Source of the DNA: a virus
Lineage: Duplodnaviria; Caudoviricetes
IMG/VR virus record: IMGVR_UViG_3300031998_000039
Span: 1-64,000 of that record
DNA length: 64,000 nucleotides
Direction: 5' to 3' (one strand)
Shown: piece after piece, positions 1-64,000 of the stretch
How positions within the stretch are numbered: the first letter of the stretch is position 1
Layout: each line of letters begins with the position of its first letter
Made by a program: the position numbers and the translations under genes
Notes under the pieces: model-generated
Told to the model about the DNA's origin: nothing
The model's input: the letters and a program-made list of their open reading frames with translations, nothing else
Database searches by the model: none

Positions 1-282
1 TTTAAAGAAGAGCAGTTTCAAGATTTTAAAAAGAAACTTCATAGCAAAATACATTTTTTGCTCGTGTATAAAGAAGAAAATAATCCTATTTTATCAGATT
101 ATTTTAATACAATAATGCGCTACTTTAGTGGGTTAAATGAGGTGTTAGATAATAACGCTCTTATTATTGATTTACTTGTGATATTACAGGTGGCGTTAGA
201 TGAATCAAAAAAAACAGATTGTAACTTCAAAGTATTCCGCAAGAATATACTTGAAGCCCATAGCATTATAGATAGATTGTGA
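1..282 (+). CDS. Hypothetical phage protein, 5'-truncated by window edge
   Basis: Frame is open from base 1 to TGA at 282; lies upstream of neck/tail genes. Confidence 0.7.
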   Translation, partial: FKEEQFQDFKKKLHSKIHFLLVYKEENNPILSDYFNTIMRYFSGLNEVLDNNALIIDLLVILQVALDESKKTDCNFKVFRKNILEAHSIIDRL

Positions 283-293
283 GGTGGGCATAC

Positions 294-1472
294 ATGATTA
301 CTTTGCGGAGTTATCCAAGAGTATTGGGTGAAAAACATCTTGGAAATGTACATAAGATGCAATCAGATATGATTGAAGAATATACATGGAATAATGAGAT
401 TGAGAGTAGAATTGGATACTTCTATGATTGGAATCATGATACTCATCATACTCAATTAATAGACATGCATCCCGAACAGGATGATTATAAAGTCCCTATG
501 GATATCAAGTATATCGTTGCGTCAAGACAGACGATGGCTAAGGATGCTATTACATATCATTTGCAATTGCGTCCAAGTCAAGAATGTGTTGTGGATTATT
601 ATGAAGAGTATTTTGGAAATAGATATTCTGCTGTATATCCAGTTGGATTATATGTTGATATACAAGACTCAAAAGGTATTTGGAATCGTTGGTTAGTATG
701 TGCTACTGCAAATGAGAATGATCCACAATTTCCTAACTTTGAAATCCTCAGATGCGATTACGTTTTAGACGCAATCTTTGATGGGGTTCAATATAAAATA
801 CCAATTGTTTTAAGAAGCCAGAACTCATACAACAGTGGACTATGGATTAAATACAGAATTGAAACGCCAGAAGATCAGCAACAATTCATAGTTCCTCTTA
901 ATCGTCTTACAGAAAATATTTGGTATAACAAACGCTATCTTATTGATGCCAAGGTAGACCAAGACGAATGTCGTGCATGGCATGTATCAAAAGTTAATCG
1001 TCTTGATTTACCGGGGTGTGCCATGATAACACTTGCTCAAGATCATTTTGATCCTAACAAGGATTACATAGAGAAAGATAATGGTGGGAATATTGTAGGT
1101 TTATGGGCTGATTATTATGATAAGCCTGTAACTCCTGAACCTTACAACCCCTCTCCTATTCCAACCGCAGGAGTTATTACTTGTGCTGGCGTACAAGAGA
1201 TTAAAGTTGGTGGAACTTATAAGAAGTTTACAATTGATTTTTATGATGAAGAAGGCATACCTCTGCCATTCAAAGAGGGAACGTGGAGTTTTGAAATTGA
1301 TGGTGTTACAATAGAACCCATTGTTTCTACTTCAGGTATATCGGCAAATCAGATAAAGGCAAAACTGCCTAATAATGGCTTGTGGATAAATAAGATTATG
1401 ACAGTGAAGTATACAACTACTGAAGTTGAACCCCTTGTTACAGAGTTTGAAATTTCAGTAGTGGCATTATAA
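294..1472 (+). CDS. Putative head-closure/neck protein with C-terminal Ig-like domain
   Basis: SD GAGGTG before ATG 294; position before tail genes; beta-rich C-terminus after a Pro-rich linker. Confidence 0.55.
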   Translation: MITLRSYPRVLGEKHLGNVHKMQSDMIEEYTWNNEIESRIGYFYDWNHDTHHTQLIDMHPEQDDYKVPMDIKYIVASRQTMAKDAITYHLQLRPSQECVVDYYEEYFGNRYSAVYPVGLYVDIQDSKGIWNRWLVCATANENDPQFPNFEILRCDYVLDAIFDGVQYKIPIVLRSQNSYNSGLWIKYRIETPEDQQQFIVPLNRLTENIWYNKRYLIDAKVDQDECRAWHVSKVNRLDLPGCAMITLAQDHFDPNKDYIEKDNGGNIVGLWADYYDKPVTPEPYNPSPIPTAGVITCAGVQEIKVGGTYKKFTIDFYDEEGIPLPFKEGTWSFEIDGVTIEPIVSTSGISANQIKAKLPNNGLWINKIMTVKYTTTEVEPLVTEFEISVVAL

Positions 1473-1486
1473 GAGGAGGGATTATT

Positions 1487-2086
1487 ATGACGTGGACAGA
1501 TGCCGACAGAGAACGACTGTTGGTCTTTAAAAATAATCCCGACTGTGATGATGTAAAAGTAAAGGAGAAAATTAAAGAAGTTCTTCTTGGTGATAAGTAC
1601 ATACTTCATGTGTTGGATAATAAAGAATTAGAACCAGAAGTTGAAGATGACATGACTAATGCTGATGCATATTTTGGTGTCAATATACTTCCGTATTATT
1701 TAATCTCTCCTTCTCAAAGTTCTGCTTCTAATTTTATATGTTATGAAACATCTTTTGAAAAAAGACGTTATGACACCAATAGAACAAATAAAAATCTAAA
1801 TATTATCTTTTATTTGATTTCGGAACAAAAACTTATTAAAGATGCAGATACGGGTATAGCCAAACATGACTTGCTCGCAGCCCTAATCATTAATAAGTTT
1901 AATTGGACGAATTATTTTGGGAAAAAGATATTTCTTATTTCCGACCAAGCTTCTGTAGTTGATATTAAGTATGCTTGCAGAACTCTTATATTCCAGCAAG
2001 AGGAAGATAATGATTTGGTTAAATCCAAACTTATGCCTCATGGAGAATATGTACCAAATACTGCTAATAAGGATGTAGTATATTGA
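1487..2086 (+). CDS. Putative tail terminator/neck protein
   Basis: SD GAGGAGG; synteny between neck and major tail gene. Confidence 0.45.
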   Translation: MTWTDADRERLLVFKNNPDCDDVKVKEKIKEVLLGDKYILHVLDNKELEPEVEDDMTNADAYFGVNILPYYLISPSQSSASNFICYETSFEKRRYDTNRTNKNLNIIFYLISEQKLIKDADTGIAKHDLLAALIINKFNWTNYFGKKIFLISDQASVVDIKYACRTLIFQQEEDNDLVKSKLMPHGEYVPNTANKDVVY

Positions 2087-2901
2087 GTAGAGAAGTCGTT
2101 GATGGCAAACAAATTAGTATCAAACGGAAGTTTCGTTACCAACAATTTGAGTTTGATAAGCTTCAGATGTATTTTGGCAAACCATATGTAATTGATTTAG
2201 AATCGGCTCAAGGCTCAATCACTATTGATATTCCAACAGTGGGCGATATTATGGAACTTGGTGAGAAAAAATTCTACAGCACACTAGGAATTTTTGTAAC
2301 CAATACTACGGCATACCGTCTTATGTTAGATGAAATAGGATTAGATTGGAATACCTTAAGTGATTTTGAATTATTTTGCATGTTATATAGCCAGCTTAAT
2401 TCTGAAGCAACAAAGTTAATGTTTGGCGATTTGGATTTTGCAAAGTTCGTTTTATACAAGAAACATCTTGATGATAAAGATGAGGTGGTTCTTTGGGATC
2501 AAGAAGATAATATTGAGATAAATGAAGAAGTGTACCAACATATCGCACAATATCTTCGGGCTGTATTTAATATGTACCCTGATGAAAAGATTACAGACGA
2601 TCCTGTTCTTAAACAATGGTATATTTATAAAGACAAACGGGACACGGAGATTAATCAAAAGAAGAAAAAGAAAGAAGATGGCACTTCCATCCTTCCATTA
2701 ATCTCCGCTTGTGTAAATCATCCGGGATTTAAATATAGACCTATGGAACTTCGTCACGTAAATGTGTGTGAGTTTTATGATAGTGTAAGGCGATTACAGG
2801 TATACGAAAATACTACTGCTTTGCTTAAAGGCAGTTATTCAGGAATGATTGATTCATCCAAAATTGATAAAGAACAATTTAATTTTATGAGGGAGGTATA
2901 A
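2083..2901 (+). CDS. Putative tail assembly chaperone-like protein
   Basis: TTG start overlapping previous stop; directly upstream of major tail gene. Confidence 0.4.
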   Translation: MSREVVDGKQISIKRKFRYQQFEFDKLQMYFGKPYVIDLESAQGSITIDIPTVGDIMELGEKKFYSTLGIFVTNTTAYRLMLDEIGLDWNTLSDFELFCMLYSQLNSEATKLMFGDLDFAKFVLYKKHLDDKDEVVLWDQEDNIEINEEVYQHIAQYLRAVFNMYPDEKITDDPVLKQWYIYKDKRDTEINQKKKKKEDGTSILPLISACVNHPGFKYRPMELRHVNVCEFYDSVRRLQVYENTTALLKGSYSGMIDSSKIDKEQFNFMREV

Positions 2902-2937
2902 CCTCTCTTATTTTATTTCTATAAGGAGGAAATAAAA

Positions 2938-3783
2938 ATGGCTATTAAATTAGGTAATATTGCTATTGATGAAATCCTTTATGGTATTAGTAGAGATTTC
3001 AATGGCAACATTCTCTACACTCTTGATCAGCTTCAGAATGCTTCTATTGAAATTACTTCAGAAAGTACTGACGTAACTGATAAGAAGGGTAATATTGTAA
3101 GACGTATTTATAGGTCTAAGCAGGGTACTGTTAATGCTGAGAACGCATTCCTTAACCCCATGATTATGAACAATGCTTCAGGTTCAGATATTAAGGTTGC
3201 TACAGATTCTGCTCCTATTAACATGCCTAGAATTGAACTTATAGGTGCTGGTTCAGCAGCTTACTCTCTTGATGCTAATGTAGATGCTTCTACTATTAAG
3301 GTTAAGGCTCTGTTTGCTAATGGTATCAATGGTGAAGACCTTACAAAGATTACTGAAGGTACTCCTACTTATGATGATAGTGGTGCTGGAACATATACAT
3401 ATAAGTATGATGCAACAACTAATAAAATTACTGTTCCTGCTAGTGGATCAGGCAAGCCTCTTTCTTACTTTGTAATGTATACAAGAAGCAGAGATACAGG
3501 CTTCAAGATGGATAACCTTGCAAACAAGTTCCCTGTAGCACAGGATCTTACATTCTACTGCTCATACGTAGATCCTTGTAATGATACTCCTCGTGCTTGC
3601 TACGTTAATATTCCTTCATTCTCACCTTCACCTGAAACTACTCTTAGTTTCAATGCTGATGAGCAGAATATGTCATTCAATGGTAACATTAACGTTAACT
3701 ACTGTGCAACCGATCCTGTTTTGTACACCATATTCTTCCCGCTTGAGAACGCCGTGACTACGGCAGTTGTTGTAACTTCGTAA
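2938..3783 (+). CDS. Major tail (tube) protein
   Basis: Strong SD AGGAGG, biased codon use, tube-like N-terminus (LQNASIEITSESTDVTDKKG), followed by a terminator. Confidence 0.7.
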   Translation: MAIKLGNIAIDEILYGISRDFNGNILYTLDQLQNASIEITSESTDVTDKKGNIVRRIYRSKQGTVNAENAFLNPMIMNNASGSDIKVATDSAPINMPRIELIGAGSAAYSLDANVDASTIKVKALFANGINGEDLTKITEGTPTYDDSGAGTYTYKYDATTNKITVPASGSGKPLSYFVMYTRSRDTGFKMDNLANKFPVAQDLTFYCSYVDPCNDTPRACYVNIPSFSPSPETTLSFNADEQNMSFNGNINVNYCATDPVLYTIFFPLENAVTTAVVVTS

Positions 3784-3804
3784 TGGGATATATATATGAT
3801 AATT

Positions 3805-3836
3805 AGAGGTGGATATTAATTTATCCACCTCTTTTT
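3805..3836 (+). terminator. Rho-independent terminator
   Basis: AGAGGTGGATA/TATCCACCTCT stem followed by a T-tract. Confidence 0.85.
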
Positions 3837-3859
3837 GATTGATTTAAAAGGAGTATAAA

Positions 3860-4831
3860 ATGACAATTAGAGAATGTTTAGAAAAACATAATCAATTTCA
3901 TGCTTTAGAAATTTGGGATAATGATTTAAATGGCGGAACACCAGATGAAGTGCAGTATCATCAAAAATCTAAATATTATTTTAAATGTGAACAAGGATTA
4001 CATGAAAGCAGTTTGTATGATTTGAGTCATATTTATGATGGAAAACCTTTGCGTTTTAAATGTCGTAAATGTAATTCATTTGGGCAACAAATAACTAATA
4101 AGTTTGGTAAAGAATTTTTAAATAAAGTTTGGTCAAGCAAAAATGAAATATCTGCATTTGATATAACATATAGTTATAATAAATTACTTTGGTTTAATTG
4201 TGAAAATGGAATTCATAAACCATATCAAAGACGTGGCGATACTTCATATAGGTTAGATTGTCGTTGTCCAGAATGTTCTGATTTAATTCGTCCATCTAAA
4301 CCACAAAATCTTGTTGGACAAAAATTTGGACGTTTAACAGTAAAGGATAAAGTTGGATACTTTAAGTCTAAGGGTGGTACATATTACTTGTGCGATTGTG
4401 ATTGCGGGAATAAAGATATTAAAGTGTTGGGAACTTTTTTAAAATCTGGCAGACAAGTATCTTGTGGATGTTGGCGTATTGAACAATCAACAGGCGAAAA
4501 TAATCCTAATTGGAAAGGCGGAGTTCTTTCTGAACAACAAAAAGCTCGTAATAGTAAAGAATATGCTGTTTGGCGTGACGCTGTGTATGAACGCGATAAT
4601 TACACATGTCAATGTTGCGGGCAACGTGGTGGTAAACTAAACGCTCATCATATAAAAAGTTTTTCAAAATATCCCAGTTTAAGATTTGAAGTTTCAAACG
4701 GAATAACTCTATGCGAAAATTGTCATGCTTGGGAATATGAAGGTTCATTGCATAATATTTATGGATCTCAAGACGTAACTCCTGAGCAATTATACGAATA
4801 TATAAATCAAAAGAAAATCAATATAGCCTAA
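3860..4831 (+). CDS. HNH homing endonuclease with N-terminal zinc-ribbon repeats
   Basis: RDNYTCQCCG..LNAHHIK..NGITLCENCH HNH motif; several CxxC; GQKFGRLTV DNA-binding motif. Confidence 0.85.
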   Translation: MTIRECLEKHNQFHALEIWDNDLNGGTPDEVQYHQKSKYYFKCEQGLHESSLYDLSHIYDGKPLRFKCRKCNSFGQQITNKFGKEFLNKVWSSKNEISAFDITYSYNKLLWFNCENGIHKPYQRRGDTSYRLDCRCPECSDLIRPSKPQNLVGQKFGRLTVKDKVGYFKSKGGTYYLCDCDCGNKDIKVLGTFLKSGRQVSCGCWRIEQSTGENNPNWKGGVLSEQQKARNSKEYAVWRDAVYERDNYTCQCCGQRGGKLNAHHIKSFSKYPSLRFEVSNGITLCENCHAWEYEGSLHNIYGSQDVTPEQLYEYINQKKINIA

Positions 4832-4843
4832 AGGAGGTACGAT

Positions 4844-5146
4844 ATGGCTGCAAAAATTAAATGTATAGTATGTGGTACTGAACATGAATACTGCCCTAAT
4901 TGTGCTGAATTTAAAGATGCACCTACATGGTTAGCAGAATTTGATACTGAAAATTGTAAGGATATTTGGTATACCCTTAATCAGTTTGCTTTCAACCACA
5001 TTACAAAAGATCAGGCACTTAATGCATTAAAGGACAAAGACCTTTCAAAAAAGAAAGATTATCCTGCTGATTTACAAAGCGTTCTTGCTAGATTATATGA
5101 AACTTCTGACAAGAAGAAAAAAGAAACCGTAAAATATGGCGATTAA
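4844..5146 (+). CDS. Zinc-finger phage protein
   Basis: CIVC..YCPNC..ENC; SD GGAGG. Confidence 0.7.
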   Translation: MAAKIKCIVCGTEHEYCPNCAEFKDAPTWLAEFDTENCKDIWYTLNQFAFNHITKDQALNALKDKDLSKKKDYPADLQSVLARLYETSDKKKKETVKYGD

Positions 5147-5154
5147 TCTTATAT

Positions 5155-5186
5155 GGGCGTTGCCATAATAGGTTACGCCCTTTTTT
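5155..5186 (+). terminator. Rho-independent terminator
   Basis: GGGCGT/ACGCCC stem followed by TTTTTT. Confidence 0.7.
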
Positions 5187-5209
5187 GAATTAAAAGGATT
5201 GAAAGAGAT

Positions 5210-5365
5210 ATGGAAACAAAAAGAATATTACCATTAGTACCTTTAGAAGAGGTACTCCAGTGTATGCAAGATAAAGATGAGATTGTACGTAAAGCTGCAA
5301 AGGCTTATTACAATCAATATTATACAAATACGAATAGATTGCATAACGAACGTCCGAGCAAATAG
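5210..5365 (+). CDS. Small hypothetical protein (51 aa, single HEAT-like motif DKDEIVRKAA)
   Basis: Own translation; below the ORF-track size cutoff; purine-rich upstream region. Confidence 0.45.
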   Translation: METKRILPLVPLEEVLQCMQDKDEIVRKAAKAYYNQYYTNTNRLHNERPSK

Positions 5366-5450
5366 TTCGGGTTTTTATTATGCTTTGTATTATGTTGTCT
5401 AGGGTGCTAGGTGTGCTAACACCCTAGGGAGCATTAGAAATGGAGTTGCT

Positions 5451-5834
5451 ATGGGATTTATACAAGAAAATTATAATCCATATGGTAAACATGTTGATGA
5501 TTGTGTTATCCGTGCAATAGCAACTGTGACAGGAAAAGATTGGGATGAAGTATATTTAGACTTAGCTGTTGCTGGTTATGAGGCAAAAGATATGCCAAAC
5601 GGAAATATACTTTGGGGTTCTTATCTCCTATCACATGGTTTTAGTAGACATTCATTGCCAGATACGTGTCCGTTATGTTATACGGTTAAGCAGTTTGTTA
5701 GAGATCATAGATTTGGTAAATATGTTTTAGGTGATGGGCAACATGCAATTGCTGTTGTAGATGGATATTATATTGACACATGGGATAGTGGAGATAGAAC
5801 TGTCTTATTCTATTTTAGAAAGGATGATGATTAG
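5451..5834 (+). CDS. Putative papain-fold (C39-like) cysteine peptidase-like protein
   Basis: DCVIRAI Cys, HAIAVVDG His, DTWDSG Asp pattern. Confidence 0.5.
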   Translation: MGFIQENYNPYGKHVDDCVIRAIATVTGKDWDEVYLDLAVAGYEAKDMPNGNILWGSYLLSHGFSRHSLPDTCPLCYTVKQFVRDHRFGKYVLGDGQHAIAVVDGYYIDTWDSGDRTVLFYFRKDDD

Positions 5835-6238
5835 TGTATCAATACTATCAACAACAAGTACCTTATCAAAACTATCAGGCACAACAAAGACAAGAGCAAT
5901 TAAATCAAGTGTTTGCTTCCACATATAATTATAATTATGTGAAAGACAGACGTGAAGCTGAAGGTTGGCCGATAGCACCGGGCAATCATTTGGTATTTGA
6001 AGACCAAAATGGATTGTATTTTTATACGAAATCGTTAGGTTTTGCACCTAATGAAAATTATGTATTTACAGTGTTTAAAAAAGAAGAACAAGTTCAACCA
6101 CAACGTGTGGAAGAACCTACTCGATTAGAAACCGAAGTGGATTCCTTAAAGGGCGACATCGCTGAATTAAAGAAACTCTTCGAGCAGTTTACTGCCAATA
6201 ACAAACCTAGGTTTGATAAGAAAGGTGGTGGTAAATGA
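5834..6238 (+). CDS. Hypothetical protein with Q/Y-rich N-terminus and C-terminal coiled coil
   Basis: GTG start overlapping previous stop; MYQYYQQQ.. low-complexity N-terminus. Confidence 0.75.
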   Translation: MYQYYQQQVPYQNYQAQQRQEQLNQVFASTYNYNYVKDRREAEGWPIAPGNHLVFEDQNGLYFYTKSLGFAPNENYVFTVFKKEEQVQPQRVEEPTRLETEVDSLKGDIAELKKLFEQFTANNKPRFDKKGGGK

Positions 6239-6453
6239 TGTTTGAAGGTTTGATGTCTTTTTTAAAGAACCCATTTCAAGCTTGGGCAAGTAAAGGTGTT
6301 AATATTCCTAATAACCTTTCTGATCCCAACGATATCATTAACTACCTCCTTCGTAGTGGGAAGTTGTCGCAAGAACAATATAATCAGGTTTATTCACAAT
6401 ATAAGAATCTGATGAATAGCGGACTTGTGCCACAAAACCCATATCAAAAGTAG
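6235..6453 (+). CDS. Small helical hypothetical protein (NP/DP motifs)
   Basis: ATGA overlap with upstream stop; NPFQ..DPNDII..SGKLSQEQ. Confidence 0.75.
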   Translation: MMFEGLMSFLKNPFQAWASKGVNIPNNLSDPNDIINYLLRSGKLSQEQYNQVYSQYKNLMNSGLVPQNPYQK

Positions 6454-6460
6454 TATGTTG

Positions 6461-6513
6461 ATGTTTTAGTTATTACGTAAGTAGACGCGCGTAACTTAGG
6501 ATAATTAAAGCAT
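6461..6513 (+). promoter_or_regulatory. Long RNA hairpin with self-complementary loop upstream of the 261-aa gene
   Basis: 14-bp lower stem (with G-U pairs), 5-bp upper stem TAAGT/ACTTA, loop AG-ACGCGCGT-A. Confidence 0.65.
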
Positions 6514-6545
6514 TTGCATAAATATATTTTATAAGGAGATATTAT

Positions 6546-7331
6546 ATGATAGCAAATGGCGAAAATGGTATGATTATGCCAGTAGCACCTATGTATGGTG
6601 GCTATGGAAACAATGGTGGTCTTTGTGGAGATTGGGGAAGTTGGATTATCCTCTTCCTTATTTTCGGAATGTTTGGATTCGGTGGAAACGGATTCGGTAA
6701 TAATGGAAATCAGGGTGCAAACCCTTGGCTTTTAGCTGCTTCACAGAGAACAGATGATGGCGTACAGGCTGGATTCAATCAGGCTGCTTTAACAGGACAG
6801 CTTAGTGGTATCCAAGCTTCTATTGCTGATTTAACAACAAGTGGTTATCAGAATCAGATTACAGAACTTGAGAGAAGTTTTGCAGCCCAAACTGCAAATA
6901 GCCAAGCAATTGCAGGGCTATCAAGCCAGTTAGCAACATGTTGTGCCGACAATAGATTGGCAACTTGTCAGACACAGAATACTATTATTGCTGAAGGCAG
7001 TGCAACCAGATTTGCGGACGCTAATAATACAAGAGATATTATTGATGCAAGCACTCGTGGTACTCAGGCTATTCTTGATAAACTTTGCGCTCTTGAACTG
7101 GATGGATATAAGCGTGAAAATGATAACCTTAGATCTCAGCTTACTGCTGCTACTCTTCGTGAATCGCAGACTGCTCAGAACGCTCTTATTCAGCAGGGAT
7201 TTTCAACAGAAGTTGACGCTTTATATAATAGGCTTAATAGTTGTCCAGTACCTACTACTCCTGTTTATGGCAGGACTCCTATCTTTACTTGTGGTAACGG
7301 TGGTTACGCAGGTTGTGGATGCGGAGCATAA
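6546..7331 (+). CDS. Gly-rich, membrane-anchored coiled-coil protein with Cys motifs
   Basis: Hydrophobic WIILFLIFGMFGF segment flanked by Gly/Asn runs; heptad region; CC motif; terminal CGCG. Confidence 0.8.
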   Translation: MIANGENGMIMPVAPMYGGYGNNGGLCGDWGSWIILFLIFGMFGFGGNGFGNNGNQGANPWLLAASQRTDDGVQAGFNQAALTGQLSGIQASIADLTTSGYQNQITELERSFAAQTANSQAIAGLSSQLATCCADNRLATCQTQNTIIAEGSATRFADANNTRDIIDASTRGTQAILDKLCALELDGYKRENDNLRSQLTAATLRESQTAQNALIQQGFSTEVDALYNRLNSCPVPTTPVYGRTPIFTCGNGGYAGCGCGA

Positions 7332-7343
7332 GGGGGTGACAAT

Positions 7344-7796
7344 ATGGCGGCTGAATATTTAGCACCAACACAGACTATATCATTAAATAGTCCTGCAAAC
7401 TTTATTGCTTCTATACCATGCACTCGTGGTTATGTATATCATGAAGATGGCACTGGTATTTTTATTCTGCGTGGTATTGTTAATAATCCATGTGCAAATT
7501 TTGCACAGTACGAAATAGAACTGAATGCAAATATAGCTGTTCCTGAAGGTGGAACTGCCGCACCTATTGCTATGTCAGTAATGGTGAATGGTGAAAGTAA
7601 ACCTTCAAGTGTAGCAATCTCCACTCCTACTGCGGTAAATGCATATAACCATATTACCAGTAGTGCAATTATTAAAGTTCCTCGTGGATGTTGCTTTACA
7701 GTTAGTGTAGATGCTGTGCCTGCAAATACTACAGATACACCAGCGCCTACAATCAGTATGGCAAATGGACAGTTAAAGATTAACAGAATAGCGTAA
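7344..7796 (+). CDS. Putative BclA-CTD/C1q-like beta-sandwich protein
   Basis: All-beta pattern (GIFILRG, YEIELNANI, terminal LKINRIA) resembling the BclA C-terminal domain. Confidence 0.5.
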   Translation: MAAEYLAPTQTISLNSPANFIASIPCTRGYVYHEDGTGIFILRGIVNNPCANFAQYEIELNANIAVPEGGTAAPIAMSVMVNGESKPSSVAISTPTAVNAYNHITSSAIIKVPRGCCFTVSVDAVPANTTDTPAPTISMANGQLKINRIA

Positions 7797-7810
7797 AGGA
7801 GGAATAAGGG

Positions 7811-8245
7811 ATGTACGATACTTATGAAGAATTAGAAAAAGCTTGTGAACGTACAACTAAAGAACTCCATGATCTGAATAAGAAATTGGCTAATGATGAA
7901 AGTACTATTTCTAAAGAAGACATAGATATGCTTGATAAAGTTACGCATACTATTGCTTCAACTAAAAAGAGTATTTTGATGATTGACCAATCGGAAGACA
8001 ATGGCAGTTCAGGACGAGATGGATATTATAATATTAGCGGTGGTTATTCTGGCGGGTATAATACTCAGCCCATGTGGAATAGACGTTATGCTAATAATGG
8101 TTCGTCAAGTAGACGTGGCAGTTCACGTATGAGGGGTTCATCAAGAGATAATGATATGATGCAGATATTAAATGATATGTATCAGAATGCTCGTGATGAC
8201 CAAGAGGCAGATGTTATTCAAGACATCATGAATAAAATGAGATAA
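7811..8245 (+). CDS. Helical protein with central G/S/Y/R low-complexity region
   Basis: SD GGAGG; helical N- and C-termini flanking GGYSGGY..RRGSSRMRGSSR. Confidence 0.75.
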   Translation: MYDTYEELEKACERTTKELHDLNKKLANDESTISKEDIDMLDKVTHTIASTKKSILMIDQSEDNGSSGRDGYYNISGGYSGGYNTQPMWNRRYANNGSSSRRGSSRMRGSSRDNDMMQILNDMYQNARDDQEADVIQDIMNKMR

Positions 8246-8265
8246 ATTTTTATGATTCGTAAACC

Positions 8266-8295
8266 GAGGGTAGATTAAATTCTGCCCTCTTTTTT
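8266..8295 (+). terminator. Rho-independent terminator
   Basis: GAGGGTAGA/TCTGCCCTC stem followed by a T-tract. Confidence 0.85.
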
Positions 8296-8322
8296 ACTTT
8301 TTAAGAAAGGATGGTAATCATT

Positions 8323-8556
8323 ATGTTGAAAACTAATTTAGCAAAACTATTAAAGGTTAAGTCTATCGTAACTCTTCTGCTTACATTTTGTTTTTGTTAT
8401 TTGGCAGTTTCAAAAGTAATTGATGTCGGAAATTTTATGGAAATTTTTAAGCTTGTAGTTATTTTCTATTTTGGAAGTCAGGTAGGAAAGCATGATGCCG
8501 AAGTAGAAAAAGAAGCTGAAAGTGAGGCGAAAGACGATGGTAAAGGTGACAATTGA
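8323..8556 (+). CDS. Holin
   Basis: Two hydrophobic segments, FYFGSQ motif, charged tail; directly before the endolysin. Confidence 0.75.
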   Translation: MLKTNLAKLLKVKSIVTLLLTFCFCYLAVSKVIDVGNFMEIFKLVVIFYFGSQVGKHDAEVEKEAESEAKDDGKGDN

Positions 8557-9319
8557 CGAATGGTTAGGATATCTTGAAGGACGTGTAGATATTGACCTAT
8601 ATGTTTGGGGAGCAAATGGAGAATCACTTGTTGAAACTTTGCCACATCTTTGTCAAAAAGAGAAGTCGTTAAATGATGTTGACCGCACTCTCACTCTTTT
8701 ACAAAAACGATTACTTAATTCAGTTGATATATATGATATTCATTGCGAAGATTGTAGCGGTTTATCAATAAGGTTTTTGTTGGCACACAAAATCATTTCG
8801 TCAGACATGACCGCTAATGATTTGTATGAATACATTACAAAAGGGCATGGCAAAGCAATATCACTTTCTGAAGTAAAAGCTGGAGATTATTTATTCAGAG
8901 GTTCTGATACTAATAAGAATCATGTGGGTTATGCGGTTAATAGTGAATACGTAATTGAATCGCAAGACCATGATGTGGGAGTAGTGTTAACTAAAATATC
9001 AGATAAACAAAAATCAAGTAAGCCGTGGAAATATGCAGCACGTCCTGATTGGTATTACGAAACGCCGGAACCTGCTAAACCAATATTAACTCGTGATTTA
9101 TATTTAACCAATCCATATATGCGTGGAGACGATGTTGAAGACGCACAAATACTGCTTGCAGAAAAAGGATATAACGTAGGAAGCATTGATGGAATCTTTG
9201 GACAAAAGACTTCAAATGCCACAAAAGGATTTCAAACGGATAATAACCTAAAAGCTGATGGAATTATAGGAAAGAAAACGGCGTTAGCGTTAGGGTTTGA
9301 ATGGGACGGTGATTATTAA
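8537..9319 (+). CDS. Endolysin (NlpC/P60-type peptidase plus peptidoglycan-binding domain)
   Basis: YVWGANG, EDCSGL, HVGY catalytic motifs; C-terminal DGIFGQKT..FQ..L.ADGIIG PG-binding motif. Confidence 0.85.
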   Translation: MVKVTIDEWLGYLEGRVDIDLYVWGANGESLVETLPHLCQKEKSLNDVDRTLTLLQKRLLNSVDIYDIHCEDCSGLSIRFLLAHKIISSDMTANDLYEYITKGHGKAISLSEVKAGDYLFRGSDTNKNHVGYAVNSEYVIESQDHDVGVVLTKISDKQKSSKPWKYAARPDWYYETPEPAKPILTRDLYLTNPYMRGDDVEDAQILLAEKGYNVGSIDGIFGQKTSNATKGFQTDNNLKADGIIGKKTALALGFEWDGDY

Positions 9320-9835
9320 ATGAAAGACCTTATAGATTATATCGTTAATGGAGATAACATAGCGTCATTTTTAATTGCTATTTCTATGCTTGCTGCGGGT
9401 ATTGTGTTGATTGAGAAGTTGTATACATGGATAAGTGGTAGATTAAAGAAATACTATGATTTTAAACATGGCAAGGAAGTTGAAAAAGAAAACGAAGAAA
9501 ATCAAAATGAACATCTTAAGGAATTAGATACTAAATTAGATACTCTTATAAATACAATCAATGCATTGGTAACCAATTTAGATACTTTTGAAAATGGACA
9601 AAAGAATGTTAATACGATTTTGCTTCGTGATAAGATTAACTACATTTATAAAGAAGCAATTCAAAAAGGATACATACTTGAAAAGAAGAAACAGGATTTC
9701 AAATATGCTTATGATGAATATGTAAGGAATGGTGGGAACTCTTATGTTATAGATGAAGTTGAGCCGTTCATACATAAGCTTAAGGTGTATTTGTCAGATG
9801 AAGAAGCGCAAAAGGATCGACAAGGAGAAACGTAA
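9320..9835 (+). CDS. Membrane protein of the lysis cassette (holin-like)
   Basis: N-terminal TM helix, coiled coil, Y..Y...GGNS motif. Confidence 0.55.
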   Translation: MKDLIDYIVNGDNIASFLIAISMLAAGIVLIEKLYTWISGRLKKYYDFKHGKEVEKENEENQNEHLKELDTKLDTLINTINALVTNLDTFENGQKNVNTILLRDKINYIYKEAIQKGYILEKKKQDFKYAYDEYVRNGGNSYVIDEVEPFIHKLKVYLSDEEAQKDRQGET

Positions 9836-10308
9836 TGACTAAATTTGTAAGTTGCGATACTTCCACTAATAATAGTGCGTTAGCATTATTTATAGATGGA
9901 GAGTATCAAGAACATAAGCTGATTAATAAATCAAAAATCAAAGATACTTACGAACGCATAAACGAAATGGTAAAAGATATATTTGATTTACTTAATAAGT
10001 GGCAACCAGATATCTTATGGATAGAACATCCACAAGGACATGGATCGAATGTTGATATGGTAGGTAAGTTGTGTGAAATACTTGGTGCTGTTAGAGCATG
10101 GTGTCTTATACATAATTGTGAGTATAATGAAATAAGTCCATCGCAGTGGCGTAAATATGCTGGCATTCAGCAAGGCAAGAAAAAACGAGCCGAACTTAAA
10201 CAGGCAAGTATTGATTATATTAAAGACAAACTTGGCATAGACGAGGGTGATGATGTTGCAGATAGCATTGCTCTTGGATATGCCATTTTACATTATTATG
10301 AAGGATAA
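9835..10308 (+). CDS. ruvC: RuvC-like Holliday junction resolvase
   Basis: D at end of strand 1 (VSCDTST), IEHP, SPSQWRK, DDVADSIALG. Confidence 0.8.
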   Translation: MTKFVSCDTSTNNSALALFIDGEYQEHKLINKSKIKDTYERINEMVKDIFDLLNKWQPDILWIEHPQGHGSNVDMVGKLCEILGAVRAWCLIHNCEYNEISPSQWRKYAGIQQGKKKRAELKQASIDYIKDKLGIDEGDDVADSIALGYAILHYYEG

Positions 10309-10320
10309 GGAGATAAAAAG

Positions 10321-10812
10321 ATGACAGTAAATGAATTTGTTGGATATTACAAAATGGCTAAGGATAAGAAAGCTGAATGTGAAAAACATATTGTAAAAAA
10401 GTATATTCCGTTTGCAGTAAAACTTGCTCAATGTCAAAGTTTAGCTAAAGCAACTATGGAATATCAGGAAAAGCCGGAAGATGCTCCAAGATATTCACAA
10501 AATACTGCTTTAAGATATTTGGCATTTTCAATACAACTTATTAATGCCTATACTGATTTTGATGAAATACCTCATGAACAGGGCTTTGATGTTTATGACA
10601 TGCTTAAAACTTGTGGTGCATTTGAAGAGTTAATGCAACTTATACCTCAAGATGAAGTTAAAGAATACAGTACTTTATTAAGTATGTGTGTTGATGATTA
10701 TTTGGCAAATAATCGTAACCTAATATCATATTTTGAAAACAAGATTATGGAAATGGCTCAGTTGTCAGCATTACAAGGTGAGGATAAGATTGAAGATGTT
10801 ACGACAGAATAG
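10321..10812 (+). CDS. Hypothetical helical protein
   Basis: SD AAGGAG; 163-aa ORF within the operon. Confidence 0.7.
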   Translation: MTVNEFVGYYKMAKDKKAECEKHIVKKYIPFAVKLAQCQSLAKATMEYQEKPEDAPRYSQNTALRYLAFSIQLINAYTDFDEIPHEQGFDVYDMLKTCGAFEELMQLIPQDEVKEYSTLLSMCVDDYLANNRNLISYFENKIMEMAQLSALQGEDKIEDVTTE

Positions 10813-10825
10813 GAAGGTGTACCGA

Positions 10826-11056
10826 ATGGGTGATGAGTTTTATAGATTAAGCACTGTAACAGGAAAGAAGTACGATATTTTTAAAACAGTAAAGATATTA
10901 AATATTAAACAGTGTATTTATTATATGCAGAATGGTTTCTTCCCAGTTGATATCAAAATAACAGAAACTGATAAAGGTGATAAGTGTTTAGTTTTTTATT
11001 ATAACAAAGAAGATACTAAAAAGATATATGAAGATTGGAAAAGCAGGAAGGGGTAA
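10826..11056 (+). CDS. Small hypothetical phage protein
   Basis: SD GGAAGG before ATG 10826 (shorter than the ORF-track call). Confidence 0.65.
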   Translation: MGDEFYRLSTVTGKKYDIFKTVKILNIKQCIYYMQNGFFPVDIKITETDKGDKCLVFYYNKEDTKKIYEDWKSRKG

Positions 11057-11058
11057 TT

Positions 11059-12144
11059 ATGGTATATCTTGACAATGCCGCATCAACCTGTCCCTCTTCT
11101 GCTGTTGTTAAAACATTAAATGATTTTCTTTATACATATGGTAACCCCTCTTCTATTCATGAATATGGACGGGAAGCTTTTAGGGTAGTAACTAATGCAA
11201 GAGAATCTATCAGAAAGATTCTTGGAGCAACTGAAGATGACCAGTTGCTATTTACTTCTGGTGCAACTATGAGCAACAATGTTTTTATACAAGGTTATTT
11301 AAATCGGTATCCTCAAGCTGCACTGATAGTTTCAGAAATTGAACATAAGGATATTCTTCTTTTAGCTGATTATCTTGAACAACATGGACGAGAGGTGCAT
11401 AGAATACCAGTATATCAAGATGGGACACTTTGTTTAAGTGTGCTTGAAAATGTATGTTTTCAGCTTAAGAAAGACGAAAGAGAATTTTTATGTTCGATTC
11501 AGATGGCAAACGGTGAATGCGGAGTTATTCAAGATTATGCAACGATAAGCCAGATTGTACATAGATATGGTGGCATATATCATAGCGATGTTACGCAGTA
11601 TCTCCCCTACTACCCTATTGATTTAGGTAGTGTTGATGCGTTTAGTATGTCTGGACAAAAGATAGGTTGTATCAAGGGAACAGGATTGTTATACATCAAA
11701 AATGGTGTAGAAATAGATCCTGTTATATTTGGTGAACAAGGTTTGATTGGCGGAACTGAAAACGTTCTTGGCATTGCTTGTTTAAGAACTGCATTTGAAA
11801 CCTTGAATAGAGACAATTCTAAACTTGTTGCTATGCGGGATATGTTATATGCAAGGCTTAAACCATATGGGCGTGTATTGGGTTCTGAAAAACATAGATT
11901 GCCAAATAATCTTTATATGTCATTTGATAGACCGATGGTTACTTTGTTAAATAATTTTGGGATAATGACATCTGCGGGTTCAGCATGTGCCAAAGCAGAG
12001 CCTTCACATGTTGTTTTGGCTATGGGATATGAAGAAGAAACTGCACGTAATGCTGTGCGTTTTTCTTTATCTAATAGTAATACAGAAAAGGATATAGATG
12101 ACACCGTTGAGGCGGTTAAAAGAGTTATGTGGATAAAGGAGTAA
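11059..12144 (+). CDS. iscS: Cysteine desulfurase (IscS/NifS family, PLP-dependent)
   Basis: YLDNAAST, NPSSIH, FTSGAT, SGQK (PLP Lys), GGTEN, SAGSAC (catalytic Cys), RFSL. Confidence 0.9.
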   Translation: MVYLDNAASTCPSSAVVKTLNDFLYTYGNPSSIHEYGREAFRVVTNARESIRKILGATEDDQLLFTSGATMSNNVFIQGYLNRYPQAALIVSEIEHKDILLLADYLEQHGREVHRIPVYQDGTLCLSVLENVCFQLKKDEREFLCSIQMANGECGVIQDYATISQIVHRYGGIYHSDVTQYLPYYPIDLGSVDAFSMSGQKIGCIKGTGLLYIKNGVEIDPVIFGEQGLIGGTENVLGIACLRTAFETLNRDNSKLVAMRDMLYARLKPYGRVLGSEKHRLPNNLYMSFDRPMVTLLNNFGIMTSAGSACAKAEPSHVVLAMGYEEETARNAVRFSLSNSNTEKDIDDTVEAVKRVMWIKE

Positions 12145-12148
12145 AAGG

Positions 12149-13249
12149 ATGAAACAGAGAAAACTGATTTTATATCATAGATGGATCGGCCCGATTGGAG
12201 GGGTTGAAACTTTCATATATAACTTTTGTGTAACTATGCGAAAGTATTATGATATCAAGGTTTTATATGATGAGATTTCACCAGCACAGATATATAGGAT
12301 ATATCCATATGCTGTTGTAGAACATAGGGAAGATAAAAAAATTTATGAATGTGATGTGGTTGTAAACAATACGGCTTCATGGGTTAAGTTTCCAAGCAAT
12401 ATAAAGGCTGATGTGTATTATACGATAATACATTGTGATTACAAGGATTATATCAGATTAGGGAATGTCAACCCTGTTCTTAATGAAGGGCATCAATATA
12501 TATGTGTTAAGCCTTATGCAAGGGATTCGTTTTCAGATTTATTAAAAGTACCTTGTGATGTTATTGAAGGAACTCTTCAGCCTGATGTTAAGATTAAAAA
12601 GGTGTTGCATCTTATCTCTGCTACCCGTCTTACTATTGAAAAAGGCAAAGAGCGTATGTATAAGCTAATCCGTATATTACGTGATAGTGGAATAAAGTTT
12701 GACTGGAAGATATTTACTAAGGATAAGTTTAATGTTCCTGACAACTGTCCTGAAGTAATACTTATGCAACCCACATTTGATATATATGACTATATGGCAG
12801 ACGCTGATTATCTTGTACAGTTGTCGGATACTGAAGCTTTATGTCTTGCAGTTAGGGAATCTCTTTCTGTAGGTACACCCGTAATCGTGACGGATATTCC
12901 GGGGTTTGACTATATAGAAGAAGGAGTTTTGGGTTATAAGGTTAATCTTGATATGTCTAACGTGGATATTGATAAGATATATAATCATATACCTAAAGTA
13001 AAATGGAAAGAAAATAAGGATGAAATTCTTGAGAAGTGGTTTGAGAAATTGGGTAAGCCAGTTGAAATGGATAAACCACTTAATGAAATGAAAAAAGTTA
13101 AGATTAAAATTCTTATAGACTATACAGATATCGTTTTAAAGAAGTACATAACAGCAGGAACTGTTATGGAAGTAGACGAACCAAGAGCAGTCACGCTATG
13201 TCAGGCAACGACAGAGCGTCCGAAGATTGCAGAAAGGATAAGGGAATGA
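12149..13249 (+). CDS. GT-B (GT4-like) glycosyltransferase with short C-terminal extra domain
   Basis: IGGVET, ATRL..EKG, ADYLVQLSDTEALCLAVRESLSVGTPVIVTD (Ex7E motif). Confidence 0.85.
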   Translation: MKQRKLILYHRWIGPIGGVETFIYNFCVTMRKYYDIKVLYDEISPAQIYRIYPYAVVEHREDKKIYECDVVVNNTASWVKFPSNIKADVYYTIIHCDYKDYIRLGNVNPVLNEGHQYICVKPYARDSFSDLLKVPCDVIEGTLQPDVKIKKVLHLISATRLTIEKGKERMYKLIRILRDSGIKFDWKIFTKDKFNVPDNCPEVILMQPTFDIYDYMADADYLVQLSDTEALCLAVRESLSVGTPVIVTDIPGFDYIEEGVLGYKVNLDMSNVDIDKIYNHIPKVKWKENKDEILEKWFEKLGKPVEMDKPLNEMKKVKIKILIDYTDIVLKKYITAGTVMEVDEPRAVTLCQATTERPKIAERIRE

Positions 13250-13752
13250 TGAATTTACTTATGCGTGAGGATAAGACAATTCGCCTCACAAATGCAGTAC
13301 CCGTATATCAATATGATACTTCGACAGATAAACTAAGAATATTAGTACCGCATTTTTGGGAGGAATATGACCTCACGGAATTTAATGCTGTTTTATCATA
13401 TATGTTACCCGATGGTACAATAGGTACAGAAACTCTTGTGCTTGATGAAGAACCGTATAACGAAGATTATATTTCGTATACTGTTGTGATAACTACAACA
13501 TATACTGCTATCCCCGGAACGGATTATTTGAAATTAGTTTTTGCTAAGGTTGGGCAAGATGATACAGCATATGTGTTAAGGTCGCAGTTGGGTAAATTGC
13601 CAATCCTTAGCGACAATGTTGTATCTGGCGAAATAGATCCCGGAGCAGTGGCAAGAATTGAATCTCAGATTGCTGACCTTGATTATAGGCTTAATGTTGC
13701 AGCAGCAGAAATATTGAATATTGATGATAACGGCTTAAAGATAGTTCTTTGA
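13246..13752 (+). CDS. BppU-like baseplate/fibre attachment protein
   Basis: YQYD..L...P..YDL.....LSY..PDG pattern; C-terminal coiled coil. Confidence 0.5.
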   Translation: MMNLLMREDKTIRLTNAVPVYQYDTSTDKLRILVPHFWEEYDLTEFNAVLSYMLPDGTIGTETLVLDEEPYNEDYISYTVVITTTYTAIPGTDYLKLVFAKVGQDDTAYVLRSQLGKLPILSDNVVSGEIDPGAVARIESQIADLDYRLNVAAAEILNIDDNGLKIVL

Positions 13753-13767
13753 AAGGTGGTGTTATAA

Positions 13768-14658
13768 GTGGCTGATAGAAACAAACCCGGTTATATGAAT
13801 TTCGCAGATATAGCCGATAGGCTTGAAAGCGGGAAATTAAATGCCTATGACACCGTATATACAAAGGATACACATGAAGTTGTATTTATTAAAGAGGACA
13901 AATCTTTGATAAGGATGAAATGTAGGCTTGATGTGTACTCAAGTGTTGTAATTGCCGAATATAATCTCAATCTCAATACTGATACTTATATCGGACAGAT
14001 TGTTGGTATTGAAGATGACGGATGGGTTCGGCTATATAACGTTAACTATGCAGATAATAGATTTTTTGTTAAAAGGGTTGGTATAGATAAATACGGACAG
14101 TTGGAAAACAAACCTCAGATTAACGGAGTAACACTTGAGGGAAATAAAACAACTGAACAGTTAGGTATTGATATACCGACAAAATTCTCGCAACTTTATG
14201 ATGATGTAGGATATGAAACTATAGACCATTTAATTGCGAATTATTATTCTAAAACACAGGTTGATGAAACCTTTGCAACCAAAAATGAAGTTCCTGATAT
14301 AGATGTTAATCCAGAACAGACCACACAAATCCTTACAAGCATTGGAATCAATGGTGTTAATTATACTTTCCGTGATAGCAATGGTATGATAATTAAAACC
14401 AAGGCTGAATGGGAACAATTAACTCACATGAGAAGTGTTGAAGGTGTTTGGTATGTTTATAGTGATTACAGGCAAGAAGAAGATCCGACAACTCATGTTA
14501 TTAAAAATATTCCAAGAGTAAAGATTGGTGACCATTATGGGACATATGTTGTAGACTTACCATTTACAACAGTATCGATAACGGATGCCGATATTGAAAA
14601 ATGGAATAATCATGTTGGTGTTACTGTAAATGGAACAAATTTAACATTCTTTCATTAA
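13768..14658 (+). CDS. Minor structural/fibre-associated protein
   Basis: YGQLENKPQINGVTLEGNKT, IPTKFSQL and KIGD..LPF motifs typical of fibre shafts. Confidence 0.6.
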   Translation: MADRNKPGYMNFADIADRLESGKLNAYDTVYTKDTHEVVFIKEDKSLIRMKCRLDVYSSVVIAEYNLNLNTDTYIGQIVGIEDDGWVRLYNVNYADNRFFVKRVGIDKYGQLENKPQINGVTLEGNKTTEQLGIDIPTKFSQLYDDVGYETIDHLIANYYSKTQVDETFATKNEVPDIDVNPEQTTQILTSIGINGVNYTFRDSNGMIIKTKAEWEQLTHMRSVEGVWYVYSDYRQEEDPTTHVIKNIPRVKIGDHYGTYVVDLPFTTVSITDADIEKWNNHVGVTVNGTNLTFFH

Positions 14659-14673
14659 AAGGAGATAATAAAA

Positions 14674-15456
14674 ATGGCAAATCCTATTCTTATACAAATA
14701 ACTTTGCCCAATGGTAATACTTATGACATAGTTGACCAAGGGGCAAGAGATTTAATAAAAGAACTTATGAATATTCATGAGTATCTTGGTGTCACAACTA
14801 CTGCCCTAGTTGATGGTTCTACCACAAACCCTATTACTATTGATGGAGAATCGGTTACTGCGGAAGCTGGTGACGTTGTTACTTTAAGTTCAGATAGTAG
14901 CGAAATGGTATTTGATTCACTTGGCGAATGGCATACTTTTGGTTCGTTGTCGGGGCTTGGTGCATTGGCATTTAAGAACTCTGCTAGTGGCAGCTTTACT
15001 CCTCAAGGCTCAGTAAGCGCAAGCTTTACTGGTACTGCTACAACGTCAACAGGATCGTTTACTCCTGAAGGTTCAGTGAGTGCAAGTTTTAGTGGCACTT
15101 CTACTACTTCTACGGGAACGTTTACACCAGAGGGTTCTGTAAGTAGTTCTGGCGGAACAAAGACAATTAAACAGTTTAAGAGTGGTGGCTCAATGCCTAC
15201 GTATACTGTAAGCAATGGTAATCTAACAATCGGAGCTGGCACGGAAGCATCGGGAGAAGATGTTACTGTAGGTGATGGCTCTGTATCAAGTACATTTAGT
15301 GGTACTGCGGGAAGTGTTAGTGTTAGCGGAACTCCCAGTGGCTCTGTCAGCGCAACGTTTAGTGGTACTGCAGGGAGTGTCAGTGTTAGTGGAACTCCTA
15401 GCGGTTCTGTTAGCGGAAGTTTCACAGGTACTGCCGGAACTGTCACAGTATCGTAA
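14674..15456 (+). CDS. Fibre/needle protein with 21-aa Gly/Ser/Thr repeats
   Basis: 63-nt periodic repeats (FTPEGSVSASFSGT; FSGTAGSVSVSGTPSGSVS); LGALAFK motif. Confidence 0.7.
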   Translation: MANPILIQITLPNGNTYDIVDQGARDLIKELMNIHEYLGVTTTALVDGSTTNPITIDGESVTAEAGDVVTLSSDSSEMVFDSLGEWHTFGSLSGLGALAFKNSASGSFTPQGSVSASFTGTATTSTGSFTPEGSVSASFSGTSTTSTGTFTPEGSVSSSGGTKTIKQFKSGGSMPTYTVSNGNLTIGAGTEASGEDVTVGDGSVSSTFSGTAGSVSVSGTPSGSVSATFSGTAGSVSVSGTPSGSVSGSFTGTAGTVTVS

Positions 15457-15474
15457 TGAAAAGGAGGTAAGAAC

Positions 15475-17331
15475 ATGGCTGACATAGAATTAAAAAGCAT
15501 GAACCTACCTAATGATAATAATACGTATTGGTTTACTGATAAAGACGCACAAGATAAAATAGACAGTTCATTGGAATCGGTATCGGGCAATCCTATATCC
15601 ATCACGGGTTTAAAATCCTCGCAATTAGCGGTCAATCCCGTTATAATCTTTGAGCCGATACAGGACTTACACGGGCAGAGTAAGTCTTATCCCGCAGGCG
15701 GGGGAAAGAATAAGCTAAACGCTGACGATTATTACGATTCTTACAAACAGACAGACGGCTCTTATCGTGCTACGGGTGGCACATTTAATGGCATTAAAAT
15801 ATATGCTACAAGTGACATGATTGGCAATACATACACGTTTTCAGCGTATTTAGATTTGTCAAAAGAAACCTCACCTACAAATGCCCTTACAAAAAGAGCG
15901 GTTAACGGTGTTGGCACAAATGGTACTCTTATTAATTCGGGTGAAAAGGGAGTGTCAAGCGTTACATTTACACCTACGTCAACAAGTGATTATGTATTTA
16001 TAACTTATGGCACAGGTAGTGACCGCTATTTTACCGCATCAAACTTGCAGATAGAAGCAGGCGAAACGGCAACGGCATACGCCCCTTACGAAAACATCTG
16101 CCCAATAAGTGGCTATGATAAAATTGAGGTTTTATCGGGAAATAAAAATGTAATTACAGAAATTGAACAGGGTTCTTGGGATAAGTCAACAGGTACTAAA
16201 ACCACAGGCAGTACAAGATGCCGTTCAATCCGTATGTACCCATTAGGTTCTTCACAATACGTATTATCAGTGGCAAGTAATGTAAGTGGAAAAACTGCAA
16301 TGGTTGTTGTGCATGAATACGTATATTCTAACGGTACATTTGTCAATACATTTGATAGTGGTTGGCAAAATTCGGGATATACATTTACAGCCACAGCAGG
16401 AATGTATTATGCCTTTGTATTTGGTTTTACTGATAATTCAAATGTAACACCTGCATCATTTAAGGATGTTCAACTTGAAACAGGTCAGACCACCACAACC
16501 TACGCCGAACCCCATAAAACCACAGATTTATCCGAATCTTTGGGGCAGACGGTGTATGGCGGTTCGTTGAATATTAGAAGTGGAAAGTTGACTAAAACAT
16601 GGGGTATCATAACATTTGATGGATATGAAAATTGGGCAGAATACGATGGCGGTTACTACTATTCAATAAGAGGATTTGCACAAGCCGAAATCACGGGTGC
16701 AATCGCAAATCGGTTTGCATATTCAACGGCAAAGACAACTGGTACATTCAGAGGATTAAGTGGTGGAGGTTCATATACACCATTGTTCTATTATAGCGGA
16801 GTATCAAGTCTACAAGATTGGATATATTGGTTAAGGGATAACCCCATTACATTTGTATATCCACTTGCTACATCCATCGAAATTCAACTCACCCCTCACG
16901 AAATACCCCTTGCGCAGGGCTACGCTTATCTGTCTACCAACGGAACATTAATTCAGTTGGCTTACCACAACGGCGAGATGGCAAGGTTGGCGGATGTGGA
17001 ACAGTTAAGTGAAACGGTGGAAAAAGGGTTCGCATTATTCCCAACATTTGGATTCCCTAAAGTTGAGATAGCGGATAAGGGTGTTACGTCATCATCATCA
17101 TATAGCCTTGATTTAACTACTTTGAAAAATAATCTATATTTAATTTCGGCGATATATACTACGGGTGGGTTTTCAGCATTTGGTGTGCTATGTAAACGTA
17201 GCGATACTTGGTCATATCAAAATTTGTATACGTCAAATCGTATAACTATTAGTTTATCGGGGACAACATTATCGTTTGTGGTCACTTCGGGGTATGGTGC
17301 ATCTTACGTGAATGTTGTGGCTTTGTATTAA
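15475..17331 (+). CDS. Tail fibre/receptor-binding protein with two CBM-like modules
   Basis: Repeated (G)KN....Q(I/L)E.G..(A/T)T.Y.P modules. Confidence 0.7.
   Translation: MADIELKSMNLPNDNNTYWFTDKDAQDKIDSSLESVSGNPISITGLKSSQLAVNPVIIFEPIQDLHGQSKSYPAGGGKNKLNADDYYDSYKQTDGSYRATGGTFNGIKIYATSDMIGNTYTFSAYLDLSKETSPTNALTKRAVNGVGTNGTLINSGEKGVSSVTFTPTSTSDYVFITYGTGSDRYFTASNLQIEAGETATAYAPYENICPISGYDKIEVLSGNKNVITEIEQGSWDKSTGTKTTGSTRCRSIRMYPLGSSQYVLSVASNVSGKTAMVVVHEYVYSNGTFVNTFDSGWQNSGYTFTATAGMYYAFVFGFTDNSNVTPASFKDVQLETGQTTTTYAEPHKTTDLSESLGQTVYGGSLNIRSGKLTKTWGIITFDGYENWAEYDGGYYYSIRGFAQAEITGAIANRFAYSTAKTTGTFRGLSGGGSYTPLFYYSGVSSLQDWIYWLRDNPITFVYPLATSIEIQLTPHEIPLAQGYAYLSTNGTLIQLAYHNGEMARLADVEQLSETVEKGFALFPTFGFPKVEIADKGVTSSSSYSLDLTTLKNNLYLISAIYTTGGFSAFGVLCKRSDTWSYQNLYTSNRITISLSGTTLSFVVTSGYGASYVNVVALY
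16508..16522 (+). repeat. Intragenic copy of the cassette-junction left half
   Basis: AACCCCATAAAACCA, exact match to 17694-17708. Confidence 0.5.
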
Positions 17332-17364
17332 CCCCATAAAATAACCATTTTAGGAGGAAAGATG
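17329..17364 (+). repeat. Cassette-junction repeat (TAACCCCATAAAATAACCATTTTAGGAGGAAAGATG)
   Basis: Spans stop of the fibre gene to start of the next ORF; same motif as the 51.6-53.2 kb junctions. Confidence 0.85.
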
Positions 17365-17604
17365 TGGAAAGTTTCAACAGTAATATGTCTTAAATGCCTA
17401 AAGCGTTGGGTATCGGTTAGAGAACGGGAAGTTTTATTGACGCAATTAGAATGTCCACAATGTGGTGAAATAGGCTTTGCAATCGAAACAGGGGAAGAAG
17501 TCAACGAGAAACTTTGCGAATCCTGTAAGGCATTTAAAGATGGGAAGTGTAAATTAGGGTTATCCAATGATGAGGATTGCCCATATTTTGAATACAATGG
17601 ATAA
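17362..17604 (+). CDS. Zinc-ribbon protein
   Basis: CLKC, CPQC, CESC..C..C; SD AGGAGG. Confidence 0.8.
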   Translation: MWKVSTVICLKCLKRWVSVREREVLLTQLECPQCGEIGFAIETGEEVNEKLCESCKAFKDGKCKLGLSNDEDCPYFEYNG

Positions 17605-17613
17605 GGAGGATAT

Positions 17614-17703
17614 ATGGGCATAATTGTATTATTTATAGCATTTTTTGTATCGGGCTATATAGCAGGATATTGCACAGAGGATAAAGACAAAGCAACCCCA
17701 TAA
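17614..17703 (+). CDS. 29-aa single-TM peptide (MGIIVLFIAFFVSGYIAGYCTEDKDKATP)
   Basis: SD AAGGAGG; own translation; ends inside the junction repeat. Confidence 0.65.
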   Translation: MGIIVLFIAFFVSGYIAGYCTEDKDKATP

Positions 17704-17714
17704 AACCAAAATTT

Positions 17715-17831
17715 CATTCGGTGGCGGAATAGGTAGACGCTAATGGTGTACAACATGAGAAGAACGGTTTGTACAAGCCGTGAGGAGTGAAGTCTTTGTT
17801 TCATGTAAGGTGCAAATCCTTACCCGAATGA
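17715..17831 (+). ncRNA. Anticodon-less tRNA-like RNA, copy A
   Basis: Acceptor CATTCGG/CCGAATG, Leu-type D-arm GCGGAATAGGTAGACGC, T-arm GTAAGG-TGCAAAT-CCTTAC; large structured insert in place of an anticodon arm. Confidence 0.8.
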
Positions 17832-17868
17832 TTTATACAGCGCCTTTTAGGGCATTAATTTTATACGG

Positions 17869-17904
17869 AGCAGGGAGGGGAGCAATCTCCTCTCTGCTAT
17901 TTTT
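17869..17904 (+). terminator. Rho-independent terminator
   Basis: AGCAGGGAGGGGA-GCAA-TCTCCTCTCTGCT followed by a T-tract. Confidence 0.85.
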
Positions 17905-17969
17905 AAGATATGACAGTAAATAGTAGGGCATAATTACTAATTACGGATTACTATATGCTGTTATGTTAG

Positions 17970-17994
17970 GACGCGGGGCTTCTCGCGTCTTTTT
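17970..17994 (+). terminator. Terminator-like hairpin just upstream of the tail operon
   Basis: GACGCGGG/CTCGCGTC followed by TTTTT. Confidence 0.7.
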
Positions 17995-18025
17995 CGGATT
18001 TAGAAAATTGAAAGAGGTGAAGGGT

Positions 18026-18514
18026 ATGGCAGATGATAAATTAAAAAAACGTATACAAAAAAGAGCAGAACAAATTTTGCATGATAAAATAAAACCTATT
18101 GTTAAACAATTAATAAAAGATGTCAATCAAGAAGTTAAATTAGCCATAGAGCGATTTTATGATGATCAATTTGATACATTTTATAATAGTGATTTTACAC
18201 CAAAAACTTATGTAAGACAATATGGTATGCAGGATATGTATCGTATAACAACTAAAAGAACTCCATTGGGTTATATTATAACATATAGGTTTGCTGCTGA
18301 TTTGGAAACAGCGCAGCATACTAGATGGAGTGGAAAAGCTGATGGCGCAAATGAAGCCGTATTTAATCTTAACTTTATGTATGGTTATCATGGTGGATAT
18401 ATGTTAGATAAGGATAATCCTAAAGGATGGAGATATCCTAGAATACGAACAATTCCATCTCCTTATGAACAAATCAAAGATTATATAGATAATTATAAGA
18501 TTCCGGAGGTATAA
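18026..18514 (+). CDS. Putative tail completion/neck protein
   Basis: SD GAGGTG before ATG 18026; P..Y.R motif; directly upstream of the tape measure. Confidence 0.5.
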   Translation: MADDKLKKRIQKRAEQILHDKIKPIVKQLIKDVNQEVKLAIERFYDDQFDTFYNSDFTPKTYVRQYGMQDMYRITTKRTPLGYIITYRFAADLETAQHTRWSGKADGANEAVFNLNFMYGYHGGYMLDKDNPKGWRYPRIRTIPSPYEQIKDYIDNYKIPEV

Positions 18515-18516
18515 TT

Positions 18517-21500
18517 ATGGCACGTAAGAAAAACGAAGCGGTTATTCCGATTACTGTTGAAGCGACAGGAAAAGGCATAAATGAAGCCATGCAAGAGGCT
18601 GAGAAACTAGAAAAACAAACTAAAAAAACCAAAAAACAAACTAAAGAATTAAAAGATTCTTTGGCTCAAACTGGTGATGGCGCGAAACAGGCGGCTAAAG
18701 GAGTGCAAATTCTTGATGATCAAATGAAAGATTTTGCAGATAATCTTAAAGCTGTAAAAGAAGCCTTAGAAGATATTCATAAATTATTAGGTGAAAAAGG
18801 AATAACTTTTAATACTGAAAAAATACAAGAACAAATTGGGAAATTAAAAACAGAATTTGCCAGTTTAAATACAACTATAAATTCTGCATTTAAAGATGAT
18901 GCCAGCACGGACAATTGGATACGTAGATTGACCAAGGTTGCTGGTGATATAAGGAATATACGTTTTAGATTATTTGGTGATGACAAGGTTCCGCAAGAAA
19001 CCATTAAGGTAAAGTTAGCATCTATTGATAAAGATGATAACCCCGTAGCGGATATTGTTAATTCATTAAAAGAAATTAAGAAGTTCCAAATTCCATTAGA
19101 ACCAATTAATCAATTGTTAGCTAAACTTAATGAAATATCACGAGTAATAACTGATATTATGGTTGGATTACGGTTAGATAGTAAATTGCCAACTGCAGTT
19201 ATTAAAGATGAATTAACAGAAGTTAAAACCCAACTTGACGCTATTAATAAAGAAGCTAATAAATATGAAAAAACACTTTCTCGTCTTACAGGTATAACTA
19301 AAAACAAAAATGTTGATGAAAATGGAAAAGAAACTGTAACTGAAATATTTCATACTAATGCTTTAGTTAAAACAGCAAAACAGGTATATACTAAAGATAA
19401 ACCAGATCAAAAGGATATTCAAGCTCTTGAAAAAGAAATTATTAAATTATTGCAGTTTGGCGCCGATTTAGAAAATGTAAATGTTAAAGTTGGCAAATCA
19501 GCAACAAATTATTTTCAGATTGTAAAATCTATGTTTAAAAATTATTCTACCAGCATGATGCCTCAAGGCAGTGGTGGATTAAAAGATTATTTATCTGAAT
19601 TTTTTGATTATGCTGTTTCAAAAGATAGCGCAAATCCTTCTATTCTATTAAAAAATCAAAAAGTATACGAAGAAACATTTGCTAAGACATATAAAAATCT
19701 TTTAAAACAAAAGGAATATTATACTAAACAATTATCTTTTGCAGAAGCCAGAGACGCTACGCCTTCTGTTATTGCGTATGATGAAGATACAGTAAAAGCA
19801 ATGGCTAATGCGTTAGGCAATTTAGGAACTAATGTAACGCAAACCGCTAATCAGGTTTCTACAGTAACACAATTTAGTCAAGAACAATTAACGCAACTGG
19901 TTGGCGGATTATCTGCTATTGTAGAGTGGTTAGAAAAGATTAATACAGCGCTTGGTGAATTAGGTACTAAAACTGATATTTTTAATAATTTGCCGACTTT
20001 TAATATTAACGAGCAGGATCAAATAGATGATTTAGCACAAGCTGTTGCTGATAAAAACAAAGAATATTTAAAATTTTTAGAGCAAACTAATATAGTAACA
20101 AATTCAATTCTTGATAGTATTAAAAATATTACTATTGCAGCAAAAGATTTGGATTTATCTGATTTGTTTAAAAATTTTACAGGGACACAGCCTGCAAATG
20201 GCTCTGCTAATGATTTAATACAATCATTAAAAGACATTCAAGCTGCAGAAAAGAAAGTTGTAATTGGTAAAAAGAAATTTAGTGAACAGGCTGAAGAAAT
20301 TCGTAATCTTGCTCAAGCTTATGCAAAATATAAAGCTTTAGGTGGAACTGAATCTATCGCAGATATGACTAAAAAGCGAGGATTGGCTTCGCGTGTTGAA
20401 CAGGAATATATAAAATTGGCTTCTCAAAGTCAAGACATTTCTATACCTGTTAATATTGTTCCTAAGTTAACTGATGATTTTGATGCACAATTGCAAAAAT
20501 TAATTGATTTACAATCTTCAGATATAGATATAAACATTAAGCCTAACATATCAGATGTTGTAAATGATTTTATTAAACCAATTATGGTTGCTGTTGAAGG
20601 ACATCCTGTAGAAGTAGAGGTTGCTCCTATTGTAGATCAGTTTATTAAGGATATTCAGGCAGCATTAACAAAGTCATTGGATTTATCTTCAATAAAAGAA
20701 TTAACAGCGTCAATTGAGAATGCACTTAAGGCTGAACAAATTCCTGTACATTTAGATCCTGTTATTGATGACTTAATATCCAAAATAAAATCAACGTTAG
20801 CAAAAAGAGAGTTTGGTATTCAATTAAAACCTATTGTTAACAATTTTATACAAAATATTAAAGTTGCATTAGACAAGAAACAAGTTCCTGTTAATATTAA
20901 GCCTGTAGTAGGCAAAGAATTTAATGATGAATTAAAAAAGAAATTAGAAAATAAAAAGCCCGGAGTTAGTATTACTCCAAATAATATCAGCGAATTTGTT
21001 AAAAAGCTACAATCTTCTTTAGATAAAAAAGTTGTTAAAATAAAAGTTGAACCAATATTAAAAGATTTTATTAAACGGTGTAAAGAAATATTATCTGGCA
21101 AATATGTTCCAGTAAATTTTAAACCGCAAAATCCTATACATAATAATGGCAAACCTTTTAACAATCAAGAGATGCAGCAGTTGTTAGATGACGAAACGAC
21201 TAATAAATCTCAAAAAACAACATCAATGGTTAACGGACATATTGTTAGTGGCAAAGTCGTTACTGATGATAATGGTGTTAAAAGGACATATACCGTTGAC
21301 CAATTTGGTAATGAAAAAGTAACAGAACAAACTGTTAACAAAGAAAAACAAATTGAAAAAGAATATAAAGAAATTTTATCTAATTATAATCAGATTCTTC
21401 AATTAAAACGTCAAATGAAGAATCAAACAGAAAAAGAAGCTGAAGTAACAAAACAAATTATTAGTGAACTAACAGAAACTACAGAAGCGCAATATAATGC

Positions 21501-24500
21501 TTTAGATAAGTCTGGACTTTCAAATAATAAAACAAAAAAGATTAATCATGTTCAACGTATGATTCAAGGCGTTGAAGTAGATAATGAGTATGCTCGACAA
21601 AATGCAGCAATGCAATATAATGCTTTATTTAAAAAGGTATCAAATTTAATTAATAATCCATTATTATTTAGAGATCAAAATAATTATGATGTATTTAAAA
21701 ATGAATTTAATAATAAAGGATTTGAACTCTTTAATGCCGATGAATCTACTACGGAAAATATTAAGAAGCAAACCCAAGCATTAAAAGCATTATTTGCTAC
21801 ATATGAAAAGAGTGGTAATTTTACTAAGTTATTAAGAGATTACGAAGATCTTAATAAATTTATGAGTGACAATACTGCCCTTTCTGGAGAATTAAAACAG
21901 CGTTTCCAAGCTTTATTGGATGAAATGAAGCATTTTATTGATTTAGGATCTATTCCTCCTGAAGTATTAAAACAATTAAATGATTCAATGATAAAACTTC
22001 GTACAGAAGCTAAAGCAACTGGAAATGTTGGTGATACATTTTTTACTACATTTAAGAAACATTTAAAGAGTATTAATGCACAATTTATTGCTCAATATTT
22101 TAGTATTCAAGATTGGATAAGATATATAAGAAGTGCAGTCAGTGCGGTAACTGAACTCGATTCTGCATTAAATCAGTTAAAAATTATCAGTAATGAAACT
22201 GATATGGCGCTGCAGGGAATTGCTAAGAATGCGTATTCTCTTGCTAATAACTTAGGTATGACTACAACTGAGGTTATATCTTCTGTTACCGAATGGCGTA
22301 GATTAGGTAAGTCAATGGAAGATTCCATGATACTTGCTGAACAGGCTGCAAGACTTTCAACTGGTGGTATGATGGATATTAATGCCGCTACGACATCTCT
22401 TATCTCTTCGATGGAAGCGTTTAAGCTGGGCGCCGATGAAGTGGGTAAAGTTGTTGATCAGTATATCTATCTTGGTAACAACTATGCAATATCGTCGGAG
22501 CAGCTTGCTACTTCTTTAACTAAATCAATGGCAGCATTGAAAGTTGCGGGCAATTCACTGGAAGAAATTGAAGCTCTTGAAGTTGCTGGTAATACGATGG
22601 TTCAGGATTCGGATGTTGTTAGTAATGCTTTGAAAGTTTTAAGCATGAGACTTCGTGGCACTACTGGTTCTGCACTTGAAGAAATTGGTGAAGATACTGA
22701 AGGACTTATTGAAAACTTTTCAAAGCTAAACAATAAAATTCAAGCATTAACTAAAACTGTAAGTAATCCTGCAGGTGTTAGTATTGTTGATAAGATGACT
22801 GGTGGGTATAAGAGTACATATCAAATCTTATTAGAGATTTCAAAGGTTTGGCAGGATATTGGCGACATGCAAAAAGCTGAACTGCTTGAAATTATGGCAG
22901 GTAAAGTAAGAGCAACAGCGGCCGCTGCTATTCTTGAAAGACCTGATTTGCTTGAATCTGTTTATGAAGACGCTATGAAAAATGCGTCCGGAGCTGGTGA
23001 ACGTGCAGTTACAATTTCTATGGAATCTATAGAAAAGAAAGTCAACGTTCTTAAAAATAATTTAAGTCAGCTTTCAAGGGATGTTATTGATTCGGATTCT
23101 GTTAAGAAACTTATTGATTCATTAAATGAACTTATACAAGGAATCAGAGAGGCAGGGCAGGATTTGGCTCCTGTTATGTCGGGATTGATGGAGATTTTAA
23201 ATCTTGTAGTTAAGATAGCCAGTATTGCTCCGACGGGTACATTAGTTGGTGCATTATTTGCTAAAAAGAAGATTTTTAATTCTAATAGTGATTTGTTTAG
23301 CAAATTAAACTTTACAAAAATTTTTAAAAGCGATTTACAAGTTATTGAGGGAGCAGTTGAAGGTACTAATACTTATGCTGAAGCATGTGAACGACTTAAT
23401 GATTCTATGGAAGAGTTGTCTCCTGCTACTCAGGCTTTTGTACGTACTCAAATTGCAACTAATGAATCAACGCAGGATGTTGTAAAAGCATGCAAGAAAC
23501 AGGCTGTTGCAACTAAGGCATTAAGTATTGCTCAAGGTTTATTAAATACAGCGTTAAGTATTGGTCTTTCATTACTTGTTTCATATGTGGTGCAGGGAAT
23601 AAGTTCTTTAATTCATTATGAAGAAAATGCAAGAAAGAAAACACGCGAAATGCTTGATGAACTTCAGGCATCTACGGATGAGTATAAGAAACAATCAGAT
23701 GCTCTTAAAGACCTTATTACAAAATACAAAGAATATAATGACACATTACAAGACAACAACTTAACAGAATCTGAGATATATTCTATTAAGCAAGACTTGT
23801 ATGATTTGCAAGAAGATATTAATAATCAATATGGTGATACGGCTAATGGTATTGATCTTGTAAATGGCAAATACAAAGAGACTCTTGGGTTACTTGAAGA
23901 AATTGAAAAACAAGAAAGAGATAGATATATTGCACAAAATGCGGGTAAATATGAGGAAGCTCAAATAACAGCAAGTAACAGAAAATTTATGGATGAATTA
24001 ATGATGTCATCTGCATTTTCAGGATGGGGATTAAGTATTCCCACAAGGATAATGTCTACTCTGTTACAAAATTACGGGTTTGATTTAGCAAATGGTTCGG
24101 CTCAGGAATTTAAAGATGTAATTGACGAAATCGTCTCTGATTATCAAGATAAGACTAAATTAACACCAGAAATGATTGCTAATATGGCAGGGTTGAGTGA
24201 GGACAGAGTAGATGCAATTCGTGAAATGTTTGATGGTCTTGTTGTAAAATGGGGAGAGATTGTTAATAATAAAGAAAGTTATTTGAATGAAGAAATAGAT
24301 GCTAGTCAGATTGTTAAAGACTATGAAACATATTTAACTGCTAACAATCCTGCATATTCTGCGTTGTACGATGTTCTTAGTGATTATGTTAAGAAGTTAA
24401 ATTCTGCACAAATTACGGGTGATAAAGCTGAATATCAGAAACTTTATAAAATAACGGAAGATTATCTTAAAGGCGCATCGGGTATTATACCTTATGAAAG

Positions 24501-27500
24501 TATTCTTAATGATTTTAAATCTCAGATTGATAAAATTAATACCGCCTATGAAAACCAGATTGCTCAGGAAAATGCAGAGGCGCAAAGCATCAGAGAAAGA
24601 GCCGAACATATTTTAAATGCAAAGATTTTAGGCTGGGATAACGGCAAACGGACGAGTACGCAATTTACTCATATGGGCGCCGAAATTGATACAAAGTCTG
24701 GATTTGCTATATTAAATTGGCATGTTCAGGAAATCAGAAAAGCTTTTGAGGATTTAAAGGTTGATACTTGGGAAGAAATTAATCTTTTTGATGATGTCAT
24801 TAAAGAAGCGGTTGACGCTGGAATGCGTGACATAAATGATTTGTTCGATTTGTATAAGAAAAGATTAAAAGAATTAAATACAGTCAAGACTGAAGTGTTT
24901 GATTATGCCGATTGGCTTAATAAAGATTCAGGTGTTAAAAATGGCGATACTGCATATTCAAATAATAATCTAATTACAGCTTATAAAAGTAGCATTGGTC
25001 AACTAACTGATTTTATTAAAAATAATAAAGAGGGACAGGTTGATGTAGACTTTGGTGATATTGTACGTATTACATCAAGTGATGAGCTTTTTAAAGCCTT
25101 AAATATGGACGGGTTTGATAAATATATCAAACAGTTTGGCGAAAGCTACATGGCGATTTTTGCTTATATTAACGATGCAGAGGAAAGTCTAACAAAGAGT
25201 CTTGATATGAACACAAGAGACAAGAATCTTTTATTAAAAACTCTTAATAATATTAAGACTGAGGCTCTTGGTGGCAGTAATAGTATTTATAAGCTTCGTG
25301 ATTCTTACATGGAATTACAGGGGGCAACTTCAACTCCAATTGGAGAGTCAATCAAAAAATTAAACCAAGAAGAAAAACTGACCTATCAGGAAATGCTTAA
25401 TATTATTAATAAGTATCCTGAATTAAAAGAAGCGGTTGTGCAATATTCAGACGGTACTTATAGCATTCAGAAAGAGAATATTGATAATTTAATTGAATCA
25501 TATGCAAATATGTCTAATGAATATATTTCATATATGACTGATATGTATAAGGCAACAATTCAATTGTCGTGGGCGCAACAGGGATTTAATAAAACCATTG
25601 ATGACGCACAAAAGATTTATCATGAAGCTCTTGAAAAACAAGTTCCACTTGATAATTTGTTTGGCGAAAATACTGGCAAAATTATTGAAGCTATAAAATT
25701 CCTTGAGGAGTTTGAATGGCTTGGTGAAAAAAATGAGCCTGATAACGCTACGTATTTAAATTATACTGAATGGCTTGGACGCAGCTCAAACCTTGTTAAA
25801 GATTCAAAGAGTGGAGAAAAATATCTTAATAACGAATTGATTTCTACATATCAATCTGCTATAGCTGATTTTAAGCAGTTCTTGGAAGAAAATGAACAAG
25901 GTGAAATTGAAATCAATCTTGGTAAAGTTGCAACCTATGTTGGCAATACCGAATTATTCAAACAGCTTGGCATGGACGCCTTTGAAACCTATGTTGAAGC
26001 GTTTACAGACGAATCAGGTAATATTGATAAAGCTAATTTGCTTGGTACATATATTAAAGATGTCTTTGCAAAAGCTATTCGTAGCGTAAGTTCAGAAGAA
26101 TTAACTGAAGAAGGTTATGCATTATTAACTCAGGCATTTGATAATATTAATTCTGAAATCTTTGGTGTATCAGAAAACGTATTTAAGATTGAAGAATCTT
26201 ATTGGGAACTTCGTAAATTACAAGAAGATGTAAACAAAGGTGTATCCTTTACTCAAGAAGAAGCCGAAGATTATATGAACAAATATGGCGAATTATATGG
26301 AGCCATAGAGTCTGTAACTAAGGAAATAGATAAGGAAACTGGCGAAATAATTAAGATGTATAAATTCCAAGAAGGCAGTATTGATTCTTTAGTTGGGAAA
26401 TATGCATCACTTTCTAATGAAGCCATTACATCACTTAAAGATCAAAGTAAGTATTTTACTGAAACCATAAAATATCTTCGACAGATGCAGATTGAACTTG
26501 TACAGGCAACTGTTGATGCGGCAATGTTAAGAGCAGGATTACCTTTTAATGTTGATTTAAAAGCAATGATGAATACCGATGCTAATCAAGCAGATATAGG
26601 TCGTGCCATTGCTGAATCAATGAAAGGCTTAGATGAAGAAACCCAAAAAAGTATAAATAGAATCATTAGTGAAGGACAACAGCGCGTATGGAATATTATG
26701 CATGGTTCCGAACTTGATTTAAAACAGGGTGATGGTTCTGCAACGGGTGCTGGTGGCGATAAGGACAAGGACAACAAATCCCAATACGACTGGCTCGACT
26801 CCTATCTTGATAAGCGTAACCGCGCCCTTCAAGAAGAACAGACTGCATATGATAGACTTACCAATCAAGTAATCAAAAAAGGCGATATCGAAACCGAGTA
26901 TAATAAACTTCAGAACGAATCTCTTTATGAACAGAATAAACTTCTTAACGACCAGATACTTGCATATAGTGAAGCCGAAAAAGAATACGGAAGACGTATG
27001 AATGAAGGCTTGTTATATGATAATTTGGTAGAAGCGTTTGGTAATGACAAGAGTAAGGCAGATGAGATTGTTCAAAAGATAATTAATCGTGAAGATATTG
27101 CTCTTGAAGAATACACTTCTGACCAAGCATCGGCAATCTCCGCAATGGCTGACAACTATAATAAACAGCTTGATGCGGCTGACAAGAAGCTTGAGGCTCA
27201 AAATACCAAGCGTGAAAACTTACTTAAGATGTTCACCAATAACATCGAGTTTATCACAAAGAAATTTGACCACGCTCTTAACGAGTTTGCTCAAAGACAG
27301 GCACAACTTGAGCATTATCAATCAATGCGTACTAATTCAGGTATGATGGAAAATCAGAAGTTATATCTTGCACTGCTTGATAACGAAAGTCGTGAACTTG
27401 AAGCTAATATACAAAAGCGTAATGAACTGATGAACACGCTCAATACACTGCAACCTTATACAGAAGCAGAAATTGAGGAATGGTGGAATACCAAAGAAGC

Positions 27501-29355
27501 AATTGACGCAACCACTCAGGCAATCTGGGAAAGTGAAGAAGCAATTGTTTCATACCAAAAGAGTATGCGTCAGCTTTCTTGGGATCTTAATGATAAGATA
27601 AGAGACATTACGGGTAATGTTCGTAATGAAACTTCGTTCTTAATTGATACGTTAGGCACGTTTGAGAAAGACATGTATTCTTATGAGAGAGATTTCTTAG
27701 GAAATGATGCAGAGAAGACAAAGATATATAACGGACAGATGTCTGACCAAGGTCTTGCTACTCTCGCACTCCGTAGGGTAAATGCCAAAGCTTATCGTGA
27801 AGATATCGAACGTATCAATAAAGAGATTGAAGACGCTCAAGAAGAATATCTGAAGAACACTGCCGATGTTGATGCTCTTGATAGGCTTAACAATTTGATT
27901 AGCGAAAGAAATAATCTTATCCAATCATATAACGATGAGCGAGAAGCTATATTAGCACTTGTTAAGGACGGATATGATAAGCAATTGCAGAGCCTGCAGG
28001 CAATTACAGATAAGTATATGGAAGCTAAACAAGCCGAAAAAGACTTATACGAGTATCAGAAGAATATTGCAAAGCAGACAAAGAATGTCGCAAACATTAG
28101 AAAGCAGATGCAGGCGTATGCCGGTGATATGTCTGAAGAAGCCCGTGCAAAGTTGCAAACTCTTAATGTCCAGCTTGAGGAAGCTGAAGAGGGACTTGCA
28201 GATACACAATATGATCGTCAATTACAAGACCAGCAACGCATCTTCGATCATCTCTATCAAAGCCTTGAAGATTTCTTCAATGATAAACTTGAACATCCTG
28301 AACAAATACTTAAGTCAACCGAAAAACTTGTTAATGACAACATGCCTAAGATTAAAGATACCTTGAATAATTCGTTGAGTTTCTACAAGACAAATATTTC
28401 AAAGAGTCTTGATAATATTTTAGGAGCAAATGGAATTGGTAAGATAGCAAGCAATATAGCTACAGTTGATGGTGATATAAAGGGTATTAAATCAAGTGTA
28501 AATTCTACTGGTGCAGATTTAAAGCATTATCTTGAAGAAAACAATCTGAAGAAACAAAAAGAAGAAACTATTTATGAAAGAATAGCTGATCTTTACAATG
28601 AAGATAATATGTTTGGTAAAAACTTTAGAAGTTTTAATACCAAACTTGACGAGATCAATGAATCTATTCAAGCTATTGATAAAGATAATAAAGAGGAAAA
28701 GAAAAAGAAAGAATCTGAAACAGAATCAGAAGCTACTACTACAACCACAACTTCCACTTTGAAAAACCAGACAACTGGACTTAATGGGATGAAATATGTT
28801 AGTGGCAAGTGGGAAGTTAATTTGTCAGAAGCTAAAGATGTTCTTGAAAGTTTAGGTCTTGAGGATTTCAAAGAATCACTTTATAGAGGTCACGTATATG
28901 ATTCATGGCTTGAATCACATCATATTGTTGTAGTAGATGATAGGCATAAGAAACGTGCAAAGGGCGCAAAGAAAATCTCAAGCAATGAACTTGCGTGGAC
29001 GCAGGAAAACGGTCTTGAAGCAATTCTTCGTCCTACCGATAATGCTATTCTTACACCTCTTAAAGCTGGCGATTCTGTACTTACAGCAGAAGCAACACAA
29101 ACACTTTGGGATTTTGCTAACAATCCTTTAGCGTTCATGAAACAGAATATGGGTATGACAACTGTATCTAAGAGTGCAGGAGTCACATTCAATAATTCTA
29201 TGTCACCCACGATTGTGGTTAATGGTGTATCAAATGCTAATGAGTTCATCCGTGAACTTCAGAAGAATAAGCAGTTTGAATCTATGATTCAAGATATGAC
29301 AATCAACCAGATGAATGGTGGCAATTCGTTAGCAAAGTTAAAATATAAGTTTTAA
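18517..29355 (+). CDS. Tape measure protein (3612 aa)
   Basis: Very long helical ORF; TMP core (VTELDSAL..LGNNYAISS..NALKVLSMRLRG..KSTYQILLEIS..LLEIMAGK); followed by Dit and Tal. Confidence 0.92.
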   Translation: MARKKNEAVIPITVEATGKGINEAMQEAEKLEKQTKKTKKQTKELKDSLAQTGDGAKQAAKGVQILDDQMKDFADNLKAVKEALEDIHKLLGEKGITFNTEKIQEQIGKLKTEFASLNTTINSAFKDDASTDNWIRRLTKVAGDIRNIRFRLFGDDKVPQETIKVKLASIDKDDNPVADIVNSLKEIKKFQIPLEPINQLLAKLNEISRVITDIMVGLRLDSKLPTAVIKDELTEVKTQLDAINKEANKYEKTLSRLTGITKNKNVDENGKETVTEIFHTNALVKTAKQVYTKDKPDQKDIQALEKEIIKLLQFGADLENVNVKVGKSATNYFQIVKSMFKNYSTSMMPQGSGGLKDYLSEFFDYAVSKDSANPSILLKNQKVYEETFAKTYKNLLKQKEYYTKQLSFAEARDATPSVIAYDEDTVKAMANALGNLGTNVTQTANQVSTVTQFSQEQLTQLVGGLSAIVEWLEKINTALGELGTKTDIFNNLPTFNINEQDQIDDLAQAVADKNKEYLKFLEQTNIVTNSILDSIKNITIAAKDLDLSDLFKNFTGTQPANGSANDLIQSLKDIQAAEKKVVIGKKKFSEQAEEIRNLAQAYAKYKALGGTESIADMTKKRGLASRVEQEYIKLASQSQDISIPVNIVPKLTDDFDAQLQKLIDLQSSDIDINIKPNISDVVNDFIKPIMVAVEGHPVEVEVAPIVDQFIKDIQAALTKSLDLSSIKELTASIENALKAEQIPVHLDPVIDDLISKIKSTLAKREFGIQLKPIVNNFIQNIKVALDKKQVPVNIKPVVGKEFNDELKKKLENKKPGVSITPNNISEFVKKLQSSLDKKVVKIKVEPILKDFIKRCKEILSGKYVPVNFKPQNPIHNNGKPFNNQEMQQLLDDETTNKSQKTTSMVNGHIVSGKVVTDDNGVKRTYTVDQFGNEKVTEQTVNKEKQIEKEYKEILSNYNQILQLKRQMKNQTEKEAEVTKQIISELTETTEAQYNALDKSGLSNNKTKKINHVQRMIQGVEVDNEYARQNAAMQYNALFKKVSNLINNPLLFRDQNNYDVFKNEFNNKGFELFNADESTTENIKKQTQALKALFATYEKSGNFTKLLRDYEDLNKFMSDNTALSGELKQRFQALLDEMKHFIDLGSIPPEVLKQLNDSMIKLRTEAKATGNVGDTFFTTFKKHLKSINAQFIAQYFSIQDWIRYIRSAVSAVTELDSALNQLKIISNETDMALQGIAKNAYSLANNLGMTTTEVISSVTEWRRLGKSMEDSMILAEQAARLSTGGMMDINAATTSLISSMEAFKLGADEVGKVVDQYIYLGNNYAISSEQLATSLTKSMAALKVAGNSLEEIEALEVAGNTMVQDSDVVSNALKVLSMRLRGTTGSALEEIGEDTEGLIENFSKLNNKIQALTKTVSNPAGVSIVDKMTGGYKSTYQILLEISKVWQDIGDMQKAELLEIMAGKVRATAAAAILERPDLLESVYEDAMKNASGAGERAVTISMESIEKKVNVLKNNLSQLSRDVIDSDSVKKLIDSLNELIQGIREAGQDLAPVMSGLMEILNLVVKIASIAPTGTLVGALFAKKKIFNSNSDLFSKLNFTKIFKSDLQVIEGAVEGTNTYAEACERLNDSMEELSPATQAFVRTQIATNESTQDVVKACKKQAVATKALSIAQGLLNTALSIGLSLLVSYVVQGISSLIHYEENARKKTREMLDELQASTDEYKKQSDALKDLITKYKEYNDTLQDNNLTESEIYSIKQDLYDLQEDINNQYGDTANGIDLVNGKYKETLGLLEEIEKQERDRYIAQNAGKYEEAQITASNRKFMDELMMSSAFSGWGLSIPTRIMSTLLQNYGFDLANGSAQEFKDVIDEIVSDYQDKTKLTPEMIANMAGLSEDRVDAIREMFDGLVVKWGEIVNNKESYLNEEIDASQIVKDYETYLTANNPAYSALYDVLSDYVKKLNSAQITGDKAEYQKLYKITEDYLKGASGIIPYESILNDFKSQIDKINTAYENQIAQENAEAQSIRERAEHILNAKILGWDNGKRTSTQFTHMGAEIDTKSGFAILNWHVQEIRKAFEDLKVDTWEEINLFDDVIKEAVDAGMRDINDLFDLYKKRLKELNTVKTEVFDYADWLNKDSGVKNGDTAYSNNNLITAYKSSIGQLTDFIKNNKEGQVDVDFGDIVRITSSDELFKALNMDGFDKYIKQFGESYMAIFAYINDAEESLTKSLDMNTRDKNLLLKTLNNIKTEALGGSNSIYKLRDSYMELQGATSTPIGESIKKLNQEEKLTYQEMLNIINKYPELKEAVVQYSDGTYSIQKENIDNLIESYANMSNEYISYMTDMYKATIQLSWAQQGFNKTIDDAQKIYHEALEKQVPLDNLFGENTGKIIEAIKFLEEFEWLGEKNEPDNATYLNYTEWLGRSSNLVKDSKSGEKYLNNELISTYQSAIADFKQFLEENEQGEIEINLGKVATYVGNTELFKQLGMDAFETYVEAFTDESGNIDKANLLGTYIKDVFAKAIRSVSSEELTEEGYALLTQAFDNINSEIFGVSENVFKIEESYWELRKLQEDVNKGVSFTQEEAEDYMNKYGELYGAIESVTKEIDKETGEIIKMYKFQEGSIDSLVGKYASLSNEAITSLKDQSKYFTETIKYLRQMQIELVQATVDAAMLRAGLPFNVDLKAMMNTDANQADIGRAIAESMKGLDEETQKSINRIISEGQQRVWNIMHGSELDLKQGDGSATGAGGDKDKDNKSQYDWLDSYLDKRNRALQEEQTAYDRLTNQVIKKGDIETEYNKLQNESLYEQNKLLNDQILAYSEAEKEYGRRMNEGLLYDNLVEAFGNDKSKADEIVQKIINREDIALEEYTSDQASAISAMADNYNKQLDAADKKLEAQNTKRENLLKMFTNNIEFITKKFDHALNEFAQRQAQLEHYQSMRTNSGMMENQKLYLALLDNESRELEANIQKRNELMNTLNTLQPYTEAEIEEWWNTKEAIDATTQAIWESEEAIVSYQKSMRQLSWDLNDKIRDITGNVRNETSFLIDTLGTFEKDMYSYERDFLGNDAEKTKIYNGQMSDQGLATLALRRVNAKAYREDIERINKEIEDAQEEYLKNTADVDALDRLNNLISERNNLIQSYNDEREAILALVKDGYDKQLQSLQAITDKYMEAKQAEKDLYEYQKNIAKQTKNVANIRKQMQAYAGDMSEEARAKLQTLNVQLEEAEEGLADTQYDRQLQDQQRIFDHLYQSLEDFFNDKLEHPEQILKSTEKLVNDNMPKIKDTLNNSLSFYKTNISKSLDNILGANGIGKIASNIATVDGDIKGIKSSVNSTGADLKHYLEENNLKKQKEETIYERIADLYNEDNMFGKNFRSFNTKLDEINESIQAIDKDNKEEKKKKESETESEATTTTTTSTLKNQTTGLNGMKYVSGKWEVNLSEAKDVLESLGLEDFKESLYRGHVYDSWLESHHIVVVDDRHKKRAKGAKKISSNELAWTQENGLEAILRPTDNAILTPLKAGDSVLTAEATQTLWDFANNPLAFMKQNMGMTTVSKSAGVTFNNSMSPTIVVNGVSNANEFIRELQKNKQFESMIQDMTINQMNGGNSLAKLKYKF

Positions 29356-29360
29356 TTATA

Positions 29361-29400
29361 ACCGCATGGCATGTCATAGTGTCATGCGGTATTTCTTTTT
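29361..29400 (+). terminator. Rho-independent terminator
   Basis: ACCGCATGGCA/TGTCATGCGGT followed by a T-rich tract. Confidence 0.75.
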
Positions 29401-29417
29401 ATTCGAGGAGGACAACA

Positions 29418-29708
29418 ATGACACACAAGGATAGACAGGCTCGTATGATGGACGAGTTAAAGGAAGAACTTGCAAAAGTTAAATTAGAAAATAATGAGTT
29501 GCTCGACAAGTGTTTGGAACAGGATGTTGAACAATCCGAACTTATCGAAACTCTTAAGCAGATAAATAAAGAATGGGGCGAGGCTTTGCAGGATATCAAA
29601 AAGGCTCGTGACGAATATTGGCAACTGGTCAAGGAACTGACAGAGTTCCGTAATAAGATGATAGGCAGTACAAGGTTACAACGCAAGGTTAACAAATTAC
29701 TGCCGTAA
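29418..29708 (+). CDS. Coiled-coil hypothetical protein
   Basis: SD GAGGAGG before ATG 29418. Confidence 0.7.
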   Translation: MTHKDRQARMMDELKEELAKVKLENNELLDKCLEQDVEQSELIETLKQINKEWGEALQDIKKARDEYWQLVKELTEFRNKMIGSTRLQRKVNKLLP

Positions 29709-29717
29709 GGAGGTATT

Positions 29718-30518
29718 ATGTACGCAAAAGATTTTACTTATGATGGTGCAACATTAAGTTCAAAAGGGTATATTTTGTGTGAGTTTGGTAATGGCAGTGA
29801 TACACAGGCGGGATCTAAGATATCATTCTCGACAGTGCCTGTTGATAAGGGGCAGAAGTTTTTAATGGCTGATGCCAAGTATGAAGAGTGCCTTACTACT
29901 ACCCTACACATTTGTAAGGATATGTGTAATATAAGCGACCAAGAGAACTTAAAACTCTCTCCTGCCGATGTGTCAGCATTGTCACGTTGGCTGAATAAAA
30001 AGGCGTTTAAGTCAATGGTGTTTGATGCAACAGGGTGGACAGATATCATATTTGAAGCCAGTTTTAATGTGTCAACTGTAGAGATTGGCGGGGAGATATA
30101 TGGGCTTGAATTAGAGATGGTAACGAATAGACCGTTTGCTACCAAGGCGTTGACGACAAAAACAATGACATTTGCTGCGGGTTCATTAAGCCAAAGCCTA
30201 TTAGACGATTCAGATGAGATTGGATATATTTATCCTGACTCTTATAAAATCACAATGGGTTCGGCAGGAAACCTTACTATCGCTACAGCGATAGAGGGTA
30301 GGGAAACCAAAATAGCTAACTGTTCTAATAACGAGATTATCACTATTACCTATCCTACTATCTCATCTAATGTCGTTGCTCATGCTATACAGGATGATTT
30401 CAATTATGTATTCCCAAGGGTTGCAAATAGTGCATCTGTAAGGACGGATACTATAACAACAAATCTTCCCTGTACTATAGAAGTGAAGTATAAACCGATT
30501 GTAAAAGTCACACTGTGA
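29718..30518 (+). CDS. Distal tail protein (Dit)
   Basis: DFTYDG..LS..G N-terminus, RWL, NRPFA; position after TMP. Confidence 0.75.
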   Translation: MYAKDFTYDGATLSSKGYILCEFGNGSDTQAGSKISFSTVPVDKGQKFLMADAKYEECLTTTLHICKDMCNISDQENLKLSPADVSALSRWLNKKAFKSMVFDATGWTDIIFEASFNVSTVEIGGEIYGLELEMVTNRPFATKALTTKTMTFAAGSLSQSLLDDSDEIGYIYPDSYKITMGSAGNLTIATAIEGRETKIANCSNNEIITITYPTISSNVVAHAIQDDFNYVFPRVANSASVRTDTITTNLPCTIEVKYKPIVKVTL

Positions 30519-30529
30519 GGTGATGTGAA

Positions 30530-33500
30530 ATGATAGATATTAATATTAATTTTGGGGCAGACGGATTGGCGGAAAATCTAACATTTGTGCTTGCTCGTAA
30601 AGATAAATCCAAGATAGGTTTATTGAGTAATCCGCAAGATGTTGACGCAACCATAAGTCTTGAAGAAGCTCCAAGTATATCAGTTAAATTTTATAACGTT
30701 GAAAATCCTTACTGGAATGATATTAATATGTTCAAGCTGATATATGTGCCGGAACTTGATACATATTATTCCATTGAATGCGAAGAGAGTGAGGGTGATG
30801 GTGGCTCTTATAAAGCACTGACACTTACCCGTATGGCTGAATCAGAACTTGAACAGCCTAAAGTCTATGGGCTTCAGATAAACACCGAGGAAGATATTAT
30901 CAGAGAAGACTATGATTCTAACTTCCCCAATGTTTTATATCGTGATCCTGAAGACATTCATGCATACGATGATATATGGAACTCTGATGAGAAGTATGAG
31001 GATTATACTGATGCACAAAAGAGTGCGGTGTTACGTAACTCTTCTATTATGCATAGGGTATTAAGTTATGCTCCGCATTTTACCATTGGAAATGTTGACG
31101 AAAGTATACAGAATATTCAACGAATCTACACATTTGATGGTACTAGTGTGTATGAATGCTTAAATCAGATTGCCGAAGACATGTCGATAATATTTGATTA
31201 TGATGACAGAACGGTCAACGCTTATGACGCATTAAGCTATTGCGAAGACTGTGGGTTTCGTGGCCACTACACAGGTGAATGCCCTAACTGTGGTGGTACA
31301 AATGTTATTGAGGGCTTTGGCGACAATACTGGCATATGTATCAGTACTGAAGCCCTAGGAACTGATATTACATATACAAGGAATAGCGATGCAATCTGCA
31401 ACTGTTATCATATCGCTGGCGGTGATGATACAATGACCGCAGCTATCTGGAACTGTAACCCTAATGGTGGATATGTATGGAGTTTTTCAGACGAGATGAA
31501 GAACGAAATGAGTCCTACGTTAAGGGTTGCCCTTAACACATATGAAACATTGTATGACACATATCAGAATAGCTATTCATTTGATATTTCGGGGCTTCCT
31601 ATTTCAGATTATAATACGTTGATTAATAAATATAAGGCGTTAGATAGCGATGTCAAGGTTGATACCATTTCTTCAATCACTGGCTATTCAGAATTGATTA
31701 AGGCATATTATGACGCAATTGATTTTGGCGAATATCTGAACGCTGGGTTGTATCCGTCAATCACAAATAACGGCAAGACTGCGGCTCAGGTTGCTGCGAA
31801 TTTAACCAATACTACGATGGCAAGGGTATCATTAATGTCAACGGATGTTCTGACATTATCAAGTGCGTCTACTGCCGTTGTATCATATGCAAAAATAATA
31901 TCAGATCCTTTATTTGAAATAAAAGTTGTTTCGCAGGAACTGATCACGCTCTTGGGCGGATTTGCTTGGGAAGGTGTGTTGTCCGTAACGAATTATTATA
32001 ACAAAGATGACAATGCTAAAACAACCAGACTGCATGTTATTATTGATTCGGATATTGAAAACTATGCACAGAATAGCGTTATGCAGACGTTGTTAAATAG
32101 AAGTAAGGGTAATGCTGAAATTATCAATATGTATAATATGACCGATTTGGAGTTAGCTAATGCACTCAAATATTATTCATATCAATCCTTGTCTTCTATT
32201 AATGATTGCTATGTCAAGTCGGTTGAAACGCTGACAAGTATCGGAGCAAATGATCCGAACAGTGACGCTTATCAGATATTCCAGACAACACAGGCAAAGC
32301 TTGTAATCATAACCGCAGAGTTGGGAGTAAGGGAGCAGGAAGTAAAGCTGGTTGATTTTAAAGATTCAACAACCTGTATGACATATTTGCTTAAGTCCAT
32401 GATAGATGCAGCAAAGCAGACTATGAAGATAGAGAATAATCTTACTTCTGCTCAATGGATAGAACTTAACGCATTCAGACGTGAATCTGATTTCACAAAT
32501 GATAATTATGTATCAACTTCGTTTAGGAAGAAGTTTGATTATATTGATAGCCAGTTTATATCTGACTCGTTGTCTAATGCTGAACTGATTAAACGTGCTT
32601 ATGAATTTCTTATGCAAGCTGAATATAAGCTTAAGGAGAATAATAAGTATAGCTATCAGATAAGCACGACATTACAGAACCTGCTCACCATACCTGAGTT
32701 TGCTGGACTTAAGGATTCGTTTAAATGCGGTAACTGGTTAAGAGTAATGGATGGCAATGGTCAGCTTTATAAGTTAAGGCTTATGAAGTATGAGGTTGAC
32801 TTCAGCGATCTTTCCAAGATATCTGTAGAGTTTTCTGATGTGTCGCAGAACGCATCTTCTGTAACTAAAATGCAGAAGTTTATGATGAAGACTCAGGACG
32901 TTGTTGATAGATTTAATAAGAGCAACAATCAGAATCAGAGCAAATTTATCGGTCAGAATAATGATATAACAGATGATTATAATTATAGCGATGCATATAC
33001 TGGTGGCGAAAGCAATCAGAACATTGAGATAATGAATAATCAGGTGACCACCAAATTCCAAGTCCTTGACGGATTGATACAAAGTATTATCAGTATAGAT
33101 GATGAAGAAGTTCGTTCAATCATCTCTCAAGAGTTAGATAAGATTACGCTGAGTGTTAATAACTATGATGAATATAGTACGATTACTATCAGTTATGATG
33201 GCGTTTCTATTATGACATCAAATGATATCACGCTTGGTGGCGAGGTTATCTTTACGAGTGATCTGACGGACGGAACTACAGTTATCAGTGGTGATAATAT
33301 CTTAACGGGTATTATCCAATCAATCAATTATCTCAAAAATCCGGGGGAAGACTTTTCAGTAAGAGGTACATCTATTAATTTAACTACAGGCGAGATAATC
33401 ACACCCTCTGTTTATATTGAGGGGCAACCTGATGGTGGTGAAGCACGTAAAGCGAAGTTCAAAGATGTATATATGGAAAGCGGTTATATCGGTGGCGTTC

Positions 33501-34273
33501 CAATCATTACTGAAGACGATGGTGGATTAGTAACGCTAGACCATGCAAGCAACGCTTGGAAACTGCGTACTGCCGAAATGGATGAACATGGTACTCGTTA
33601 TTATACTTATATGACGAAAAACAAAAACCTTATCGTTACCAATACAGAACGTGGTGGACATAGTGACGATAATGATGTAACAGACCAAAGTAATATAGGT
33701 TCATATAAATATCCTTGGAATAAGGGATACTTCAATATGTTAAGGGTACAACATCATAATGTTCTGCCCGAAGGACTTGATTTAACGCTTGAGGTATCTG
33801 GTTGGTCACAACATGCAAGCGGTTACTATACACAAACCATTAATGTTAATGGTATGTCTGGTGATATTTATCTTTATATTGCGACTAAAGACGCAACAAA
33901 TTTGGATTTAGTTTATAAATATAATATCGAAGTTGATAATATTGCAAATAATACTGTAACGTTCCTTGCTTCTACATTACCTTCAACTGATATCGATATA
34001 GTTTTATTGGTTGAGGATTTTATTTATTCAGCTATGATTCCTGCCGAATTAACTGGTAGTTATGACGCTGGAACAAATAGATTGTCATGTTGGTGGGCGA
34101 GTCCTCGTGACAGCAGTAAATTTATTACATGGATAAAAGACGAATTGGTTATTGAAAAACTCAATGAAGATACTCAACAATGGGAACAGGTTTTGGTGGT
34201 TCCGGGGCAAGGAGAAACTCCTTTCCAACCTGATGAATTTTCTGATGTTCCTTTGATAATAGGGAGTGCATGA
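30530..34273 (+). CDS. Tail-tip hub/Tal-like protein with zinc ribbon, coiled coils and a partial C-terminal Fn3-like domain
   Basis: Position after Dit; CEDC..CPNC; G..LRV..KLRL..YEVDF..ISVEFSD hub motif. Confidence 0.75.
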   Translation: MIDININFGADGLAENLTFVLARKDKSKIGLLSNPQDVDATISLEEAPSISVKFYNVENPYWNDINMFKLIYVPELDTYYSIECEESEGDGGSYKALTLTRMAESELEQPKVYGLQINTEEDIIREDYDSNFPNVLYRDPEDIHAYDDIWNSDEKYEDYTDAQKSAVLRNSSIMHRVLSYAPHFTIGNVDESIQNIQRIYTFDGTSVYECLNQIAEDMSIIFDYDDRTVNAYDALSYCEDCGFRGHYTGECPNCGGTNVIEGFGDNTGICISTEALGTDITYTRNSDAICNCYHIAGGDDTMTAAIWNCNPNGGYVWSFSDEMKNEMSPTLRVALNTYETLYDTYQNSYSFDISGLPISDYNTLINKYKALDSDVKVDTISSITGYSELIKAYYDAIDFGEYLNAGLYPSITNNGKTAAQVAANLTNTTMARVSLMSTDVLTLSSASTAVVSYAKIISDPLFEIKVVSQELITLLGGFAWEGVLSVTNYYNKDDNAKTTRLHVIIDSDIENYAQNSVMQTLLNRSKGNAEIINMYNMTDLELANALKYYSYQSLSSINDCYVKSVETLTSIGANDPNSDAYQIFQTTQAKLVIITAELGVREQEVKLVDFKDSTTCMTYLLKSMIDAAKQTMKIENNLTSAQWIELNAFRRESDFTNDNYVSTSFRKKFDYIDSQFISDSLSNAELIKRAYEFLMQAEYKLKENNKYSYQISTTLQNLLTIPEFAGLKDSFKCGNWLRVMDGNGQLYKLRLMKYEVDFSDLSKISVEFSDVSQNASSVTKMQKFMMKTQDVVDRFNKSNNQNQSKFIGQNNDITDDYNYSDAYTGGESNQNIEIMNNQVTTKFQVLDGLIQSIISIDDEEVRSIISQELDKITLSVNNYDEYSTITISYDGVSIMTSNDITLGGEVIFTSDLTDGTTVISGDNILTGIIQSINYLKNPGEDFSVRGTSINLTTGEIITPSVYIEGQPDGGEARKAKFKDVYMESGYIGGVPIITEDDGGLVTLDHASNAWKLRTAEMDEHGTRYYTYMTKNKNLIVTNTERGGHSDDNDVTDQSNIGSYKYPWNKGYFNMLRVQHHNVLPEGLDLTLEVSGWSQHASGYYTQTINVNGMSGDIYLYIATKDATNLDLVYKYNIEVDNIANNTVTFLASTLPSTDIDIVLLVEDFIYSAMIPAELTGSYDAGTNRLSCWWASPRDSSKFITWIKDELVIEKLNEDTQQWEQVLVVPGQGETPFQPDEFSDVPLIIGSA

Positions 34274-34274
34274 T

Positions 34275-34745
34275 ATGGTAGAATATAACTTTACTAGCGG
34301 ACGCTATCGGGCAAAGGTTAAGACAACCTATAAGCGTGAAGATATGTCTATGAACGATTACGTAGTTAGCGATCCATATGAGTTTACTTCGGCTGGACAT
34401 CCTGCACCGCCCGAACCATCGGTTGAGAAAAAGAATTTAATCTATTGTCAATGGTCAAGTAGCAGTGTAACGTTTAGGGCAACTGTCGGACAAGAATATG
34501 AATTTGTATATCAAAGTAATACATATGACGATTGCTATTATCCGTTCGCATTTTGGGCAGCTCCAAACAGCCTTATTATTGTCGGTGGCGATTTGGATAA
34601 TTATGGTGTAAGTTATATTAGTAATAATGCTAGTTTATATAGCGGGGCGCCTGAAACGGTGCATCAGCTAGAGCCAGCTACTTGTCCTATATTTGAAAGC
34701 TTTAATCAAAACTGCCTAACTTGGGCTAGGCAAGGATATCTGTAA
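34275..34745 (+). CDS. Tail-tip accessory protein (N-terminal Fn3-like fragment plus variable domain)
   Basis: SD AGGGAG; GRYRAKVKTTY..SDPYEF N-terminus, Pro linker. Confidence 0.65.
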   Translation: MVEYNFTSGRYRAKVKTTYKREDMSMNDYVVSDPYEFTSAGHPAPPEPSVEKKNLIYCQWSSSSVTFRATVGQEYEFVYQSNTYDDCYYPFAFWAAPNSLIIVGGDLDNYGVSYISNNASLYSGAPETVHQLEPATCPIFESFNQNCLTWARQGYL

Positions 34746-34758
34746 GGAGGGTGAATAT

Positions 34759-36021
34759 ATGCCTGTTCATACTGTATATACCTTTTTGCCCGGTCAGTAT
34801 CGTGCATATGTTCGCACTACTTACCAGAACGGATTGATGCAAGAAGGTACAGTAATAAGTAATAAATATCCATTTAATAATAATGGATTGGCACTCATTA
34901 GTGTAACACAAGGTTTACCAGCGCATTGGAATGGTTCAAAGGTAGCTATTTTATGGTCTGGTGATTATAACGCACTGACAGTTGAAATGGATGATGACAG
35001 TATCTTATTTAGAATGTATATAAATGATACGCAGATTTATTCTTTTACTTCTCCTGTTGGTACTACTGTTGATGATATAGATAAAATATACATCGGATTT
35101 CTTTGGGATATAGGTAACCAAGTCGCAAAGCCATCGTTTGTTTATGACACTGGCAGTGACACTTATGCATATAATCAGGAAGAGCCTACGAATTCCGAAA
35201 TGGCTGCAATCTTCTCATGGTTGTCACTTGGAGCAACGACACGCTATGACTTTGATTATACAGGATCGATACAGACATTTACCGCACCTGAGACAGGCAC
35301 TTACTTGCTTGAAACTTGGGGCGCACAAGGTGGCAATGCTACTGATGGTATAAATACTGCCCGTGGTGGTTATGGTGCTTATGCAAAGGGTGAAGTATCA
35401 TTGACACAAGGCGATGTGCTGTATATCGGTGTTGGTGGTCAGAACGGATATAATGGTGGTGGAATGCTAACAAGATGGATACGAAGAATTATATTTAATG
35501 GAACAGTAAAAAATCTTGGTTCATGTACAGAAGATTATCCAATACCTTCAAAATTAATTAATGCTACTAATCCTGATAGAACAAGAAGTGGCGAGCAAGG
35601 ATATATCAGAGGTGCTTCTGATTTACCAACGGGTGTTAGTATTGGTGATATTTTATTTAAAGAGGATAATGTAACTGATACCTATACTTTTATGGATGAT
35701 AATAATTTTAAGATTGTTTTTGGTGTATATCAAAAGACACAAGGCACAAATAGATATGGATTAGGTATTTATTGTAAGAGAAATTCTACTTGGCTTTATG
35801 ATGCTAATATAGGAGATAATATAGCACCATCTGATACACATTATGAACAATATTATTTTAATATCTATATTGATGAAGCAAATCAGAGAGCTTATCTTGT
35901 AATTATATCATGGTTGACAGGGCATCCATATGAAGGAAATGGTTGGACAATCGTGATGCTTGGTGGAAAATATAATGGGACAGATATATTCTATGAATCA
36001 TTTCATAATTTAGATATTTAA
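34759..36021 (+). CDS. Tail-tip protein: Fn3-like fragment, N-half of a glycine-rich domain, variable C-terminal domain
   Basis: GQYRAYVRTTY..SNKYPF; FDYTGSIQTFTAPETGTYLLETWGAQGG..GGYGAY..LYIGVGGQ..YNGGG. Confidence 0.7.
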   Translation: MPVHTVYTFLPGQYRAYVRTTYQNGLMQEGTVISNKYPFNNNGLALISVTQGLPAHWNGSKVAILWSGDYNALTVEMDDDSILFRMYINDTQIYSFTSPVGTTVDDIDKIYIGFLWDIGNQVAKPSFVYDTGSDTYAYNQEEPTNSEMAAIFSWLSLGATTRYDFDYTGSIQTFTAPETGTYLLETWGAQGGNATDGINTARGGYGAYAKGEVSLTQGDVLYIGVGGQNGYNGGGMLTRWIRRIIFNGTVKNLGSCTEDYPIPSKLINATNPDRTRSGEQGYIRGASDLPTGVSIGDILFKEDNVTDTYTFMDDNNFKIVFGVYQKTQGTNRYGLGIYCKRNSTWLYDANIGDNIAPSDTHYEQYYFNIYIDEANQRAYLVIISWLTGHPYEGNGWTIVMLGGKYNGTDIFYESFHNLDI

Positions 36022-36032
36022 AATAACATTTC

Positions 36033-36060
36033 CCCTTCCACTCTGCAAAGGGTGGAGGGG
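36033..36060 (+). promoter_or_regulatory. GC-rich hairpin with GCAA tetraloop between the split glycine-rich genes
   Basis: 12-bp stem CCCTTCCACTCT/AGGGTGGAGGGG, no T-tract. Confidence 0.6.
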
Positions 36061-36081
36061 TGTTGAGGAAGGAGGAAGATT

Positions 36082-37071
36082 GTGGCAACAGAAACAGATT
36101 ATGCGATATTTCAACCAGATTTGTCTTATCAGATAGATATATATGATGAAGGTAATAGAGCATTTCGAGGTACCTATACAATTTCTGAGTTATTATCTTT
36201 GTTGCAACAAATACCAAGTTGCGAAGATTGTGATAGCGTGTTGATAGCAAAAGGTACAAATATTCAGCAGGGATATAGTATTTTTACACCATTAAAAATT
36301 GGTAGTAGAACGTCTTATTATGTTGGAGATAACAGTTTATATGAACCTGCCGGAAACAGGCAATATGTATTATGGCAATATGATAACGGAATATATGACG
36401 GGAAATATTATGGCTTTTATAATAGTACTTCTTTAAGTTCTGTTAATTCAAACTATTCAAGAGAAACTATTGATGGAATTGAGTATTATTGGGATTATTG
36501 GCCGCAAAATAATAGTTACAAACCAATACTATATATTACCTCATCGGTTGATCGTGTTGTTATTAATTCGCATCCTGAAATTTCTAACGGTGGCGGAGCA
36601 ACCCACATAGCTACACGCACAGGCACTCTTATGAGCATAGGTTCATCTAACTTATCAGATGTGCTTATAGTGTCTGGTGGTGGCGGTGGTGGTGTACTTG
36701 TTGGAGAAACCGCTAATGGTGGTGCTGACGCAGGTGGAATAAGCGGAAATGGAACATTATCAGCAGACCAGACTACTGGTTACGGCTTTGGACAGGGTGA
36801 AAGCGGTGCAGATGTAAGTAGTGGTGGTGGCGGATTATATGGTGGCTACAAAGGTACAAGTGCTTTAAGCGGTGGTGCTGGCAGTGGCTATATAGGCAAC
36901 TCTGATTTGTCTAACAAAAAGATGGTTGGATATGATGTTCCCACTTCAAGTTCAACAAGCACCAAAACAGAAAGTGTCAACGATGCCTCAGCAACTCCTA
37001 TATCGGGTAAACCTAAGATTGGCAATGGGTTTGTGAGGATTACACTGCTCAGTGCCAGCACGGTAGAATAA
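36082..37071 (+). CDS. Tail-tip protein: variable N-terminal domain plus C-half of a glycine-rich domain
   Basis: GTG start with SD GGAGG; NGGGATHIA..LIVSGGGGG..GFGQG..GGGGLYGG..GGAGSGYIG..GNGFVRIT. Confidence 0.7.
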   Translation: MATETDYAIFQPDLSYQIDIYDEGNRAFRGTYTISELLSLLQQIPSCEDCDSVLIAKGTNIQQGYSIFTPLKIGSRTSYYVGDNSLYEPAGNRQYVLWQYDNGIYDGKYYGFYNSTSLSSVNSNYSRETIDGIEYYWDYWPQNNSYKPILYITSSVDRVVINSHPEISNGGGATHIATRTGTLMSIGSSNLSDVLIVSGGGGGGVLVGETANGGADAGGISGNGTLSADQTTGYGFGQGESGADVSSGGGGLYGGYKGTSALSGGAGSGYIGNSDLSNKKMVGYDVPTSSSTSTKTESVNDASATPISGKPKIGNGFVRITLLSASTVE

Positions 37072-37097
37072 CGGGATATCCGTGGAAAGGAAAGAAA

Positions 37098-38003
37098 ATG
37101 GCTGAAAATTTGGTTTGGTCTGGTACAAATTATAATGGAATTGATTATAAGCTTGTTACGGACGGTAATTTAAATGATATATTAATTGATAATGGAGAAT
37201 ATTTTATTATACCTAGTGAACCCGGAATACCAGATATTTATAATAGTGCTATTTATAATGGTGGATCTGGTGTTGGTTGGAGAGGTGTAATTATTACAAA
37301 AACTCCAATGACTTTTAGACAATACTATTATTGGGGTGGTAGCTGGCGTGAAGAAACAAGTTATGTATTTAATTGTACAAGACAAAACAATACAGCATAT
37401 GAACGTGATAATAGAAATGTAGTTACTGGTTTTAATATATATGAAAATTTTGGTATAGGTACGAATGGGACTACTACTTATAGTTATTTACCTCAATTTA
37501 ATGAAGGTGAAGAGTCTACATTTAGGTCATATGTAAGCACTCCTGTGTCATCTACTTATAACTGGGTTTCCGTCTCCACTATAACTGGCAAAAACGGAAC
37601 GTTCGCACTGTCAACCATAAATAGTTCATACATTAACAATGGCGATCCAGTGACGGGCGCAACCATAAGCAACTTTGATGCATTAGAAGAAGAAACCAAC
37701 GTAGGCACACTTGTTAACGACTCGTCTATAGATGAGACAAAGGTTGTTGTCAGATATAATATTCCTCAAGGAACGTATCTATATACAAAGCTGGTATACA
37801 AACTAAACTCCGAGCCAGAAACTATTTCGGACGGAGTGGCTATTGACCTTAACCAAGTAGACTCCCAGTATGTTATAGATAGCATTATTACTGCGGGAAC
37901 ATATTACTTTAAGATATTTACAAACGTTGGCAATAGCAATACTGTAGTGCTTAATTATGTCGGCATTGTACCGATTATTATTAATATAGAAAGGGTGTGG
38001 TAA
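37098..38003 (+). CDS. Tail-tip protein with variable domain and Fn3-like domain
   Basis: YTKLVYK..P....DG..TYYFKIFT repeat. Confidence 0.65.
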   Translation: MAENLVWSGTNYNGIDYKLVTDGNLNDILIDNGEYFIIPSEPGIPDIYNSAIYNGGSGVGWRGVIITKTPMTFRQYYYWGGSWREETSYVFNCTRQNNTAYERDNRNVVTGFNIYENFGIGTNGTTTYSYLPQFNEGEESTFRSYVSTPVSSTYNWVSVSTITGKNGTFALSTINSSYINNGDPVTGATISNFDALEEETNVGTLVNDSSIDETKVVVRYNIPQGTYLYTKLVYKLNSEPETISDGVAIDLNQVDSQYVIDSIITAGTYYFKIFTNVGNSNTVVLNYVGIVPIIINIERVW

Positions 38004-38004
38004 G

Positions 38005-38511
38005 ATGTCTTCAACTGCAGCGAATGTCAGGGTGACATTTATAGTACCACCCGGAGATTATGATTATATTAAATTGGTTTATAAGGCAAATGCTGTTCCC
38101 GCTTCTTATAATGACGGAACTGCGATTGATATCTTACAATCAGAAACCGAGCATATGGTTTATGATCTTAGTGAGGGTATAACATATTACTTCGTAATAT
38201 TCACATCTAAAGCGGCAAGTACGCCAGTGCCTTATAGAGCAAGCAGTATTATTGTTTTGCCCGCCGAGCGTATTATTGTTGAAAAACAAGTTGATGAAGA
38301 AAGCGAAGAGTTTGTATTAATTGACGATTGGACGTATAAGTGGACGATTAGTGAGTCAACATCTGTCAATGCGTATGGGTTGGTACTGGAAACTACAGAT
38401 TCTATTGTAACCGAAACATACGATTATGATATGAGAGAAAATATTGACAATACTGAAACTAACTTTACCCAAGAGTCAGTTAGTTATGAACAGATTACTG
38501 AGGAGGAATAA
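38005..38511 (+). CDS. Fn3-like tail-tip protein with acidic tail
   Basis: YIKLVYK..P....DG..LSEGITYYFVIFT, paralogous to the previous gene. Confidence 0.65.
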   Translation: MSSTAANVRVTFIVPPGDYDYIKLVYKANAVPASYNDGTAIDILQSETEHMVYDLSEGITYYFVIFTSKAASTPVPYRASSIIVLPAERIIVEKQVDEESEEFVLIDDWTYKWTISESTSVNAYGLVLETTDSIVTETYDYDMRENIDNTETNFTQESVSYEQITEEE

Positions 38512-38514
38512 TAA

Positions 38515-39072
38515 ATGGTTTTAAGTAATTTAAATAAAACGTATAGGGACACTACTAATTATACTTTAGCTCCTGTACCGATTTCACATGGAACTGAAGA
38601 TGTAACCAATTCGTGGATATATCGTGATGCTAATCGTAATAGTTTAGGACTTCAAAGAAGAAATGGAACTTCTACTAGCAGTTATTATTTTCAATCTTCT
38701 GGTGGAAATAATAATGGTGGATTTTATGTAGCTGTTGGATATGGTAATGCATCTGAAAATGCTGATGATTATAAATTATCTAATATGCAAGGTGTTGATA
38801 ACGATTTGTTAACACATAAATATGGATATAATAAATGTTTTAGTGGTGATAGCGATTATCCTGTTTGGGTTGAAAGCGTTTATGAAAACACGGGAGATAC
38901 TAATGTAACTGTTAAGGAAATTGGGTTAGTTTATAAACCTAATACATATCAATGGGATAGTAGTTGGAGTTGGACGCATTGCAACTTCCTTCTTGCCCGT
39001 AAGGTGCTTGCCAATCCCGTCACTATCCATCCAAACGAAGTATATAAGTTCATCTATAAGTTGAAATTCTAA
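38515..39072 (+). CDS. Tail fibre/receptor-binding-associated protein
   Basis: VGYG..DDYKL..VTVKEIGL..LLARKVL..PVTI motif. Confidence 0.6.
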   Translation: MVLSNLNKTYRDTTNYTLAPVPISHGTEDVTNSWIYRDANRNSLGLQRRNGTSTSSYYFQSSGGNNNGGFYVAVGYGNASENADDYKLSNMQGVDNDLLTHKYGYNKCFSGDSDYPVWVESVYENTGDTNVTVKEIGLVYKPNTYQWDSSWSWTHCNFLLARKVLANPVTIHPNEVYKFIYKLKF

Positions 39073-39083
39073 GGAGATTTATT

Positions 39084-39239
39084 ATGACGTATTTATTACA
39101 AGGTAAGGAACTTGGCGTTCCTGTTGCAGAAATCACTGTTGATAAAGCTGAAGATATACAGATATTAGATGACAGGTTTGTACTTAGACCGATAGGCGTA
39201 ACAGAAGCCGAAGATACAATCAAAATTGTTTCAGAATAA
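39084..39239 (+). CDS. Small hypothetical protein (51 aa)
   Basis: SD AAGGAG; own translation MTYLLQGKELGVP..; followed by a terminator. Confidence 0.6.
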   Translation: MTYLLQGKELGVPVAEITVDKAEDIQILDDRFVLRPIGVTEAEDTIKIVSE

Positions 39240-39276
39240 AATAGATAGGGCTAACTACCCTATCTATTATTTTATT
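39240..39276 (+). terminator. Rho-independent terminator ending the tail operon
   Basis: AATAGATAGGG/CCCTATCTATT followed by a T-rich tract. Confidence 0.75.
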
Positions 39277-39291
39277 ATAAAGGATGATTCT

Positions 39292-39579
39292 ATGGGCAAC
39301 CAAATATACTCTAAAGGCACGTTTATTATTGTCGATGTTAAAGATGGTTATATTGTGGTCAATAAAGACAAACAGTTTAACGAGGGGCATACACATATCT
39401 TAAATTTCAAGACAGCCAAGTATTTGATTGATATGGTTATGCACTCTCGCATTCCATACCATCTGCCAGATTATTTGCTTATATCTTTGCAACGCTTAAG
39501 TGCGGATGAAAAATATAGGGAGAAAATTGGTGAATTACTCGAAAATAAACAGGAACATAAACAACGATACGTAAGGTAG
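39292..39579 (+). CDS. Hypothetical phage protein
   Basis: ATG 39292 after AAGGATG; N..K.F..GHTH..SL.RL motif. Confidence 0.7.
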   Translation: MGNQIYSKGTFIIVDVKDGYIVVNKDKQFNEGHTHILNFKTAKYLIDMVMHSRIPYHLPDYLLISLQRLSADEKYREKIGELLENKQEHKQRYVR

Positions 39580-39588
39580 GTGAGGCTT

Positions 39589-40641
39589 ATGATAGAGGTT
39601 CAACTTAAAGATAGTATGGCAACCATACAAAAGAAACTGAATAAAGGCGGAGAGATCCATTTTCAAGCTGGAACTTATAGAATCACACAACAATTGATTA
39701 TCCCATCTAATACGACAATTTATTTGACAGGAGCAACGCTTCGAAGATGTGCTAATATCCAAAGCATTTTTCTGAATAAATGTAAGACAAGCACTAAGGG
39801 TTATAAGGGCGCCGGAAACATAAAGATACAGAATGGGACAATAGAAGGAATGGGTAATTATGGGTATGATAACCTTGTCACATTCTTTCATGGACACGAT
39901 ATCGAGATAGTTGGGGTGACCTTTTTAGACTTTCTATGTCATGCAATAGAACTGAATGCCTGTCAGAATGTATTGATTACTGGATGTGCCTTTAAAGGAT
40001 GTAACACAAAAGAATCGTATAAAGAAGTTATTCAGCTTGACGCAGCTTATACTGTTGGATTTTGGCTTAATGGAAGTTCAAAGAAATCGAAGTGTTATGA
40101 TGGGACAATGTGTAATAATATTAGCATAACTAATAATATCTTTACACGGTCTGATTATAGAAAACATCCTACGGCATGTATTGGATCGCACACGCAGTTA
40201 GTTGGTGGCAGATGTCATACGGATATTAAGATTGTTCAAAATGATTTTACTTGTAATGGCGGGAATTGTCTATCCTTGATAGGGATGAAAGACGTTCAGA
40301 TATTCTCAAACTATTTTAGGGGATGTGCCAGAGCAATTAAAATATGGGAAAAGGATGAATCGTATACGTTGACGGGCGAAAAAGTTAAGCCCGAAGTTAC
40401 TGATGGTGCGGTTGACCATGTGCGAATTATAGACAATGTAGTACAAGACTCTACTGGTTCTGTAAAATGTTCGGGAGTATATATAGATAATCTCAACGCA
40501 ACTGTTATAGATATCTATAGCAATAAATTTGAACGAGCGAGTGAATTTGAAAAGTATTATCTCTGCGTGGTTAATTGTAAACAACCACCTGATATAGATG
40601 TAAAGAATAATCAGAGTCGATTAAGAATAAAAGGATTATAA
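39589..40641 (+). CDS. Right-handed beta-helix (pectate-lyase-like) protein
   Basis: GGEIHFQAGTYRIT..L.IPSNTTI N-terminus; repeated N(I/V).I.NN stacks. Confidence 0.75.
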   Translation: MIEVQLKDSMATIQKKLNKGGEIHFQAGTYRITQQLIIPSNTTIYLTGATLRRCANIQSIFLNKCKTSTKGYKGAGNIKIQNGTIEGMGNYGYDNLVTFFHGHDIEIVGVTFLDFLCHAIELNACQNVLITGCAFKGCNTKESYKEVIQLDAAYTVGFWLNGSSKKSKCYDGTMCNNISITNNIFTRSDYRKHPTACIGSHTQLVGGRCHTDIKIVQNDFTCNGGNCLSLIGMKDVQIFSNYFRGCARAIKIWEKDESYTLTGEKVKPEVTDGAVDHVRIIDNVVQDSTGSVKCSGVYIDNLNATVIDIYSNKFERASEFEKYYLCVVNCKQPPDIDVKNNQSRLRIKGL

Positions 40642-40642
40642 C

Positions 40643-40724
40643 ATCGCTCCTCGATATGCGATTGATAAAAGATCGAGTTACAAATGTTTGTCGCTGTCCG
40701 ATATGCGACTAATAAGAAGTCGGG
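40643..40724 (+). ncRNA. Two tandem H-type pseudoknot repeats (47-nt period), CptI-like type III antitoxin RNA
   Basis: ATCGC-TC-CTCGAT-AT-GCGAT-TGATAAAAG-ATCGAG and GTCGC-TG-TCCGAT-AT-GCGAC-TAATAAGAA-GTCGGG; pairing preserved in both stems despite substitutions. Confidence 0.75.
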
Positions 40725-40753
40725 AAAGGGTGAACGAAAGTTTGCCCTTTTTT
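40725..40753 (+). terminator. Rho-independent terminator after the pseudoknot repeats
   Basis: AAAGGGTGAAC-GAAA-GTTTGCCCTTT followed by T residues. Confidence 0.85.
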
Positions 40754-40890
40754 CGCATTTTTTTTGATTACACAAGAAGGAACTCTCATACAGCATAAAA
40801 TAATGCTATTCCCTCTTTTTGATATTGTTACAAGTTGATTACTGTAATCAAGTGCGATTCTGAACAAGCCCATATTTCAAGGCTTTTTAA

Positions 40891-40910
40891 CGCACCTAAT
40901 GGGATTCGAA
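40891..40910 (-). other. Putative attP core (tRNA T-loop plus 3' acceptor strand, possibly tRNA-Arg)
   Basis: Minus strand reads TTCGAATCCCATTAGGTGCG, about 70 bp from the integrase stop; flanked by TTACA/GATTACAC repeats resembling arm-type sites. Confidence 0.7.
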
Positions 40911-40981
40911 TCGAAATCTAAATTGCCGAAACCCTTGATACACAAGGGGTTACACCCATTTTACAGTGCGTTTACATGTGA

Positions 40982-42169
40982 TTACACTTGATTCAGTTTA
41001 TTCTGAATTTCATAAATCTCTTCATTATTAAAATAGTAATGTTGTCTGGTGGTCAAGATGTTGGTGTGTCCCATTTGTTTGATAATAATCTTCTCACCAA
41101 CTCCTGCATCAAATAATTTGGTTGCATAGGTCTTGCGAATTTTATGGAATGATCTGAATGGTATCTGAACTAATCGGCATAAGGTTTCAATTTTATTAGA
41201 TAACCATGCAGCTTTAATACGCTGACCGCCACGTACAAACATCCACTCATATTCTCCGGTGTATTCTTTCAAGGCATCAAGAACTTGCTTTGCTTCATTA
41301 GAAAGGATTACACATCTTATTCCGTCACGTCCTTTGGTAAAGCCACGGACTTCCTCAATCCACTCTCCATGCTGACCTTTATACTTTATCTCTGTCCTCT
41401 GTACGATTAGAGTGTCATCTTGATAATCAGACCATTTCAGTGCTGATACCTCGCCAACTCTTAATCCCGTACAGAATGCAAGGGCTACACCCAATCCCAT
41501 CATGTCGGGATTAGCCTTAATATATTGCTTTATCTTATTCTCTTCTTCTTTAGTGAAGACTTGCTCTTCATCAAGTATAGTCTTACGTCTGAAGATTTTG
41601 CTTGACAACTGAAGTTCGGCAAGGAACAAGCTGATTCTCATATCAGTAAATCCATGTTTATGAGCATATATCATTGCCCCGCTTATCAGGATTCGCATGT
41701 TGCCCCAGTTCTTTGCGGTCAGATGCCCTTCAGCTATCTTCTGTTTGATGAATGTTTCAAGATAAAGTTCATCAATCTTTTTAACTTCTTTGTTTTCTAA
41801 CGCTGTCCCTTTGATATAGCGTTTATAGTCTGCCGTATATCTATCATAAGTCTGCTTTTGTATCTCCCCATACTTCAGCTTTTCATTAACCCATGAATCA
41901 AAGCATTCTTTAAAACTTATCTTGGGATCTTTCAGCATTTCGAAGATACCGTCCTCAAGAGCTGCCCTTGTACTCTTGGCGATTAATCTTCTTTTACCCG
42001 CTATCTCGACATAGGTCTTCCACCTACCATCGGATGCTAACCATATTTTTTGCTTGTCAAGAATCTGTTTTCTTTTCATATTTTCATATTCTTGCTGTAT
42101 GAGAGCAAGATTAATCATACCATTTTCTTGAGCAAATTGCAATAGGTTATCGCATTTTATAAGTATCAC
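40982..42169 (-). CDS. int: Tyrosine recombinase (phage integrase)
   Basis: TGLRVGE, HKIRKT, MGH, Y catalytic residues. Confidence 0.95.
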   Translation of the reverse strand: MILIKCDNLLQFAQENGMINLALIQQEYENMKRKQILDKQKIWLASDGRWKTYVEIAGKRRLIAKSTRAALEDGIFEMLKDPKISFKECFDSWVNEKLKYGEIQKQTYDRYTADYKRYIKGTALENKEVKKIDELYLETFIKQKIAEGHLTAKNWGNMRILISGAMIYAHKHGFTDMRISLFLAELQLSSKIFRRKTILDEEQVFTKEEENKIKQYIKANPDMMGLGVALAFCTGLRVGEVSALKWSDYQDDTLIVQRTEIKYKGQHGEWIEEVRGFTKGRDGIRCVILSNEAKQVLDALKEYTGEYEWMFVRGGQRIKAAWLSNKIETLCRLVQIPFRSFHKIRKTYATKLFDAGVGEKIIIKQMGHTNILTTRQHYYFNNEEIYEIQNKLNQV

Positions 42170-42290
42170 CCCTCATTTTGATGGTTTAGATACCCATTTT
42201 TACCCTCAATTTGATGTTTCTAAATCTCAAGGGAAGTCCGCCATAACGAACTCCCCCAAGATTTAGATATATATATAATAAGGAAAGAAG

Positions 42291-42716
42291 TCATTTAATT
42301 CCTGTACTTCCAAATCCACCACGATTTACATCTTCAAGTTTATCTACAATGTCAAAGGTAATAGATGGTTGCTTCTCAACTATACGGAACTGGCAGATTC
42401 TATCATCTTTATGGATTGTGGTGTGCCTTGTAGCATATGCCGGAAACTTCCAAACGTCATCTGTACCACAATAGGACTCATCTACAACACCTTGATGGTT
42501 GGTTTGTATTATTCCGAAGTTCTTAAATGTTGAACTTCTTGGCACGATATGAGCTTCGTATCCTTTAGGCAGTTTCATACTAACACCCAAGGAAATCATT
42601 TTAAAATCGCCCTCAAACATTTCCACATCTTCGGCTGCTCTAAGGTCTATCCAATCTGAACCGTCCTTTTGTTCTAATGGTGTAATATCTGCATGATATT
42701 TAATTGCTATGTTCAT
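42291..42716 (-). CDS. dut: Trimeric dUTPase
   Basis: DWIDL, PRSS, GVVDESYCG, RICQ, RGGFGSTG. Confidence 0.95.
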   Translation of the reverse strand: MNIAIKYHADITPLEQKDGSDWIDLRAAEDVEMFEGDFKMISLGVSMKLPKGYEAHIVPRSSTFKNFGIIQTNHQGVVDESYCGTDDVWKFPAYATRHTTIHKDDRICQFRIVEKQPSITFDIVDKLEDVNRGGFGSTGIK

Positions 42717-42720
42717 TTAA

Positions 42721-43071
42721 TTATTCTCCCTCTGCAATGTTGTTATCGGTGCTTGTATTAACAGGAATACGACAAGCATCACAAGGCTCATCAATATTTT
42801 CTTTCGCATGTTTTAATCTCTCTATTCTGTCATTAGCCTGTTGCATTTCTTCTTCTGTAGCGTGACGATTACCGTTTTGATCTACATAAGGATGTTCTTC
42901 ATTCCACTTTTCTTGCGAATGCTGAAGTGCCTTAAGATATGCATCGTTTAAAGCTTTAGCCACTACCTTTTTAAATGCACTGCAATCCTTATCGCAATAC
43001 TTTTCTTTGCGACATTTATCACAATTGCCATCAAGTAGCCACTGTTCGGTTTCAGGTATTTGTTTCTCCAT
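42721..43071 (-). CDS. Hypothetical Cys-rich protein
   Basis: QW..G.CDKCRK.KYC.K.C. Confidence 0.7.
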   Translation of the reverse strand: MEKQIPETEQWLLDGNCDKCRKEKYCDKDCSAFKKVVAKALNDAYLKALQHSQEKWNEEHPYVDQNGNRHATEEEMQQANDRIERLKHAKENIDEPCDACRIPVNTSTDNNIAEGE

Positions 43072-43312
43072 CTTCTAACTCCTTTAAATAATCTGGATTA
43101 AGTTTATACTTAACATTTTCTGCTTCCCAGTATTCGCCATCGATAATGGCATCTTTTATATCTGATAGCGTCATTTTATTTTCTGCTTTATACATTTCAA
43201 GATTGTCAGGATCGATCAGATGTGCAATTATATTTAACTGCACTGCATCTTTGGGTATATATATAACAGCAGCCTGCAAATCATCATTATATAATTCATC
43301 TTTTTTAGCCAT
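43052..43312 (-). CDS. Hypothetical protein
   Basis: SD AGGAGG before ATG 43312. Confidence 0.65.
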   Translation of the reverse strand: MAKKDELYNDDLQAAVIYIPKDAVQLNIIAHLIDPDNLEMYKAENKMTLSDIKDAIIDGEYWEAENVKYKLNPDYLKELEDGETNT

Positions 43313-43490
43313 CCATTTTGTCCTCCTTTTTATCGAATCCTGTATTAAGCCATTCAACGAATTTGTTTTTGCACTTTGGACACAAATAATATTTGACTTT
43401 ACCACTGCAAGTTATTCCAATTATTTCAAAGTCAAGATATTGATTAGTGCTTGGTTCATCATATTGTTTATAACATCTGTCACATATCAT
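43305..43490 (-). CDS. Small zinc-finger protein
   Basis: CDRC..LCPKC..F..WL. Confidence 0.7.
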   Translation of the reverse strand: MICDRCYKQYDEPSTNQYLDFEIIGITCSGKVKYYLCPKCKNKFVEWLNTGFDKKEDKMDG

Positions 43491-43614
43491 TTTTTTGTTC
43501 TCCCGTTATATCGGCAGTAAATCAAAATTACTGCCGTTTTATCATATACATTTTTAGAGCCATTTATCTCTAATGTTATACATTTTTAGAGACAACTTAT
43601 TTGTAACATATTAC

Positions 43615-44091
43615 TCAACTAAGTTTTTCCGCATATTGATTATCTGATGCAAGGGTTACTCCCAACAGTTCATCATATTTTGAAGGGCGGTTTAAAAGAA
43701 AGCGTCCGAACTTTACGATGATGTTGTCGAATTTTTTAAGCAGTTCAAGTTTATCTAATACCTCGTCTTTATTATATCCTGTGTAGATTACTATTGTATC
43801 ATTACAATGATATTTATTTCGTAAGATATCTATAAATTGTAGTAATTCTTCAAAGGTATCAAGGGGTTCAAGTCCCTGAAAACAAATTGCTTTAGCACTA
43901 CTTTTAAGATAACGTTTAATTAATTTATTTGTATCTATAATAATATCTGGTTGTTTTGCAAGTTCACTATTTTGACAAACTTGTTGTCCATTACATATAT
44001 CACACTTAAAAGTACATCTTGGCATAGCAATTATCATTGAATGATCTTTATAATTAATAAAATCAACATCAATTACATCTTTTACGAGCAT
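43615..44091 (-). CDS. nrdG: Anaerobic ribonucleotide reductase activating protein (radical SAM)
   Basis: C.FKC..CQN, GLEP, IYTGY, LASDNQ; linked to nrdD. Confidence 0.85.
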   Translation of the reverse strand: MLVKDVIDVDFINYKDHSMIIAMPRCTFKCDICNGQQVCQNSELAKQPDIIIDTNKLIKRYLKSSAKAICFQGLEPLDTFEELLQFIDILRNKYHCNDTIVIYTGYNKDEVLDKLELLKKFDNIIVKFGRFLLNRPSKYDELLGVTLASDNQYAEKLS

Positions 44092-44996
44092 TGAAGTAAC
44101 TCTCCCTCTAATGAATATTCAACAAAATGATTTTTATTATCAGTTGGTGAATGATAATTTAGTTGTACAGTTTTAGTTTCAGGATTATAATTTGGGGAAT
44201 ATTCTCCATAATATTTAATTTCTCCTTTTAATCTTGCATGAACTGCTTCTTCAAAAGTATCATAACTTCCCAACCATTTTGTTTTATATTGATACATTAA
44301 TCTAGCCATCCATTTGTTAAGTTTAGGACTTTCTTTTGCTACGCCAGTTACGCCAGAAGTGTTTGTATGCTTCTTTCCCATATTCATAGCATTTTGATGA
44401 GATGTAACGGGGCGTAAATTTACTTTTCTATTATCCAAACGGTTATGATTAATATGATCATACTTATTGTCAAAATCATTAAATATAACATTAGCAATGT
44501 CTATTCCTGTATTATGATCTATTGCTTTAGTTACACAATAACCATAACTGACATACCATTTATAATCTTTTATTTTATCAATGTCTTCAATGTCAATAAT
44601 GCTTTCTACTTTAGGTTCTTGTTTTACATTTTTAATTTTTATTATGGCGTAATCATCTACAACCACAATTTCGTTGCGATCATATATGGTGCTTTCAAGA
44701 ATTTTACCATGTCGTATCATTTGTAGAAAATGTCTTTTGCAATAAGGAATGCCATGTAAGCGATGTATGCCTATATTATCACCACATATCGTACAAGTTA
44801 ATGTTTCAATTTGAGGATCATATTTTTTATGATGTTGGTCGCAATAATATTTGTATAATCCATTTTCACGAATAAATGCACGTAGTTTTGATGTTGAACA
44901 CCCATACAAAACACCCATTTCTTTTAAAGTTTTAGTTTGAGGGATTATGCTTTTAACATAATCCCTATCTAATTTAATTCTTGTTAAGTGTTCCAT
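44082..44996 (-). CDS. HNH homing endonuclease with AP2-like domain
   Basis: DHINHNRLDNRKVNLR..N..N; NTSGVTGV..W.A..LGSY.TFEEA. Confidence 0.85.
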   Translation of the reverse strand: MEHLTRIKLDRDYVKSIIPQTKTLKEMGVLYGCSTSKLRAFIRENGLYKYYCDQHHKKYDPQIETLTCTICGDNIGIHRLHGIPYCKRHFLQMIRHGKILESTIYDRNEIVVVDDYAIIKIKNVKQEPKVESIIDIEDIDKIKDYKWYVSYGYCVTKAIDHNTGIDIANVIFNDFDNKYDHINHNRLDNRKVNLRPVTSHQNAMNMGKKHTNTSGVTGVAKESPKLNKWMARLMYQYKTKWLGSYDTFEEAVHARLKGEIKYYGEYSPNYNPETKTVQLNYHSPTDNKNHFVEYSLEGELLQCS

Positions 44997-46907
44997 TTAA
45001 TCTACCTCGTACCACATTCTGTTGTTATATTCCTGATAGCGTTCTTTAGAATACGCAGATGTTGGCACAAGATATCCAACGATACGGCTAACCTCATCGC
45101 TTTTATATTCACCGCATATAGGACAAGTATCACCAAAAAATGTATGAGAATGTTTACATATTGACAACTTAGGATTAAACGCAAAATAAATAACACCTTT
45201 ATTTGCCATTTCATTTAATATATTCCATGAGGTTTCCTCAGTAAGTTGTGCGCCTTCAAGTGAGATATGAAGAATTTGTCCTCCGCCAGCCTTTTTGTCA
45301 AGCACTGCAGAAAGTCTTGTTCTTTCATCAATACTGCATTTTGACATAAGACTTACCCATTGATTCGAATATATAAAATCTTCATTACGTCCATAGATAA
45401 TATTATCTTTCTTACAAAGCTTAACATTAGCCGATTCTGCAGGAATAATTTCCAGTGAAACATTATAATCATATCCTGATTCATCCTGTAGTTTATTTAC
45501 AGTATCCATAATTTTTATTGCGAACTGAAGTCCTTCATCGGTATAAGATGCTGCACCAAATTCATCAACTGTAGTTAAACCCATTTCACGTAACGCTTCA
45601 AACATTGCAGTTAATCCATTAGTGGTTGTTTGTTTATCTAAATTAATTACTTGATACGAATAATTTGGTAACAAATGCTTCTCAATATTACGCTGAATAT
45701 TATGTCTAACTCTATCAAGCACCATCATATTAAGCCTAACTCTATCAGTTAAAATTTTAATAAACTTATCTTGATTGCCTTTAGATTCTAATGCGATACG
45801 CATTAAGTTAATTGTGCTTACTTTAACCGATCCAATTTCAATCAAACTGCCACCAATACTAGATTGAAAAGCTTTTTGCTTTGATAAATCGTTTAACATT
45901 CTACAACAACTTGCTAAATTTGTTACCGAATCTCCAATATAGAAATTGCTGTCATACCATTGAAGATTCTGCTTGTTACACCAACGAGCAAATTCTTCAT
46001 CCACAAATTTACCATTCTGGAATAATAAAGCATATGTATATACAGGAAATGTCATAAATACCTGTTTACGAATCTCGCATTCTGTCTCCATATATGCTTT
46101 TTCATGCTCAATAATTTCATCTACATAATCAATGACATATGTACCGTCAGGGAAAATACGATCACCAAATAATTCAGTAATATAATTTCTATCCATAATT
46201 ATTAGATTGGTATAAGGAGATTGCGTAATTCTTCCATGTATTTGGTTAACTTCAAAAATAAATTGTTGAAATAACTGTCTTCTATAATACTCAGGATCTT
46301 TTAAGTAGTATCCTTGTTCAACATCCTTTTTCCAAAAATAAAATGTGTAAATGAAAAAACTGGGCAAGGCACACGCTCCAGCCGTCCTATTGGATACCCA
46401 ACAAATAAATTCTCTTAAATGAGCCATAAATGTTGTTAAATGATGGGCTGGTTGTGTATTAGTTTTGGGCAAGAAATACAAACCTTTTTCTGCTAAATTT
46501 TGCAATTCATAAGCATAACAGTAACTTAAAAAGCTTGCAGAATGAGCGTCGTGCATATATAACGCTCCAGAAAACTCATCTTCCAACCATTTGTTAGCAA
46601 TTTTTTTACCATAAGCTTTTTTCATCTCATAATAAATTTTATTAAAACTCAAAAGTTTACAATGGGGTTTACACATTTCGTCAAGCAAAGTACGCACATC
46701 TTTTGTTGATACATTAGCGCTTGAATCGATTGTGGCATCCGCAACTGCATTTTCTTCATCTACAAAATTATCAATAAATTCTGTATAATCTAACTGCTCT
46801 TTTGAAAAACCATTAATTCTGGTTATTTCTTCCCCATATTTTTCAATAAGTTTTTTAAGTTGTCGTTCAAAATCATTATCAAGATTAATGTTTATTTCCA
46901 TATTCAT
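44997..46907 (-). CDS. nrdD: Class III anaerobic ribonucleoside-triphosphate reductase
   Basis: YCYAY, SCCRM, TINL.RIA, PAES, zinc ribbon, RIVGY glycyl-radical motif. Confidence 0.93.
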   Translation of the reverse strand: MNMEININLDNDFERQLKKLIEKYGEEITRINGFSKEQLDYTEFIDNFVDEENAVADATIDSSANVSTKDVRTLLDEMCKPHCKLLSFNKIYYEMKKAYGKKIANKWLEDEFSGALYMHDAHSASFLSYCYAYELQNLAEKGLYFLPKTNTQPAHHLTTFMAHLREFICWVSNRTAGACALPSFFIYTFYFWKKDVEQGYYLKDPEYYRRQLFQQFIFEVNQIHGRITQSPYTNLIIMDRNYITELFGDRIFPDGTYVIDYVDEIIEHEKAYMETECEIRKQVFMTFPVYTYALLFQNGKFVDEEFARWCNKQNLQWYDSNFYIGDSVTNLASCCRMLNDLSKQKAFQSSIGGSLIEIGSVKVSTINLMRIALESKGNQDKFIKILTDRVRLNMMVLDRVRHNIQRNIEKHLLPNYSYQVINLDKQTTTNGLTAMFEALREMGLTTVDEFGAASYTDEGLQFAIKIMDTVNKLQDESGYDYNVSLEIIPAESANVKLCKKDNIIYGRNEDFIYSNQWVSLMSKCSIDERTRLSAVLDKKAGGGQILHISLEGAQLTEETSWNILNEMANKGVIYFAFNPKLSICKHSHTFFGDTCPICGEYKSDEVSRIVGYLVPTSAYSKERYQEYNNRMWYEVD

Positions 46908-47106
46908 TCACCCACTTAACTGCTTTCCCAAACTCCATATCTTCGCCATCTACACAAAGCAATGGAGCTGCCATAAATCCACGTTCCTGAATGGATTCAA
47001 TTGCCCTTTCACCTTCAAATAATTGAAAGGGTATATGTTTCTCATTTAATTTTGCCTCAAGTATTTTACATCTAGGGCATCCTGTACTAAATAACTCAAC
47101 GCTCAT
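46885..47106 (-). CDS. Glutaredoxin-like protein
   Basis: CPRC active site, APLL.VDG. Confidence 0.8.
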   Translation of the reverse strand: MSVELFSTGCPRCKILEAKLNEKHIPFQLFEGERAIESIQERGFMAAPLLCVDGEDMEFGKAVKWVNEYGNKH

Positions 47107-47585
47107 TTCTTCTCCTCCGGCACTTGAAAATAGTATTTCATCAGACGATCTTTGCCGATTGAATCAATAGCTGCTAAAGCAGATTTTTCAGATTTAAAAT
47201 AATAACTGGTTATAATATAGTAGCTGTCACAACTTATCTTAATGCCATTATCTTCAGTATCATAATAGATATAGTAATGATCATGACGACCATTCCACGG
47301 CTGATCATCATCTGCCAACTGCTCAAGTTCACGTAGAACTTTTAACTGCTCAAGTTTAAATTCAGTATCTTCTTTTGTCTTAAAACAATTACCAAAGTCT
47401 AGCCTTCTTTTATCTATGCCAATACCTGTATAAAAATTGTTACAGATTGAACCATTAGAACCAATATACCAATAAAGATCACCCTTTTGAGGGAACTCTG
47501 GTTCTTTAAGTCCAGCCAATACTTCATTCATAACCTGACGTATACCATCCGCATACTCATCAGGCACATCAAATGTTAGTTTCAT
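47103..47585 (-). CDS. Hypothetical phage protein
   Basis: P..GD.YWY..GNCFKT.E motif. Confidence 0.7.
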   Translation of the reverse strand: MKLTFDVPDEYADGIRQVMNEVLAGLKEPEFPQKGDLYWYIGSNGSICNNFYTGIGIDKRRLDFGNCFKTKEDTEFKLEQLKVLRELEQLADDDQPWNGRHDHYYIYYDTEDNGIKISCDSYYIITSYYFKSEKSALAAIDSIGKDRLMKYYFQVPEEKK

Positions 47586-47596
47586 AACCTCTCTCC

Positions 47597-48163
47597 TTAT
47601 TTCTTTTTATAGTTGTAATAGTAAAGCGGTTCGTCCCAATCTACTCTGCGAGGTTTCTTATCAAATACGCCTTTGGTAAAATAAACATCGGAGAACCTTG
47701 GCATATTAGGGAACTTAACATCTTTACAAAACTCCCTACGCCATGCTTTATTCCACACTGCTGTCCAGTATTCTTTATTAAGTGGATTATCGTGTGGTTT
47801 CATTAAACCTCTATCTTTCCATATAAAGGAAAAACATAACACATCGCATTCTTTTTCTTTAAGCTTTTGGTCGATCATTTCAAATGCTCGTGGCTCATAC
47901 CACCAATCGTCATCGTCACTGAATAAAAGCCATTCGCCTTGAGCCATTTCTATGCCAGTGTTACGTGCCACACCATCACTGCGAGCATAAATACGTGCAG
48001 TTCTCGCTCCATATTGTCTGGCAATTTCTTCGGTATTATCATCACAAGCATCGCAAACCACGATCACTTCATAATCATAAAACGTTTGATTCTTGATGCT
48101 TTGTAACATCATATCAATACGATTTGATGCGTTATGTGCAGGAATTATTACACTGAATCTCAT
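47597..48163 (-). CDS. GT2 (GT-A) glycosyltransferase
   Basis: FSVIIPAHN, YEVIVVCD, ARNTG, LFSDDDD. Confidence 0.88.
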   Translation of the reverse strand: MRFSVIIPAHNASNRIDMMLQSIKNQTFYDYEVIVVCDACDDNTEEIARQYGARTARIYARSDGVARNTGIEMAQGEWLLFSDDDDWWYEPRAFEMIDQKLKEKECDVLCFSFIWKDRGLMKPHDNPLNKEYWTAVWNKAWRREFCKDVKFPNMPRFSDVYFTKGVFDKKPRRVDWDEPLYYYNYKKK

Positions 48164-48423
48164 ACGTCCAACTCCAAGTTGTATCCTTCAGCCTTAAGCT
48201 GCGTGACAAGTTTATTAATTTCGATATCATCTGCAATTGCATATAATCCAACTGGTTCTGATAAATCTAATGAAAAGATTCCCATTAACGAAGTTGCATC
48301 AATTACACTACGATTATGTTTAAGAAAAACATCGCCATCAATCTGCATCACAATATCGGGAAGACGCTTAACTTCAGCTATTGTGCTTAAACGTAATGTC
48401 CCAAGTCTACGTCCAAAATCCAT
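48160..48423 (-). CDS. HPr-like protein lacking the His15 motif
   Basis: IDATSLMGIFSLDLS (Ser46 motif); no GLHARP. Confidence 0.7.
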   Translation of the reverse strand: MDFGRRLGTLRLSTIAEVKRLPDIVMQIDGDVFLKHNRSVIDATSLMGIFSLDLSEPVGLYAIADDIEINKLVTQLKAEGYNLELDV

Positions 48424-48435
48424 ATTACTCACCTC

Positions 48436-48867
48436 TCAATCTAAACATAAAAAATTATCCATTAAGTATGATTGTAATTCATCAATACTTGTACATATAT
48501 GTATAGCTGACATTCTCCACCACGGATGAAGAGCAACATTTGGATTAGTTTGTAATCCAATAATCGGGATATGTAACTCTTTTGCAAGAGATAATTCAAA
48601 TGACGTTCCGATACTATTTGGATGATCAAAGTCGCACACTATAAGGTCAGCAGTACGAACCTTATATAAATCCCATCGCATCTGCTCTTCCTCAACCTTA
48701 TCATCAACTTGTGGTGGTATATGTGGACATGGATTAATACACTTCCATCTAACACCATCAAAATCATAAGCATCAATCATTTGTGTTATTTTGTAACGCC
48801 ATCCGTTCATTTCTTCATCTGTTAGTCCGGTAATCGCACCAGCGAGATATATCAGCTTATATGTCAT
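48436..48867 (-). CDS. Nucleoside 2-deoxyribosyltransferase-family protein
   Basis: IYLAG, D...V..AD, SIGTSFEL. Confidence 0.8.
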   Translation of the reverse strand: MTYKLIYLAGAITGLTDEEMNGWRYKITQMIDAYDFDGVRWKCINPCPHIPPQVDDKVEEEQMRWDLYKVRTADLIVCDFDHPNSIGTSFELSLAKELHIPIIGLQTNPNVALHPWWRMSAIHICTSIDELQSYLMDNFLCLD

Positions 48868-48868
48868 A

Positions 48869-49792
48869 TTATTCTCCTAATACAATTTTCTTTGCCCAGT
48901 TCATTGCTTGTGAACTTACTGCCTTGCCAAAGTACTGACTACTAATTACATCTGCTATCAGTTCGGGTTCTTCTTTGATAACATCATCGTAGATGCGTTT
49001 CGGAAGGTTACGGGCTACAACAGCCATATCCTTGGGAGTTATCTGCTCTGGTAATAAACCTTCATCTATTTGCTTATTTATATCCTTACGAACTCTTGCT
49101 TCGGTGACAACTTCTGCAGCTACCTCTTCAGCATGTGCTTTTTCGAGCAGATGTTCAGGATCAAGCACTTTCTTCTCATGGTTATGTTGCTTTGTTTCCG
49201 AAAAACTATCGTTGATAACTTTAAGATAAAAAGGATTTCTGCAATCAGGATCATTAAGTTTTGTCATGTTCTTACAAACACAACCTTCGATAGCATTACC
49301 ATACATAGGCTGATTAAAGAATGACTTAACATGCTCCCATGATACAAATGGGCCGTCATAATAGGTATGTACATAAATCAGTCCATGTGATTCCGCATAC
49401 GCTTTAACTTCATCTTGAGGTAGCCACTGTTCTGTATCTTTATCAAATATGTCATATACATACCACTTGTTATATGCATCTTTGTCATATTTAACCGTAT
49501 GCGGTACTAACCACTCGCCATATAAACAACGATTGCCTAAATCACGGAACTTTTCTTTATCAAGCGTCTGTACGAAATTCCAAAAACCACGCAAATTGTT
49601 AGTCATATTGAGTTCATTCTTACGGCTAAAAGCTTTAAGTTCACCGTCTTCCCAAGCAATCTGGGCATTACAACCGTCCACTTTTGTCTGGATAACGACT
49701 CTATCTCCCACCTCAAACGCTCCAGTATTAGCTGCAACCATTCCGTCTTCACTGTTCTCTTTAACTCTGACTATATCCATAAAGTGCTTCAT
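48869..49792 (-). CDS. ATP-dependent RNA ligase (Rnl2-like)
   Basis: KVDGCN adenylation motif, SRK, YGEW, YDI, EGCV.KN. Confidence 0.8.
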   Translation of the reverse strand: MKHFMDIVRVKENSEDGMVAANTGAFEVGDRVVIQTKVDGCNAQIAWEDGELKAFSRKNELNMTNNLRGFWNFVQTLDKEKFRDLGNRCLYGEWLVPHTVKYDKDAYNKWYVYDIFDKDTEQWLPQDEVKAYAESHGLIYVHTYYDGPFVSWEHVKSFFNQPMYGNAIEGCVCKNMTKLNDPDCRNPFYLKVINDSFSETKQHNHEKKVLDPEHLLEKAHAEEVAAEVVTEARVRKDINKQIDEGLLPEQITPKDMAVVARNLPKRIYDDVIKEEPELIADVISSQYFGKAVSSQAMNWAKKIVLGE

Positions 49793-49826
49793 GATTTCTT
49801 CTCCTGTTCATTTAATTATTATTTTG

Positions 49827-50498
49827 TTATGAGGCTGTTTCCAAAGGTAATAATGGCAATATATGATCTTGCTCATATATAAATGGTTTAATATCTGTTT
49901 TAGTTATATCATTCAAGTAATTTCTTAACCATTCATAATCAGAATTATGTTCTTTATAATATGCATCAATTCTTTTATATTTTAAGTTAAAATATTGACA
50001 TAACCTTTTTAAAGAAGTACGAAAACCATTGTATACAAACATCACATTACTTCTTTTATTATTTGCTTGCTCATATATATCAACAAAACGACAATTTTCT
50101 GGACAATAATTTTTTTCGTTATTTATACGATCGATAGTTAAAGAATTATTATAACCATGTTCAAATGCCCAGTTTTCAAACGTTTTATACGATTGCTCCC
50201 ATTCGGGACATATGTTAATTATATGATTACCTTGGTGATAAACTTTATAACTGTCAGTATTTGGATTTTTACATCGAGTTTTAATATTTATCCAAATAGC
50301 ATGTAATCGTTGATTTAATACTTCGTCTTGACACCTACACGGATTGCTGCCACGATAATAATGACTGCGCCACATAGTATAATGTTTGTTGCAAAATTTA
50401 CATTTTACTTCAATCAAAACATTCTTACCCACTCGTTCTATTGATTGAATATATTGTGCGCCATGCTGATTTTCATTCTTAATTTTACCTCGACTCAT
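49827..50498 (-). CDS. HNH-type homing endonuclease
   Basis: W.NIKTRC.NP..I.IC.EW..F.NW..LTIDRINN..Y.PENCR...QANN. Confidence 0.8.
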   Translation of the reverse strand: MSRGKIKNENQHGAQYIQSIERVGKNVLIEVKCKFCNKHYTMWRSHYYRGSNPCRCQDEVLNQRLHAIWINIKTRCKNPNTDSYKVYHQGNHIINICPEWEQSYKTFENWAFEHGYNNSLTIDRINNEKNYCPENCRFVDIYEQANNKRSNVMFVYNGFRTSLKRLCQYFNLKYKRIDAYYKEHNSDYEWLRNYLNDITKTDIKPFIYEQDHILPLLPLETAS

Positions 50499-50937
50499 TT
50501 TTCTCCCGTTCTTCAAGATGTTTAATAAGTTTTTCGCAATACCATCGACTCTTTAAAACGTCTTGTAACCCATTCTTCTTTTTGTAACGACAGATATATT
50601 TCAGCACATTAGCTACACAAACCGCTTCAATTCCAGTAAGGTCTTCCGTAAATGCTTCAATATAATCAATCACTTCCAACCCATTCTTGCTTTTGTAATG
50701 CCCGGGATTTACCGCAGGATCTTTGCTTTCATATATAGATTTCTTTGCTAACTTCTCTGCTCTAATCTTTGCAAGTTCCTCTTTACTCTTTGGATGCTTG
50801 CCCTTATAGTTAGGTGAGATTTCTGTCAAATCTGTATCAGGAATAGGATTCTTCAAAATCTGTCCTGTCAACGAAACAATTTCGTCAGCTTTTGTTACTG
50901 TCGGTATAACGGGTGCATAAGGATCAATATGTTCCAT
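50485..50937 (-). CDS. DUF3310-family protein
   Basis: VNPGHY..EVIDYI..NVLKY..RY.KKNG.QD..K..WY. Confidence 0.75.
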   Translation of the reverse strand: MEHIDPYAPVIPTVTKADEIVSLTGQILKNPIPDTDLTEISPNYKGKHPKSKEELAKIRAEKLAKKSIYESKDPAVNPGHYKSKNGLEVIDYIEAFTEDLTGIEAVCVANVLKYICRYKKKNGLQDVLKSRWYCEKLIKHLEEREKNESR

Positions 50938-51193
50938 TTTTTATTCTCCTTTCAATATCATTTATTATAACAAGCAGTATGATATATGGACATTTATCCA
51001 TACATACTTTTTTACCTGCTTTTTGTAAATGATTATAAAACCATAATGCTCCTTTTTCATTATCAAAAACAGTTACAATCGGTTCTTCATCATGCAAAAA
51101 ATATTCAGTTACAGTGTAAACACAATCCTTTATTATATTTGTCATTTGTTTACTCGTTTCTTGCTTTTCAATATTTTTTAAAATTTCACCCAT
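50924..51193 (-). CDS. Hypothetical protein
   Basis: SD AAGGAG; 89-aa ORF. Confidence 0.6.
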   Translation of the reverse strand: MGEILKNIEKQETSKQMTNIIKDCVYTVTEYFLHDEEPIVTVFDNEKGALWFYNHLQKAGKKVCMDKCPYIILLVIINDIERRIKNGTY

Positions 51194-51212
51194 ATTTATT
51201 CTCCTTTAAATA

Positions 51213-51464
51213 TCATTTATCTTTAAACTTTTCTAATTCTTCTTTAGTAGGTGTTAATCCTCTTGCAAGCATATTAGAAATTATATTAACTTCTGTGTAT
51301 TGGTTGCATTCTGGACAACGAATAACATCAATTTTTGTTCGATCCCAATTTATATCCATTACATCAAGATAAGTAATATCTTTCTTTATATATCCTATCT
51401 CAGCTCCACATTTTTCACAAACAGTAACTTTATAAGCATTACCATGTTTTAATATAACAGACAT
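51213..51464 (-). CDS. Zinc-ribbon protein
   Basis: CEKC..CPEC; SD AAGGAG. Confidence 0.75.
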   Translation of the reverse strand: MSVILKHGNAYKVTVCEKCGAEIGYIKKDITYLDVMDINWDRTKIDVIRCPECNQYTEVNIISNMLARGLTPTKEELEKFKDK

Positions 51465-51484
51465 ATTATTCTCCTTTCAAAATA

Positions 51485-51601
51485 TCATTCGGGTAAGGAT
51501 TTGCACCTTACATAAAACAAAGACTTCACTCCTCACGGCTTGTACCAACCGTTCTTCTCATGTTGTACACCATTAGCGTCTACCTATTCCGCCACCGAAT
51601 G
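51485..51601 (-). ncRNA. Anticodon-less tRNA-like RNA, copy B
   Basis: Two substitutions relative to 17715-17831; one turns a G-C pair into G-U. Confidence 0.8.
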
Positions 51602-51620
51602 AAATTTTGGTTTTATTGGG

Positions 51621-51719
51621 TTACTTTATGTTTTTCCTAAAGTCATCTTTCATATCAACATACAACCAACTAAAAGCACTAATTACTGTAATCAACGTTA
51701 ATACTTTTAAAAAAATCAT
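51621..51719 (-). CDS. 32-aa single-TM peptide (MIFLKVLTLITVISAFSWLYVDMKDDFRKNIK)
   Basis: SD AGGAGG; own translation; the stop codon is the TAA of the junction repeat. Confidence 0.7.
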   Translation of the reverse strand: MIFLKVLTLITVISAFSWLYVDMKDDFRKNIK

Positions 51720-51745
51720 CTTTCCTCCTAAAATTATCACATAAA

Positions 51746-51964
51746 TTAAGACCAAATATGAGAATTAACTATATCATCAACTGTTAAATTCATTAATTCA
51801 ATTTGAATATTATCAAGTTCATCAACAATATTTGTATGCCCAGATATTTGAGCAAGTTCTTTAACAAATTCGATTGTTGTTATAATTGCAGGACGGCAAT
51901 ATGGTTCTATAAATGATGAATGTTCATATTTTTTAACAACTTTTTTTAATTGTTCTGCTGTCAT
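51746..51964 (-). CDS. Hypothetical protein (72 aa)
   Basis: SD AGGAGG before ATG 51964. Confidence 0.7.
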   Translation of the reverse strand: MTAEQLKKVVKKYEHSSFIEPYCRPAIITTIEFVKELAQISGHTNIVDELDNIQIELMNLTVDDIVNSHIWS

Positions 51965-51984
51965 CTTTCCTCCTAAAATGGTTA

Positions 51985-52139
51985 TCATTCGGGTTAGGAT
52001 TTGCACCTAACATGATATATATACAGGAATATATATCCAGCGATGGAGCTACCAATCTTACCTGCGTCTACTATTACTCGTGGACTAAAAGTCTTTTTGC
52101 CGAGTTTTACCATAGCCATGTCTATTCCGCCACCGAATG
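51985..52139 (-). ncRNA. Anticodon-less tRNA-like RNA, copy C (different payload, 50-nt D-loop insertion)
   Basis: Same acceptor and D-stem; T-stem GTTAGG/CCTAAC is a compensatory change versus GTAAGG/CCTTAC. Confidence 0.8.
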
Positions 52140-52158
52140 AAATTTTGGTTTTATGGGG

Positions 52159-52350
52159 TTATTGTAATAAATCCTTCCGTTTCAAGTTTTCTTCAATCAT
52201 AACCCACTTATTACCATCAAACTTATATAAATCCCCATATATAGTCAAAATGGAATTACAAAGGTTTGTATCAACTCTCGTTCCATTTGTTGCTTTGAGG
52301 ATTTCTATAAAATCTTCTTTAGGCATTGCCCTTTGTTTGCTAAAATCCAT
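52159..52350 (-). CDS. Hypothetical protein
   Basis: Bounded by junction repeats. Confidence 0.7.
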   Translation of the reverse strand: MDFSKQRAMPKEDFIEILKATNGTRVDTNLCNSILTIYGDLYKFDGNKWVMIEENLKRKDLLQ

Positions 52351-52377
52351 CTTTCCTCCTAAAATGGTTATATGGGG

Positions 52378-52728
52378 TTATTTGTCTGTCCATGACTTGA
52401 ATGCACATATCTTTTCTACTAATCCACTAGTATCTCCATCGAATGTAATGGCTCTATCATCAACATAAACAAGGGCAGGTGGTTTTACGTCTGAAATTCT
52501 GTCAAATTTAATGTTGTATTTTTCAAGCCATCCTTTCATAGCAATCTTACCCGTAGGATAGACACTTCTTGTTGATACTATTACAACCTCATAACCTTTT
52601 TCACGCAAATTGTCTATAGTTTCTTTAATTCCTTGCACTGGTTCATCAGATATTATATCGTGACCTTGCCATCCACTTTTATAACTATGAATCACACCAT
52701 CAAAATCAAATACGATTGTCTTTTTCAT
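52378..52728 (-). CDS. HAD-family phosphatase
   Basis: FDFDGV, IVSTR, KP, YVDDRA. Confidence 0.8.
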   Translation of the reverse strand: MKKTIVFDFDGVIHSYKSGWQGHDIISDEPVQGIKETIDNLREKGYEVVIVSTRSVYPTGKIAMKGWLEKYNIKFDRISDVKPPALVYVDDRAITFDGDTSGLVEKICAFKSWTDK

Positions 52729-52754
52729 CTTTCTTCTCCTTTGGTTTTATTGGG

Positions 52755-52979
52755 TTAGCCCTTAAGGTAAAGAGAATAATCGGACATTTCATCAAAACCA
52801 CATCCGTTATTTGTAGGCTTTATCTCTTTTATTTCTTCATTAAGTTGATTTTCGCAAAATTCAACCAACCACTTTTTCAAGCCTTTAATTTCATTAGGTT
52901 GAAAATATGAAAAACTCCCATCTGGCCTAATATGCTTTATGATACAAGCAAGTATTTCTTTTACATTCTCGTCTATCAT
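52755..52979 (-). CDS. Hypothetical protein
   Basis: Bounded by junction repeats. Confidence 0.7.
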   Translation of the reverse strand: MIDENVKEILACIIKHIRPDGSFSYFQPNEIKGLKKWLVEFCENQLNEEIKEIKPTNNGCGFDEMSDYSLYLKG

Positions 52980-53012
52980 AATCTTCCCCTCCTAAATGGT
53001 TATTTTATGGGG

Positions 53013-53141
53013 TTACTCAGTATCGCTATCATCTGGACTCCAACCGTTCATTGTAAATGCCCATGCAACAACAAAAATCCAAAAGAATGCCACAGCAACT
53101 ATGCCACCTAATGCCAAAAATAATTGTAATACAATATTCAT
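53013..53141 (-). CDS. 42-aa single-TM peptide
   Basis: SD AGGAGG before ATG 53141; hydrophobic core and acidic tail. Confidence 0.7.
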   Translation of the reverse strand: MNIVLQLFLALGGIVAVAFFWIFVVAWAFTMNGWSPDDSDTE

Positions 53142-53223
53142 ATTTCCTCCTAAAATGGTTATTGAAAATTTCTGAGGGTGACCGAAGTCAGCCCTCAGTA
53201 TAAACTTAAAAGGTTTCAATACT

Positions 53224-53400
53224 CTAAAATGGTTCTTTTAATTCTGCCTCACATTTAGGACATATTTTTGGACAATCATCGTATTGATACCAGTAGCCAC
53301 ACTCTGAACAACAGTACCCATAAACATTTTGATTATTAAAAAATCCACCATTTATCCAATGTGGTATCCATTTTCCGATTTTTTTATTCTTCTCCGTCAT
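53224..53400 (-). CDS. Zinc-ribbon protein (58 aa)
   Basis: Own translation MTEKNKKIGKWI..CSECG..CPKCEAEL. Confidence 0.7.
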   Translation of the reverse strand: MTEKNKKIGKWIPHWINGGFFNNQNVYGYCCSECGYWYQYDDCPKICPKCEAELKEPF

Positions 53401-53749
53401 CTTCTACAAACTCCCATGCAATATTCTTGTATAGCCACTGTCTTGACATATCGCAAGCATCATATCTACTCATACTTTCAATATGGGGTTTAATTGTTCC
53501 ACTAATCTCCCAACCAATAATAGTTGCAGGAATTGCAGTGCATTGCATAACAATAAGATATTTGGTTGTTTGAATTACTTCTGCTTCATATACCACTTTA
53601 CAATGATGTTCTCTGCCATTGATATCATAATCATGCGTATTTAATTCATCACTGGCGTTAGCATAAAAAAACTTATCCCCAACTTTAACATGAAGCAGTT
53701 CGTTAGGTGTCAGTGCTTGCATACGTTTAAAGTCCACATAACAGTTCAT
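53384..53749 (-). CDS. Hypothetical protein
   Basis: SD AAGGAG; 121-aa ORF. Confidence 0.65.
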   Translation of the reverse strand: MNCYVDFKRMQALTPNELLHVKVGDKFFYANASDELNTHDYDINGREHHCKVVYEAEVIQTTKYLIVMQCTAIPATIIGWEISGTIKPHIESMSRYDACDMSRQWLYKNIAWEFVEDDGEE

Positions 53750-53760
53750 TCTTCTTCTCC

Positions 53761-54057
53761 TTATTCAGTTTTATTGATACATCCAGCTATAATTGATTTG
53801 CACTCTGTTGGATATTTATATTGGAATGTTGACCAAACATATACTTGTTCATCTGGCTTAATCTCACCGCTTGCATCGTAATACTTATTATGAATACGTG
53901 TTATAAAGTGATTCATAACCGGCATATAACAAATGATCCCGCCGAATCTTTCTTCAAGTATTTTTGCAAACCAATAACAATATCCGAATAAGAAAAGTGT
54001 TTTAGCTGAACCAAAACCTTCAATAAATTTTAATATCTCACTCTCAGTCATTTTCAT
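53761..54057 (-). CDS. Hypothetical protein (G.CY.FA..H...YD..G, papain-like triad pattern)
   Basis: Motif pattern in the ORF. Confidence 0.6.
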   Translation of the reverse strand: MKMTESEILKFIEGFGSAKTLFLFGYCYWFAKILEERFGGIICYMPVMNHFITRIHNKYYDASGEIKPDEQVYVWSTFQYKYPTECKSIIAGCINKTE

Positions 54058-54277
54058 TTTCCGCCCTTAATATTTTTAATGCTTCAACTGCATCGAATCG
54101 TGTTGTAAATACATACTTATCAAGCATATCGAATTTAAATAGGTGCGCCTGTTTTGTTTTTTCATCAACCCCAACCGCATAATCTTCGCCAACAGTACGG
54201 ATAACCAATTCAATTACTTCATAGGTATTACAACTTGGAACTACATCACATAAGAAAACCCTGTCATCCTTTAACAT
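54044..54277 (-). CDS. Hypothetical protein
   Basis: SD GGAGG. Confidence 0.65.
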   Translation of the reverse strand: MLKDDRVFLCDVVPSCNTYEVIELVIRTVGEDYAVGVDEKTKQAHLFKFDMLDKYVFTTRFDAVEALKILRAENEND

Positions 54278-54498
54278 CTTTTTCCTCCCATAATTTATAT
54301 CGTGTTGCTTTAAAAGAAAAGGCTTTGCAAATTCAACCGAATGTATACAAACAGCATTTACAAAGCCTTTTTAATTGTGAGTTTTAAATCATCACTGGAT
54401 TTGCTGTGAGTGTATCTGGGGGAATATTCATTCCCATCCCGAATAAATAATCTACTCCCCATCGTCGTGCTGTGCCTGAGCATGATGTTGTAGGATAA

Positions 54499-54570
54499 CA
54501 GAGGCTGAAGGTAACGCTCCTTCTTCGTCTGGTTCAAAGCCAGAAATGTCCACTTGTCCACTAAGCCCCT
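54499..54570 (-). tRNA. tRNA-Gln(TTG), atypical T-loop
   Basis: AGGGGCT/AGCCTCT acceptor; TCTGG-CTTTGAA-CCAGA; T-arm GAAGG-AGCGTTA-CCTTC. Confidence 0.7.
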
Positions 54571-54680
54571 ATATTTTATGAGTTGCACATCTAAACCTAA
54601 TGGTTGTTAGCCAATGAGGAACACACTTCGATAGTTTTTTGAGATTAATTTGCTTTAAGTTTCGGCGCATTAAGCCGAAA

Positions 54681-54748
54681 TGGACGGAAGAGGAGTCGAA
54701 CCTCTAACTACTTGACACAAGTTGTTCTTCCAATTGAACTATCCGCCC
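54681..54748 (-). tRNA. tRNA-like gene with collapsed anticodon loop (pseudo-tRNA)
   Basis: Intact acceptor, D and T arms; anticodon arm only ACTTG-TGT-CAAGT (13 nt). Confidence 0.6.
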
Positions 54749-54795
54749 TACCAAAACATGGCAAGAAAAGTTTTTGCTTTTACATATTTAGGGGA

Positions 54796-54869
54796 CGATC
54801 ATGACGGGACTTGAACCCGTGACCTCCAACGTGACAGACTGGCGTTCTAACCAACTGAACTACATGACC
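54796..54869 (-). tRNA. tRNA-Asp(GTC)
   Basis: Full cloverleaf, loop CT-GTC-AC, G73. Confidence 0.9.
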
Positions 54870-54872
54870 AAA

Positions 54873-54945
54873 CGGCTCCAGCAGGACTTGAACCTACGAC
54901 ACCCTGATTAACAGTCAGATGCTCTACCAACTGAGCTATGGAGCC
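54873..54945 (-). tRNA. tRNA-Asn(GTT)
   Basis: Full cloverleaf, loop CT-GTT-AA, G73. Confidence 0.92.
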
Positions 54946-55012
54946 ATATCTGCTTCTAACCTTTAATAGGATTAAAAGCAGATTTTAAGAAAGCACATGA
55001 TATGAAAAATAC

Positions 55013-55083
55013 AGCCTTCAGACGGATTCGAACCGCCATAGCTTGATTACAGGTCAAGAGTACTACCGTTGTACGATGAAGGC
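55013..55083 (-). tRNA. tRNA-Thr(TGT) with C33
   Basis: Cloverleaf GCCTTCA/TGAAGGC, loop CC-TGT-AA. Confidence 0.75.
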
Positions 55084-55136
55084 TTGACCATTACTGGTCA
55101 TATATCAAAAGAGGTTTCAAATGGGGTATCACGTAA

Positions 55137-55208
55137 TTGCAGAAGCGGGATTCGAACCCGCGTCTCAGCCTTATGAGGGCTGCGAGGCATCCACTCCTCT
55201 ATTCTGCG
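55137..55208 (-). tRNA. tRNA-Met(CAT), initiator-type acceptor
   Basis: C1xA72 mismatch, A11-U24, loop CT-CAT-AA; anticodon stem CAGCC/GGCTG lacks GGG/CCC. Confidence 0.85.
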
Positions 55209-55359
55209 ATAACGCTCGATCTTAACCAGCCTACATCGAGCATAGGTTTTTTGTATGTATTATCGGGGAGGATAGTACATACATGGGAGGGCTTGCTATC
55301 CAAACAAGCCAAGCAATAGGTGTCCCCCGTGTCATATTAAACACTCCTATTGCTTAAAA

Positions 55360-55416
55360 CGGGCGGGCGAGATTTGAACCTCGCCTACATTGCTGTATGG
55401 GGATAGTACCACGCCC
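55360..55416 (-). ncRNA. Minimal tRNA-like element (acceptor plus T-arm, no D-arm)
   Basis: GGGCG/CGCCC; GGCGAG-GTTCAAAT-CTCGCC; TACA-GCAA-TGTA hairpin. Confidence 0.45.
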
Positions 55417-55461
55417 TAATGAAAGGAAAACTGTATCATGACAAGACACTATGAAATGTCG

Positions 55462-55995
55462 TCAATACTCATCTGTACGCCAATCGAAATTGCGAAATCT
55501 TGCTTCAGGATATACAAAATTAATTATTTCTGCATCTGTATAACCGTTACGCTCCATTTCTTCAGCCAAAGCTTTACGCCAATGATTATGCATTGGACGA
55601 TGTATTCCCTCGATTGTAGCTTTTTCACCTTGTTCTTTAACACGTTCAATTATACGTTTATCGTTCCAATCACTTAAACGACTTGTGTCAAAAGGAATCT
55701 TCTTACGTTTGCAACGTCTATATTCTCTTAAGATATCGTTTAACTGCCATGTTAACATATCGGTTTCTTCATAATCTATCCAGCTACCTGATAAATAGGC
55801 TTTATAAACCCCATCATGACAGAATGATAAATACGGCACATAAGGATAATAAGGTATCAAATCTCTTGGCTCATTCAATTTAATTGGATAATTTCTTTCA
55901 TCCTTAGTTATGTATAACTGAATTTTATCTATATCATATCTGCCTATCATAACTACGCTATCATACAAATCACATTTGCCGCTAAATTGACTCAT
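55462..55995 (-). CDS. Hypothetical phage protein
   Basis: MSQFSGKCDLYD..DLIPYYPY; 177-aa ORF. Confidence 0.75.
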   Translation of the reverse strand: MSQFSGKCDLYDSVVMIGRYDIDKIQLYITKDERNYPIKLNEPRDLIPYYPYVPYLSFCHDGVYKAYLSGSWIDYEETDMLTWQLNDILREYRRCKRKKIPFDTSRLSDWNDKRIIERVKEQGEKATIEGIHRPMHNHWRKALAEEMERNGYTDAEIINFVYPEARFRNFDWRTDEY

Positions 55996-56177
55996 ATCTT
56001 TACCTCGTTGGGTATTGTAACCCTTTGATCATCAGCAATACTTGGAAGCAGATGAAATAGATTCTTCAATGCATTAACTGCAGCTTCTTTTGTTGCCGCT
56101 TCAATTTTGTGTCCTTCAGAATCTTCTGCTGTCCAAGGGAATCGCTTGTTATTTGTTCTATAAGTTTTTATTTCCAT
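55992..56177 (-). CDS. Small hypothetical protein
   Basis: First ORF after the promoter; SD AAGGA. Confidence 0.6.
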   Translation of the reverse strand: MEIKTYRTNNKRFPWTAEDSEGHKIEAATKEAAVNALKNLFHLLPSIADDQRVTIPNEVKI

Positions 56178-56206
56178 GTTGTTGGTTCCTTAATTTTTAT
56201 AGTGAT

Positions 56207-56235
56207 ATAATACCATATAACTTTTATTTTGTCAA
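56207..56235 (-). promoter_or_regulatory. Sigma-A/sigma-70 type promoter upstream of the tRNA cluster and small-gene region
   Basis: TTGACA-17 nt-TATTAT with extended TG. Confidence 0.8.
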
Positions 56236-56256
56236 CACATAATTTTTAGATTGATG

Positions 56257-59200
56257 CTATTTTTTTAAAACTTTATACTTTTTAATAACATCTTCTGTAA
56301 CATTATTATCCTGTGTCCAATTATCATTAGCATCTTTACGCCACTTGCCTTCAGGATTAATCTCAAGAACTTGCACGACATTCTTTTCAGACACCGGCAA
56401 CTGCTTGGTTAATGATCCACGGATTCGATATTCAACTGTCTTGCCTGTAGCAATCTGATACATCTTGTATTTAGATCCTTTTATTTCGGTTACAAAATAC
56501 CAACTATCTGAAACATTAGGAGCAACTACTGTTGGCATGCCAGTCAATTCAAATGCATAAATTAATTTATCAATTAAAGATGTTGTGCCTTTCTGGTAAA
56601 TCTGAGCTTCAATTGATACTAAATCATACCACTTTTTGCGTGTCTTATACTTCTTGTATAAAGTAAGAATATTTAGCAAATAATTAATGTCACCAAACTC
56701 TGAAAAATAATCCAGTTTAACAAGTGATTCTATTTGACGCACGTCAATCTTTAAATCTTTAAGGTCAGCCAATAAATCAATAAACTGTGGTTCGCATTTT
56801 TCTTCACCCTGATTAAATAGGGTAATATCTCTAACCACATCATAAGGTTTATCATATAAAGATTTTAATGACTCATATGCATCTTTCGACATATATGGAA
56901 CTTCTGACAATCCTTTATATATTACTCGTTGTTCGGGATCGCAACTATAATCCCAATTAGCAAATCTAAATTTAACAGATTCAAATTTGATGCCTAAATC
57001 ACGAGCAAGCTGCTGTCCATTAAATAAATCATCATCATTCTTGGCACACATTAAGTATGCAGTACAATATTGTACAGGATAATAGTGTCGATAATATCCG
57101 CAAAGATATGACAGTAAGCTGTATCCAAGGGCGTGGTTTTTATTAAACATGTAAGAACTGGCATCTTCAATAACCTGAAGGAAGTTCTTGGCTTCTTGTT
57201 CCGCAACCTCACGAGGCTTATCTGATTTAGAACAATATCCTTCAAGGATTTGTGGCATTGCTTTTGCTATCTTATCTGCGTCCTTTTTGCCTATAGCACG
57301 TCTTATACTATCCGCATCAGAACCACTAAATCCACAAACATACTGTAAGAAAGCGGTAACCTCTTCTTGATATGAAAGATATCCATAGCTTTCACTCAAA
57401 ATGTTATTTATTAATTCAGAACCATTATCATTTACTTCATGGTTAAATAATCGTTCACGATATGACGCACCGCCGGGACGTAACGCAGCATTAACAAGAG
57501 TGATATCCTCAATGCTATGACAACCCATTTTCTTAAAACAATCTTTAGCATATTGAGATTCAAACTGAAAGATTGTAATAGGATTATTATTCATATCATT
57601 AAATACATCTTGGTCATTGAAATTTATCTCGTGTGCTTTTGGGAAATATTGTCCTATCATTTTACATGTTTTATCAATAACTCCGATAGTTTTAAGTCCA
57701 AGGATATCATACTTAATTAATCCTAATGCATGACAATAATCCATATCAAGCGGAAGAATTTGTTGTCCATCACTGCCTAAAAACATTCCGCAATAATTAA
57801 TAAGGTTCATAGGACTAGCTACAATTCCTGCAGGATGTTGAGATTGAGAAACTACGCAATCTTTAATCCCATCAAAATAATAAAATACTTCAGGATATTT
57901 AGCTTTTGTTCCTTCAGGATCAGCTTCGTATTCTGATTTAATATATTCCATTTTCTCAAGATTATATGGAGAGTCAGGATTCTTAACACATAAAGCTTTG
58001 CATATAACGGCAATTGCACTTTTATCAGCTAATGTACCTAAAGCAAGGATATAAGATGTACGTTGTTTGCCAAATCGATTAATAATATAATCATATATTT
58101 TCCCACGATCATCTTCATACCAATCAGTGTCAATGTCACCTGCTTCTACTCTATGCTCGTTACAAAATCTTGAAAATATTGTATTCCATTTAATAGGATC
58201 AACATCGGTTATATTTGTTATAAATGCTACTACAGAACCCGACACTGAACCTCTTGAGAATCCAGTTGCAATATGATTTTCTCTTGCCCATGTCATCATT
58301 TCAGACATAAACAACATAAATCCAACCATATTAACCTTTTTAAAGACCGCCATTTCTTCTTTAATTTGGTCTACATATGCTTTGTCATTAGTAATAATCC
58401 CTGCGTCACGCTTCTGCTTATAATTACGTTTGATAGTATCCCACATAACTTCTTCGTCTTTATCACCATAAAGGAATGGATATTTGTCATGTGTATCAAA
58501 CACTAACTCTTCACAACTGTCCGCCATGACGTTGGTGTTCTCAATCGCTTTCAGATACTCCTCCTGTGGGAGGATACCCTGTTCACGAAACTTATCAACC
58601 AATTCGTCATAAGTTTTAAATGTCAAGTCACATTCATTCTCTGAATCTCCCCATGCACCCTCAGTTTTGCCATACTGAAGAATAGTTCGACACTCCGCTT
58701 TATACTTATCCAAGCTATGGGTATCGGTGCCGGTAATTAAGGATTTACCAAACCGCTTGCTTAACTCCCACAGGTACTTGGTATATTCAAGATTGTCAGG
58801 GAAGCAGTGGTACTGTATCTCATAGTAATCATAATGTTTAACCATTGCGAGATATTTTTGCTTGCGAGCATAAGTATCGCCTTCGTCTGCCAATATTGAT
58901 TTACGGAACTGCCAAAGTGGACTCTGAATACAAGCAGATATCTTGATAACATTATCTGATATTGCAAGAAACTCATCAACTGTAATTCTTGGCTTATAAT
59001 AAAAGTGATCTTTTTGATATGACAAGAAAAACAACTGATTAATTTCCTCAAAGCCCTTTTGGTTTTTAGCAATCAGAACTGTATGCCAGTTATCCTTACG
59101 CTTTTCTTCAAGGGTTTCAGTAATATAACACTCAATACCATGAAGATATTTTAACCCGTATTTATCGCAGAGTTGTTTTTTCTGATACCAGTTAAAACAG

Positions 59201-59331
59201 TTCCCATGCTCACTAAATCCAAACGTTTTTATGCCAAGTTCGGACGCACGTTTAATATATGACTCAGGATCAGTAACAGAATCCAATAGGGAATAATATG
59301 TATGAACATGATATGGTACATAGTTGCTCAT
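56257..59331 (-). CDS. dnaE: DNA polymerase III alpha subunit
   Basis: HVHTYYSLLD PHP domain, SRGS..GS, DIDTD, HPAG, KYDILGL, FQFES, YQEE, FNKNHA. Confidence 0.95.
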   Translation of the reverse strand: MSNYVPYHVHTYYSLLDSVTDPESYIKRASELGIKTFGFSEHGNCFNWYQKKQLCDKYGLKYLHGIECYITETLEEKRKDNWHTVLIAKNQKGFEEINQLFFLSYQKDHFYYKPRITVDEFLAISDNVIKISACIQSPLWQFRKSILADEGDTYARKQKYLAMVKHYDYYEIQYHCFPDNLEYTKYLWELSKRFGKSLITGTDTHSLDKYKAECRTILQYGKTEGAWGDSENECDLTFKTYDELVDKFREQGILPQEEYLKAIENTNVMADSCEELVFDTHDKYPFLYGDKDEEVMWDTIKRNYKQKRDAGIITNDKAYVDQIKEEMAVFKKVNMVGFMLFMSEMMTWARENHIATGFSRGSVSGSVVAFITNITDVDPIKWNTIFSRFCNEHRVEAGDIDTDWYEDDRGKIYDYIINRFGKQRTSYILALGTLADKSAIAVICKALCVKNPDSPYNLEKMEYIKSEYEADPEGTKAKYPEVFYYFDGIKDCVVSQSQHPAGIVASPMNLINYCGMFLGSDGQQILPLDMDYCHALGLIKYDILGLKTIGVIDKTCKMIGQYFPKAHEINFNDQDVFNDMNNNPITIFQFESQYAKDCFKKMGCHSIEDITLVNAALRPGGASYRERLFNHEVNDNGSELINNILSESYGYLSYQEEVTAFLQYVCGFSGSDADSIRRAIGKKDADKIAKAMPQILEGYCSKSDKPREVAEQEAKNFLQVIEDASSYMFNKNHALGYSLLSYLCGYYRHYYPVQYCTAYLMCAKNDDDLFNGQQLARDLGIKFESVKFRFANWDYSCDPEQRVIYKGLSEVPYMSKDAYESLKSLYDKPYDVVRDITLFNQGEEKCEPQFIDLLADLKDLKIDVRQIESLVKLDYFSEFGDINYLLNILTLYKKYKTRKKWYDLVSIEAQIYQKGTTSLIDKLIYAFELTGMPTVVAPNVSDSWYFVTEIKGSKYKMYQIATGKTVEYRIRGSLTKQLPVSEKNVVQVLEINPEGKWRKDANDNWTQDNNVTEDVIKKYKVLKK

Positions 59332-60404
59332 ATCTCATTCTCCTTCTTTGGTAAAGGATGTTCTTCAAGATAATCATGTATATGTGGACAATCCCTAAAG
59401 TGCGGACAAAGATTCAGACAAAACCAACAATCGCTTACGGTCTTCCCATTAGTTTGTGTCTTATAAAACTTTCTTGGTGTATAAGCACTGACATCTTTAT
59501 TCTTAAGACTTTCCCATAAAGTAATTGTATCTTTAATATATTTCTTACAATCCTCAATTACTTCATTGTCAACAGGATACTCCACTATGCATGGTTCCAT
59601 CCAGAACTTTGATCTAACTTCTTCAGGTAATCCATCAAACTTGTTAGTCTGTTTCAAATCCATTAAAAATATATCAGCTTCAAACTCATCGTATCTGGCA
59701 CGAGTTAATTCGGAGTCAACATATTTTTCCATTTCATCATAAATTTTTTTGCGCTCAATGATTTTAGTTTTAGGATTACCCTTAAGGTCAACATATCCTA
59801 CATTAACATACTTCATAAAATGCCATGCAATTTTATTAACCTTAAATCCCTCTTGCTGCTTACCTAACATATAAATGATAAGCTGACGGGCATGAGCATC
59901 CATATCTTTAGAACTATACATACTGCTCGACTTATGGTCATAGATATTAATAACACCATCTTCAACATTATCAATCAAGTCAATATAGCCCTGAATATAA
60001 TGCCCATCATCTGTCTTATATATAAATAACTGCTCTGTATCAAACTTTTTATCTTTCGGGAAATCAAAAGTTTCACAAAAGTGCGAAATATCTGCTATCC
60101 AGCCTTCACGGATTTTATCTGAAGGGAAATTAATACCAAGCATATCCATGTCTTCTAATTCAGATTTCATAGCAGGAAGTAAGTCCTCTTTTGTAGCAGT
60201 GCCATTTGCCATACCTTCAAGGACATCATGCAGCTTGCCACCCATGATAGCATAGATATTATTCCCGCCACGATTATCCAGTCGGTATGTTAAATAAGCT
60301 GAAAAAAGGCATGAATTAATCGTATCCAATTTGGATATGGAATATAACTCAACGCCTTTATTCTGCAACTCTTTTATTCTTCTGTCTTCTGCTCGTTCTC
60401 CCAT
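59328..60404 (-). CDS. PD-(D/E)XK (RecB/Cas4-like) exonuclease
   Basis: G.KLH..LE, E, GYIDLI, DHKSS, QL..Y; N-terminal Cys plus C-terminal Cys cluster. Confidence 0.85.
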   Translation of the reverse strand: MGERAEDRRIKELQNKGVELYSISKLDTINSCLFSAYLTYRLDNRGGNNIYAIMGGKLHDVLEGMANGTATKEDLLPAMKSELEDMDMLGINFPSDKIREGWIADISHFCETFDFPKDKKFDTEQLFIYKTDDGHYIQGYIDLIDNVEDGVINIYDHKSSSMYSSKDMDAHARQLIIYMLGKQQEGFKVNKIAWHFMKYVNVGYVDLKGNPKTKIIERKKIYDEMEKYVDSELTRARYDEFEADIFLMDLKQTNKFDGLPEEVRSKFWMEPCIVEYPVDNEVIEDCKKYIKDTITLWESLKNKDVSAYTPRKFYKTQTNGKTVSDCWFCLNLCPHFRDCPHIHDYLEEHPLPKKENEI

Positions 60405-60586
60405 GACTGATCCTCCTCATCTTCATCCTCATCTGGAATTGCTATTCGATATTCTATTTCTGCTCCACAATTGGTGCAGTGGCATATATGAACTATGCCC
60501 TCTCCTTCGTAACACATATCTGAGAAGTCAAAATCTGCATCCCATATAACTGCTTTTCTTAAGCAATGAAAACATTCATACCACCT
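60374..60586 (-). pseudogene. Zinc-ribbon frame lacking a canonical start codon
   Basis: Open frame RWYECFHC..CHCTNCG directly in frame after the methyltransferase TAA; no in-frame ATG/GTG/TTG before the first Cys pair. Confidence 0.5.
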
Positions 60587-61081
60587 TTAATCCGTATCTT
60601 TTAAAAAGGCAATCCAGTGTGTTTTATTAAGCTTGCCAACCTGATGCCCATATAATGGTTTAAAAGGAATAACAGATAACACCTTGCTAACGGGAATATC
60701 TGTTTCGTTCCATTTAAATATCAGAGTTCCGTTTGGTTTTAATACTCGCATACATTCACAAAATGCATCATGTAAAAATTTATCCCAGTTAGTCTTATCC
60801 AACTTACCATATTTCTTACACATCCAAGCGTTATCACCAATAGATGTTAAATGTGGAGGATCGAATACAATATGATAAAATGAATTGTCTTCATATGGCA
60901 AGTTAGTAACATCACAAATTTTATCAGGCAAAACAGATATATGACGCTCGTTTTTACCATCAGCGCTGCGATAGATTACTTCATCTTCAATCTCGCGTAT
61001 ATCACAATATTCAACAATGGGATTATGTTTATCAAACCAAAACATTTTAGAACCACAACAAGGATCTAACACCTTTTTCAT
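60587..61081 (-). CDS. Small SAM-dependent (amino-)methyltransferase
   Basis: LDPCCG motif I, FDPPH motif IV, RVLKPNG. Confidence 0.8.
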   Translation of the reverse strand: MKKVLDPCCGSKMFWFDKHNPIVEYCDIREIEDEVIYRSADGKNERHISVLPDKICDVTNLPYEDNSFYHIVFDPPHLTSIGDNAWMCKKYGKLDKTNWDKFLHDAFCECMRVLKPNGTLIFKWNETDIPVSKVLSVIPFKPLYGHQVGKLNKTHWIAFLKDTD

Positions 61082-61596
61082 GCCACTTCTCCTTTATATT
61101 CAAGAGTTACTAATGTGTCATTCTTGCTACCACCATGTGATACTATCAATACCTTTGTCATTTCAAAACCTCTGCCCTTACCAAGCCCATTGGTATTCCA
61201 GCCACAACAGATTACTCTGCCACCCTTTTTAAGGATTCTTGCAATATTATCCTTGCATTCTGCCCAGTACTTCATATTAGATATACTTATTTCAAGCTTG
61301 TCTTTACCATAGCTTTTATACATTTCGGCAGCTTGTGAAATGGAGTACGGTGGATCGTATAACACAAGGTCTGCGCTGTTGTCTGGCAAACTCTTTAAAA
61401 ACTCTAATGCGTCCATGTTGTAATCCGTTTGATATTCAGGATTCAAATCATTTGTAATAGTCCCATACTTACAACCATTAGCAAAAGGATCTACAATGAC
61501 ACCACCCTTATTAACTTCCGCTTCAACAAACTCTTTAATTGGTTTTATAGTAAAAGTTTTGCTATTAGGCATTGCCCATGTTTTTTCGATATTCAT
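61078..61596 (-). CDS. Small adenine-specific DNA methyltransferase
   Basis: DPFA motif I, DPPY motif IV. Confidence 0.8.
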   Translation of the reverse strand: MNIEKTWAMPNSKTFTIKPIKEFVEAEVNKGGVIVDPFANGCKYGTITNDLNPEYQTDYNMDALEFLKSLPDNSADLVLYDPPYSISQAAEMYKSYGKDKLEISISNMKYWAECKDNIARILKKGGRVICCGWNTNGLGKGRGFEMTKVLIVSHGGSKNDTLVTLEYKGEVA

Positions 61597-61601
61597 AATT
61601 T

Positions 61602-61982
61602 TTAGCCCCTTACTCCATTTTCTATTATTTTATTAATTAAATTAACAACATCTGCATTATTGTTATATGATATCTGGTGTCCCATATCTTTTATATGATA
61701 TGTCATCATTTTGCGTAATGTTTTTTCAAATATTGCAGCGTCAAATTTTAGTTTATAAGTATAAGTCATATTATTTATCCACTGCGTAACCATCATAGTG
61801 CATTGATCTGTCCCACGATGCTGAATGTTAAAACCAAGCGCTCCTTGATTTATAGTGCTAAATGAAACTATAAGTGTATAAACTGTATAATCCTGACTAA
61901 ATACTGTTAAATAAGTTTGGAAAACATCTTTTTCGTTATTATTGTTAATAATGTCTTGTATTTTAATCTTATGTAGCATCAT
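61602..61982 (-). CDS. Hypothetical protein
   Basis: 126-aa ORF overlapping the upstream stop. Confidence 0.6.
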   Translation of the reverse strand: MMLHKIKIQDIINNNNEKDVFQTYLTVFSQDYTVYTLIVSFSTINQGALGFNIQHRGTDQCTMMVTQWINNMTYTYKLKFDAAIFEKTLRKMMTYHIKDMGHQISYNNNADVVNLINKIIENGVRG

Positions 61983-62625
61983 AGTTCCATTCTCCTTGTC
62001 CGTAACGCTTAAGCTTCTGCTGTTTAGACTTAATTATTAGCTTGCGAAAGCTGTCATAAGTTTTTAGTGTAACATATTTACATCCAATAACATCAAAACA
62101 TTGTTCGCCACGAGCCAATTCATATTCATTAGCAGATACTATAATGTATGGAATAATGTCGTCTTTGGTCAGGTCTTGTAACACTGTTTGAAACAAGTCT
62201 TGTTTAAGTTCAATAACATTATCGATACTGAATCCTGAATCAACTGCATCTAAAAGAATAAATACCTCTTTGGCATTTTTACTTGTAACTTCGCTACGAA
62301 TAAAATTACCCAACTCACCAGCAATATGAGCAAGATTGTTGTTTAATTGCTCGCCTTCTGAAGACATTATATTATATGCCATATTATCATAATCTTCATA
62401 GAATCCAAACTTCGAAATCATCTTGCTCCCACCTTCTTTATAATTATCATAAAGAAAACAAGGAATCTTCGTTTTTTTACAATAACTTTGTATCTGATGA
62501 AGTAGTGTCGTTTTCCCCGCACCATTGCAACCGACAAGCACCGTTACACCAGCTTGTAATTCTATTTTGCTTTTATTATGAATTTTGTAATCACAATAAT
62601 AATCACGTATAATCGGAATAATCAT
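61969..62625 (-). CDS. Stand-alone ABC-type ATPase
   Basis: GCNGAGKTT Walker A, SSEGE signature, ILLDAVDSG Walker B. Confidence 0.8.
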   Translation of the reverse strand: MIIPIIRDYYCDYKIHNKSKIELQAGVTVLVGCNGAGKTTLLHQIQSYCKKTKIPCFLYDNYKEGGSKMISKFGFYEDYDNMAYNIMSSEGEQLNNNLAHIAGELGNFIRSEVTSKNAKEVFILLDAVDSGFSIDNVIELKQDLFQTVLQDLTKDDIIPYIIVSANEYELARGEQCFDVIGCKYVTLKTYDSFRKLIIKSKQQKLKRYGQGEWNYDAT

Positions 62626-63482
62626 GTTTCCTCCTTATAAAAACAACCATCCCCAAGGCAATACACCGGTTTTAATGTTATAGAATGAATCTCTATCGCT
62701 TCTTTGGGATTACTTTCAATAAATAATACTGCCCCTGTTTGTTTAAATATATCGGCTTTATATTTTCCGTACATATTTAATTTTTGTCTTGTTGCTTTAT
62801 CCGGCAAGTCAAGCATATATAAATGTTCATATTGAATATTGTGTGCTTTCAGCCATTGTTCTGTTTCTGCTCGATATTTTTCAAGCCGACAAGTTACAAT
62901 AGCTTTAATCTTATGTTTAGGAATAAACTTTGGCTTTGCAGTACGTATGAACTCTCTGTAATTATTAGCGTCATCATTCTGTTCAGGAGTAGGATCAATA
63001 CATAACACGCCATCTAAATCAACACAAGAACTTTCAAGTATCAAATGATCCATTATATTCCATTCCCAAACACGCCACTGTTCAACAATATCAAAATAAA
63101 AGTCAACCTTATTTTTAGAAGATTCGGTTACATATATGGCACAATAAATAAAATCCATATCAAGATGACGAGAACATTGTTCTTTAATCTTATTTATTGC
63201 ATAACCAGTAAAACAACTGTCGTCTACTACCAGTATTTTTGTTCTATATGGAGCCGGGATTTCTCGCCCTAATTCAAATGCAATACGTCTTGTCGTGTCA
63301 AATGAATATTTGCCAAGGGTTTCAGTTGTTCCTAAAGGTTTGCCAAGATATAAGGCAATCAACGTAGCTGGTAACATACCGCTTCTTGGAACTCCAACTA
63401 TACAGTCAACATTTGGTATTAAATGCAACTTGCTCTTAATAAGCTGATTCATGTCGTCAATGCTACGAAAATTAATCATCAT
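62622..63482 (-). CDS. Type I phosphoribosyltransferase fused to a HAD-like domain
   Basis: GVPRSG, ILVVDDSCFTG PRPP loop; CVDLDGV, VTCR, K, FIES HAD motifs. Confidence 0.8.
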   Translation of the reverse strand: MMINFRSIDDMNQLIKSKLHLIPNVDCIVGVPRSGMLPATLIALYLGKPLGTTETLGKYSFDTTRRIAFELGREIPAPYRTKILVVDDSCFTGYAINKIKEQCSRHLDMDFIYCAIYVTESSKNKVDFYFDIVEQWRVWEWNIMDHLILESSCVDLDGVLCIDPTPEQNDDANNYREFIRTAKPKFIPKHKIKAIVTCRLEKYRAETEQWLKAHNIQYEHLYMLDLPDKATRQKLNMYGKYKADIFKQTGAVLFIESNPKEAIEIHSITLKPVYCLGDGCFYKEET

Positions 63483-63762
63483 TACACTCCTTTAAAATAT
63501 ATAAAGAGTTTTCAGTTTCAATAGTTAATGTATGATCTTGTTCATTAACCCAAGCTGCAATAACCATTGATGTATACCAATTTCTATAATAAGGAGAATT
63601 TAAAACCCACATTTTAAGTTCTTCCCCACGTTCGATTGCATTAGTATCAAATCCAACTTTATATCCAATTAATCCTTGATATTTACTGTCATTAACCTGA
63701 GTATTACGTTCACCCTTGCGTCCACTATGTAGTATGCTTGTTACGAAGTACTCTTTTGTCAT
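63472..63762 (-). CDS. Hypothetical protein
   Basis: SD AGGAG before ATG 63762; ET.NS.Y C-terminal motif. Confidence 0.65.
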   Translation of the reverse strand: MTKEYFVTSILHSGRKGERNTQVNDSKYQGLIGYKVGFDTNAIERGEELKMWVLNSPYYRNWYTSMVIAAWVNEQDHTLTIETENSLYILKECNDD

Positions 63763-64000
63763 ATTTCTTGCTCCTTTTTTCATAACGTTCTCTAACTGCT
63801 TTAACGGTTTCAGAAACATCATGAGTAACTATTTCTTTGTTGTTATCTTTGTCCCAACGTGTATAAGAATATGTATTAGGTATTTTCCACCCATCTTCGC
63901 CACGTTTTTCTGCAAGTTTGTTATATTGTTCCCATAACTCTTCTATATCTATAGGTTTATATCTTTGTCTATTTTTAACAAAACAAGCAAAACATTGTGG
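63725..64000 (-). CDS. Hypothetical protein, 5'-truncated by window edge
   Basis: Frame is open from 64000 to TAG at 63725. Confidence 0.6.
   Translation of the reverse strand, partial: PQCFACFVKNRQRYKPIDIEELWEQYNKLAEKRGEDGWKIPNTYSYTRWDKDNNKEIVTHDVSETVKAVRERYEKRSKKYDKRVLRNKHTT

Follow-up and report, generated by a model that had tools for sequence, protein, structure and literature searches.

A 36-nt junction motif joins exchangeable cassettes behind the tail-fibre gene of an uncultured phage

Introduction

Does the short string of small genes that follows a tail-fibre gene belong there, or has it strayed from elsewhere in the genome, and what allows its units to be exchanged? The question is raised by a tailed phage known from IMG/VR record IMGVR_UViG_3300031998_000039, of which we have analysed positions 1 to 64,000 (64,000 nt, called the window below). 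Here the fibre gene ends in a short junction motif that recurs in a larger array at 51-53 kb. The original prediction for this locus was that the string is an ectopic mini-array of the 51-53 kb system, that cassettes had recently moved or been copied through the junction, and that fibre C-termini might be exchanged by the same route. We have compared the locus with related phages, and the features discussed are collected in Table 1.

Table 1. Features of the fibre locus and of the 51-53 kb array in the window.
Feature	Position	Strand	Remarks
Tail-fibre-like gene, 618 aa	15475..17331	+	mosaic: variable segments between nucleotide-conserved islands
Look-alike of left half within the gene	16508-16522	+	in frame GAA CCC CAT AAA ACC = EPHKT
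Island 2, 47 nt	16516-16562	+	5' edge carries the 16508 look-alike
Island 1 (..IQLTPHEI..STNGT..YHNGEMA..ADVEQL)	16879..17018	+	conserved left flank of exchangeable tip
Variable fibre tip, ~100 aa	17019..17328	+	no nucleotide similarity to any relative; both flanks conserved
Full junction TAACCCCATAAAATAACCATTTTAGGAGGAAAGATG	17329-17364	+	left half TAACCCCATAAAA + right half TAACCATTTTAGGAGGAAAGATG, 36 nt
Zinc-ribbon ORF cassette, 80 aa, four Cys pairs	17362..17604	+	ORF; in Pfam only a weak HypA-like zinc-ribbon match
Membrane-peptide ORF, 29 aa	17614..17703	+	stops at second TAA of left half
Left half AACCCCATAAAA (17694-17705) then CCAAAATTT = AACCCCATAAAACCAAAATTT	17694..17714	+	21-nt leader unit
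T1, anticodon-less tRNA-Leu-shaped RNA, 116 nt	17715..17830	+	predicted fold
Intrinsic terminator	17869..17905	+	13-bp stem (17869-17898) then T run
Large array	51462..53226	-	all units joined by junction variants
T2, T1 paralogue in 51-53 kb array	51486..51601	-	136/139 identical to T1, leader included
T3, same scaffold, different insert	51986..52139	-	50-nt D-loop insertion; between junction left and right halves

Results

The junction and the units that it joins

The fibre stop codon is the first TAA of a full copy of the junction (17329-17364), as had been predicted, and it is indeed followed by a zinc-ribbon ORF, a transmembrane peptide of 29 residues, a left half-repeat and a tRNA-like RNA. 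The junction contains a TAA in each of the three reading frames (at its positions 1, 9 and 14), a GGAGG ribosome-binding site and an ATG. Because all three frames are covered, any upstream ORF would terminate within it, and the next ORF would restart 33 nt on. Across 57 junctions the first, second and third TAA are used 38, 17 and 2 times, respectively; the second TAA, scored in 17/57, is unambiguous in at least five, including those that end the membrane peptide of the window and the fibre of G004.

The left-half 12-mer AACCCCATAAAA is present nine times in the window at up to one mismatch, compared to 0.55 expected, and the right half five times compared to 0 expected. Six motif copies belong to the 51-53 kb array and three lie near the fibre. 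The 36 nt of the junction are 97-100% identical in the five relatives G001-G005 and in many further contigs, and the sequence to either side of it is unalignable. The hairpin that would hide its ribosome-binding site is weak (-5.3 kcal/mol, z about 0 against shuffled sequence), and this folding energy leaves a structural role of the junction in translational coupling unsupported. We found in the junction neither an attC-like fold nor an inverted repeat, the fold being weak and not palindromic.

Within 17329-17860, that is, between the cassettes, no promoter-like or terminator-like sites were found. The strong terminator at 17869, which follows T1, probably closes a fibre/cassette operon, in which case the whole string of cassettes would form the 3' part of the fibre transcript.

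The zinc-ribbon ORF is also located 3' of the fibre in L191 (92% nucleotide identity) and in L177/L342 (87%), and a diverged copy (86%) is present on the short contig L364. Between the window and L191 it differs by 13 synonymous and 2 non-synonymous codon changes, and by this measure it is under purifying selection. A hydrophobic peptide of 28-29 residues with a charged tail is encoded downstream of the fibre in 6/6 phages compared; it stands immediately before the holin in G001/G002/G005, and that of L191 is near-identical to the one in the window. The 21-nt leader AACCCCATAAAACCAAAATTT, finally, was found before T2 and T3, before RNA remnants in G004/L191/L194 and before intact RNAs in L340/L338.

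The fibre end in related phages

It is important to note how the relatives were obtained. A blastn search of GenBank phages with 15400-18600 gave no close relative, and related-locus searches gave no match for either the fibre protein or the 183-aa ORF downstream of it; relatives were recovered only by searching with the junction motif itself. Beyond G001-G005, the junction was found in about 30 further viral and metagenome contigs, and in about 30 related uncultured phage contigs it lies on the homologous fibre stop codon. In bacterial genomes a degenerate 19-mer gave chance-level matches only, none with the extended junction, and no prophage copy was present among the 120 bacterial-genome stretches listed. 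The carriers thus obtained form a group of uncultured phages, and their low G+C, GGAGG ribosome-binding sites and Bacillota-type RNA genes suggest hosts among the Bacillota.

The fibre homologues in five relatives match the window protein with E values of 1e-23 to 4e-38 over residues 206-517, and the longer versions of relatives match tail-fibre PHROGs. In the relatives the fibre gene is directly upstream of holin and endolysin genes. The records of G001, G002, G004 and G005 have no junction copies other than those at the post-fibre site, and in five relatives the only copies are at the fibre-end site or at the site after it. As judged from this distribution, the fibre end is the usual home of the junction and the 51-53 kb array an unusual expansion. 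The tRNA-like gene follows the fibre in intact form in L340 and as 5' remnants in G004, L191, L194 and L358, a distribution by which its place after the fibre is to be read as ancestral. The description of the mini-array as ectopic can thus not be maintained: every relative examined has the junction conserved at its fibre stop codon, and in at least five other phage contigs the fibre is followed by a tRNA-like gene, whole or reduced to a 5' remnant.

Gain, loss and replacement of cassettes

The proposed comparison of filled and empty sites in related phages was carried out, and the breakpoints coincide with the motif in six comparisons. In at least these six, a cassette-sized segment has been gained, lost or swapped with both ends in the junction. 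G001 and G004 have one cassette in common (96.6%, from +5 to +268), which ends at the next left half. The window phage (G000) and L191 have junction, zinc-ribbon ORF and membrane peptide in common at 92% (375 nt), and L191 carries one extra unit of right half, ORF and left half ahead of the common leader. A cassette present in G004 is absent from L194, and L198 corresponds to G002 plus one cassette.

The same units are found in the large array. In the direction of transcription it comprises a two-hairpin element, a membrane peptide, a GCGFDE-family ORF, a HAD-like phosphatase, a 63-aa ORF, T3, a 72-aa ORF, a membrane peptide and T2. Over 278 nt, from one junction to the next, the cassette at 53016-52740 equals the one that follows the fibre in G002/G005 (91.4% identity). 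Metagenome contig L359 is 98% identical to 52161-51462 along 700 nt, and the cassettes that flank this block differ on either side. An exchange of cassettes whose breakpoints lie in the junction is well supported by these sequence comparisons, and to this extent the predicted movement through the junction holds, as filled, empty and swapped relatives attest; the word "recently" calls for qualification, as will be seen for T1 and T2.

The window phage encodes a tyrosine integrase, HNH endonucleases and a PD-(D/E)XK nuclease, the integrase gene being 9 kb from the array. No recombinase was found to adjoin the arrays consistently in the relatives examined, where fibre, holin and endolysin genes border them, and none tied to the junction motif was found.

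Islands and tip of the fibre gene

We now turn to the fibre gene, whose conserved islands are situated at about -1224, -839 and -450 nt relative to the stop codon. For island 2, the mean pairwise identity among 17 distinct fibre genes is 91%, compared to 35% upstream and 49% downstream. Island 1 shows blastn identities of 72-86% between window and relatives and of 68-91% among the relatives, and from there to the fibre stop codon the window is unalignable with them by blastn. L191, with its downstream block 92% identical to that of the window, has an unrelated fibre tip, and the tips of G001 and G004 are likewise unrelated next to a downstream cassette that is 96.6% identical. These comparisons support an exchange of the tip, that is, the last ~100 residues, between the conserved island and the junction, and the idea that C-termini travel by the same route as the cassettes is supported in this form.

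At 16508 the gene contains an exact 15-mer match to the left half plus CCA; when one gap is allowed, the alignment extends to 22 nt and scores 32, compared to a maximum of 27 in 500 shuffles. Both the exact match and its position at a mosaic boundary agree with the original prediction. It is not an inserted copy, however: the fibre genes of relatives have GAACCCTACCATAAAACCACAGAT at the equivalent position, and by this homology the match is to be read as inherited coding sequence (EPHKTT).

The tRNA-like RNAs

The predicted fold of T1 has an acceptor-like stem of 7 bp and a D arm of the Leu type, followed by an insert of 68 nt and by a T stem of 6 bp whose loop is UGCAAAU. The acceptor-like stem of T1-T3 is CAUUCGG/CCGAAUG, and T1 and T2 have the GGCGGAAUAGGUAGACGC Leu-type D arm together with the 6-bp T stem and UGCAAAU loop. 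In T3, the T stem has a compensatory change from UAAGG/CCUUA to UUAGG/CCUAA and the D loop is split by the 50-nt insertion. The 68-nt insert of T1/T2 is unrelated to that of T3, and other members of the family have inserts of roughly 45-130 nt. Among 106 distinct members the stems covary, with 92-100% canonical pairs; for the acceptor-like stem the figure is 92-99%, and most of its positions show all four Watson-Crick types. On these grounds of scaffold and covariation, T1, T2 and T3 belong to a family of anticodon-less, tRNA-Leu-shaped phage RNAs. Where an RNA structure is inserted into a split junction, AAAUUU/AAAUUU pairing of the two parts of the junction closes it.

Identity as canonical tRNAs was considered and rejected, as T1, T2 and T3 have no anticodon arm and are missed by ARAGORN and by Rfam RF00005. 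In the window, ARAGORN reports only four tRNAs, all at 54.8-55.2 kb, and Rfam five, none of them at 17.7, 51.5 or 52.0 kb even at E<=10. Rfam has no family for T1, for 15 members of the RNA family in Bacillota genomes, or for the two-hairpin element, and our literature search found no description of the RNA family. An exact search of viral contigs with the start of the T1 insert gave no match, the sole other copy being in L359. To judge from their sequences alone, the neighbours of the RNA are integrases and holins in viral contigs and, in Bacillota prophages, RinA/ArpU-like regulators upstream and HNH and terminase genes downstream. A search for a dedicated protein partner co-occurring with the RNA returned positional neighbours only.

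The predicted inverted match between 17694-17832 and 51484-51622 is present, with 136/139 positions identical (3 mismatches), and is the core of a longer inverted repeat, 17678-17832 / 51484-51638 (155 nt, 95%). The orthologue of T2 in L359, within the 98% identical 700-nt block, has two of the three T1/T2 differences, so the duplication would be roughly as old as the split from that relative. The T3 orthologues in L359 and L364 are 98-99% identical. Since the right-hand edge of the duplication is the end of the RNA and not the junction motif, the event may have used the RNA scaffold as homology rather than the junction. An inversion of the 34 kb between T1 and T2 is not claimed here, as a simple one would not recreate the single contiguous array of L364/L359.

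Discussion

Origin of the post-fibre array

Taken together, the results make it probable that a modular cassette array has its normal and ancestral place in the post-fibre segment, and that its units are exchanged by recombination in the junction. A cassette would be a promoterless unit consisting of a right half with ribosome-binding site and ATG, a small ORF or structured RNA, and a left half with the stop; where two such units meet, the 36-nt junction would be formed. Since 12-36 nt of the junction are nearly identical everywhere, recombination within it could add, delete or replace single cassettes, inside one genome or between co-infecting phages, the likely route being general or phage-encoded homologous recombination. 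The fibre tip could be swapped by a similar logic, using the in-frame islands and the junction at the gene end, and T1 and T2 would be paralogous RNA cassettes, arisen by duplication or by gene conversion between their shared scaffold ends.

Uncultured phages would in this way have a sequence-defined route for trading accessory genes, RNA genes and the receptor-binding fibre tip, with a 36-nt linker that ensures translation stop and re-initiation whatever cassette is plugged in. The many natural filled, empty and swapped pairs lend themselves to the study of phage "moron" turnover, and cassette arrays in metagenomes can be searched for by means of the motif. Furthermore, a large unexplained RNA family, the anticodon-less tRNA-Leu look-alikes, is placed in a mobile and probably late-expressed cassette context, which narrows the ideas about its role.

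A more far-reaching proposal, which we consider rather unlikely, is that the junction is a universal adaptor and a sequence-directed recombination site in one, combining three-frame stop, ribosome-binding site, start and an expandable A/U stem that hosts structured RNA genes. With its core CCCCATAAAACCA also in frame (EPHKT) at a fibre domain boundary, one motif-guided mechanism would shuffle receptor-binding domains, accessory ORFs and tRNA-shaped RNA genes, integron-like but with no known integrase.

Another option considered was a dedicated, integron-like recombination or nicking system, with an enzyme that recognises the core CCCCATAAAA between cassettes and in the fibre look-alikes. The core is found at four kinds of mosaic boundary (fibre island 2, fibre end, ORF cassettes and RNA cassettes), the breakpoints are sharp, the motif is near 100% identical among otherwise dissimilar phages, and the window phage encodes the integrase and nucleases mentioned above. 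However, the lack of a recombinase gene consistently beside the arrays of the relatives examined and of an inverted repeat or attC-like fold in the motif speaks against such a system, and ordinary homologous exchange between identical patches of 12-36 nt explains all observed events. We regard it as unlikely.

The motif might also be conserved for expression only (ribosome-binding site, stop, coupling or RNA processing), with illegitimate recombination merely seeming to end there. It does contain stop, GGAGG and ATG at canonical spacing, the split junction pairs around inserted RNAs, and the start-associated sequences of Cluster K mycobacteriophages, as treated in the pertinent sections of PMC3203893, are a precedent for conserved ribosome-binding-site motifs. 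Selection on expression could in fact account in part for the near-perfect conservation of the 36 nt next to fibres that are only 37% identical. As the whole explanation it is nevertheless quite unlikely, because six independent indels or replacements have both ends inside the motif, the left half is kept with no ribosome-binding site or ORF after it in L177, L198, L326 and L336, and the basic hairpin shows no gain in stability over shuffled sequence.

That the mini-array is an ectopic, recent offshoot of the 51-53 kb system is very unlikely. The largest array of the window, with six motif copies compared to three near the fibre, is indeed at 51-53 kb, and T1 and T2 differ at only 3/139 positions. 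However, G001, G002, G004 and G005 have junction copies only after the fibre, the block of zinc-ribbon ORF and membrane peptide with its leader follows the fibre in L191 (92%), and an intact or truncated tRNA-like gene does so in L340, G004, L191, L194 and L358. With two of the three T1 differences present in the T2 orthologue of L359, the copy would not be younger than the lineage split.

An assembly chimera, which the original prediction had named as a possible refutation, or a mis-joined contig is an extremely improbable source of the inverted duplicate of 139-155 nt. Although the 98.8-kb record is a metagenome-derived viral contig with ends classed as linear and an estimated completeness of 64%, T1 and T2 differ at three positions, and each, with its own flanks, is found again in an independent contig of a different sample, T1 in L191 (375 nt, 92%, plus leader) and T2 in L359 (700 nt, 98%).

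Comparison with known systems

The modular array that we favour resembles several known systems in part. In the PeSL of T4-type phages (Arbiol et al. 2010, PMC2839356; Comeau et al. 2014, PMC4122927), a short motif is likewise repeated between small, non-essential ORFs mostly of unknown function, breakpoints of insertion, deletion and replacement between relatives lie in the motif (here in six comparisons), and the motif doubles as an expression signal. A PeSL is, however, a transcriptional unit of early promoter and terminator stem-loop, whereas the junction is a translational one (three-frame stop, ribosome-binding site, ATG) with no promoter or terminator within 17329-17364, and it belongs to what is probably a late operon after a fibre gene, in phages probably infecting Bacillota.

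The SAS/ESAS of Cluster K mycobacteriophages are similar in being a conserved motif of one orientation that overlaps the ribosome-binding site a few bases before the ATG, and the sections of Pope et al. (2011, PMC3203893) devoted to them state that they sometimes include the upstream stop codon and precede unrelated gene families. The similarity is one of position only, as the SAS consensus given there is the 13-bp GGGATAGGAGCCC, 3-7 bp before the start codon, and the junction sequence differs. In the same sections, SAS are described as start-associated and of unknown function, not as exchange breakpoints; they are located in the non-structural half of the genome, and neither a three-frame stop nor RNA-gene cassettes are described for them.

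Integron arrays (attI/attC) are likewise strings of promoterless single-gene cassettes, all in one orientation and with a recurring site at their boundaries, with cassette numbers that vary among relatives and with one cassette occurring in different arrays. In contrast to these, the junction arrays have no adjoining IntI-type integrase, the 36-nt motif has no attC-like imperfect inverted repeat or stable fold, and the junction itself supplies stop and start. For the fibre, the mosaic gp37/gp38 adhesin genes of the T4 superfamily, as far as PMC3157838 describes them, are similar in that host-recognition modules are exchanged between conserved patches; the 3' homology patch of the window fibre differs in being non-coding and common to an accessory-gene cassette system.

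Finally, T1-T3 share with the rest of their RNA family the variable insert that replaces the anticodon arm, and differ from the other members in that they are embedded as junction cassettes, preceded by the left half plus CCAAAATTT.

Home site and features of the junction

The window makes up bases 1-64000 of an IMG/VR viral record that is 98,755 bp long. The junction is a 36-nt motif whose left half carries stop codons and whose right half carries a ribosome-binding site and an ATG; the small ORF or RNA units between copies are called cassettes here. No relative of the locus was found among GenBank phages or by protein-based locus searches, and the motif search itself led to five viral records, G001-G005. 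Each encodes a protein homologous to the window's fibre (E 1e-23 to 4e-38, aa 206-517); the longer of these homologues match tail-fibre PHROGs, and in all five the fibre stop codon falls in the same junction. In four of them (G001, G002, G004, G005) this post-fibre site holds the only junction copies of the record, and holin-like and endolysin-like genes lie within about 1.3 kb after the fibre in G001, G002, G003 and G005. When 1.5 kb on each side of the fibre stop are compared by blastn, the pattern consists of conserved intragenic islands, an unalignable tip of ~310 nt, a junction that is 97-100% identical, and an unalignable small ORF. Additional motif scans gave true junctions in about 30 further contigs, among them one 82-kb phage with copies at two sites.

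The 51-53 kb array of the window has six motif copies. Since the relatives keep the junction after the fibre, mostly as sole copies, this array is an exceptional expansion and the post-fibre junction is the home site. The original prediction had taken the post-fibre mini-array for an ectopic offshoot of the 51-53 kb system, which is thus not borne out, while all the features it had reported by eye (junction, ORFs, half-repeat, RNA and inverted match) were confirmed. The window contains 9 copies of the left-half 12-mer where 0.55 would be expected, and 5 of the right half where 0 would be expected.

Features of the post-fibre locus and of the large-array neighbourhood (window coordinates unless stated)
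Feature	Position	Strand	Remarks
Fibre ORF	15475-17331		618 aa; stop is the TAA opening the junction
Full junction	17329-17364		TAACCCCATAAAATAACCATTTTAGGAGGAAAGATG, 36 nt
Zinc-ribbon ORF	17362-17604		80 aa, four Cys pairs
Membrane peptide ORF	17614-17703		GGAGG ribosome-binding site, then 29-aa hydrophobic peptide
Left half	17694-17705		AACCCCATAAAA, plus leader CCAAAATTT
T1, tRNA-shaped element	17715-17830	+	116 nt
Intrinsic terminator	17869-17898		13-bp
RNA ligase	48869-49792	-	PF09414
DUF3310 protein	50485-50937	-	'nucleotide kinase'-type
T2, tRNA-shaped element	51486-51601	-	
T3, tRNA-shaped element	51986-52139	-	
HAD/PNK-phosphatase-like protein	52378-52728	-	small
Two-hairpin RNA-like element	53138-53232	-	z -2.9 vs shuffled
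Two-hairpin RNA-like element	G003 (L070) 760-865		z -3.8 vs shuffled

Two further observations concern the surroundings of the fibre. In contig L341, a homologue (494-1313) of the window's tail gene at 36583-37040 lies ~4.3 kb upstream of the fibre gene. The window has the opposite order, with the fibre ~19 kb upstream of the tail gene; the fibre/cassette module of this 99-kb phage has therefore changed its place with respect to the tail module. A 186-aa ORF of G001 (L054, about 5630-6190, minus strand), HNH homing endonuclease-like by eye, stands between the holin-like and endolysin-like genes and is absent from that spot in G002, and therefore looks like a separate mobile insertion.

The sequence TAACCCCATAAAATAACC has TAA at positions 1, 9 and 14, that is, in all three frames, followed by GGAGG and ATG. 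Of 57 junctions preceded by an open frame of 25 codons or more, the frame being assigned heuristically as the longest one, 38 use the first TAA as stop, 17 the second and 2 the third. In at least five cases, among them the window's membrane peptide and the fibre of G004, the first TAA is missing and use of the second is therefore unambiguous. The zinc-ribbon ATG follows the fibre TAA at a distance of 33 nt and in the same frame. A hairpin that would hide the ribosome-binding site of the junction is weak (-5.3 kcal/mol, z about 0) and is therefore not used as an argument. No promoter-like or terminator-like site was found between cassettes, and the cassettes are probably transcribed together as a single RNA.

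Around an inserted structured RNA, the two separated junction halves (AAAUUU ... AAAUUUU) are predicted to pair as a closing stem. In the two-hairpin element, which has no Rfam match, this stem from the split junction encloses a small ATTGAAACC..GGGTTT hairpin and a GC-rich hairpin. Similar sequence was seen by eye after the left half in L328, L357 and L362.

Cassette exchange at the motif

The proposal that cassettes were moved or copied via the junction motif is supported by six comparisons of relatives, in which the breakpoints fall inside the junction; breakpoints unrelated to the motif were not what was found. G001 and G004 have a post-junction ORF that is 96.6% identical between +5 and +268, up to the next left half, with unrelated fibre tips before it and different sequence after it. 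The window and contig L191 have the junction, zinc-ribbon ORF and membrane peptide in common (92% over 375 nt), and L191 contains exactly one additional right-half/ORF/left-half unit ahead of the common CCAAAATTTCATTCGGTGGCGG. A cassette present in G004 is missing in L194, where the fibre TAA leads directly into left half, leader and tRNA-like remnant, and L198 has one more cassette than G002.

The large array participates as well. At window 53016-52740 (minus strand) lies the G002/G005 post-fibre cassette; the 278-nt match (91.4%) runs from the junction to the left half, and the flanks are unrelated. One cassette is thus found both post-fibre in one phage and in the window phage's distant array. 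A 700-nt stretch of L359 is 98.0% identical to window 52161-51462, covering T3, a 72-aa ORF, a membrane peptide and T2, with different cassettes on both sides. L364 combines, on a single strand and next to each other, cassettes similar to those found in each of the two window arrays.

The closest working counterpart is the PeSL cassette of T4-type phages, in which small ORFs lie between copies of a regulatory motif, and indels and replacements arise by recombination from copy to copy (PMC2839356; PMC4122927). Unlike the junction, a PeSL is a promoter plus a terminator. Integrons have a similar array logic, but integron integrase and attC structure are missing here. We therefore class the junction system as a new form of linker-mediated modular shuffling, a kind already known. 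The start-associated sequences of Cluster K mycobacteriophages lie over the ribosome-binding site like the junction but differ in sequence; in the passages that describe them they are given no known function and are not put forward as sites of exchange (PMC3203893).

Exchange of fibre tips

The last ~100 fibre residues, after ..ADVEQLSETV, are flanked by island 1, a nucleotide-conserved patch of the fibre gene, and by the junction. Tips are unrelated in the window and L191 despite their common downstream block, are common to L191 and L194 despite different downstream sequence, and the G006 fibre ends just after island 1. Together these observations support exchange of fibre C-termini, as had been proposed, with the left crossover zone at island 1 (about 16879-17018) and not at 16508.

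A half-repeat copy had been placed at 16508. The similarity is more than chance: aligned over 22 nt with the left half in its leader form, the copy reaches a score of 32 (shuffle maximum 27). The boundary is also real, since among 17 distinct fibre genes the 47 nt at 16516-16562 have 91% mean pairwise identity, third codon positions included, compared with 35% in the 60 nt further upstream and 49% in the 60 nt downstream; the block starts within the motif-like core. However, the copy reads in frame as GAA CCC CAT AAA ACC ACA (EPHKTT), with GAA at the codon where junctions have TAA. Because relatives carry an in-frame equivalent at the homologous place, GAA CCC TAC CAT AAA ACC ACA (EPYHKTT), it is coding sequence by descent and not an inserted half-repeat.

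The T1/T2 pair

T1 and T2 lie in a 155-nt inverted pair, 17678-17832/51484-51638, found at 95% identity by repeat search, with 3 mismatches in the 139-nt core. The T2 orthologue in L359 agrees with T2 at two of the three differences and with T1 at one. This puts the age of the duplication, or of the last gene conversion, at about that of the split from this 98%-identical relative, which qualifies the first view of a recent event. The duplicated segment ends on the left at the left half, with weak similarity for 16 nt further upstream, and on the right at the RNA end; the left half and the conserved scaffold may have provided the homology for the event.

It is very unlikely that the pair stems from a chimeric assembly, because each RNA copy recurs with its own flanks in an independent contig. 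The inverted pair (139-155 nt, 95-98% identity) could allow the stretch at 17.8-51.5 kb to invert. No recombinant T1/T2 inversion junction occurs in any retrieved contig, and a simple inversion would not recreate the contiguous array of L364/L359.

The tRNA-like RNAs

T1-T3 were not called as tRNA by ARAGORN or Rfam. All three have a CAUUCGG/CCGAAUG stem, the D arm GGCGGAAUAGGUAGACGC and a T stem of 6 bp whose loop is UGCAAAU. The middle part of T3 is unrelated to that of T1 and T2, and the D loop of T3 contains an insertion of 50 nt. In the retrieved set, the same scaffold occurs at about 30 viral loci and 80 loci in Bacillota genomes, and its stems covary strongly (106 distinct members). At the prophage-like Bacillota loci (L081-L160), the RNA is usually on the same strand, downstream of a small RinA/ArpU-like regulator and upstream of HNH, small terminase and large terminase genes; with gene names taken from a reading of protein clusters, this position is the start of the late operon. 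An intact post-fibre tRNA-like gene is found in L340 and 12-17-nt 5' remnants in G004, L191, L194 and L358; the post-fibre gene is ancestral.

The 51-53 kb array consists mostly of orphan ORFs and the HAD/PNK-phosphatase-like protein, and the DUF3310 kinase-like protein, RNA ligase, a tyrosine integrase and a PD-(D/E)XK nuclease are encoded nearby. The ligase, DUF3310 and HAD/PNK-like genes adjoin a tRNA cluster and the anticodon-less tRNA-like RNAs. Taken together, the three resemble an RNA (tRNA) repair kit, and this may be relevant to the purpose of these RNAs.

The window and G003 have in common an exact 16-mer, CTTTTAGGGCATTAAT, placed immediately 3' of T1 in the window (17844-17859) and immediately 5' of the tRNA-like RNA in G003 (42864-42879; L072 2864-2879). 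Among all fetched loci it is confined to these two phages, and it may have survived from a time when RNA genes stood in tandem. Nested in the variable insert of some family members is what by eye resembles a complete ordinary tRNA, with a tRNA-Thr(GGU)-like cloverleaf in L011 (IMGVR_UViG_3300028833_001372, minus strand); such a putative tRNA or extra GGUUCGAnUCC T-arm-like hairpins were also seen by eye in L010/L043, L048 and L124.

Follow-up and report, generated by a model that had tools for sequence, protein, structure and literature searches.

A predicted beta-sandwich domain divided between the tail hub and the genes behind it is the likely joint that holds exchangeable tip proteins on the tail of an uncultured phage

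Only for a few cultured phages is it known how siphophage tail tips hold their exchangeable receptor-binding proteins (RBPs). In RBP anchor modules, such as those of the Klebsiella phage anchor-branch systems (PMC13579863) and of BppU on Dit in TP901-1, a conserved N-terminus docks and a variable C-terminus gives specificity. In chaperone–usher and type V pili, an incomplete Ig-like fold is filled by the N-terminal extension of the next subunit, forming a very stable non-covalent joint; one strand (G) is missing from the pilins, and a periplasmic chaperone or proteolysis is needed. In the literature on strand complementation and augmentation in phage tails, we failed to find a direct precedent for the arrangement described below. 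The nearest case is the baseplate tripod of the Lactococcus phage Tuc2009, where the C-terminal beta-hairpin of BppU completes domain 2 of BppA (Legrand et al. 2016, mBio; PMC4742702), yielding a composite domain similar to a titin domain of the Ig/Fn3 type (Z 5.9; PMC4742702). In RcGTA, according to a paper on the T5 tail (bioRxiv 10.1101/2022.09.20.507954), the baseplate hub is split into Hub (gp13) and Megatron (gp15), each giving part of one insertion domain.

We analyzed a window of 64,000 nucleotides from the 98.8-kb genome of an uncultured long-tailed phage. With a probability of about two-thirds, one Fn3-like beta-sandwich is encoded there in two pieces and completed in trans, fixing tip proteins to the tail hub. 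Most likely, this split domain is what attaches exchangeable tip proteins to the tail; the support for this is computational throughout. The C-terminal half-domain of the hub and the N-terminal segment of its partners are referred to below as the socket and the plug, respectively.

The tape measure gene (TMP; 18517–29355, 3612 aa) was followed by a 109-aa ORF, a DUF6558 Dit-like gene (29718–30518), and a Tal-like tail hub gene (30530–34273, plus strand, 1247 aa), the last being recognized from its ORF and synteny; the same gene order is kept in relatives. The hub gene thus lies after the tape measure and Dit, in the position typical of Tal and baseplate-hub genes. Neither the hub nor the product of the next gene, gpA, had a match in Pfam and PHROG scans; among the families without a Pfam or PHROG match were the gp27-like ones (PF06605, Prophage_tail), and a PDB sequence search revealed no sequence relative of the hub. 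Atlas feature neighbours of the hub included YOMG_N and Prophage_tail clusters (0.92–0.95), which are leads only. Sixteen hub homologues with 100–38% identity were found, only in metagenome contigs and protein collections; the hub alignment yielded no relatives in viral_contigs and genome_contigs. A tblastn search of 50,697 phage records returned one uncultured fecal phage, with 31% identity over the N-terminal 771 aa and a hub that bears its fibre in cis and lacks both socket and plug, and neither a cultured relative nor a host.

A complete Ig-like beta domain (33761–34030, plus strand; hub residues 1078–1167) precedes the end of the hub. When the hub end was folded alone with AF2, this domain was predicted to consist of six strands and one helix, with block pLDDT values of 65–90. 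It is directly followed by the socket (34031–34270, plus strand; residues 1168–1247), an incomplete Fn3-like half-domain of ~80 residues, which has Fn3 hallmarks and too low a number of strands. The socket carries the motif L-x-C-x-W-x-x-P-x-D-x-S-x-F-x-x-W and ends with PLIIGSA and the stop codon TGA (34271–34273). According to the models, its strands are A, B (L-x-C-x-W-x-x-P), C (WIKDELVIEK), C' (WEQVLVV), and a short terminal PLIIG. Columns L1185, C1187, W1189, P1192, D1194, S1196, F1198, W1201, E1209, W1218, P1241, and G1245 are invariant. All 16 homologues, down to 38% identity, end at the same place (PL[IV]IG and another 2–15 residues), and the same end point was found in more distant socket carriers (loci L010 and L011). 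This agrees with the sequence-only reading, which had proposed that the hub terminates in an incomplete domain. Moreover, the Tal C-terminus was not seen to fold completely alone: the half-domain reached pLDDT values of 32–58 in the same AF2 model, below those of the preceding Ig-like domain. In the whole 98.8-kb genome, the socket HMM matched the hub as its sole target (E 6e-43; next best 1.0).

The ATG of gpA (34275–34745, plus strand; stop codon TAA, 34743–34745) is located one base after the hub stop codon, and gpB (34759–36021, plus strand) comes next. As claimed from the sequence alone, each of the two genes has its own Shine–Dalgarno sequence: GGGAG within the last codons of the hub for gpA (34262–34266, plus strand) and AAGGAGG, overlapping the TAA of gpA, for gpB (34744–34750, plus strand), both read from the sequence and situated 8 nt before the respective ATG. 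The presence of an own Shine–Dalgarno sequence and start codon points to independent translation of each plug gene. Plug A comprises gpA residues 1–42 (34275–34400, plus strand) with the pattern Y-x-F-x-x-G-x-Y-R-A-x-V-K-T-T-Y ... S-x-x-Y-E-F; plug B, paralogous to it, comprises gpB residues 1–44 (34759–34890, plus strand). The two N-termini are identical at 16 of 38 positions (BLASTP, E 6e-5) and the remainder of both proteins is unalignable, confirming that paralogous beginnings lead into unrelated sequence. Seven plug residues—Y3, F5, G8, Y10, R11, S31, and F36—are invariant, and all of them are kept in plug B. The plug HMM found gpA (E 5e-26) and gpB (E 1e-21) only in the whole 98.8-kb genome, with the next best match at 0.9; the specificity of the plug and socket profiles in this genome is far beyond chance.

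Behind the plug, gpA carries a cargo (34401–34745, plus strand) that starts with a Pro-rich linker, HPAPPEPS, and goes on to a C-terminal module of ~110 aa containing Cys. The module had no family match in Pfam and PHROG and no usable match in an Atlas search; an unrelated protein of 529 aa ends with it too, again after a similar Pro-rich linker. The gpB cargo (34891–36021, plus strand) includes a ~110-aa conserved domain (residues 45–155), the initial portion of a glycine-rich domain (residues 162–235), and a C-terminal region of 185 aa. Residues 6–155 of gpB are common to the proteins P0029, P0037, and P0019. In the glycine-rich domain, residues 178–235 correspond to positions 6–61 of PF12810 (ALK_LTK_GRD; E 4.8e-10) and residues 162–235 to positions 4–73 of phrog_7388. 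This glycine-rich domain looks split between gpB and the 329-aa protein of the next gene (36082–37071), and a third split is possibly present at 38003/38005.

At the DNA level, the two plug copies, lying on the same strand, share 68 of 121 nucleotides (56%); their conservation is therefore at the protein level. Invertible or cassette recombination between the copies was ruled out by the common strand and the low DNA identity. It is very unlikely that the N-terminal 40 residues serve mainly a purpose other than docking, either as a boundary for recombination and cassette exchange or as a signal for an assembly chaperone. The similarity among plug proteins does end sharply at residue ~40–50, the pattern expected at a mosaic boundary; however, the identity between the copies is too low for homologous exchange, and no chaperone candidate was identified. 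Such a role would also be compatible with docking rather than alternative to it.

Searching the plug profile against 1.84e9 (1.84 billion) representative proteins resulted in 40 matches, from which four spurious tandem-repeat proteins (P0017, P0036, P0047, and P0052) were dropped, leaving 36 genuine clusters. In about 30 of these, the plug was found at residues 1–8 of proteins of 72–879 aa, followed by unrelated sequence; it was internal, after a Pro-rich linker, in 3 of the 36 clusters, and two plugs per chain occurred in 3. Some plug proteins bear BspA-type LRR and glycine-rich domains. A PDB search with the plug profile gave nothing meaningful, the best hits being chance matches to fluorescent proteins (E ~0.5). 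Fused homologues, which the earlier reading had suggested looking for, did not turn up: no chain with both socket and plug was found in the hub homologue and plug profile searches of protein collections.

The plug gene adjoins the socket in 12 of the 13 loci read. It directly follows the socket in the window and in L003, L004, and L006–L011, and lies just upstream of it in L012/L013; in L001 and L005, the gene after the hub carries the plug internally. In L002, the socket was present and no plug gene was detected in the 2 kb before the contig end. Two plug genes were found in the window, L007, L008, and L010. The spacer downstream of the hub in L001 and L005 contains a T-arm-like stretch, but ARAGORN identified no tRNA there. 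Relative to the hub, the plug gene is in the +1 frame in the window and L007; L003 and L010 have it in frame. It overlaps the hub by 4 nt (ATGA) in L004 and L008 and by 8 nt in L006, L009, and L011; coupling overlaps of the ATGA type occur in several relatives. These data bear on the idea that programmed recoding (+1 frameshift or stop read-through) makes a single polypeptide of the hub and gpA, with the domain complete in cis and the split only apparent. The idea draws on the 1-nt distance between the hub stop and the next ATG in the window, on the SD-like GGGAG just upstream of the stop, loosely resembling the prfB +1 site, and on the in-frame plug genes of L003 and L010. We regard it as extremely improbable, since the plug frame varies among relatives and neither a slippery site nor the geometry is conserved. 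Judging from the sequence, the P-site codon GCA that precedes TGA is unable to re-pair in +1. Moreover, gpB, the second plug gene, comes after gpA and not after the hub, and recoding could not fuse to the hub those plugs that are internal, behind Pro-rich linkers, in L001 and L005. A +1 frameshift fusion, for which the sequence-only reading had proposed a check, is in particular made unlikely by the occurrence of all three relative frames among the relatives.

The split might also be a relic in decay: a nonsense or frameshift mutation would have interrupted a Tal extension that was once continuous, leaving downstream ORFs unattached or non-functional. The related hub of MT835469 (2361 aa) carries a whole fibre in cis, with a chaperone-like C-end and neither socket nor plug, and other domains of the tail-tip cluster also look broken across genes. 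However, the cut is kept in every homologue and in the more distant carriers, the seven plug residues are invariant across lineages while the DNA of the plug copies has drifted apart to the level given above, every copy has a start codon and a Shine–Dalgarno sequence, and at least 30 different protein clusters begin with the plug, which makes a relic highly improbable.

Docking by completion of the hub domain in trans, as put forward by the sequence-only reading, was supported by structure prediction. Co-folding of the hub end with the gpA plug gave an ipSAE of 0.64 (runs 0.69, 0.64, and 0.61) versus 0.00 for the best of three controls, which included unrelated partners and an unrelated receptor. 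Among 80 solved complexes, 58 attained this mark, as did 2 of 110 mismatched pairs, these counts being rough here because own alignments were used. The pLDDT of the partner was at least 73, and the agreement of contacts between runs was at least 91%. Hub residues 1202–1210 are predicted to run antiparallel to plug residues 9–18, corresponding to the canonical C–F pairing of Fn3; in the complex model, the hub interface is formed by residues 1168–1176, 1183–1191, 1198–1211, 1218–1224, and 1242–1247. Because no solved sequence relative exists, it is unlikely that the co-fold reproduces a structure already known to the program. Thus, a failure of the N-termini to complement the hub was not seen: the gpA plug is predicted to complement it. 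The co-fold used the gpA plug only, and gpB probably docks in the same manner, judging by its homology.

The composite fold was also modelled for locus L003, where a natural in-frame read-through chain (socket, stop and four codons, plug; P0057) had a mean pLDDT of 69.9 and a pTM of 0.65; this chain represents the pair of a 38%-identity relative, not the window's own, and the alignments were shallow (9–19 rows). Residues ~11–132 of the L003 model, including both halves, aligned to whole Fn3 domains with Z of 7.7–8.9 and rmsd of 2.7–3.2 over 91–97 residues, although Z of ~8 is common among beta sandwiches and the fold matches are middling. Among the matches were NCAM FN3 (96/96 residues, rmsd 3.0), integrin beta4 FnIII (91/91 residues, rmsd 2.7), and the Fn3 domain of lambda gpJ. 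The best Foldseek matches of the composite model were Fn3 domains as well (E 2e-3). Even with E values of up to 10 admitted, the Pfam fn3 family (PF00041) matched neither the hub half nor the plug nor the read-through chain P0057, and whole hub, gpA, and gpB were likewise without a match to it. The core hallmarks of Fn3, Trp followed by Pro in strand B and Tyr in strand F, are present: the invariant residues include W1189 and P1192 of the hub half and Y10 in the long strand of the plug, their assignment to strands B and F, respectively, resting on the models and the established Fn3 consensus. Regarding the strand count given by the sequence-only reading, the division of the domain into two halves held, whereas the assignment of A–E to the hub and F–G to the downstream genes did not: the models give the hub the strands listed above and the plug three.

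It is rather unlikely that the plug is an N-terminal anchor that docks otherwise, as a three-stranded (possibly trimeric) module of its own or by binding Dit or another hub surface, with the hub end being a self-sufficient "half-Fn3" of a trimeric Tal extension. For streptococcal phages, predictions have yielded three-strand "3-beta" modules, near half an Fn3, standing alone within trimeric Tal extensions (PMC9437275); co-folding programs pair beta strands readily, and the middling fold-match scores fit this possibility too. Against it stand the gap between the real pair and the controls, the canonical register of the predicted pairing, and the low confidence of the hub end folded alone. Furthermore, the socket always closes its chain at the C-terminus, and the plug either opens its own or comes after a flexible linker, the arrangement expected of one domain cut at a loop.

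If the domain is completed in trans, the extreme C-terminus of the hub would supply strands A, B, C, C', and the short PL[IV]I strand, and each of the two next genes would supply the remainder at its N-terminus, namely a short Y-x-F strand, a long Tyr-bearing F, and G. The proteins would be translated separately first; the plug would then insert into the open sandwich, its F strand pairing antiparallel with the C strand of the hub and closing the hydrophobic core. This would secure the tip protein at the distal end of the tail. With the plug as a portable module of ~40 residues, behind which a linker and any cargo can come, the phages of this group could swap or add tip proteins, likely adhesins, leaving the hub untouched. 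On the socket side, the hub offers a single type of socket, in three copies if it forms a trimer, to two different plug proteins; we infer a hub trimer with three sockets, which gpA and gpB would both occupy, and cargos that would bind the host. For the putative receptor-binding role, the sole basis is the BspA-type LRR and glycine-rich domains mentioned above.

A broader reading is possible, though doubtful: socket and plug might constitute a portable docking code of general use, and the tail tip might contain several trans-completed joints of which this is only one. A socket at the C-end of a hub or an adaptor would then capture any plug-bearing protein, whether its plug is N-terminal, internal behind a Pro-rich linker, or present twice per chain, and the three sockets of one hub could hold mixed cargos. 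The adhesion device would, in daisy-chain fashion, consist of separately made proteins joined by shared domains. If this is true, the pair would represent a natural non-covalent "tag and catcher" for phage retargeting.

Trans-completion itself, involving a socket of ~80 residues and a plug of ~40, would explain attachment in a group of uncultured phages of ~100–140 kb. It would provide an annotation rule for tail-tip proteins without a family match, by which a protein starting with a plug is a tip protein, as well as a compact split-domain tag of natural origin with which cargos could be attached to phage tails.

RBP anchor modules resemble the plug in that N-terminal docking and a variable C-terminus allow modular exchange; however, they are self-folded domains or short peptides on the surface of a complete partner, whereas the anchor is predicted here to be part of the partner's fold. 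With pili, the analogy is one of principle only, and there is no homology: about three of seven or eight strands would be donated here, no chaperone is evident, Pfam and PHROG scans having shown no chaperone or usher family near these phage tail genes, and the joint would tie the hub to cargos and build no polymer. RcGTA shares a siphovirus-type hub domain spread over two polypeptides; its split lies within the conserved hub core and not at a distal docking site for exchangeable proteins. The siphophage adhesion device of Tuc2009 has been solved: strands from one baseplate protein complete a beta-sheet in a small sandwich domain of another, and the joint attaches an accessory carbohydrate-binding protein, although no match to the BppU/BppA family was found in the hub, gpA, gpB, and their neighbours (Pfam, PHROG). 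Its composite sandwich is solved, while the one described here is predicted by two programs. In our phage, a three-strand N-terminal plug on the cargo would complete a C-terminal half-domain of the hub itself, and the plug is a portable tag on at least 30 unrelated proteins, with two plug genes for one socket type. A composite Ig-like baseplate domain is already known from Tuc2009, the single solved example; what would be new is the hub-centred, multi-cargo variant, to which that example would be extended if our reading is true.

The contig containing the window was 98.8 kb in length with a GC content of 34.7% and was phage-like; the identical hub protein was also recorded on a 127-kb contig in the protein collection. 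The tail module, delineated by ORFs and gene order, lay on the plus strand and comprised a tape measure protein of 3612 aa (18517–29355), a 109-aa ORF, a DUF6558 Dit-like protein (29718–30518) and a 1247-aa protein (30530–34273), which is the Tal or tail hub by gene position; 3' of it came a row of ORFs of small to medium size, none with a family name. The hub had no sequence match in Pfam, PHROG or PDB; its Atlas neighbours included YOMG_N and Prophage_tail, which are leads only. A four-Cys zinc-ribbon-like insertion (C-x2-C ... C-x2-C) was present in its N-terminal part (residues ~240–265, window ~31250–31330) and was kept in the homologue consensus. The tape measure proteins were very long (3928 and 4307 aa in relatives); tail length follows a rule of ~1.5 Å per tape measure residue, and the tails should therefore measure roughly 0.5–0.65 micrometre.

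The final ~80 residues of the hub contained the motif L-x-C-x-W-x-x-P-x-D-x-S-x-F-x-x-W (nt 34031–34270), followed by two more beta-like stretches and the C-terminal PLIIGSA; we call this incomplete half-domain the socket. The gene for gpA (156 aa, 34275–34745, plus strand) started one base past the hub TGA, with GGGAG 8 nt upstream, and that for gpB (420 aa, 34759–36021, plus strand) started 13 nt past the gpA TAA, with AAGGAGG 8 nt upstream. The first ~40 residues of the two proteins, the plug, were identical at 16 of 38 positions (E 6e-5), and the remainder did not align. Over the complete genome, HMMs made from relatives detected two plugs and a single socket and no others, the next match being more than 20 orders of magnitude worse. 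Thus, the ORFs, Shine–Dalgarno sequences, alignment and HMM matches bear out the sequence-only reading of a hub ending in half a domain and two downstream genes beginning with the missing half.

The cut was conserved. All 16 hub homologues (900–2031 aa; 100% to 38% identity over the final 248 residues) ended at the same column, with PL[IV]IG plus 2–15 mostly acidic residues. Among loci with readable DNA, a plug headed the gene right after the hub in L003, L004, L006, L007, L008 and L009, and L007 and L008 had a second plug gene, like the window. Two loci were reached from the plug side, via distant plug proteins: L010 encoded a hub of 1351 aa whose C-terminal socket had a long C–C' insertion, with two plug genes behind it, and L011 encoded a 551-aa protein with a C-terminal socket. 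In L012 (1438–2085) and L013, a 215-aa non-hub protein had a socket-like half-domain (HMM domain E 7e-12) as its C-terminus, with a plug gene just upstream and, in L012, a fibre-like gene downstream; sockets hence occur on small adaptor proteins as well. The sole exception was L002, where a socket was present and no plug was found within 2 kb up to the contig end. Compared with its relative L003, ~3 kb was absent there, including the holin; the plug gene and beta-helix gene found 3' of the L003 hub were lacking too. L002 may have arisen by deletion or through faulty assembly. Its 2031-aa hub (8001–14096) also appears to span the separate 817-aa, 81-aa and 900-aa products of L003 (4861–10703).

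Decay of a formerly continuous gene does not fit this conservation, nor the seven plug residues that were invariant across lineages while the DNA of the two window copies was down to 56% identical. Recoding, joining the hub and plug gene product into one chain, would suit the in-frame arrangement of L003 and L010 but is unlikely: the plug gene was in the +1 frame in the window and L007, overlapped the hub gene by ATGA in L004 and L008 and by 8 nt in L006, L009 and L011, each plug copy had its own start, and recoding from the hub cannot reach gpB or plugs lying inside a protein.

An uncut hub was also observed. In the human-gut phage L014 (MT835469.1, 8932–16014), the N-terminal 771 residues of the hub were 31% identical to the window hub, and the protein, which lacked both socket and plug, ran on in cis to 2361 aa; the split arrangement thus has a natural "fused fibre" counterpart. 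Its C-terminal end contained a helical region that may recall an intramolecular chaperone.

Docking of the plug on the hub end, as the sequence-only reading had proposed, was also predicted structurally. Hub residues 1078–1247 with the gpA plug gave an ipSAE of 0.64 (runs of 0.69, 0.64 and 0.61), whereas the best of three controls scored 0.00; 58 of 80 solved complexes attain the pass mark, as do 2 of 110 mismatched pairs, counts that hold only roughly because author-built alignments were used. The runs had at least 91% of contacts in common, with a partner pLDDT of at least 73. Since neither chain has a sequence relative in PDB, the score is unlikely to reflect a memorised structure. The lowest-error contacts formed an antiparallel ladder of hub residues 1210, 1207, 1205 and 1203 with plug residues 10, 13, 15 and 17; in the model this is the hub C strand against the long Tyr-bearing strand of the plug, the C–F pairing of an Fn3 sandwich. 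The interface also took in the hub A strand, alternate B residues, C' and terminal residues 1242–1247. With AF2, the hub end alone gave a pLDDT of 65–90 for the preceding Ig-like domain and 32–58 for the half-domain, which argues against a C-terminus folding completely by itself.

In L003, where the plug gene was in frame with the hub stop, the natural sequence was read through with TAA as Q (table 6) and folded as a single chain, using an alignment of separate hub-end and plug rows. The resulting model had nine strands, a mean pLDDT of 69.9 (63–70 in all five models) and a pTM of 0.65, and matched whole Fn3 domains across both halves with Z of 7.7–8.9, including NCAM FN3 module 2 (96/96 residues), integrin beta4 FnIII (91/91) and lambda gpJ Fn3; the top Foldseek matches were also Fn3 domains, albeit weak (E 2e-3). 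Pfam fn3 gave no match by sequence. On these results the predicted domain is named Fn3-like. We place the cut between the short terminal strand of the hub and a short strand that opens the plug. The plug, originally read as an F–G-like hairpin, would supply the F and G strands but not as a hairpin alone, three strands being predicted. A different docking geometry seems improbable to us, even though the scores for the trans-completed fold come from predictions and other Tal extensions have been proposed to contain half-Fn3 modules that stand by themselves (PMC9437275).

The plug is an N-terminal module and is portable between proteins. With a 45-column profile, a search of 1.84 billion representative proteins (E up to 1e-3) gave 40 matches, four of which were tandem-repeat artefacts; in about 30 of the 36 genuine matches, in proteins of 72–879 aa, the plug was located at residues 1–8. 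BLAST of gpA against plug proteins aligned only residues 1 to ~40–50 (82% over 1–39 for a 202-aa protein), and the sequence behind the plug was unrelated. An internal plug at approximately residue 197, directly after a Pro-rich linker, was found in three clusters and in loci L001 and L005; three clusters contained a pair of plugs each, apparently through fusion of adjacent plug genes. We failed to find fused homologues, with no socket half ahead of a plug in one chain among the genuine plug proteins, and a search for longer gpA relatives returned only a 529-aa protein with the gpA C-terminal module and no hub fusion. Named domains behind the plug were BspA-type LRR/DUF285 (three proteins) and, in gpB, a glycine-rich domain; these would fit adhesins without being proof of them. 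Where the plug was internal, a spacer of ~100–140 nt lay 3' of the hub stop (L001 11745–11840, L005 10997–11130); that of L001 contained a tRNA T-arm-like stretch, GGGGTTCAAATCCCCAC, in which ARAGORN called no tRNA.

Other domains of the tail-tip cluster were apparently split as well. The glycine-rich domain (PF12810/phrog_7388) was divided between gpB residues 162–235 (35242–35463, profile positions 4–73) and residues 168–325 of the next, 329-aa protein (36583–37056, profile positions 90–219), with ~350 unrelated residues between the parts; in L001 (14185–15690), the later part was divided again between proteins of 259 and 236 aa. The C-terminal end of a 301-aa protein (37743–38000) and the N-terminal end of a 168-aa protein (38026–38274), encoded 1 nt apart, were Fn3-like repeats paralogous to each other (38% identity over 85 residues, E 6e-14); protein P0058 carried the same repeat ahead of the gpA C-module.

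Exchangeable receptor-binding proteins with conserved N-terminal anchors are commonplace; the anchor-branch systems of Klebsiella phages (PMC13579863) are an example. The closest verified solved case is the Tuc2009 tripod, in which BppU ends in a hairpin of 25 residues that "completes one of the beta-sheets" in domain 2 of BppA, the composite domain being titin domain-like (PMC4742702). In RcGTA, one domain is common to the hub and megatron, as described in a paper on the T5 tail (bioRxiv 10.1101/2022.09.20.507954). The arrangement in this phage differs from the known systems in polarity and position, with the socket on the hub C-terminus and the plug on the N-terminus of the cargo, in the predicted donation of about three strands, in the use of the plug as a tag spread over many unrelated proteins, and in having two plug genes for one socket type.

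Follow-up and report, generated by a model that had tools for sequence, protein, structure and literature searches.

Arrays of cptI, the RNA antitoxin gene of the type III CptIN systems, have been described as comprising about 2–3 units of 40–48 nt, and the cptIN loci surveyed in the same paper were located on chromosomes in 33 of 33 cases and on phages in none of the 33 (Blower 2012, Table 2, PMC3401426). A survey published in 2025 stated that no type III systems had been reported in phages except one toxIN locus and the survey's own tenpN hits, and no paper describing a phage-borne CptI was found in the literature. In the solved CptI–CptN structure, two RNAs and two toxins form a closed 2:2 complex, with the two tails of every RNA running into a toxin, and CptN cuts the Eubacterium rectale antitoxin (CptI_Er) at UUGA^AAG (PMC4627078). 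In the ToxIN family, the Pectobacterium phage phiTE escapes the system via pseudo-ToxI repeats (Blower et al. 2012, PMC3475682), and these repeats are the only experimentally shown phage RNA antitoxin mimic found in the literature. Wild-type phiTE carries 1.5 repeats that form no full pseudoknot, are inactive, and leave the phage sensitive to ToxIN, whereas the escape mutants carry 4.5–5.5 repeats (PMC3475682).

The element presented here is located in a 64,000-nt stretch of DNA (the window) that belongs to a linear, 98,755-bp IMG/VR virus record with an estimated completeness of ~64%. Two H-type pseudoknot units on the plus strand compose it. In the first unit, R1 (40643–40677), stem S1 is formed by 40643–47 with 40658–62 (ATCGC/GCGAT) and stem S2 by 40650–55 with 40672–77 (CTCGAT/ATCGAG), with an A-rich loop at 40663–71. 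In the second unit, R2 (40690–40724), S1 pairs 40690–94 with 40705–09 (GTCGC/GCGAC) and S2 pairs 40697–702 with 40719–24 (TCCGAT/GTCGGG, with a G.U pair at either end), and the A-rich loop occupies 40710–18. The core CGATATGCGA and the 9-nt A-rich loop are common to both units, which are separated by a sole 12-nt linker on the same strand, TTACAAATGTTT (40678–40689), carrying the CAAAT motif conserved in the family; the R1–R2 period is 47 nt, and the whole element spans 82 nt. The repeats, their coordinates, the stem changes, and the 47-nt spacing were thus found in the sequence as the initial annotation had described them. The core pattern matched twice in the 64-kb window against 0.06 matches expected by chance, and two matches occurred in none of 100 shuffles. 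All 11 pairs form in R1 as well as in R2, with an uncompensated deviation at one near-invariant position only, and the A-U pair closing R1, although rare (AU in 1 of 138 toxin-linked repeats), is compensated. Nested-only folding energies gave z = −0.04 and −0.78 for the two units, but such folding cannot score pseudoknots.

The stretch 40643–40724 almost certainly encodes two tandem units of CptI, the pseudoknot-forming antitoxin RNA of the CptIN type III systems, without an accompanying toxin. No family of Rfam 15 matches the repeats, and ToxI, its sole type III antitoxin model, matched only elsewhere, at the level of noise (E = 8.3). The assignment was built from toxin linkage and covariation. 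A scan of viral contigs with the core pattern gave mostly chance matches plus one clear family, in which a promoter precedes one or two units and a terminator and then a gene of ~165 aa come after them. The products of these downstream genes are CptN, since they matched PDB 4RMO chain A ("CptN Toxin") at E = 1.5e-22 and scored 158–205 bits against NCBIfam NF047359 "CptIN family toxin" (cut-off 90). A profile of five CptN proteins was used to fetch 80 bacterial loci, from Lachnospiraceae, Oscillospiraceae, Veillonella, Enterococcus, Roseburia faecis, Blautia hansenii and others, and nearly all of them displayed the same order: promoter, leader, two ~46-nt units each flanked by a CAAAUGUUUG-type linker, terminator, ribosome-binding site, and cptN. 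The 138 distinct toxin-linked repeats from 86 bacterial and viral loci were then aligned (alignment A2). Their stems covary, with 97.4% of cells paired and both sides changing in 10 of the 11 pairs; none of 500 shuffles reached the observed level, and slid registers paired at only 20–39%.

A covariance model built from these 138 toxin-linked repeats alone, with the window excluded, and run with filters off over the 98.7-kb record, found R2 at 45.9 bits (E = 7.1e-8) and R1 at 30 bits (E = 2.5e-4), with no further match above 13 bits in the rest of the record. Compared by blastn, the entire array runs collinear with two-unit arrays of the canonical type (77–82% identity), and among the sampled toxin-linked units the best agreement over the 35 core positions is 31 for R1 and 30 for R2. 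Two units with a 47-nt period also fall within the published dimensions of cptI arrays. The alignment and covariance search against CptI repeats that had been proposed as a check of the original assignment to the CptI family thus upheld it, together with the linkage of the family to cptN elsewhere and the alignment with the E. rectale antitoxin.

For that alignment, the 45-nt unit of CptI_Er was taken from the reverse primer CptI-WT (Table 2 of Rao 2015, PMC4627078), the reverse complement of which agrees with all residues numbered in that paper (G13, G22–G24, A27–G35, U30, G44, and A45). Both R1 and R2, like the other units included, align to E. rectale CptI (PDB 4RMO) without a gap (alignment A3), and R1, R2, and CptI_Er have a common register: S1 (5 nt), 2 nt, S2 (6 nt), AU, S1′ (5 nt), a loop of 9 nt, and S2′ (6 nt). 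The CGAUAUG core and residues A29, U30, and A31 of CptI_Er are kept in the window units, and mutation of A29 or U30 abolishes CptI_Er antitoxicity (Rao 2015, PMC4627078). R2 additionally has the UG, CCGAU, and GUCGGG elements of CptI_Er; the layout UG-xCCGAU-AU-G..GUCGGG, which the initial annotation had given for E. rectale, proved to be correct according to the CptI-WT primer (Rao 2015, Table 2). At the same time, R2 differs from CptI_Er at the equivalents of A33 and G35. S1 is GUCGC/GCGAC or AUCGC/GCGAU in the window against ACCAC/GUGGU in CptI_Er, with all differences compensated; the period is 47 nt against 45 nt, and the linker is UUACAAAUGUUU against UUGAAAGUUU. By analogy with the E. 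rectale cleavage site, the predicted CptN processing site in the window would be UUACA^AAUG, between 40682 and 40683. Unlike the E. rectale CptIN locus, the window array has no promoter, no cptN, and one linker only.

The same departures were evident when the array was compared with the canonical cptI arrays of Clostridia, Veillonella, and Enterococcus and their prophages (L121–L200, L024, L034, L084, and L088). These also consist of two non-identical units with a terminator directly after them, but they possess a sigma-70 promoter, a leader hairpin, three CAAAT linkers, and cptN ~60–100 nt after the array. CAAAT is nearly invariant in the 138 toxin-linked repeats, whereas in the window it occurs in the internal linker only (one against the canonical three), and neither UUAUAAC, 5′ of R1, nor AAAGGG, 3′ of R2, resembles the linkers of the family. 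With one linker only, neither unit is releasable with both native tails, in contrast to the fully antitoxic single repeat of Rao 2015, and the window RNA could retain no more than one CptN, at a single site. The array has the terminator of a cptIN locus and lacks its own promoter (no promoter-like site was found within 300 nt upstream) as well as a downstream cptN; its transcription would thus have to come from the late operon, as a 3′ UTR.

The last gene of the late block, on the plus strand, is a tail-spike gene (39580–40641) that matched PHROG phrog_2234 at E = 8.8e-37 and, weakly, a pectate-lyase-like fold; a single nucleotide separates its TAA stop codon from R1. An intrinsic terminator on the same strand (40725–40765, stem-loop 40725–40750) adjoins R2 with no linker intervening; it was identified by a terminator scan and consists of an 11-bp stem, a GAAA loop, and a U run (−13.4 kcal/mol, z = −3.58). 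This terminator ends the late transcript. Its stem is extendable (40715–40762) by ~10 weak pairs that use the 3′ strand of R2 S2 and the U run; as the extended stem takes in this strand, the R2 pseudoknot and the extended terminator may compete. Farther downstream, a partial tRNA-like match on the minus strand (40891–40910), corresponding to the 3′ portion of a tRNA (T loop and the 3′ strands of T stem and acceptor), marks the attP core, and a tyrosine integrase gene follows on the minus strand (40982–42169; Pfam PF00589, E = 5e-17). The strong terminator followed by attP rather than by a toxin gene, as originally reported, was accordingly recovered. The tRNA attB of the host would be expected to end in TTCGAATCCCATTAGGTGCG.

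Seven viral contigs with integrases 64–72% identical share the attP region, and none of them has a CptI unit; the same tRNA fragment adjoins the integrase in five of these relatives (L206–L210), and in one of them (L208) a homologous tail-spike gene is located next to attP with the array absent. Since the relatives share the attP region without the CptI unit, these sequence comparisons suggest that a temperate rumen phage acquired the array in its own lineage, by insertion near attP in the interval from the tail spike to the late terminator. Searches for close copies of the array returned little: the strict core pattern was found in viral contigs only in L060 and L078, the exact R1–R2 junction was not found in metagenome contigs, the tail-spike protein search gave no relatives, and blastn of the array region against cultured phages gave no match. 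The closest cultured phages have a DNA polymerase only 35–40% identical. Only two sequencing runs contained at least half of the stretch's words, both from one bovine-gut sample, possibly the record's own source, and there were no RNA sequencing runs among the runs listed as holding the stretch. Other rumen runs contained contigs with cptI arrays only ~88–90% similar, in an apparently canonical context. Separately, the attP region (40780–40980 in the window, and L206–L212) was observed to contain a conserved imperfect hairpin at ~40780–40830 besides the tRNA fragment, and L211 and L212 carry a different tRNA fragment, which suggests a switch of integration target.

The initial annotation had presented the array as toxin-free, and this claim withstood a search of the whole record: with the CptN profile, NF047359, and the ToxN model PF13958, no toxin, and hence no cognate cptN or toxN elsewhere in the phage, was found in the 98.7 kb (~64% of a complete genome). 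As a positive control, the same CptN profile matched known loci at E values of 1e-70 to 1e-90. Two candidates were rejected: a tblastn match to CptN at 53450–53683 was weak and attributable to chance (hhalign probability 2.7%), and a match to NF047359 inside the tape-measure ORF reached 12.3 bits, far under the cut-off of 90.

Toxin-less CptI is not confined to the window. CptI-like units with no cptN in the record were identified in a 122-kb phage genome with terminal repeats (G002, locus L060; completeness 100%), a 167-kb genome with terminal repeats (G004, L087; 100%), a provirus (G003, L053; 94%), and the records G009 (L052; 99%), G010 (L043; 100%), and G001 (L079; 77%). The units of G009 and G010 (the L004 group) match the covariance model weakly, at 20–26 bits. 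In L079 and L087 a promoter, both linkers, and a terminator are recognisable, whereas the window copy forms part of the 3′ UTR of a late gene. Two unrelated viral contigs (L053:1089–1600 and L079:1628–2437) have their toxin-less CptI immediately upstream of a complete toxIN locus with its own promoter, ToxI-like repeats, a terminator, and a ToxN gene (PF13958), so that the antitoxin RNA of one type III family adjoins an entire system of another. Furthermore, 13 contigs of 90–160-kb phages (L052:5700–6480; L004, L008, L009, L031, L043, L047, L050, L068, L071, L081, L095, and L100) share a ~750-nt conserved non-coding region that includes one CptI-like pseudoknot (20–26 bits) with non-canonical flanks; this region gave no Rfam match, and no cptN was found in two complete genomes of such phages. 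Complete cptIN loci were also seen on viral contigs, beside a tyrosine integrase (L034:3208–5826), beside a serine recombinase (L024:368–3113), and in L088:11993–14585, where two cptIN modules stand in tandem. Bacterial chromosomes also contain toxin-less units: four metagenome contigs (L217, L219:8800–8960, L221, and L223) have a single hybrid CptI unit and a terminator without cptN. This hybrid unit is nearly identical to the L216/L220 array and adjoins a Phd/YefM type II module, and the L217-type locus has the look of a toxin-antitoxin island from which the toxin was recently lost.

What the window array does, if anything, has to be judged against this background. The best single reading, to which we assign a probability of about 0.5, is that by analogy with phiTE it acts as an RNA decoy or antidote against the CptN of the host or of a resident prophage. 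The array would be transcribed as the 3′ UTR of the late (tail-spike) transcript in a cell where the host or a resident prophage carries a matching cptIN, and CptN would bind and cut the single R1–R2 linker. After the cut, the native tail would be at the 3′ end of R1 and at the 5′ end of R2, so that CptN would stay held between the two pseudoknots, and the phage RNA would replace the decaying CptI of the host and keep the RNase quiet until the phage cycle is completed. The match to the CptI family, the retention of all pairs and of A29/U30, the lack of a toxin, the accessory nature of the insertion, the similar phages, and the phiTE precedent all count for a decoy. Several points count against it. 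As there is no promoter, expression depends on the late operon, and the array has one processing linker in place of the canonical three. CptN is specific for its own CptI (PMC4627078), and the sampled toxin-linked repeats, which match R1 or R2 at 31/35 positions at best, pointed to no cognate toxin or host. Abortive infection by CptIN has yet to be demonstrated (PMC3401426, PMC4627078), and two cptIN loci gave no phage resistance in E. coli (Blower 2012, PMC3401426); wild-type phiTE, with its 1.5 repeats, was inactive. Finally, a recent capture would likewise leave the stems intact, and the CptI remnants without toxin in bacterial chromosomes mean that toxin loss alone does not imply function.

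The main rival of the decoy is that the array is a neutral leftover, functionless now: an 82-bp scar of a cptIN module at an attP-proximal accessory site, or a fragment brought in by illegitimate recombination. We regard this as a plausible but somewhat doubtful explanation. Full cptIN loci on other viral contigs adjoin integrase or recombinase genes, at sites similar in kind to that of the window array, and the chromosomal contigs L217, L219, L221, and L223 illustrate that a single CptI unit and its terminator can persist with the toxin gone; the window array is devoid of a promoter and outer linkers, and because no close relative with the array was found, its conservation cannot be shown. 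A scar should, however, be reconciled with the lack of any remains of promoter, leader, or cptN and with a space between stop codon and terminator that is filled exactly by two intact pseudoknots. Both units, moreover, keep their 11 pairs and the residues critical in CptI_Er, the rare A-U closing pair of R1 is compensated, and toxin-less units are kept in complete phage genomes elsewhere. We consider it very unlikely that the array is half of a working toxin-antitoxin pair with cptN in the ~36% of the genome outside the record: although the record is linear and ~64% complete, cptN starts within ~100 nt after the array terminator in all 86 of 86 canonical loci, whereas here attP and the integrase follow the array and the 98.7 kb contain no toxin. 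The position of the array between stop codon and terminator, without a promoter, would also suit a role in cis, as a 3′-UTR element stabilising the late mRNA or defining its 3′ end, either independently of a toxin or with host CptN as a processing enzyme only. Such a role is similarly improbable, because the sequence family is otherwise tied to cptN and L208, which has a homologous tail-spike gene next to attP, has no such element.

A decoy directed at two toxins need not be invoked. According to the initial annotation, the two variants may neutralise different CptN toxins; R1 and R2, however, are identical at 27 of 35 core positions, which lies within the range of two-repeat arrays serving a single cptN (23–35 shared positions, median 29, n = 63). 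Compensatory stem changes are frequent in those arrays as well, and divergent, compensated units are therefore normal for one toxin. The first unit of the canonical arrays (L121–L200) commonly has GUUGC/GCAAC and the second GUCGC/GCGAC. Note that the median identity of 29/35 between canonical units conflicts with published statements of nearly identical cptI repeats.

The window array and the pseudo-ToxI of phiTE are both copies of type III antitoxin RNA repeats that a phage carries without the toxin, with the reservation that the genome in which the window array was found is 64% complete. They differ in that phiTE mimics the ToxI family and the window array belongs to the CptI family, and in that both pseudoknots of the window array are complete, with one processing site only. 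The function of the phiTE repeats was demonstrated, whereas that of the window array is predicted from sequence. The CptI RNA family and the principle of mimicry are known; the involvement of the CptI family, the late-gene 3′-UTR position, and the trimmed one-linker form are new. Because toxin-less CptI also arises by simple toxin loss, a single instance should not be over-read.

We tentatively propose, as a possibility short of probable, that phages of anaerobic gut and rumen Firmicutes routinely carry toxin-free CptI decoys, that the window copy is a minimal form, trimmed to two pseudoknots and one processing site within the 3′ UTR of a late gene, that CptIN is a genuine anti-phage or inter-prophage exclusion system, and that such mimicry is widespread. 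A natural toxin-less CptI in a phage would extend the mimicry principle to a second type III family, and a phage countermeasure would be indirect evidence for an anti-phage role of CptIN. If the proposal is true, CptIN would serve its native hosts in the exclusion of phages or of one prophage by another, a role not demonstrated to date, and RNA antitoxin mimicry would be a widespread natural counter-defence rather than the laboratory escape route of one phage.

Follow-up and report, generated by a model that had tools for sequence, protein, structure and literature searches.

What is the role of a short sequence that recurs between small, unrelated genes and RNAs in a bovine-rumen phage, where it might serve gene expression, gene exchange or both? 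The window analyzed here is a 64,000-nucleotide stretch (positions 1 to 64,000) of the Caudoviricetes record IMGVR_UViG_3300031998_000039. On its minus strand, at 53161-51485, six unrelated small open reading frames (ORFs) and two tRNA-like RNAs lie head to tail, joined by variants of a 29-37-nt linker, TAACCC(C/A)ATAAAA followed by TAACCATTTTAGGAGGAAAGATG. The arrangement had been predicted from the letters of the sequence, and it is real, with both halves of the linker occurring far above chance: the left half, TAACCCMATAWAA, has 8 matches with at most one mismatch against 0.98 expected, a count reached in 0/100 shuffles, and the right half has 4 matches with at most two mismatches against 0.06 expected.

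The array, all on the minus strand, begins with a two-hairpin element (53172-53220; ATTGAAACC..GTTTATAC, CTGAGGG-CTGAC-TTCG-GTCAC-CCCTCAG, with AAATTTT after), which is also found at the array ends of G001, L221, and L096, where its second stem carries compensatory changes (CTGAGGG/CCCTCAG versus CCGAGGG/CCCTCGG); a simple scan gave no terminator call for it. A right half alone (TAACCATTTTAGGAGGAAATATG, 53139-53161, with TAACCATTTTAGGAGG at 53161-53146) supplies the 5' leader, Shine-Dalgarno (SD) sequence, and start of ORF A (53013-53141), a hydrophobic peptide of 42 amino acids (aa) with no Pfam or PHROG family. A full junction of variant sequence (TAACCCCATAAAATAACCATTTAGGAGGGGAAGATTATG, 52977-53015) leads to ORF B (52755-52979; 74 aa; family F5/c0), which is shared with relatives, has no Pfam or PHROG family, and received no function from an Atlas look-up. 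A left half with an AAAGGAG ribosome-binding site (RBS) (TAACCCAATAAAACCAAAGGAGAAGAAAGATG, 52726-52757) precedes ORF C (52378-52728; 116 aa), which appears to be a HAD-family phosphatase-like (PNKP-phosphatase-like) protein, matching phrog_1238 (2.6e-18) and, under the gathering scores in every case, the Pfam families Hydrolase_6 (1.6e-5), Hydrolase (1.9e-5), and HAD_PNKP (1.2e-4). A short full junction, a 3-nt deletion form (TAACCCCATATAACCATTTTAGGAGGAAAGATG, 52348-52380), is followed by the ORFan ORF D (52159-52350; 63 aa), a left half plus CCAAAATT (52141-52161), RNA1 (51985-52140), a right half alone (TAACCATTTTAGGAGGAAAGATG, 51962-51984), and the ORFan ORF E (51746-51964; 72 aa). The array closes with a right-half-like RBS that has no left half (TAATTTATGTGATAATTTTAGGAGGAAAGATG, 51717-51748), ORF F (51621-51719; a 32-aa membrane peptide), a second left half plus CCAAAATT (51603-51623), and RNA2 (51485-51602), after which come an ordinary RBS and the ATG of the next gene (51462-51484), encoding an 83-aa zinc-ribbon protein. 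RNA2 lies just beyond the start of the range given in the original prediction. The six ORFs belong to six different families, each forming a cassette of leader, ORF, and trailer, and the RNA cassettes are flanked by the trailer (with CCAAAATT) and the leader. A second array on the plus strand (17329-17831) opens with a full junction after a 618-aa tail-fibre gene and continues with an 80-aa zinc-ribbon ORF, a 29-aa ORF whose stop is the motif's second TAA, CCAAAATT, and RNA3.

The RNAs combine a D-arm and a T-arm resembling those of tRNA-Leu with a variable insert in the middle and a closing stem of 7 to 12 bp; RNA1 has in addition an extra D-loop insert of ~50 nt. They fail as tRNAs, having no anticodon-arm cloverleaf and no match to RF00005; neither RNA1 nor RNA2 was called as a tRNA by ARAGORN, and Rfam searches at gathering thresholds and at E<=10 produced no credible hit to the RNAs or to the junctions. 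The RNA1 family has 30 members, in which the closing stem and the T stem covary. RNA2 and RNA3 (17714-17831) are 95.5% identical and are part of a 155-nt duplicate spanning the two arrays. Pairing of the RNA inserts with the junction (UUUUAUG, UUGGU) was considered and set aside, since the complementary stretches are too short and RNA2 and RNA3 do not share them.

The linker is confined to these arrays. All six exact copies of the left half in the 98.8-kb record lie inside the two arrays, as do all five copies of TTTTAGGAGGAAAGATG, compared with 38 occurrences of GGAGG in the window, and the other genes of this phage do not use the specific leader. The linker is also nearly constant in sequence, with 16/18 full junctions identical at >=28/29 positions, while synonymous sites in adjoining shared genes differ by 20-65%; the cassette ORFs have pN/pS values of 0.04-0.25 with pS up to 0.65 (pN/pS 0.25 for ORF B; pN/pS 0.20 and pS 0.65 for ORF C). 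Searches farther afield with the exact 26-nt junction core found no matches across 185k species genomes, and a degenerate 22-nt junction pattern returned 30 single, chance-looking matches, including at most one possible Oscillospiraceae metagenome-assembled genome (MAG) prophage. Positions 50000-56000 had no megablast matches to INPHARED phages.

The design of the junction is that of an expression linker. The trailer, TAACCC(C/A)ATAAAA(TAACC), places TAA in up to three frames, and the leader, TAACCATTTTAGGAGGAAAG-ATG, consists of an A/U-rich spacer, a consensus SD, and the start codon. Upstream ORFs stop at the first TAA in 33/52 junctions and at the second (..ACC CCA TAA) in 15/52, and in 32/52 a stop closes every frame within 24 nt. 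Since the TAA copies are used in different frames, selection must be acting on the nucleotide sequence and not on an encoded peptide. A linker with TAA in three frames, of which at least two are used by upstream ORFs, is new here. The original prediction had further proposed that the junction can fold into a hairpin hiding the SD and that the cassettes have built-in translational coupling. The canonical junction does fold (-5.3 kcal/mol, with the SD paired and two bulged A residues), but 66/200 shuffles fold as well (z = -0.29), and the hairpin is absent or replaced in variant junctions. With the fold not conserved, a stop-to-start distance of ~31 nt, and an SD of consensus sequence, neither the hairpin nor built-in coupling through it is upheld. 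A consensus scan of 50500-55500 found no promoter-like site on the minus strand at any junction (12 in total versus 20.6 expected) and no terminator-like sites. A reading of CATAAAATAA as a T4-late-type promoter was dropped, as the motif is missing from other late genes.

Conservation of this kind could reflect regulation alone, with the linker kept for its function as a leader for translation initiation, as a site of RNA processing, or as a binding site for a protein; the 6-4-6 palindrome TAAAAT-AACC-ATTTTA could, for instance, be an operator of the stoperator type. In every case the linker is on the coding strand and includes both the stop and the SD, and its near-identity beside high synonymous divergence indicates selection on function. 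The leader is restricted to the arrays and so is not a general translation signal of this phage, and both the hairpin and the palindrome, the only symmetry in the junction, are missing from many variants. The stoperators of cluster A mycobacteriophages, which occur genome-wide and bind the immunity repressor, are likewise short asymmetric repeats at stop/start junctions, oriented with transcription; the exact left half here is limited to two accessory arrays instead of being spread over genome arms. In addition, G001 carries the same linker while showing otherwise no detectable DNA similarity to the window in the compared region, which is more easily explained by travel of the linker with cassettes. 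We consider a purely regulatory role unlikely, and regulation and recombination are compatible roles for the linker.

Evidence of exchange comes from comparing assembled metagenome contigs of relatives. Window positions 52161-51462, comprising RNA1, ORF E, ORF F, and RNA2, match positions 440-1137 of contig L222 with 98% identity over 700 nt, and the protein of ORF E is identical in the two. The edges of this block fall at the T of TAACCCC, exactly at the start of the linker before RNA1, and at the next gene's ATG. Unrelated genes flank it, and other genes take the place of ORF D in the near-identical relatives L222 and L224. The same arrangement was found in L224, from a different sample, giving two independent metagenome contigs in all, and these two make up the whole-locus synteny comparison for this early region. 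A related-locus search seeded with the 150-aa gene that follows the array yielded only three distant relatives. Rumen contigs from other studies repeat the loose ends (X5 has its loose end at 51466), and RNA1 is shared on its own with a rumen metagenome contig (X6 record 29), with breaks at 51983 and 52160. The joints 52160>52350 (X6) and 52161>52324 (X1) would delete ORF D precisely, but with sides of only 21-29 nt they are too weak to count and were left out of the evidence. At the DNA level, ORF B has 91% identity to a cassette after the tail-fibre gene in G003/G004, the match to the G003 copy being bounded by junctions on both sides, and is shared with G002 and G007 only in the C-terminal 25 codons and the junction. 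A homologue of ORF C lies within the fibre/lysis array of metagenome contig L211. The same cassettes thus occur at two different loci, in different neighborhoods, in related rumen phages. Across 21 arrays, 41 cassette ORFs fall into 29 families, and 7/10 of the multi-member families have >=2 neighbor contexts. These observations bear out the proposal of exchangeable cassettes of a single gene or RNA: relatives hold different genes between the same linkers, and gene order among them varies.

All of this evidence comes from metagenome contigs, and assemblers might have joined unrelated phages through the 30-37-nt junctions and shared RNA ends. Logan contigs break exactly at these repeats, and odd duplicated cassettes occur at the contig ends of G001 and G006. 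Samples and assemblies that are independent of one another nevertheless show the same alternative arrangements (G003 and G004; L222, L224, and run X5), and single Logan contigs span most joins between neighbors in the window's array (51587-52151, 52192-52943, and 52914-53800). The repeats are shorter than the usual large k-mers and read lengths. An assembly artefact is therefore extremely unlikely.

Breakpoints among relatives, the test set by the original prediction, are indeed enriched at the motif. Among 43 sharp homology endpoints inside arrays, 19 coincide with a junction in each member of the pair and 6 in one member, with junctions making up 14.4% of the array sequence (binomial p ~2e-6, for pairs that are non-independent). 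About 40% of sharp endpoints are off-junction, including breaks inside ORF B relatives and at a conserved RNA 5' end (G002, G005). Such breaks are expected if any conserved patch can serve, and they speak for exchange driven by homology, not for crossover at a fixed position. The ~42% of endpoints away from junctions also accord with the regulatory account, under which breakpoints gather at the linker because random illegitimate recombinants survive only at gene borders. The formation of mosaic joints at gene borders through selection is the classical view for lambdoid phages, and selection on viable illegitimate recombinants could produce gene-border breakpoints here too, without the linker being the substrate.

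A site-specific system akin to an integron, in which a putative recombinase would act at the TAACC junction, perhaps on folded single strands, and cassettes would move as circles, is very unlikely. The cassettes are promoter-less and head to tail, TAACC begins both halves of the linker, the right half where it occurs alone looks like the product of a deletion from one TAACC to the other, and the canonical junction can make a small hairpin with two bulged A residues. Furthermore, a tyrosine recombinase directly follows one array in G006, and an integrase is encoded at 40982-42169 in the window. The latter is of ordinary phage type and 10 kb from the array, however, and the array-bearing genomes G001 and G002, both 100% complete by CheckV, have no match to the tyrosine recombinase family PF00589. 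The 29-37-nt junction contains no attC-like R/L boxes, its fold is not above shuffles, and crossovers vary in position, reaching the ATG, ORF interiors, and the RNA 5' end. Integrons (intI, attI, attC) share with these arrays the one-orientation order of promoter-less single-gene cassettes of very high diversity, but here there is no integron integrase, no attI/Pc, and no attC-type imperfect palindrome of 57-141 nt. As the original prediction held, this is not a classical integron: no IntI-type recombinase lies next to the array, and no attC was found at cassette ends. A dedicated acquisition system with a recombinase is not supported, given the two complete array-bearing relatives without a tyrosine recombinase and the share of breakpoints off the motif.

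On the basis of these sequence comparisons, the linker is probably a promoter-less stop/RBS recombination joint bordering small accessory cassettes. Its 29-37 nt of near-perfect identity would act as homology arms in ordinary recombination or in template switching, carried out with recombination functions of the phage or the host. The exchange could take place between phages infecting the same cell or between the two arrays within a genome. For RecA-type exchange such arms are short, but they suffice for phage single-strand-annealing proteins; no protein of this type was identified in the window, where only an exonuclease was seen. Any product would be viable, as an upstream insert would be terminated in any frame and a downstream insert would receive a strong RBS, and expression of the inserts would rely on the existing putative operon. 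Exchange of this kind would give rise to two hypervariable arrays made up of ORFans and tRNA-like RNAs.

The nearest known counterpart is the promoter-early stem-loop (PeSL) of T4-type phages, an element of ~100 bp with a strong sigma-70 promoter and a stem-loop terminator, so that each PeSL cassette is its own transcription unit (PMC2839356, Arbiol et al. 2010; PMC4122927, Comeau et al. 2014). PeSLs resemble the linker in being conserved intergenic repeats that run from the upstream stop to the downstream SD/start and cluster in hyperplastic ORFan regions; close relatives differ from one another at these repeats, and repeat-repeat recombination is proposed to leave expression signals intact. 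The linker described here has neither promoter nor terminator, leaving its cassettes dependent on the recipient operon; unlike a PeSL, it has multi-frame TAA stops and also flanks RNA genes, and it occurs in bovine-rumen phages with long non-contractile-tail-type structural modules, including at the tail-fibre/lysis boundary. Mini-circles between neighboring repeats are a PeSL trait; the arrays here were compared as assembled contigs. The analogy drawn in the original prediction thus holds for the recombination logic and fails for the promoter and terminator: the linker works like a T4-type PeSL but is not one, and is instead a promoter-less variant of known phage gene shuffling.

Morons and boundary sequences, reportedly described by Juhala and Hendrix in 2000 and by Clark and coworkers in 2001 for lambdoid and other temperate phages, offer a second comparison, with accessory genes inserted between those for tail fibres and lysis, and with recombination linkers proposed in the form of short conserved border sequences. 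Morons differ in carrying their own promoter and terminator, and the described boundary sequences are far less uniform than the linker; we know of no report of boundary sequences closing all three frames.

There is also a slight chance that the linker and the tRNA-like RNAs together form a dedicated cassette-exchange device and not passive homology, with an enzyme or an RNA-level step at TAACC, such as copy-back after processing at these RNAs. The multi-frame stop/RBS design would then have evolved for portability, and phages would have their own counterpart of the integron, with translation signals as its basis.

As a probable promoter-less recombination joint, the linker gives a concrete, sequence-defined case of how non-T4 phages keep fast-turnover accessory genes and small RNAs, with a single ~30-nt sequence that would both secure expression of an insert, through an any-frame stop and a strong RBS, and supply the homology for its exchange. 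This design resembles the junctions of synthetic operons, which likewise combine a three-frame stop with an RBS. Accessory cargo of such a kind often includes anti-defence or host-takeover functions, and the motif offers a way to search rumen viromes for accessory genes and tRNA-like RNAs. Because it borders the variable tip of the tail-fibre gene, the linker may also act in the swapping of host-range modules.

The viral IMG/VR contig from which the window is taken is 98.8 kb in full, the window being its first 64 kb, and 93 to 95% of the window's sampled words are present in bovine gut metagenome contigs. Structural genes occupy the plus strand as far as ~40.6 kb, and the minus strand encodes an integrase (40982-42169) as well as nucleotide-metabolism genes, two HNH endonucleases, an RNA ligase, a tRNA cluster, and DNA polymerase. 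One HNH gene (44082-44996, minus strand) sits between the genes for the small (43615-44091) and large (44997-46907) subunits of an anaerobic ribonucleotide reductase; the second (49827-50516) lies ~700 nt downstream of the array. The array is on the minus strand, with the tRNA cluster on one side and the RNA ligase on the other. Within 7 kb are found the RNA ligase, a PNKP-phosphatase-like HAD protein, the tRNA cluster, and tRNA-like RNAs (48869-49792, 52378-52728, and 54681-55209, minus strand), a grouping reminiscent of a tRNA-repair or anti-anticodon-nuclease theme.

Read 5' to 3' on the minus strand, the array opens with a two-hairpin element and the right half of the junction (TAACCATTTTAGGAGGAAATATG), which leads into ORF A (42 aa). 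A full junction separates ORF A from ORF B (74 aa), a left half with AAAGGAG stands before ORF C (116 aa, HAD/PNKP-phosphatase-like), and a short full junction joins ORF C to ORF D (63 aa). A left half plus CCAAAATT then precedes RNA1 (51985-52140, minus strand), which is followed by a right half and ORF E (72 aa); a right-half-like ribosome binding site (RBS) separates ORF E from ORF F (32 aa), and another left half plus CCAAAATT precedes RNA2 (51485-51602, minus strand), after which comes the ordinary RBS of an 83-aa zinc-ribbon gene. The ORFs are mutually dissimilar, bearing out the original prediction of six unrelated small ORFs and two RNAs in a row. The two-hairpin element is conserved at array borders in four phages (window 53172-53220, minus strand; L216, ~787; L221, ~4636; L096, ~1176) and consists of ATTGAAACC..GGTTTATAC followed by a GC-rich stem with compensatory changes. 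Upstream of it, ..ATAAAACCAAAATTT.. occurs in two phages and a diverged ATAAAACAGAAATTT in a third, neither being present in the window, and downstream of it is GAAATTT (GAAATTTT in two). The element has no Rfam entry and could be a terminator-like or RNA-stability cassette.

The linker TAACCCCATAAAATAACC carries TAA at positions 1, 9, and 14, one per frame, a feature absent from the original prediction. Of the ORFs upstream of 52 nonredundant junctions, 33 stop at the first TAA and 15 at the second, the latter ending in a motif-encoded -TP or -TQ; the third serves as the stop in the relative G002, and 32 of the 52 junctions close all three frames within 24 nt. The motif is thus kept in whichever reading frame, implying selection on the nucleotide sequence. 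Full junctions agree at 28 or more of 29 positions in 16 of 18 cases. The shared cassette genes beside junctions are real genes under purifying selection (pN/pS of 0.04 to 0.25 at 20 to 65% synonymous divergence). One cassette logic fits all 51 classified junctions: an ORF cassette comprises a leader (TAACCATTTTAGGAGGAAAG-ATG), the ORF, and a trailer (TAACCC(C/A)ATAAAA), a full junction arises where two such cassettes abut, and an RNA or hairpin cassette has the trailer plus CCAAAATT at its 5' side and a bare leader at its 3' side.

The junction motif is above chance, with 8 left-half matches against 0.98 expected (0/100 shuffles) and 4 right-half matches against 0.06 expected. The whole record has six exact left halves, every one of them in the minus-strand array or in a mini-array (17329-17831) directly after a 618-aa tail-fiber gene. 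All five occurrences of the leader TTTTAGGAGGAAAGATG are in the arrays, although the window contains GGAGG 38 times, so that the leader is not simply the phage's usual RBS. As judged from the sequences compared, the linker is near-invariant and confined to two hypervariable loci. The last ~100 codons of the tail-fiber gene (16878-17328, plus strand) are also cassette-like: a ~140-nt block (16878-17018) is 72 to 86% conserved in about a dozen relatives, the ~310 nt between it and the linker are matched by no relative, and the linker follows the tail-fiber stop at 17329. Exchange of the receptor-binding tip may use the linker as its downstream arm of homology.

RNA1 and RNA2 both start with TCATTCGGTGGCGGAATAG and end with GGTGCAAATCCTwACCCGAATGA; a third copy, RNA3 (17714-17831, plus strand), is 95.5% identical to RNA2. 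Uncalled by ARAGORN and Rfam, they belong to a large family of tRNA-Leu-like phage RNAs that is uncatalogued and whose members have variable inserts but no anticodon. When IMG/VR was scanned for the pattern, about 35 phage loci shared this layout: a closing stem is followed by a D-arm of the tRNA-Leu type, an insert that varies from 40 to 140 nt and sometimes contains nested tRNA-like pieces, CATG, and a 6-bp stem with a GGTGCAAATCC loop. Among 30 distinct members, the closing stem reaches 3.4 bp past the conserved TTCGG/CCGAA (mean, 0.87, and maximum, 1.6, with shuffled partners in 1,000 shuffles), and 3.93 of four outer T-stem positions are paired, compared with 2.97 with shuffled partners. 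An extra ~50-nt D-loop insert is found in RNA1 and in the copy of the relative G001, nested tRNA-like T-arms occur in some members (L016, L017, and L054), and L017 holds what, judged by eye, is a complete tRNA-Thr-like piece. In very many rumen contigs, the match is limited to the conserved RNA ends. In the array, the RNAs behave as cassettes (trailer, CCAAAATT, RNA, leader). In G002 (~39157, minus strand) and another relative, G005 (~38174, plus strand), a left half plus CCAAAATT is followed by the first ~14 to 20 nt of the RNA (TCATTCGGTGGCG..) and then by unrelated sequence; these truncated ends look like the leftovers of recombination events within the RNA's conserved 5' end.

About a dozen IMG/VR contigs and ten more metagenome contigs also contain the junction, which in 43- to 55-kb relatives sits between the tail-fiber gene and the holin/endolysin genes. 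The early array has near-identical relatives in two short contigs, L222 and L224, that come from different samples. Window positions 52161-51462, spanning RNA1, ORF E, ORF F, and RNA2, match L222 440-1137 at 98% over 700 nt, the block being limited by the T of TAACCCC at its start and the next gene's ATG at its end. Upstream, both contigs have 43-aa and 86-aa ORFs in place of ORF C and ORF D; downstream, the gene differs from that of the window. That such differences are artifacts of assembly is extremely improbable; the same downstream alternative appears as a loose end at 51466 in a bovine gut run of another study, and a contig of a further run has only RNA1 in common with the window, breaking at 51983 and 52160. 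ORF B shares 91% identity with a cassette after the tail fiber in the relatives G003 and G004, the homology ending in junctions on both sides, the ORF C homologue in L211 is likewise in a fiber/lysis array, and the zinc-ribbon ORF and 29-aa ORF of the fiber array recur, junction bounded, in G002 at 92%. These matches show cassettes moving between the early and fiber/lysis loci. Some cassettes are doubled: a 54-aa ORF cassette occurs twice at the ends of G001 (IMGVR_UViG_3300028887_000193; 98% over 201 nt), and a 46-aa ORF cassette occurs twice in G006 (IMGVR_UViG_3300028887_000100; 18968-19268 and 81606-81758), in both genomes with different neighbors. These could be real duplications or collapsed population variants. 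G006 also encodes a 344-aa tyrosine recombinase directly after one array.

The 41 ORFs of the 21 nonredundant arrays fall into 29 families; 10 of these have more than one member, and in 7 of the 10 the neighbors differ. Gene order is therefore not fixed, and these whole-cassette differences support the shuffling originally proposed. The expectation that breakpoints fall at the motif held in part: among the 43 sharp endpoints of homology within arrays, 19 are at a junction in both partners, 6 in one, and 18 in neither, so that breakpoints are tied to the motif but not exclusively. Junctions make up 14.4% of array sequence (nominal p of about 2e-6 for endpoint enrichment, the pairs not being independent). 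Crossover points vary, falling at the next gene's ATG, inside relatives of ORF B, where only the last 25 codons and the trailer remain in common, or just after the conserved RNA 5' end (G002 and G005). The comparisons show portable cassettes, junction-associated breakpoints, and a multiframe stop combined with a strong RBS.

Built-in translational coupling by the predicted SD-hiding hairpin may still occur but found no support; the hairpin folds in the canonical junction, no more stably than shuffled sequences do (z = -0.29), and variant junctions lose it or form another fold in its place. The main competing explanation, under which a regulatory role alone conserves the linker and gene-border breakpoints mark the viable recombinants that survived, is unlikely. 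A site-specific system is less likely still, given that crossover points vary, that the junction has no attC-like structure, and that G001 and G002, both rated complete and array bearing, contain no tyrosine recombinase. The idea of a dedicated recombinase is unsupported, and the array, as predicted, is not an integron. Exchange probably occurs by homologous recombination or template switching, which would take place within the 29- to 37-nt linker or wherever else a patch is conserved, for example at the RNA ends, between coinfecting phages or between the two arrays, and the linker would make every product expressible inside the resident operon. The defining parts of PeSLs, the promoter-early stem-loop cassettes of T4-type phages, are a promoter and a terminator (PMC2839356); promoter-like and terminator-like sites were sought at the junctions and none was found there, both PeSL parts thus being missing from the linker. 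The linker system represents a new, promoter-less form of linker-mediated modular shuffling that has so far been seen in uncultured rumen phages only.
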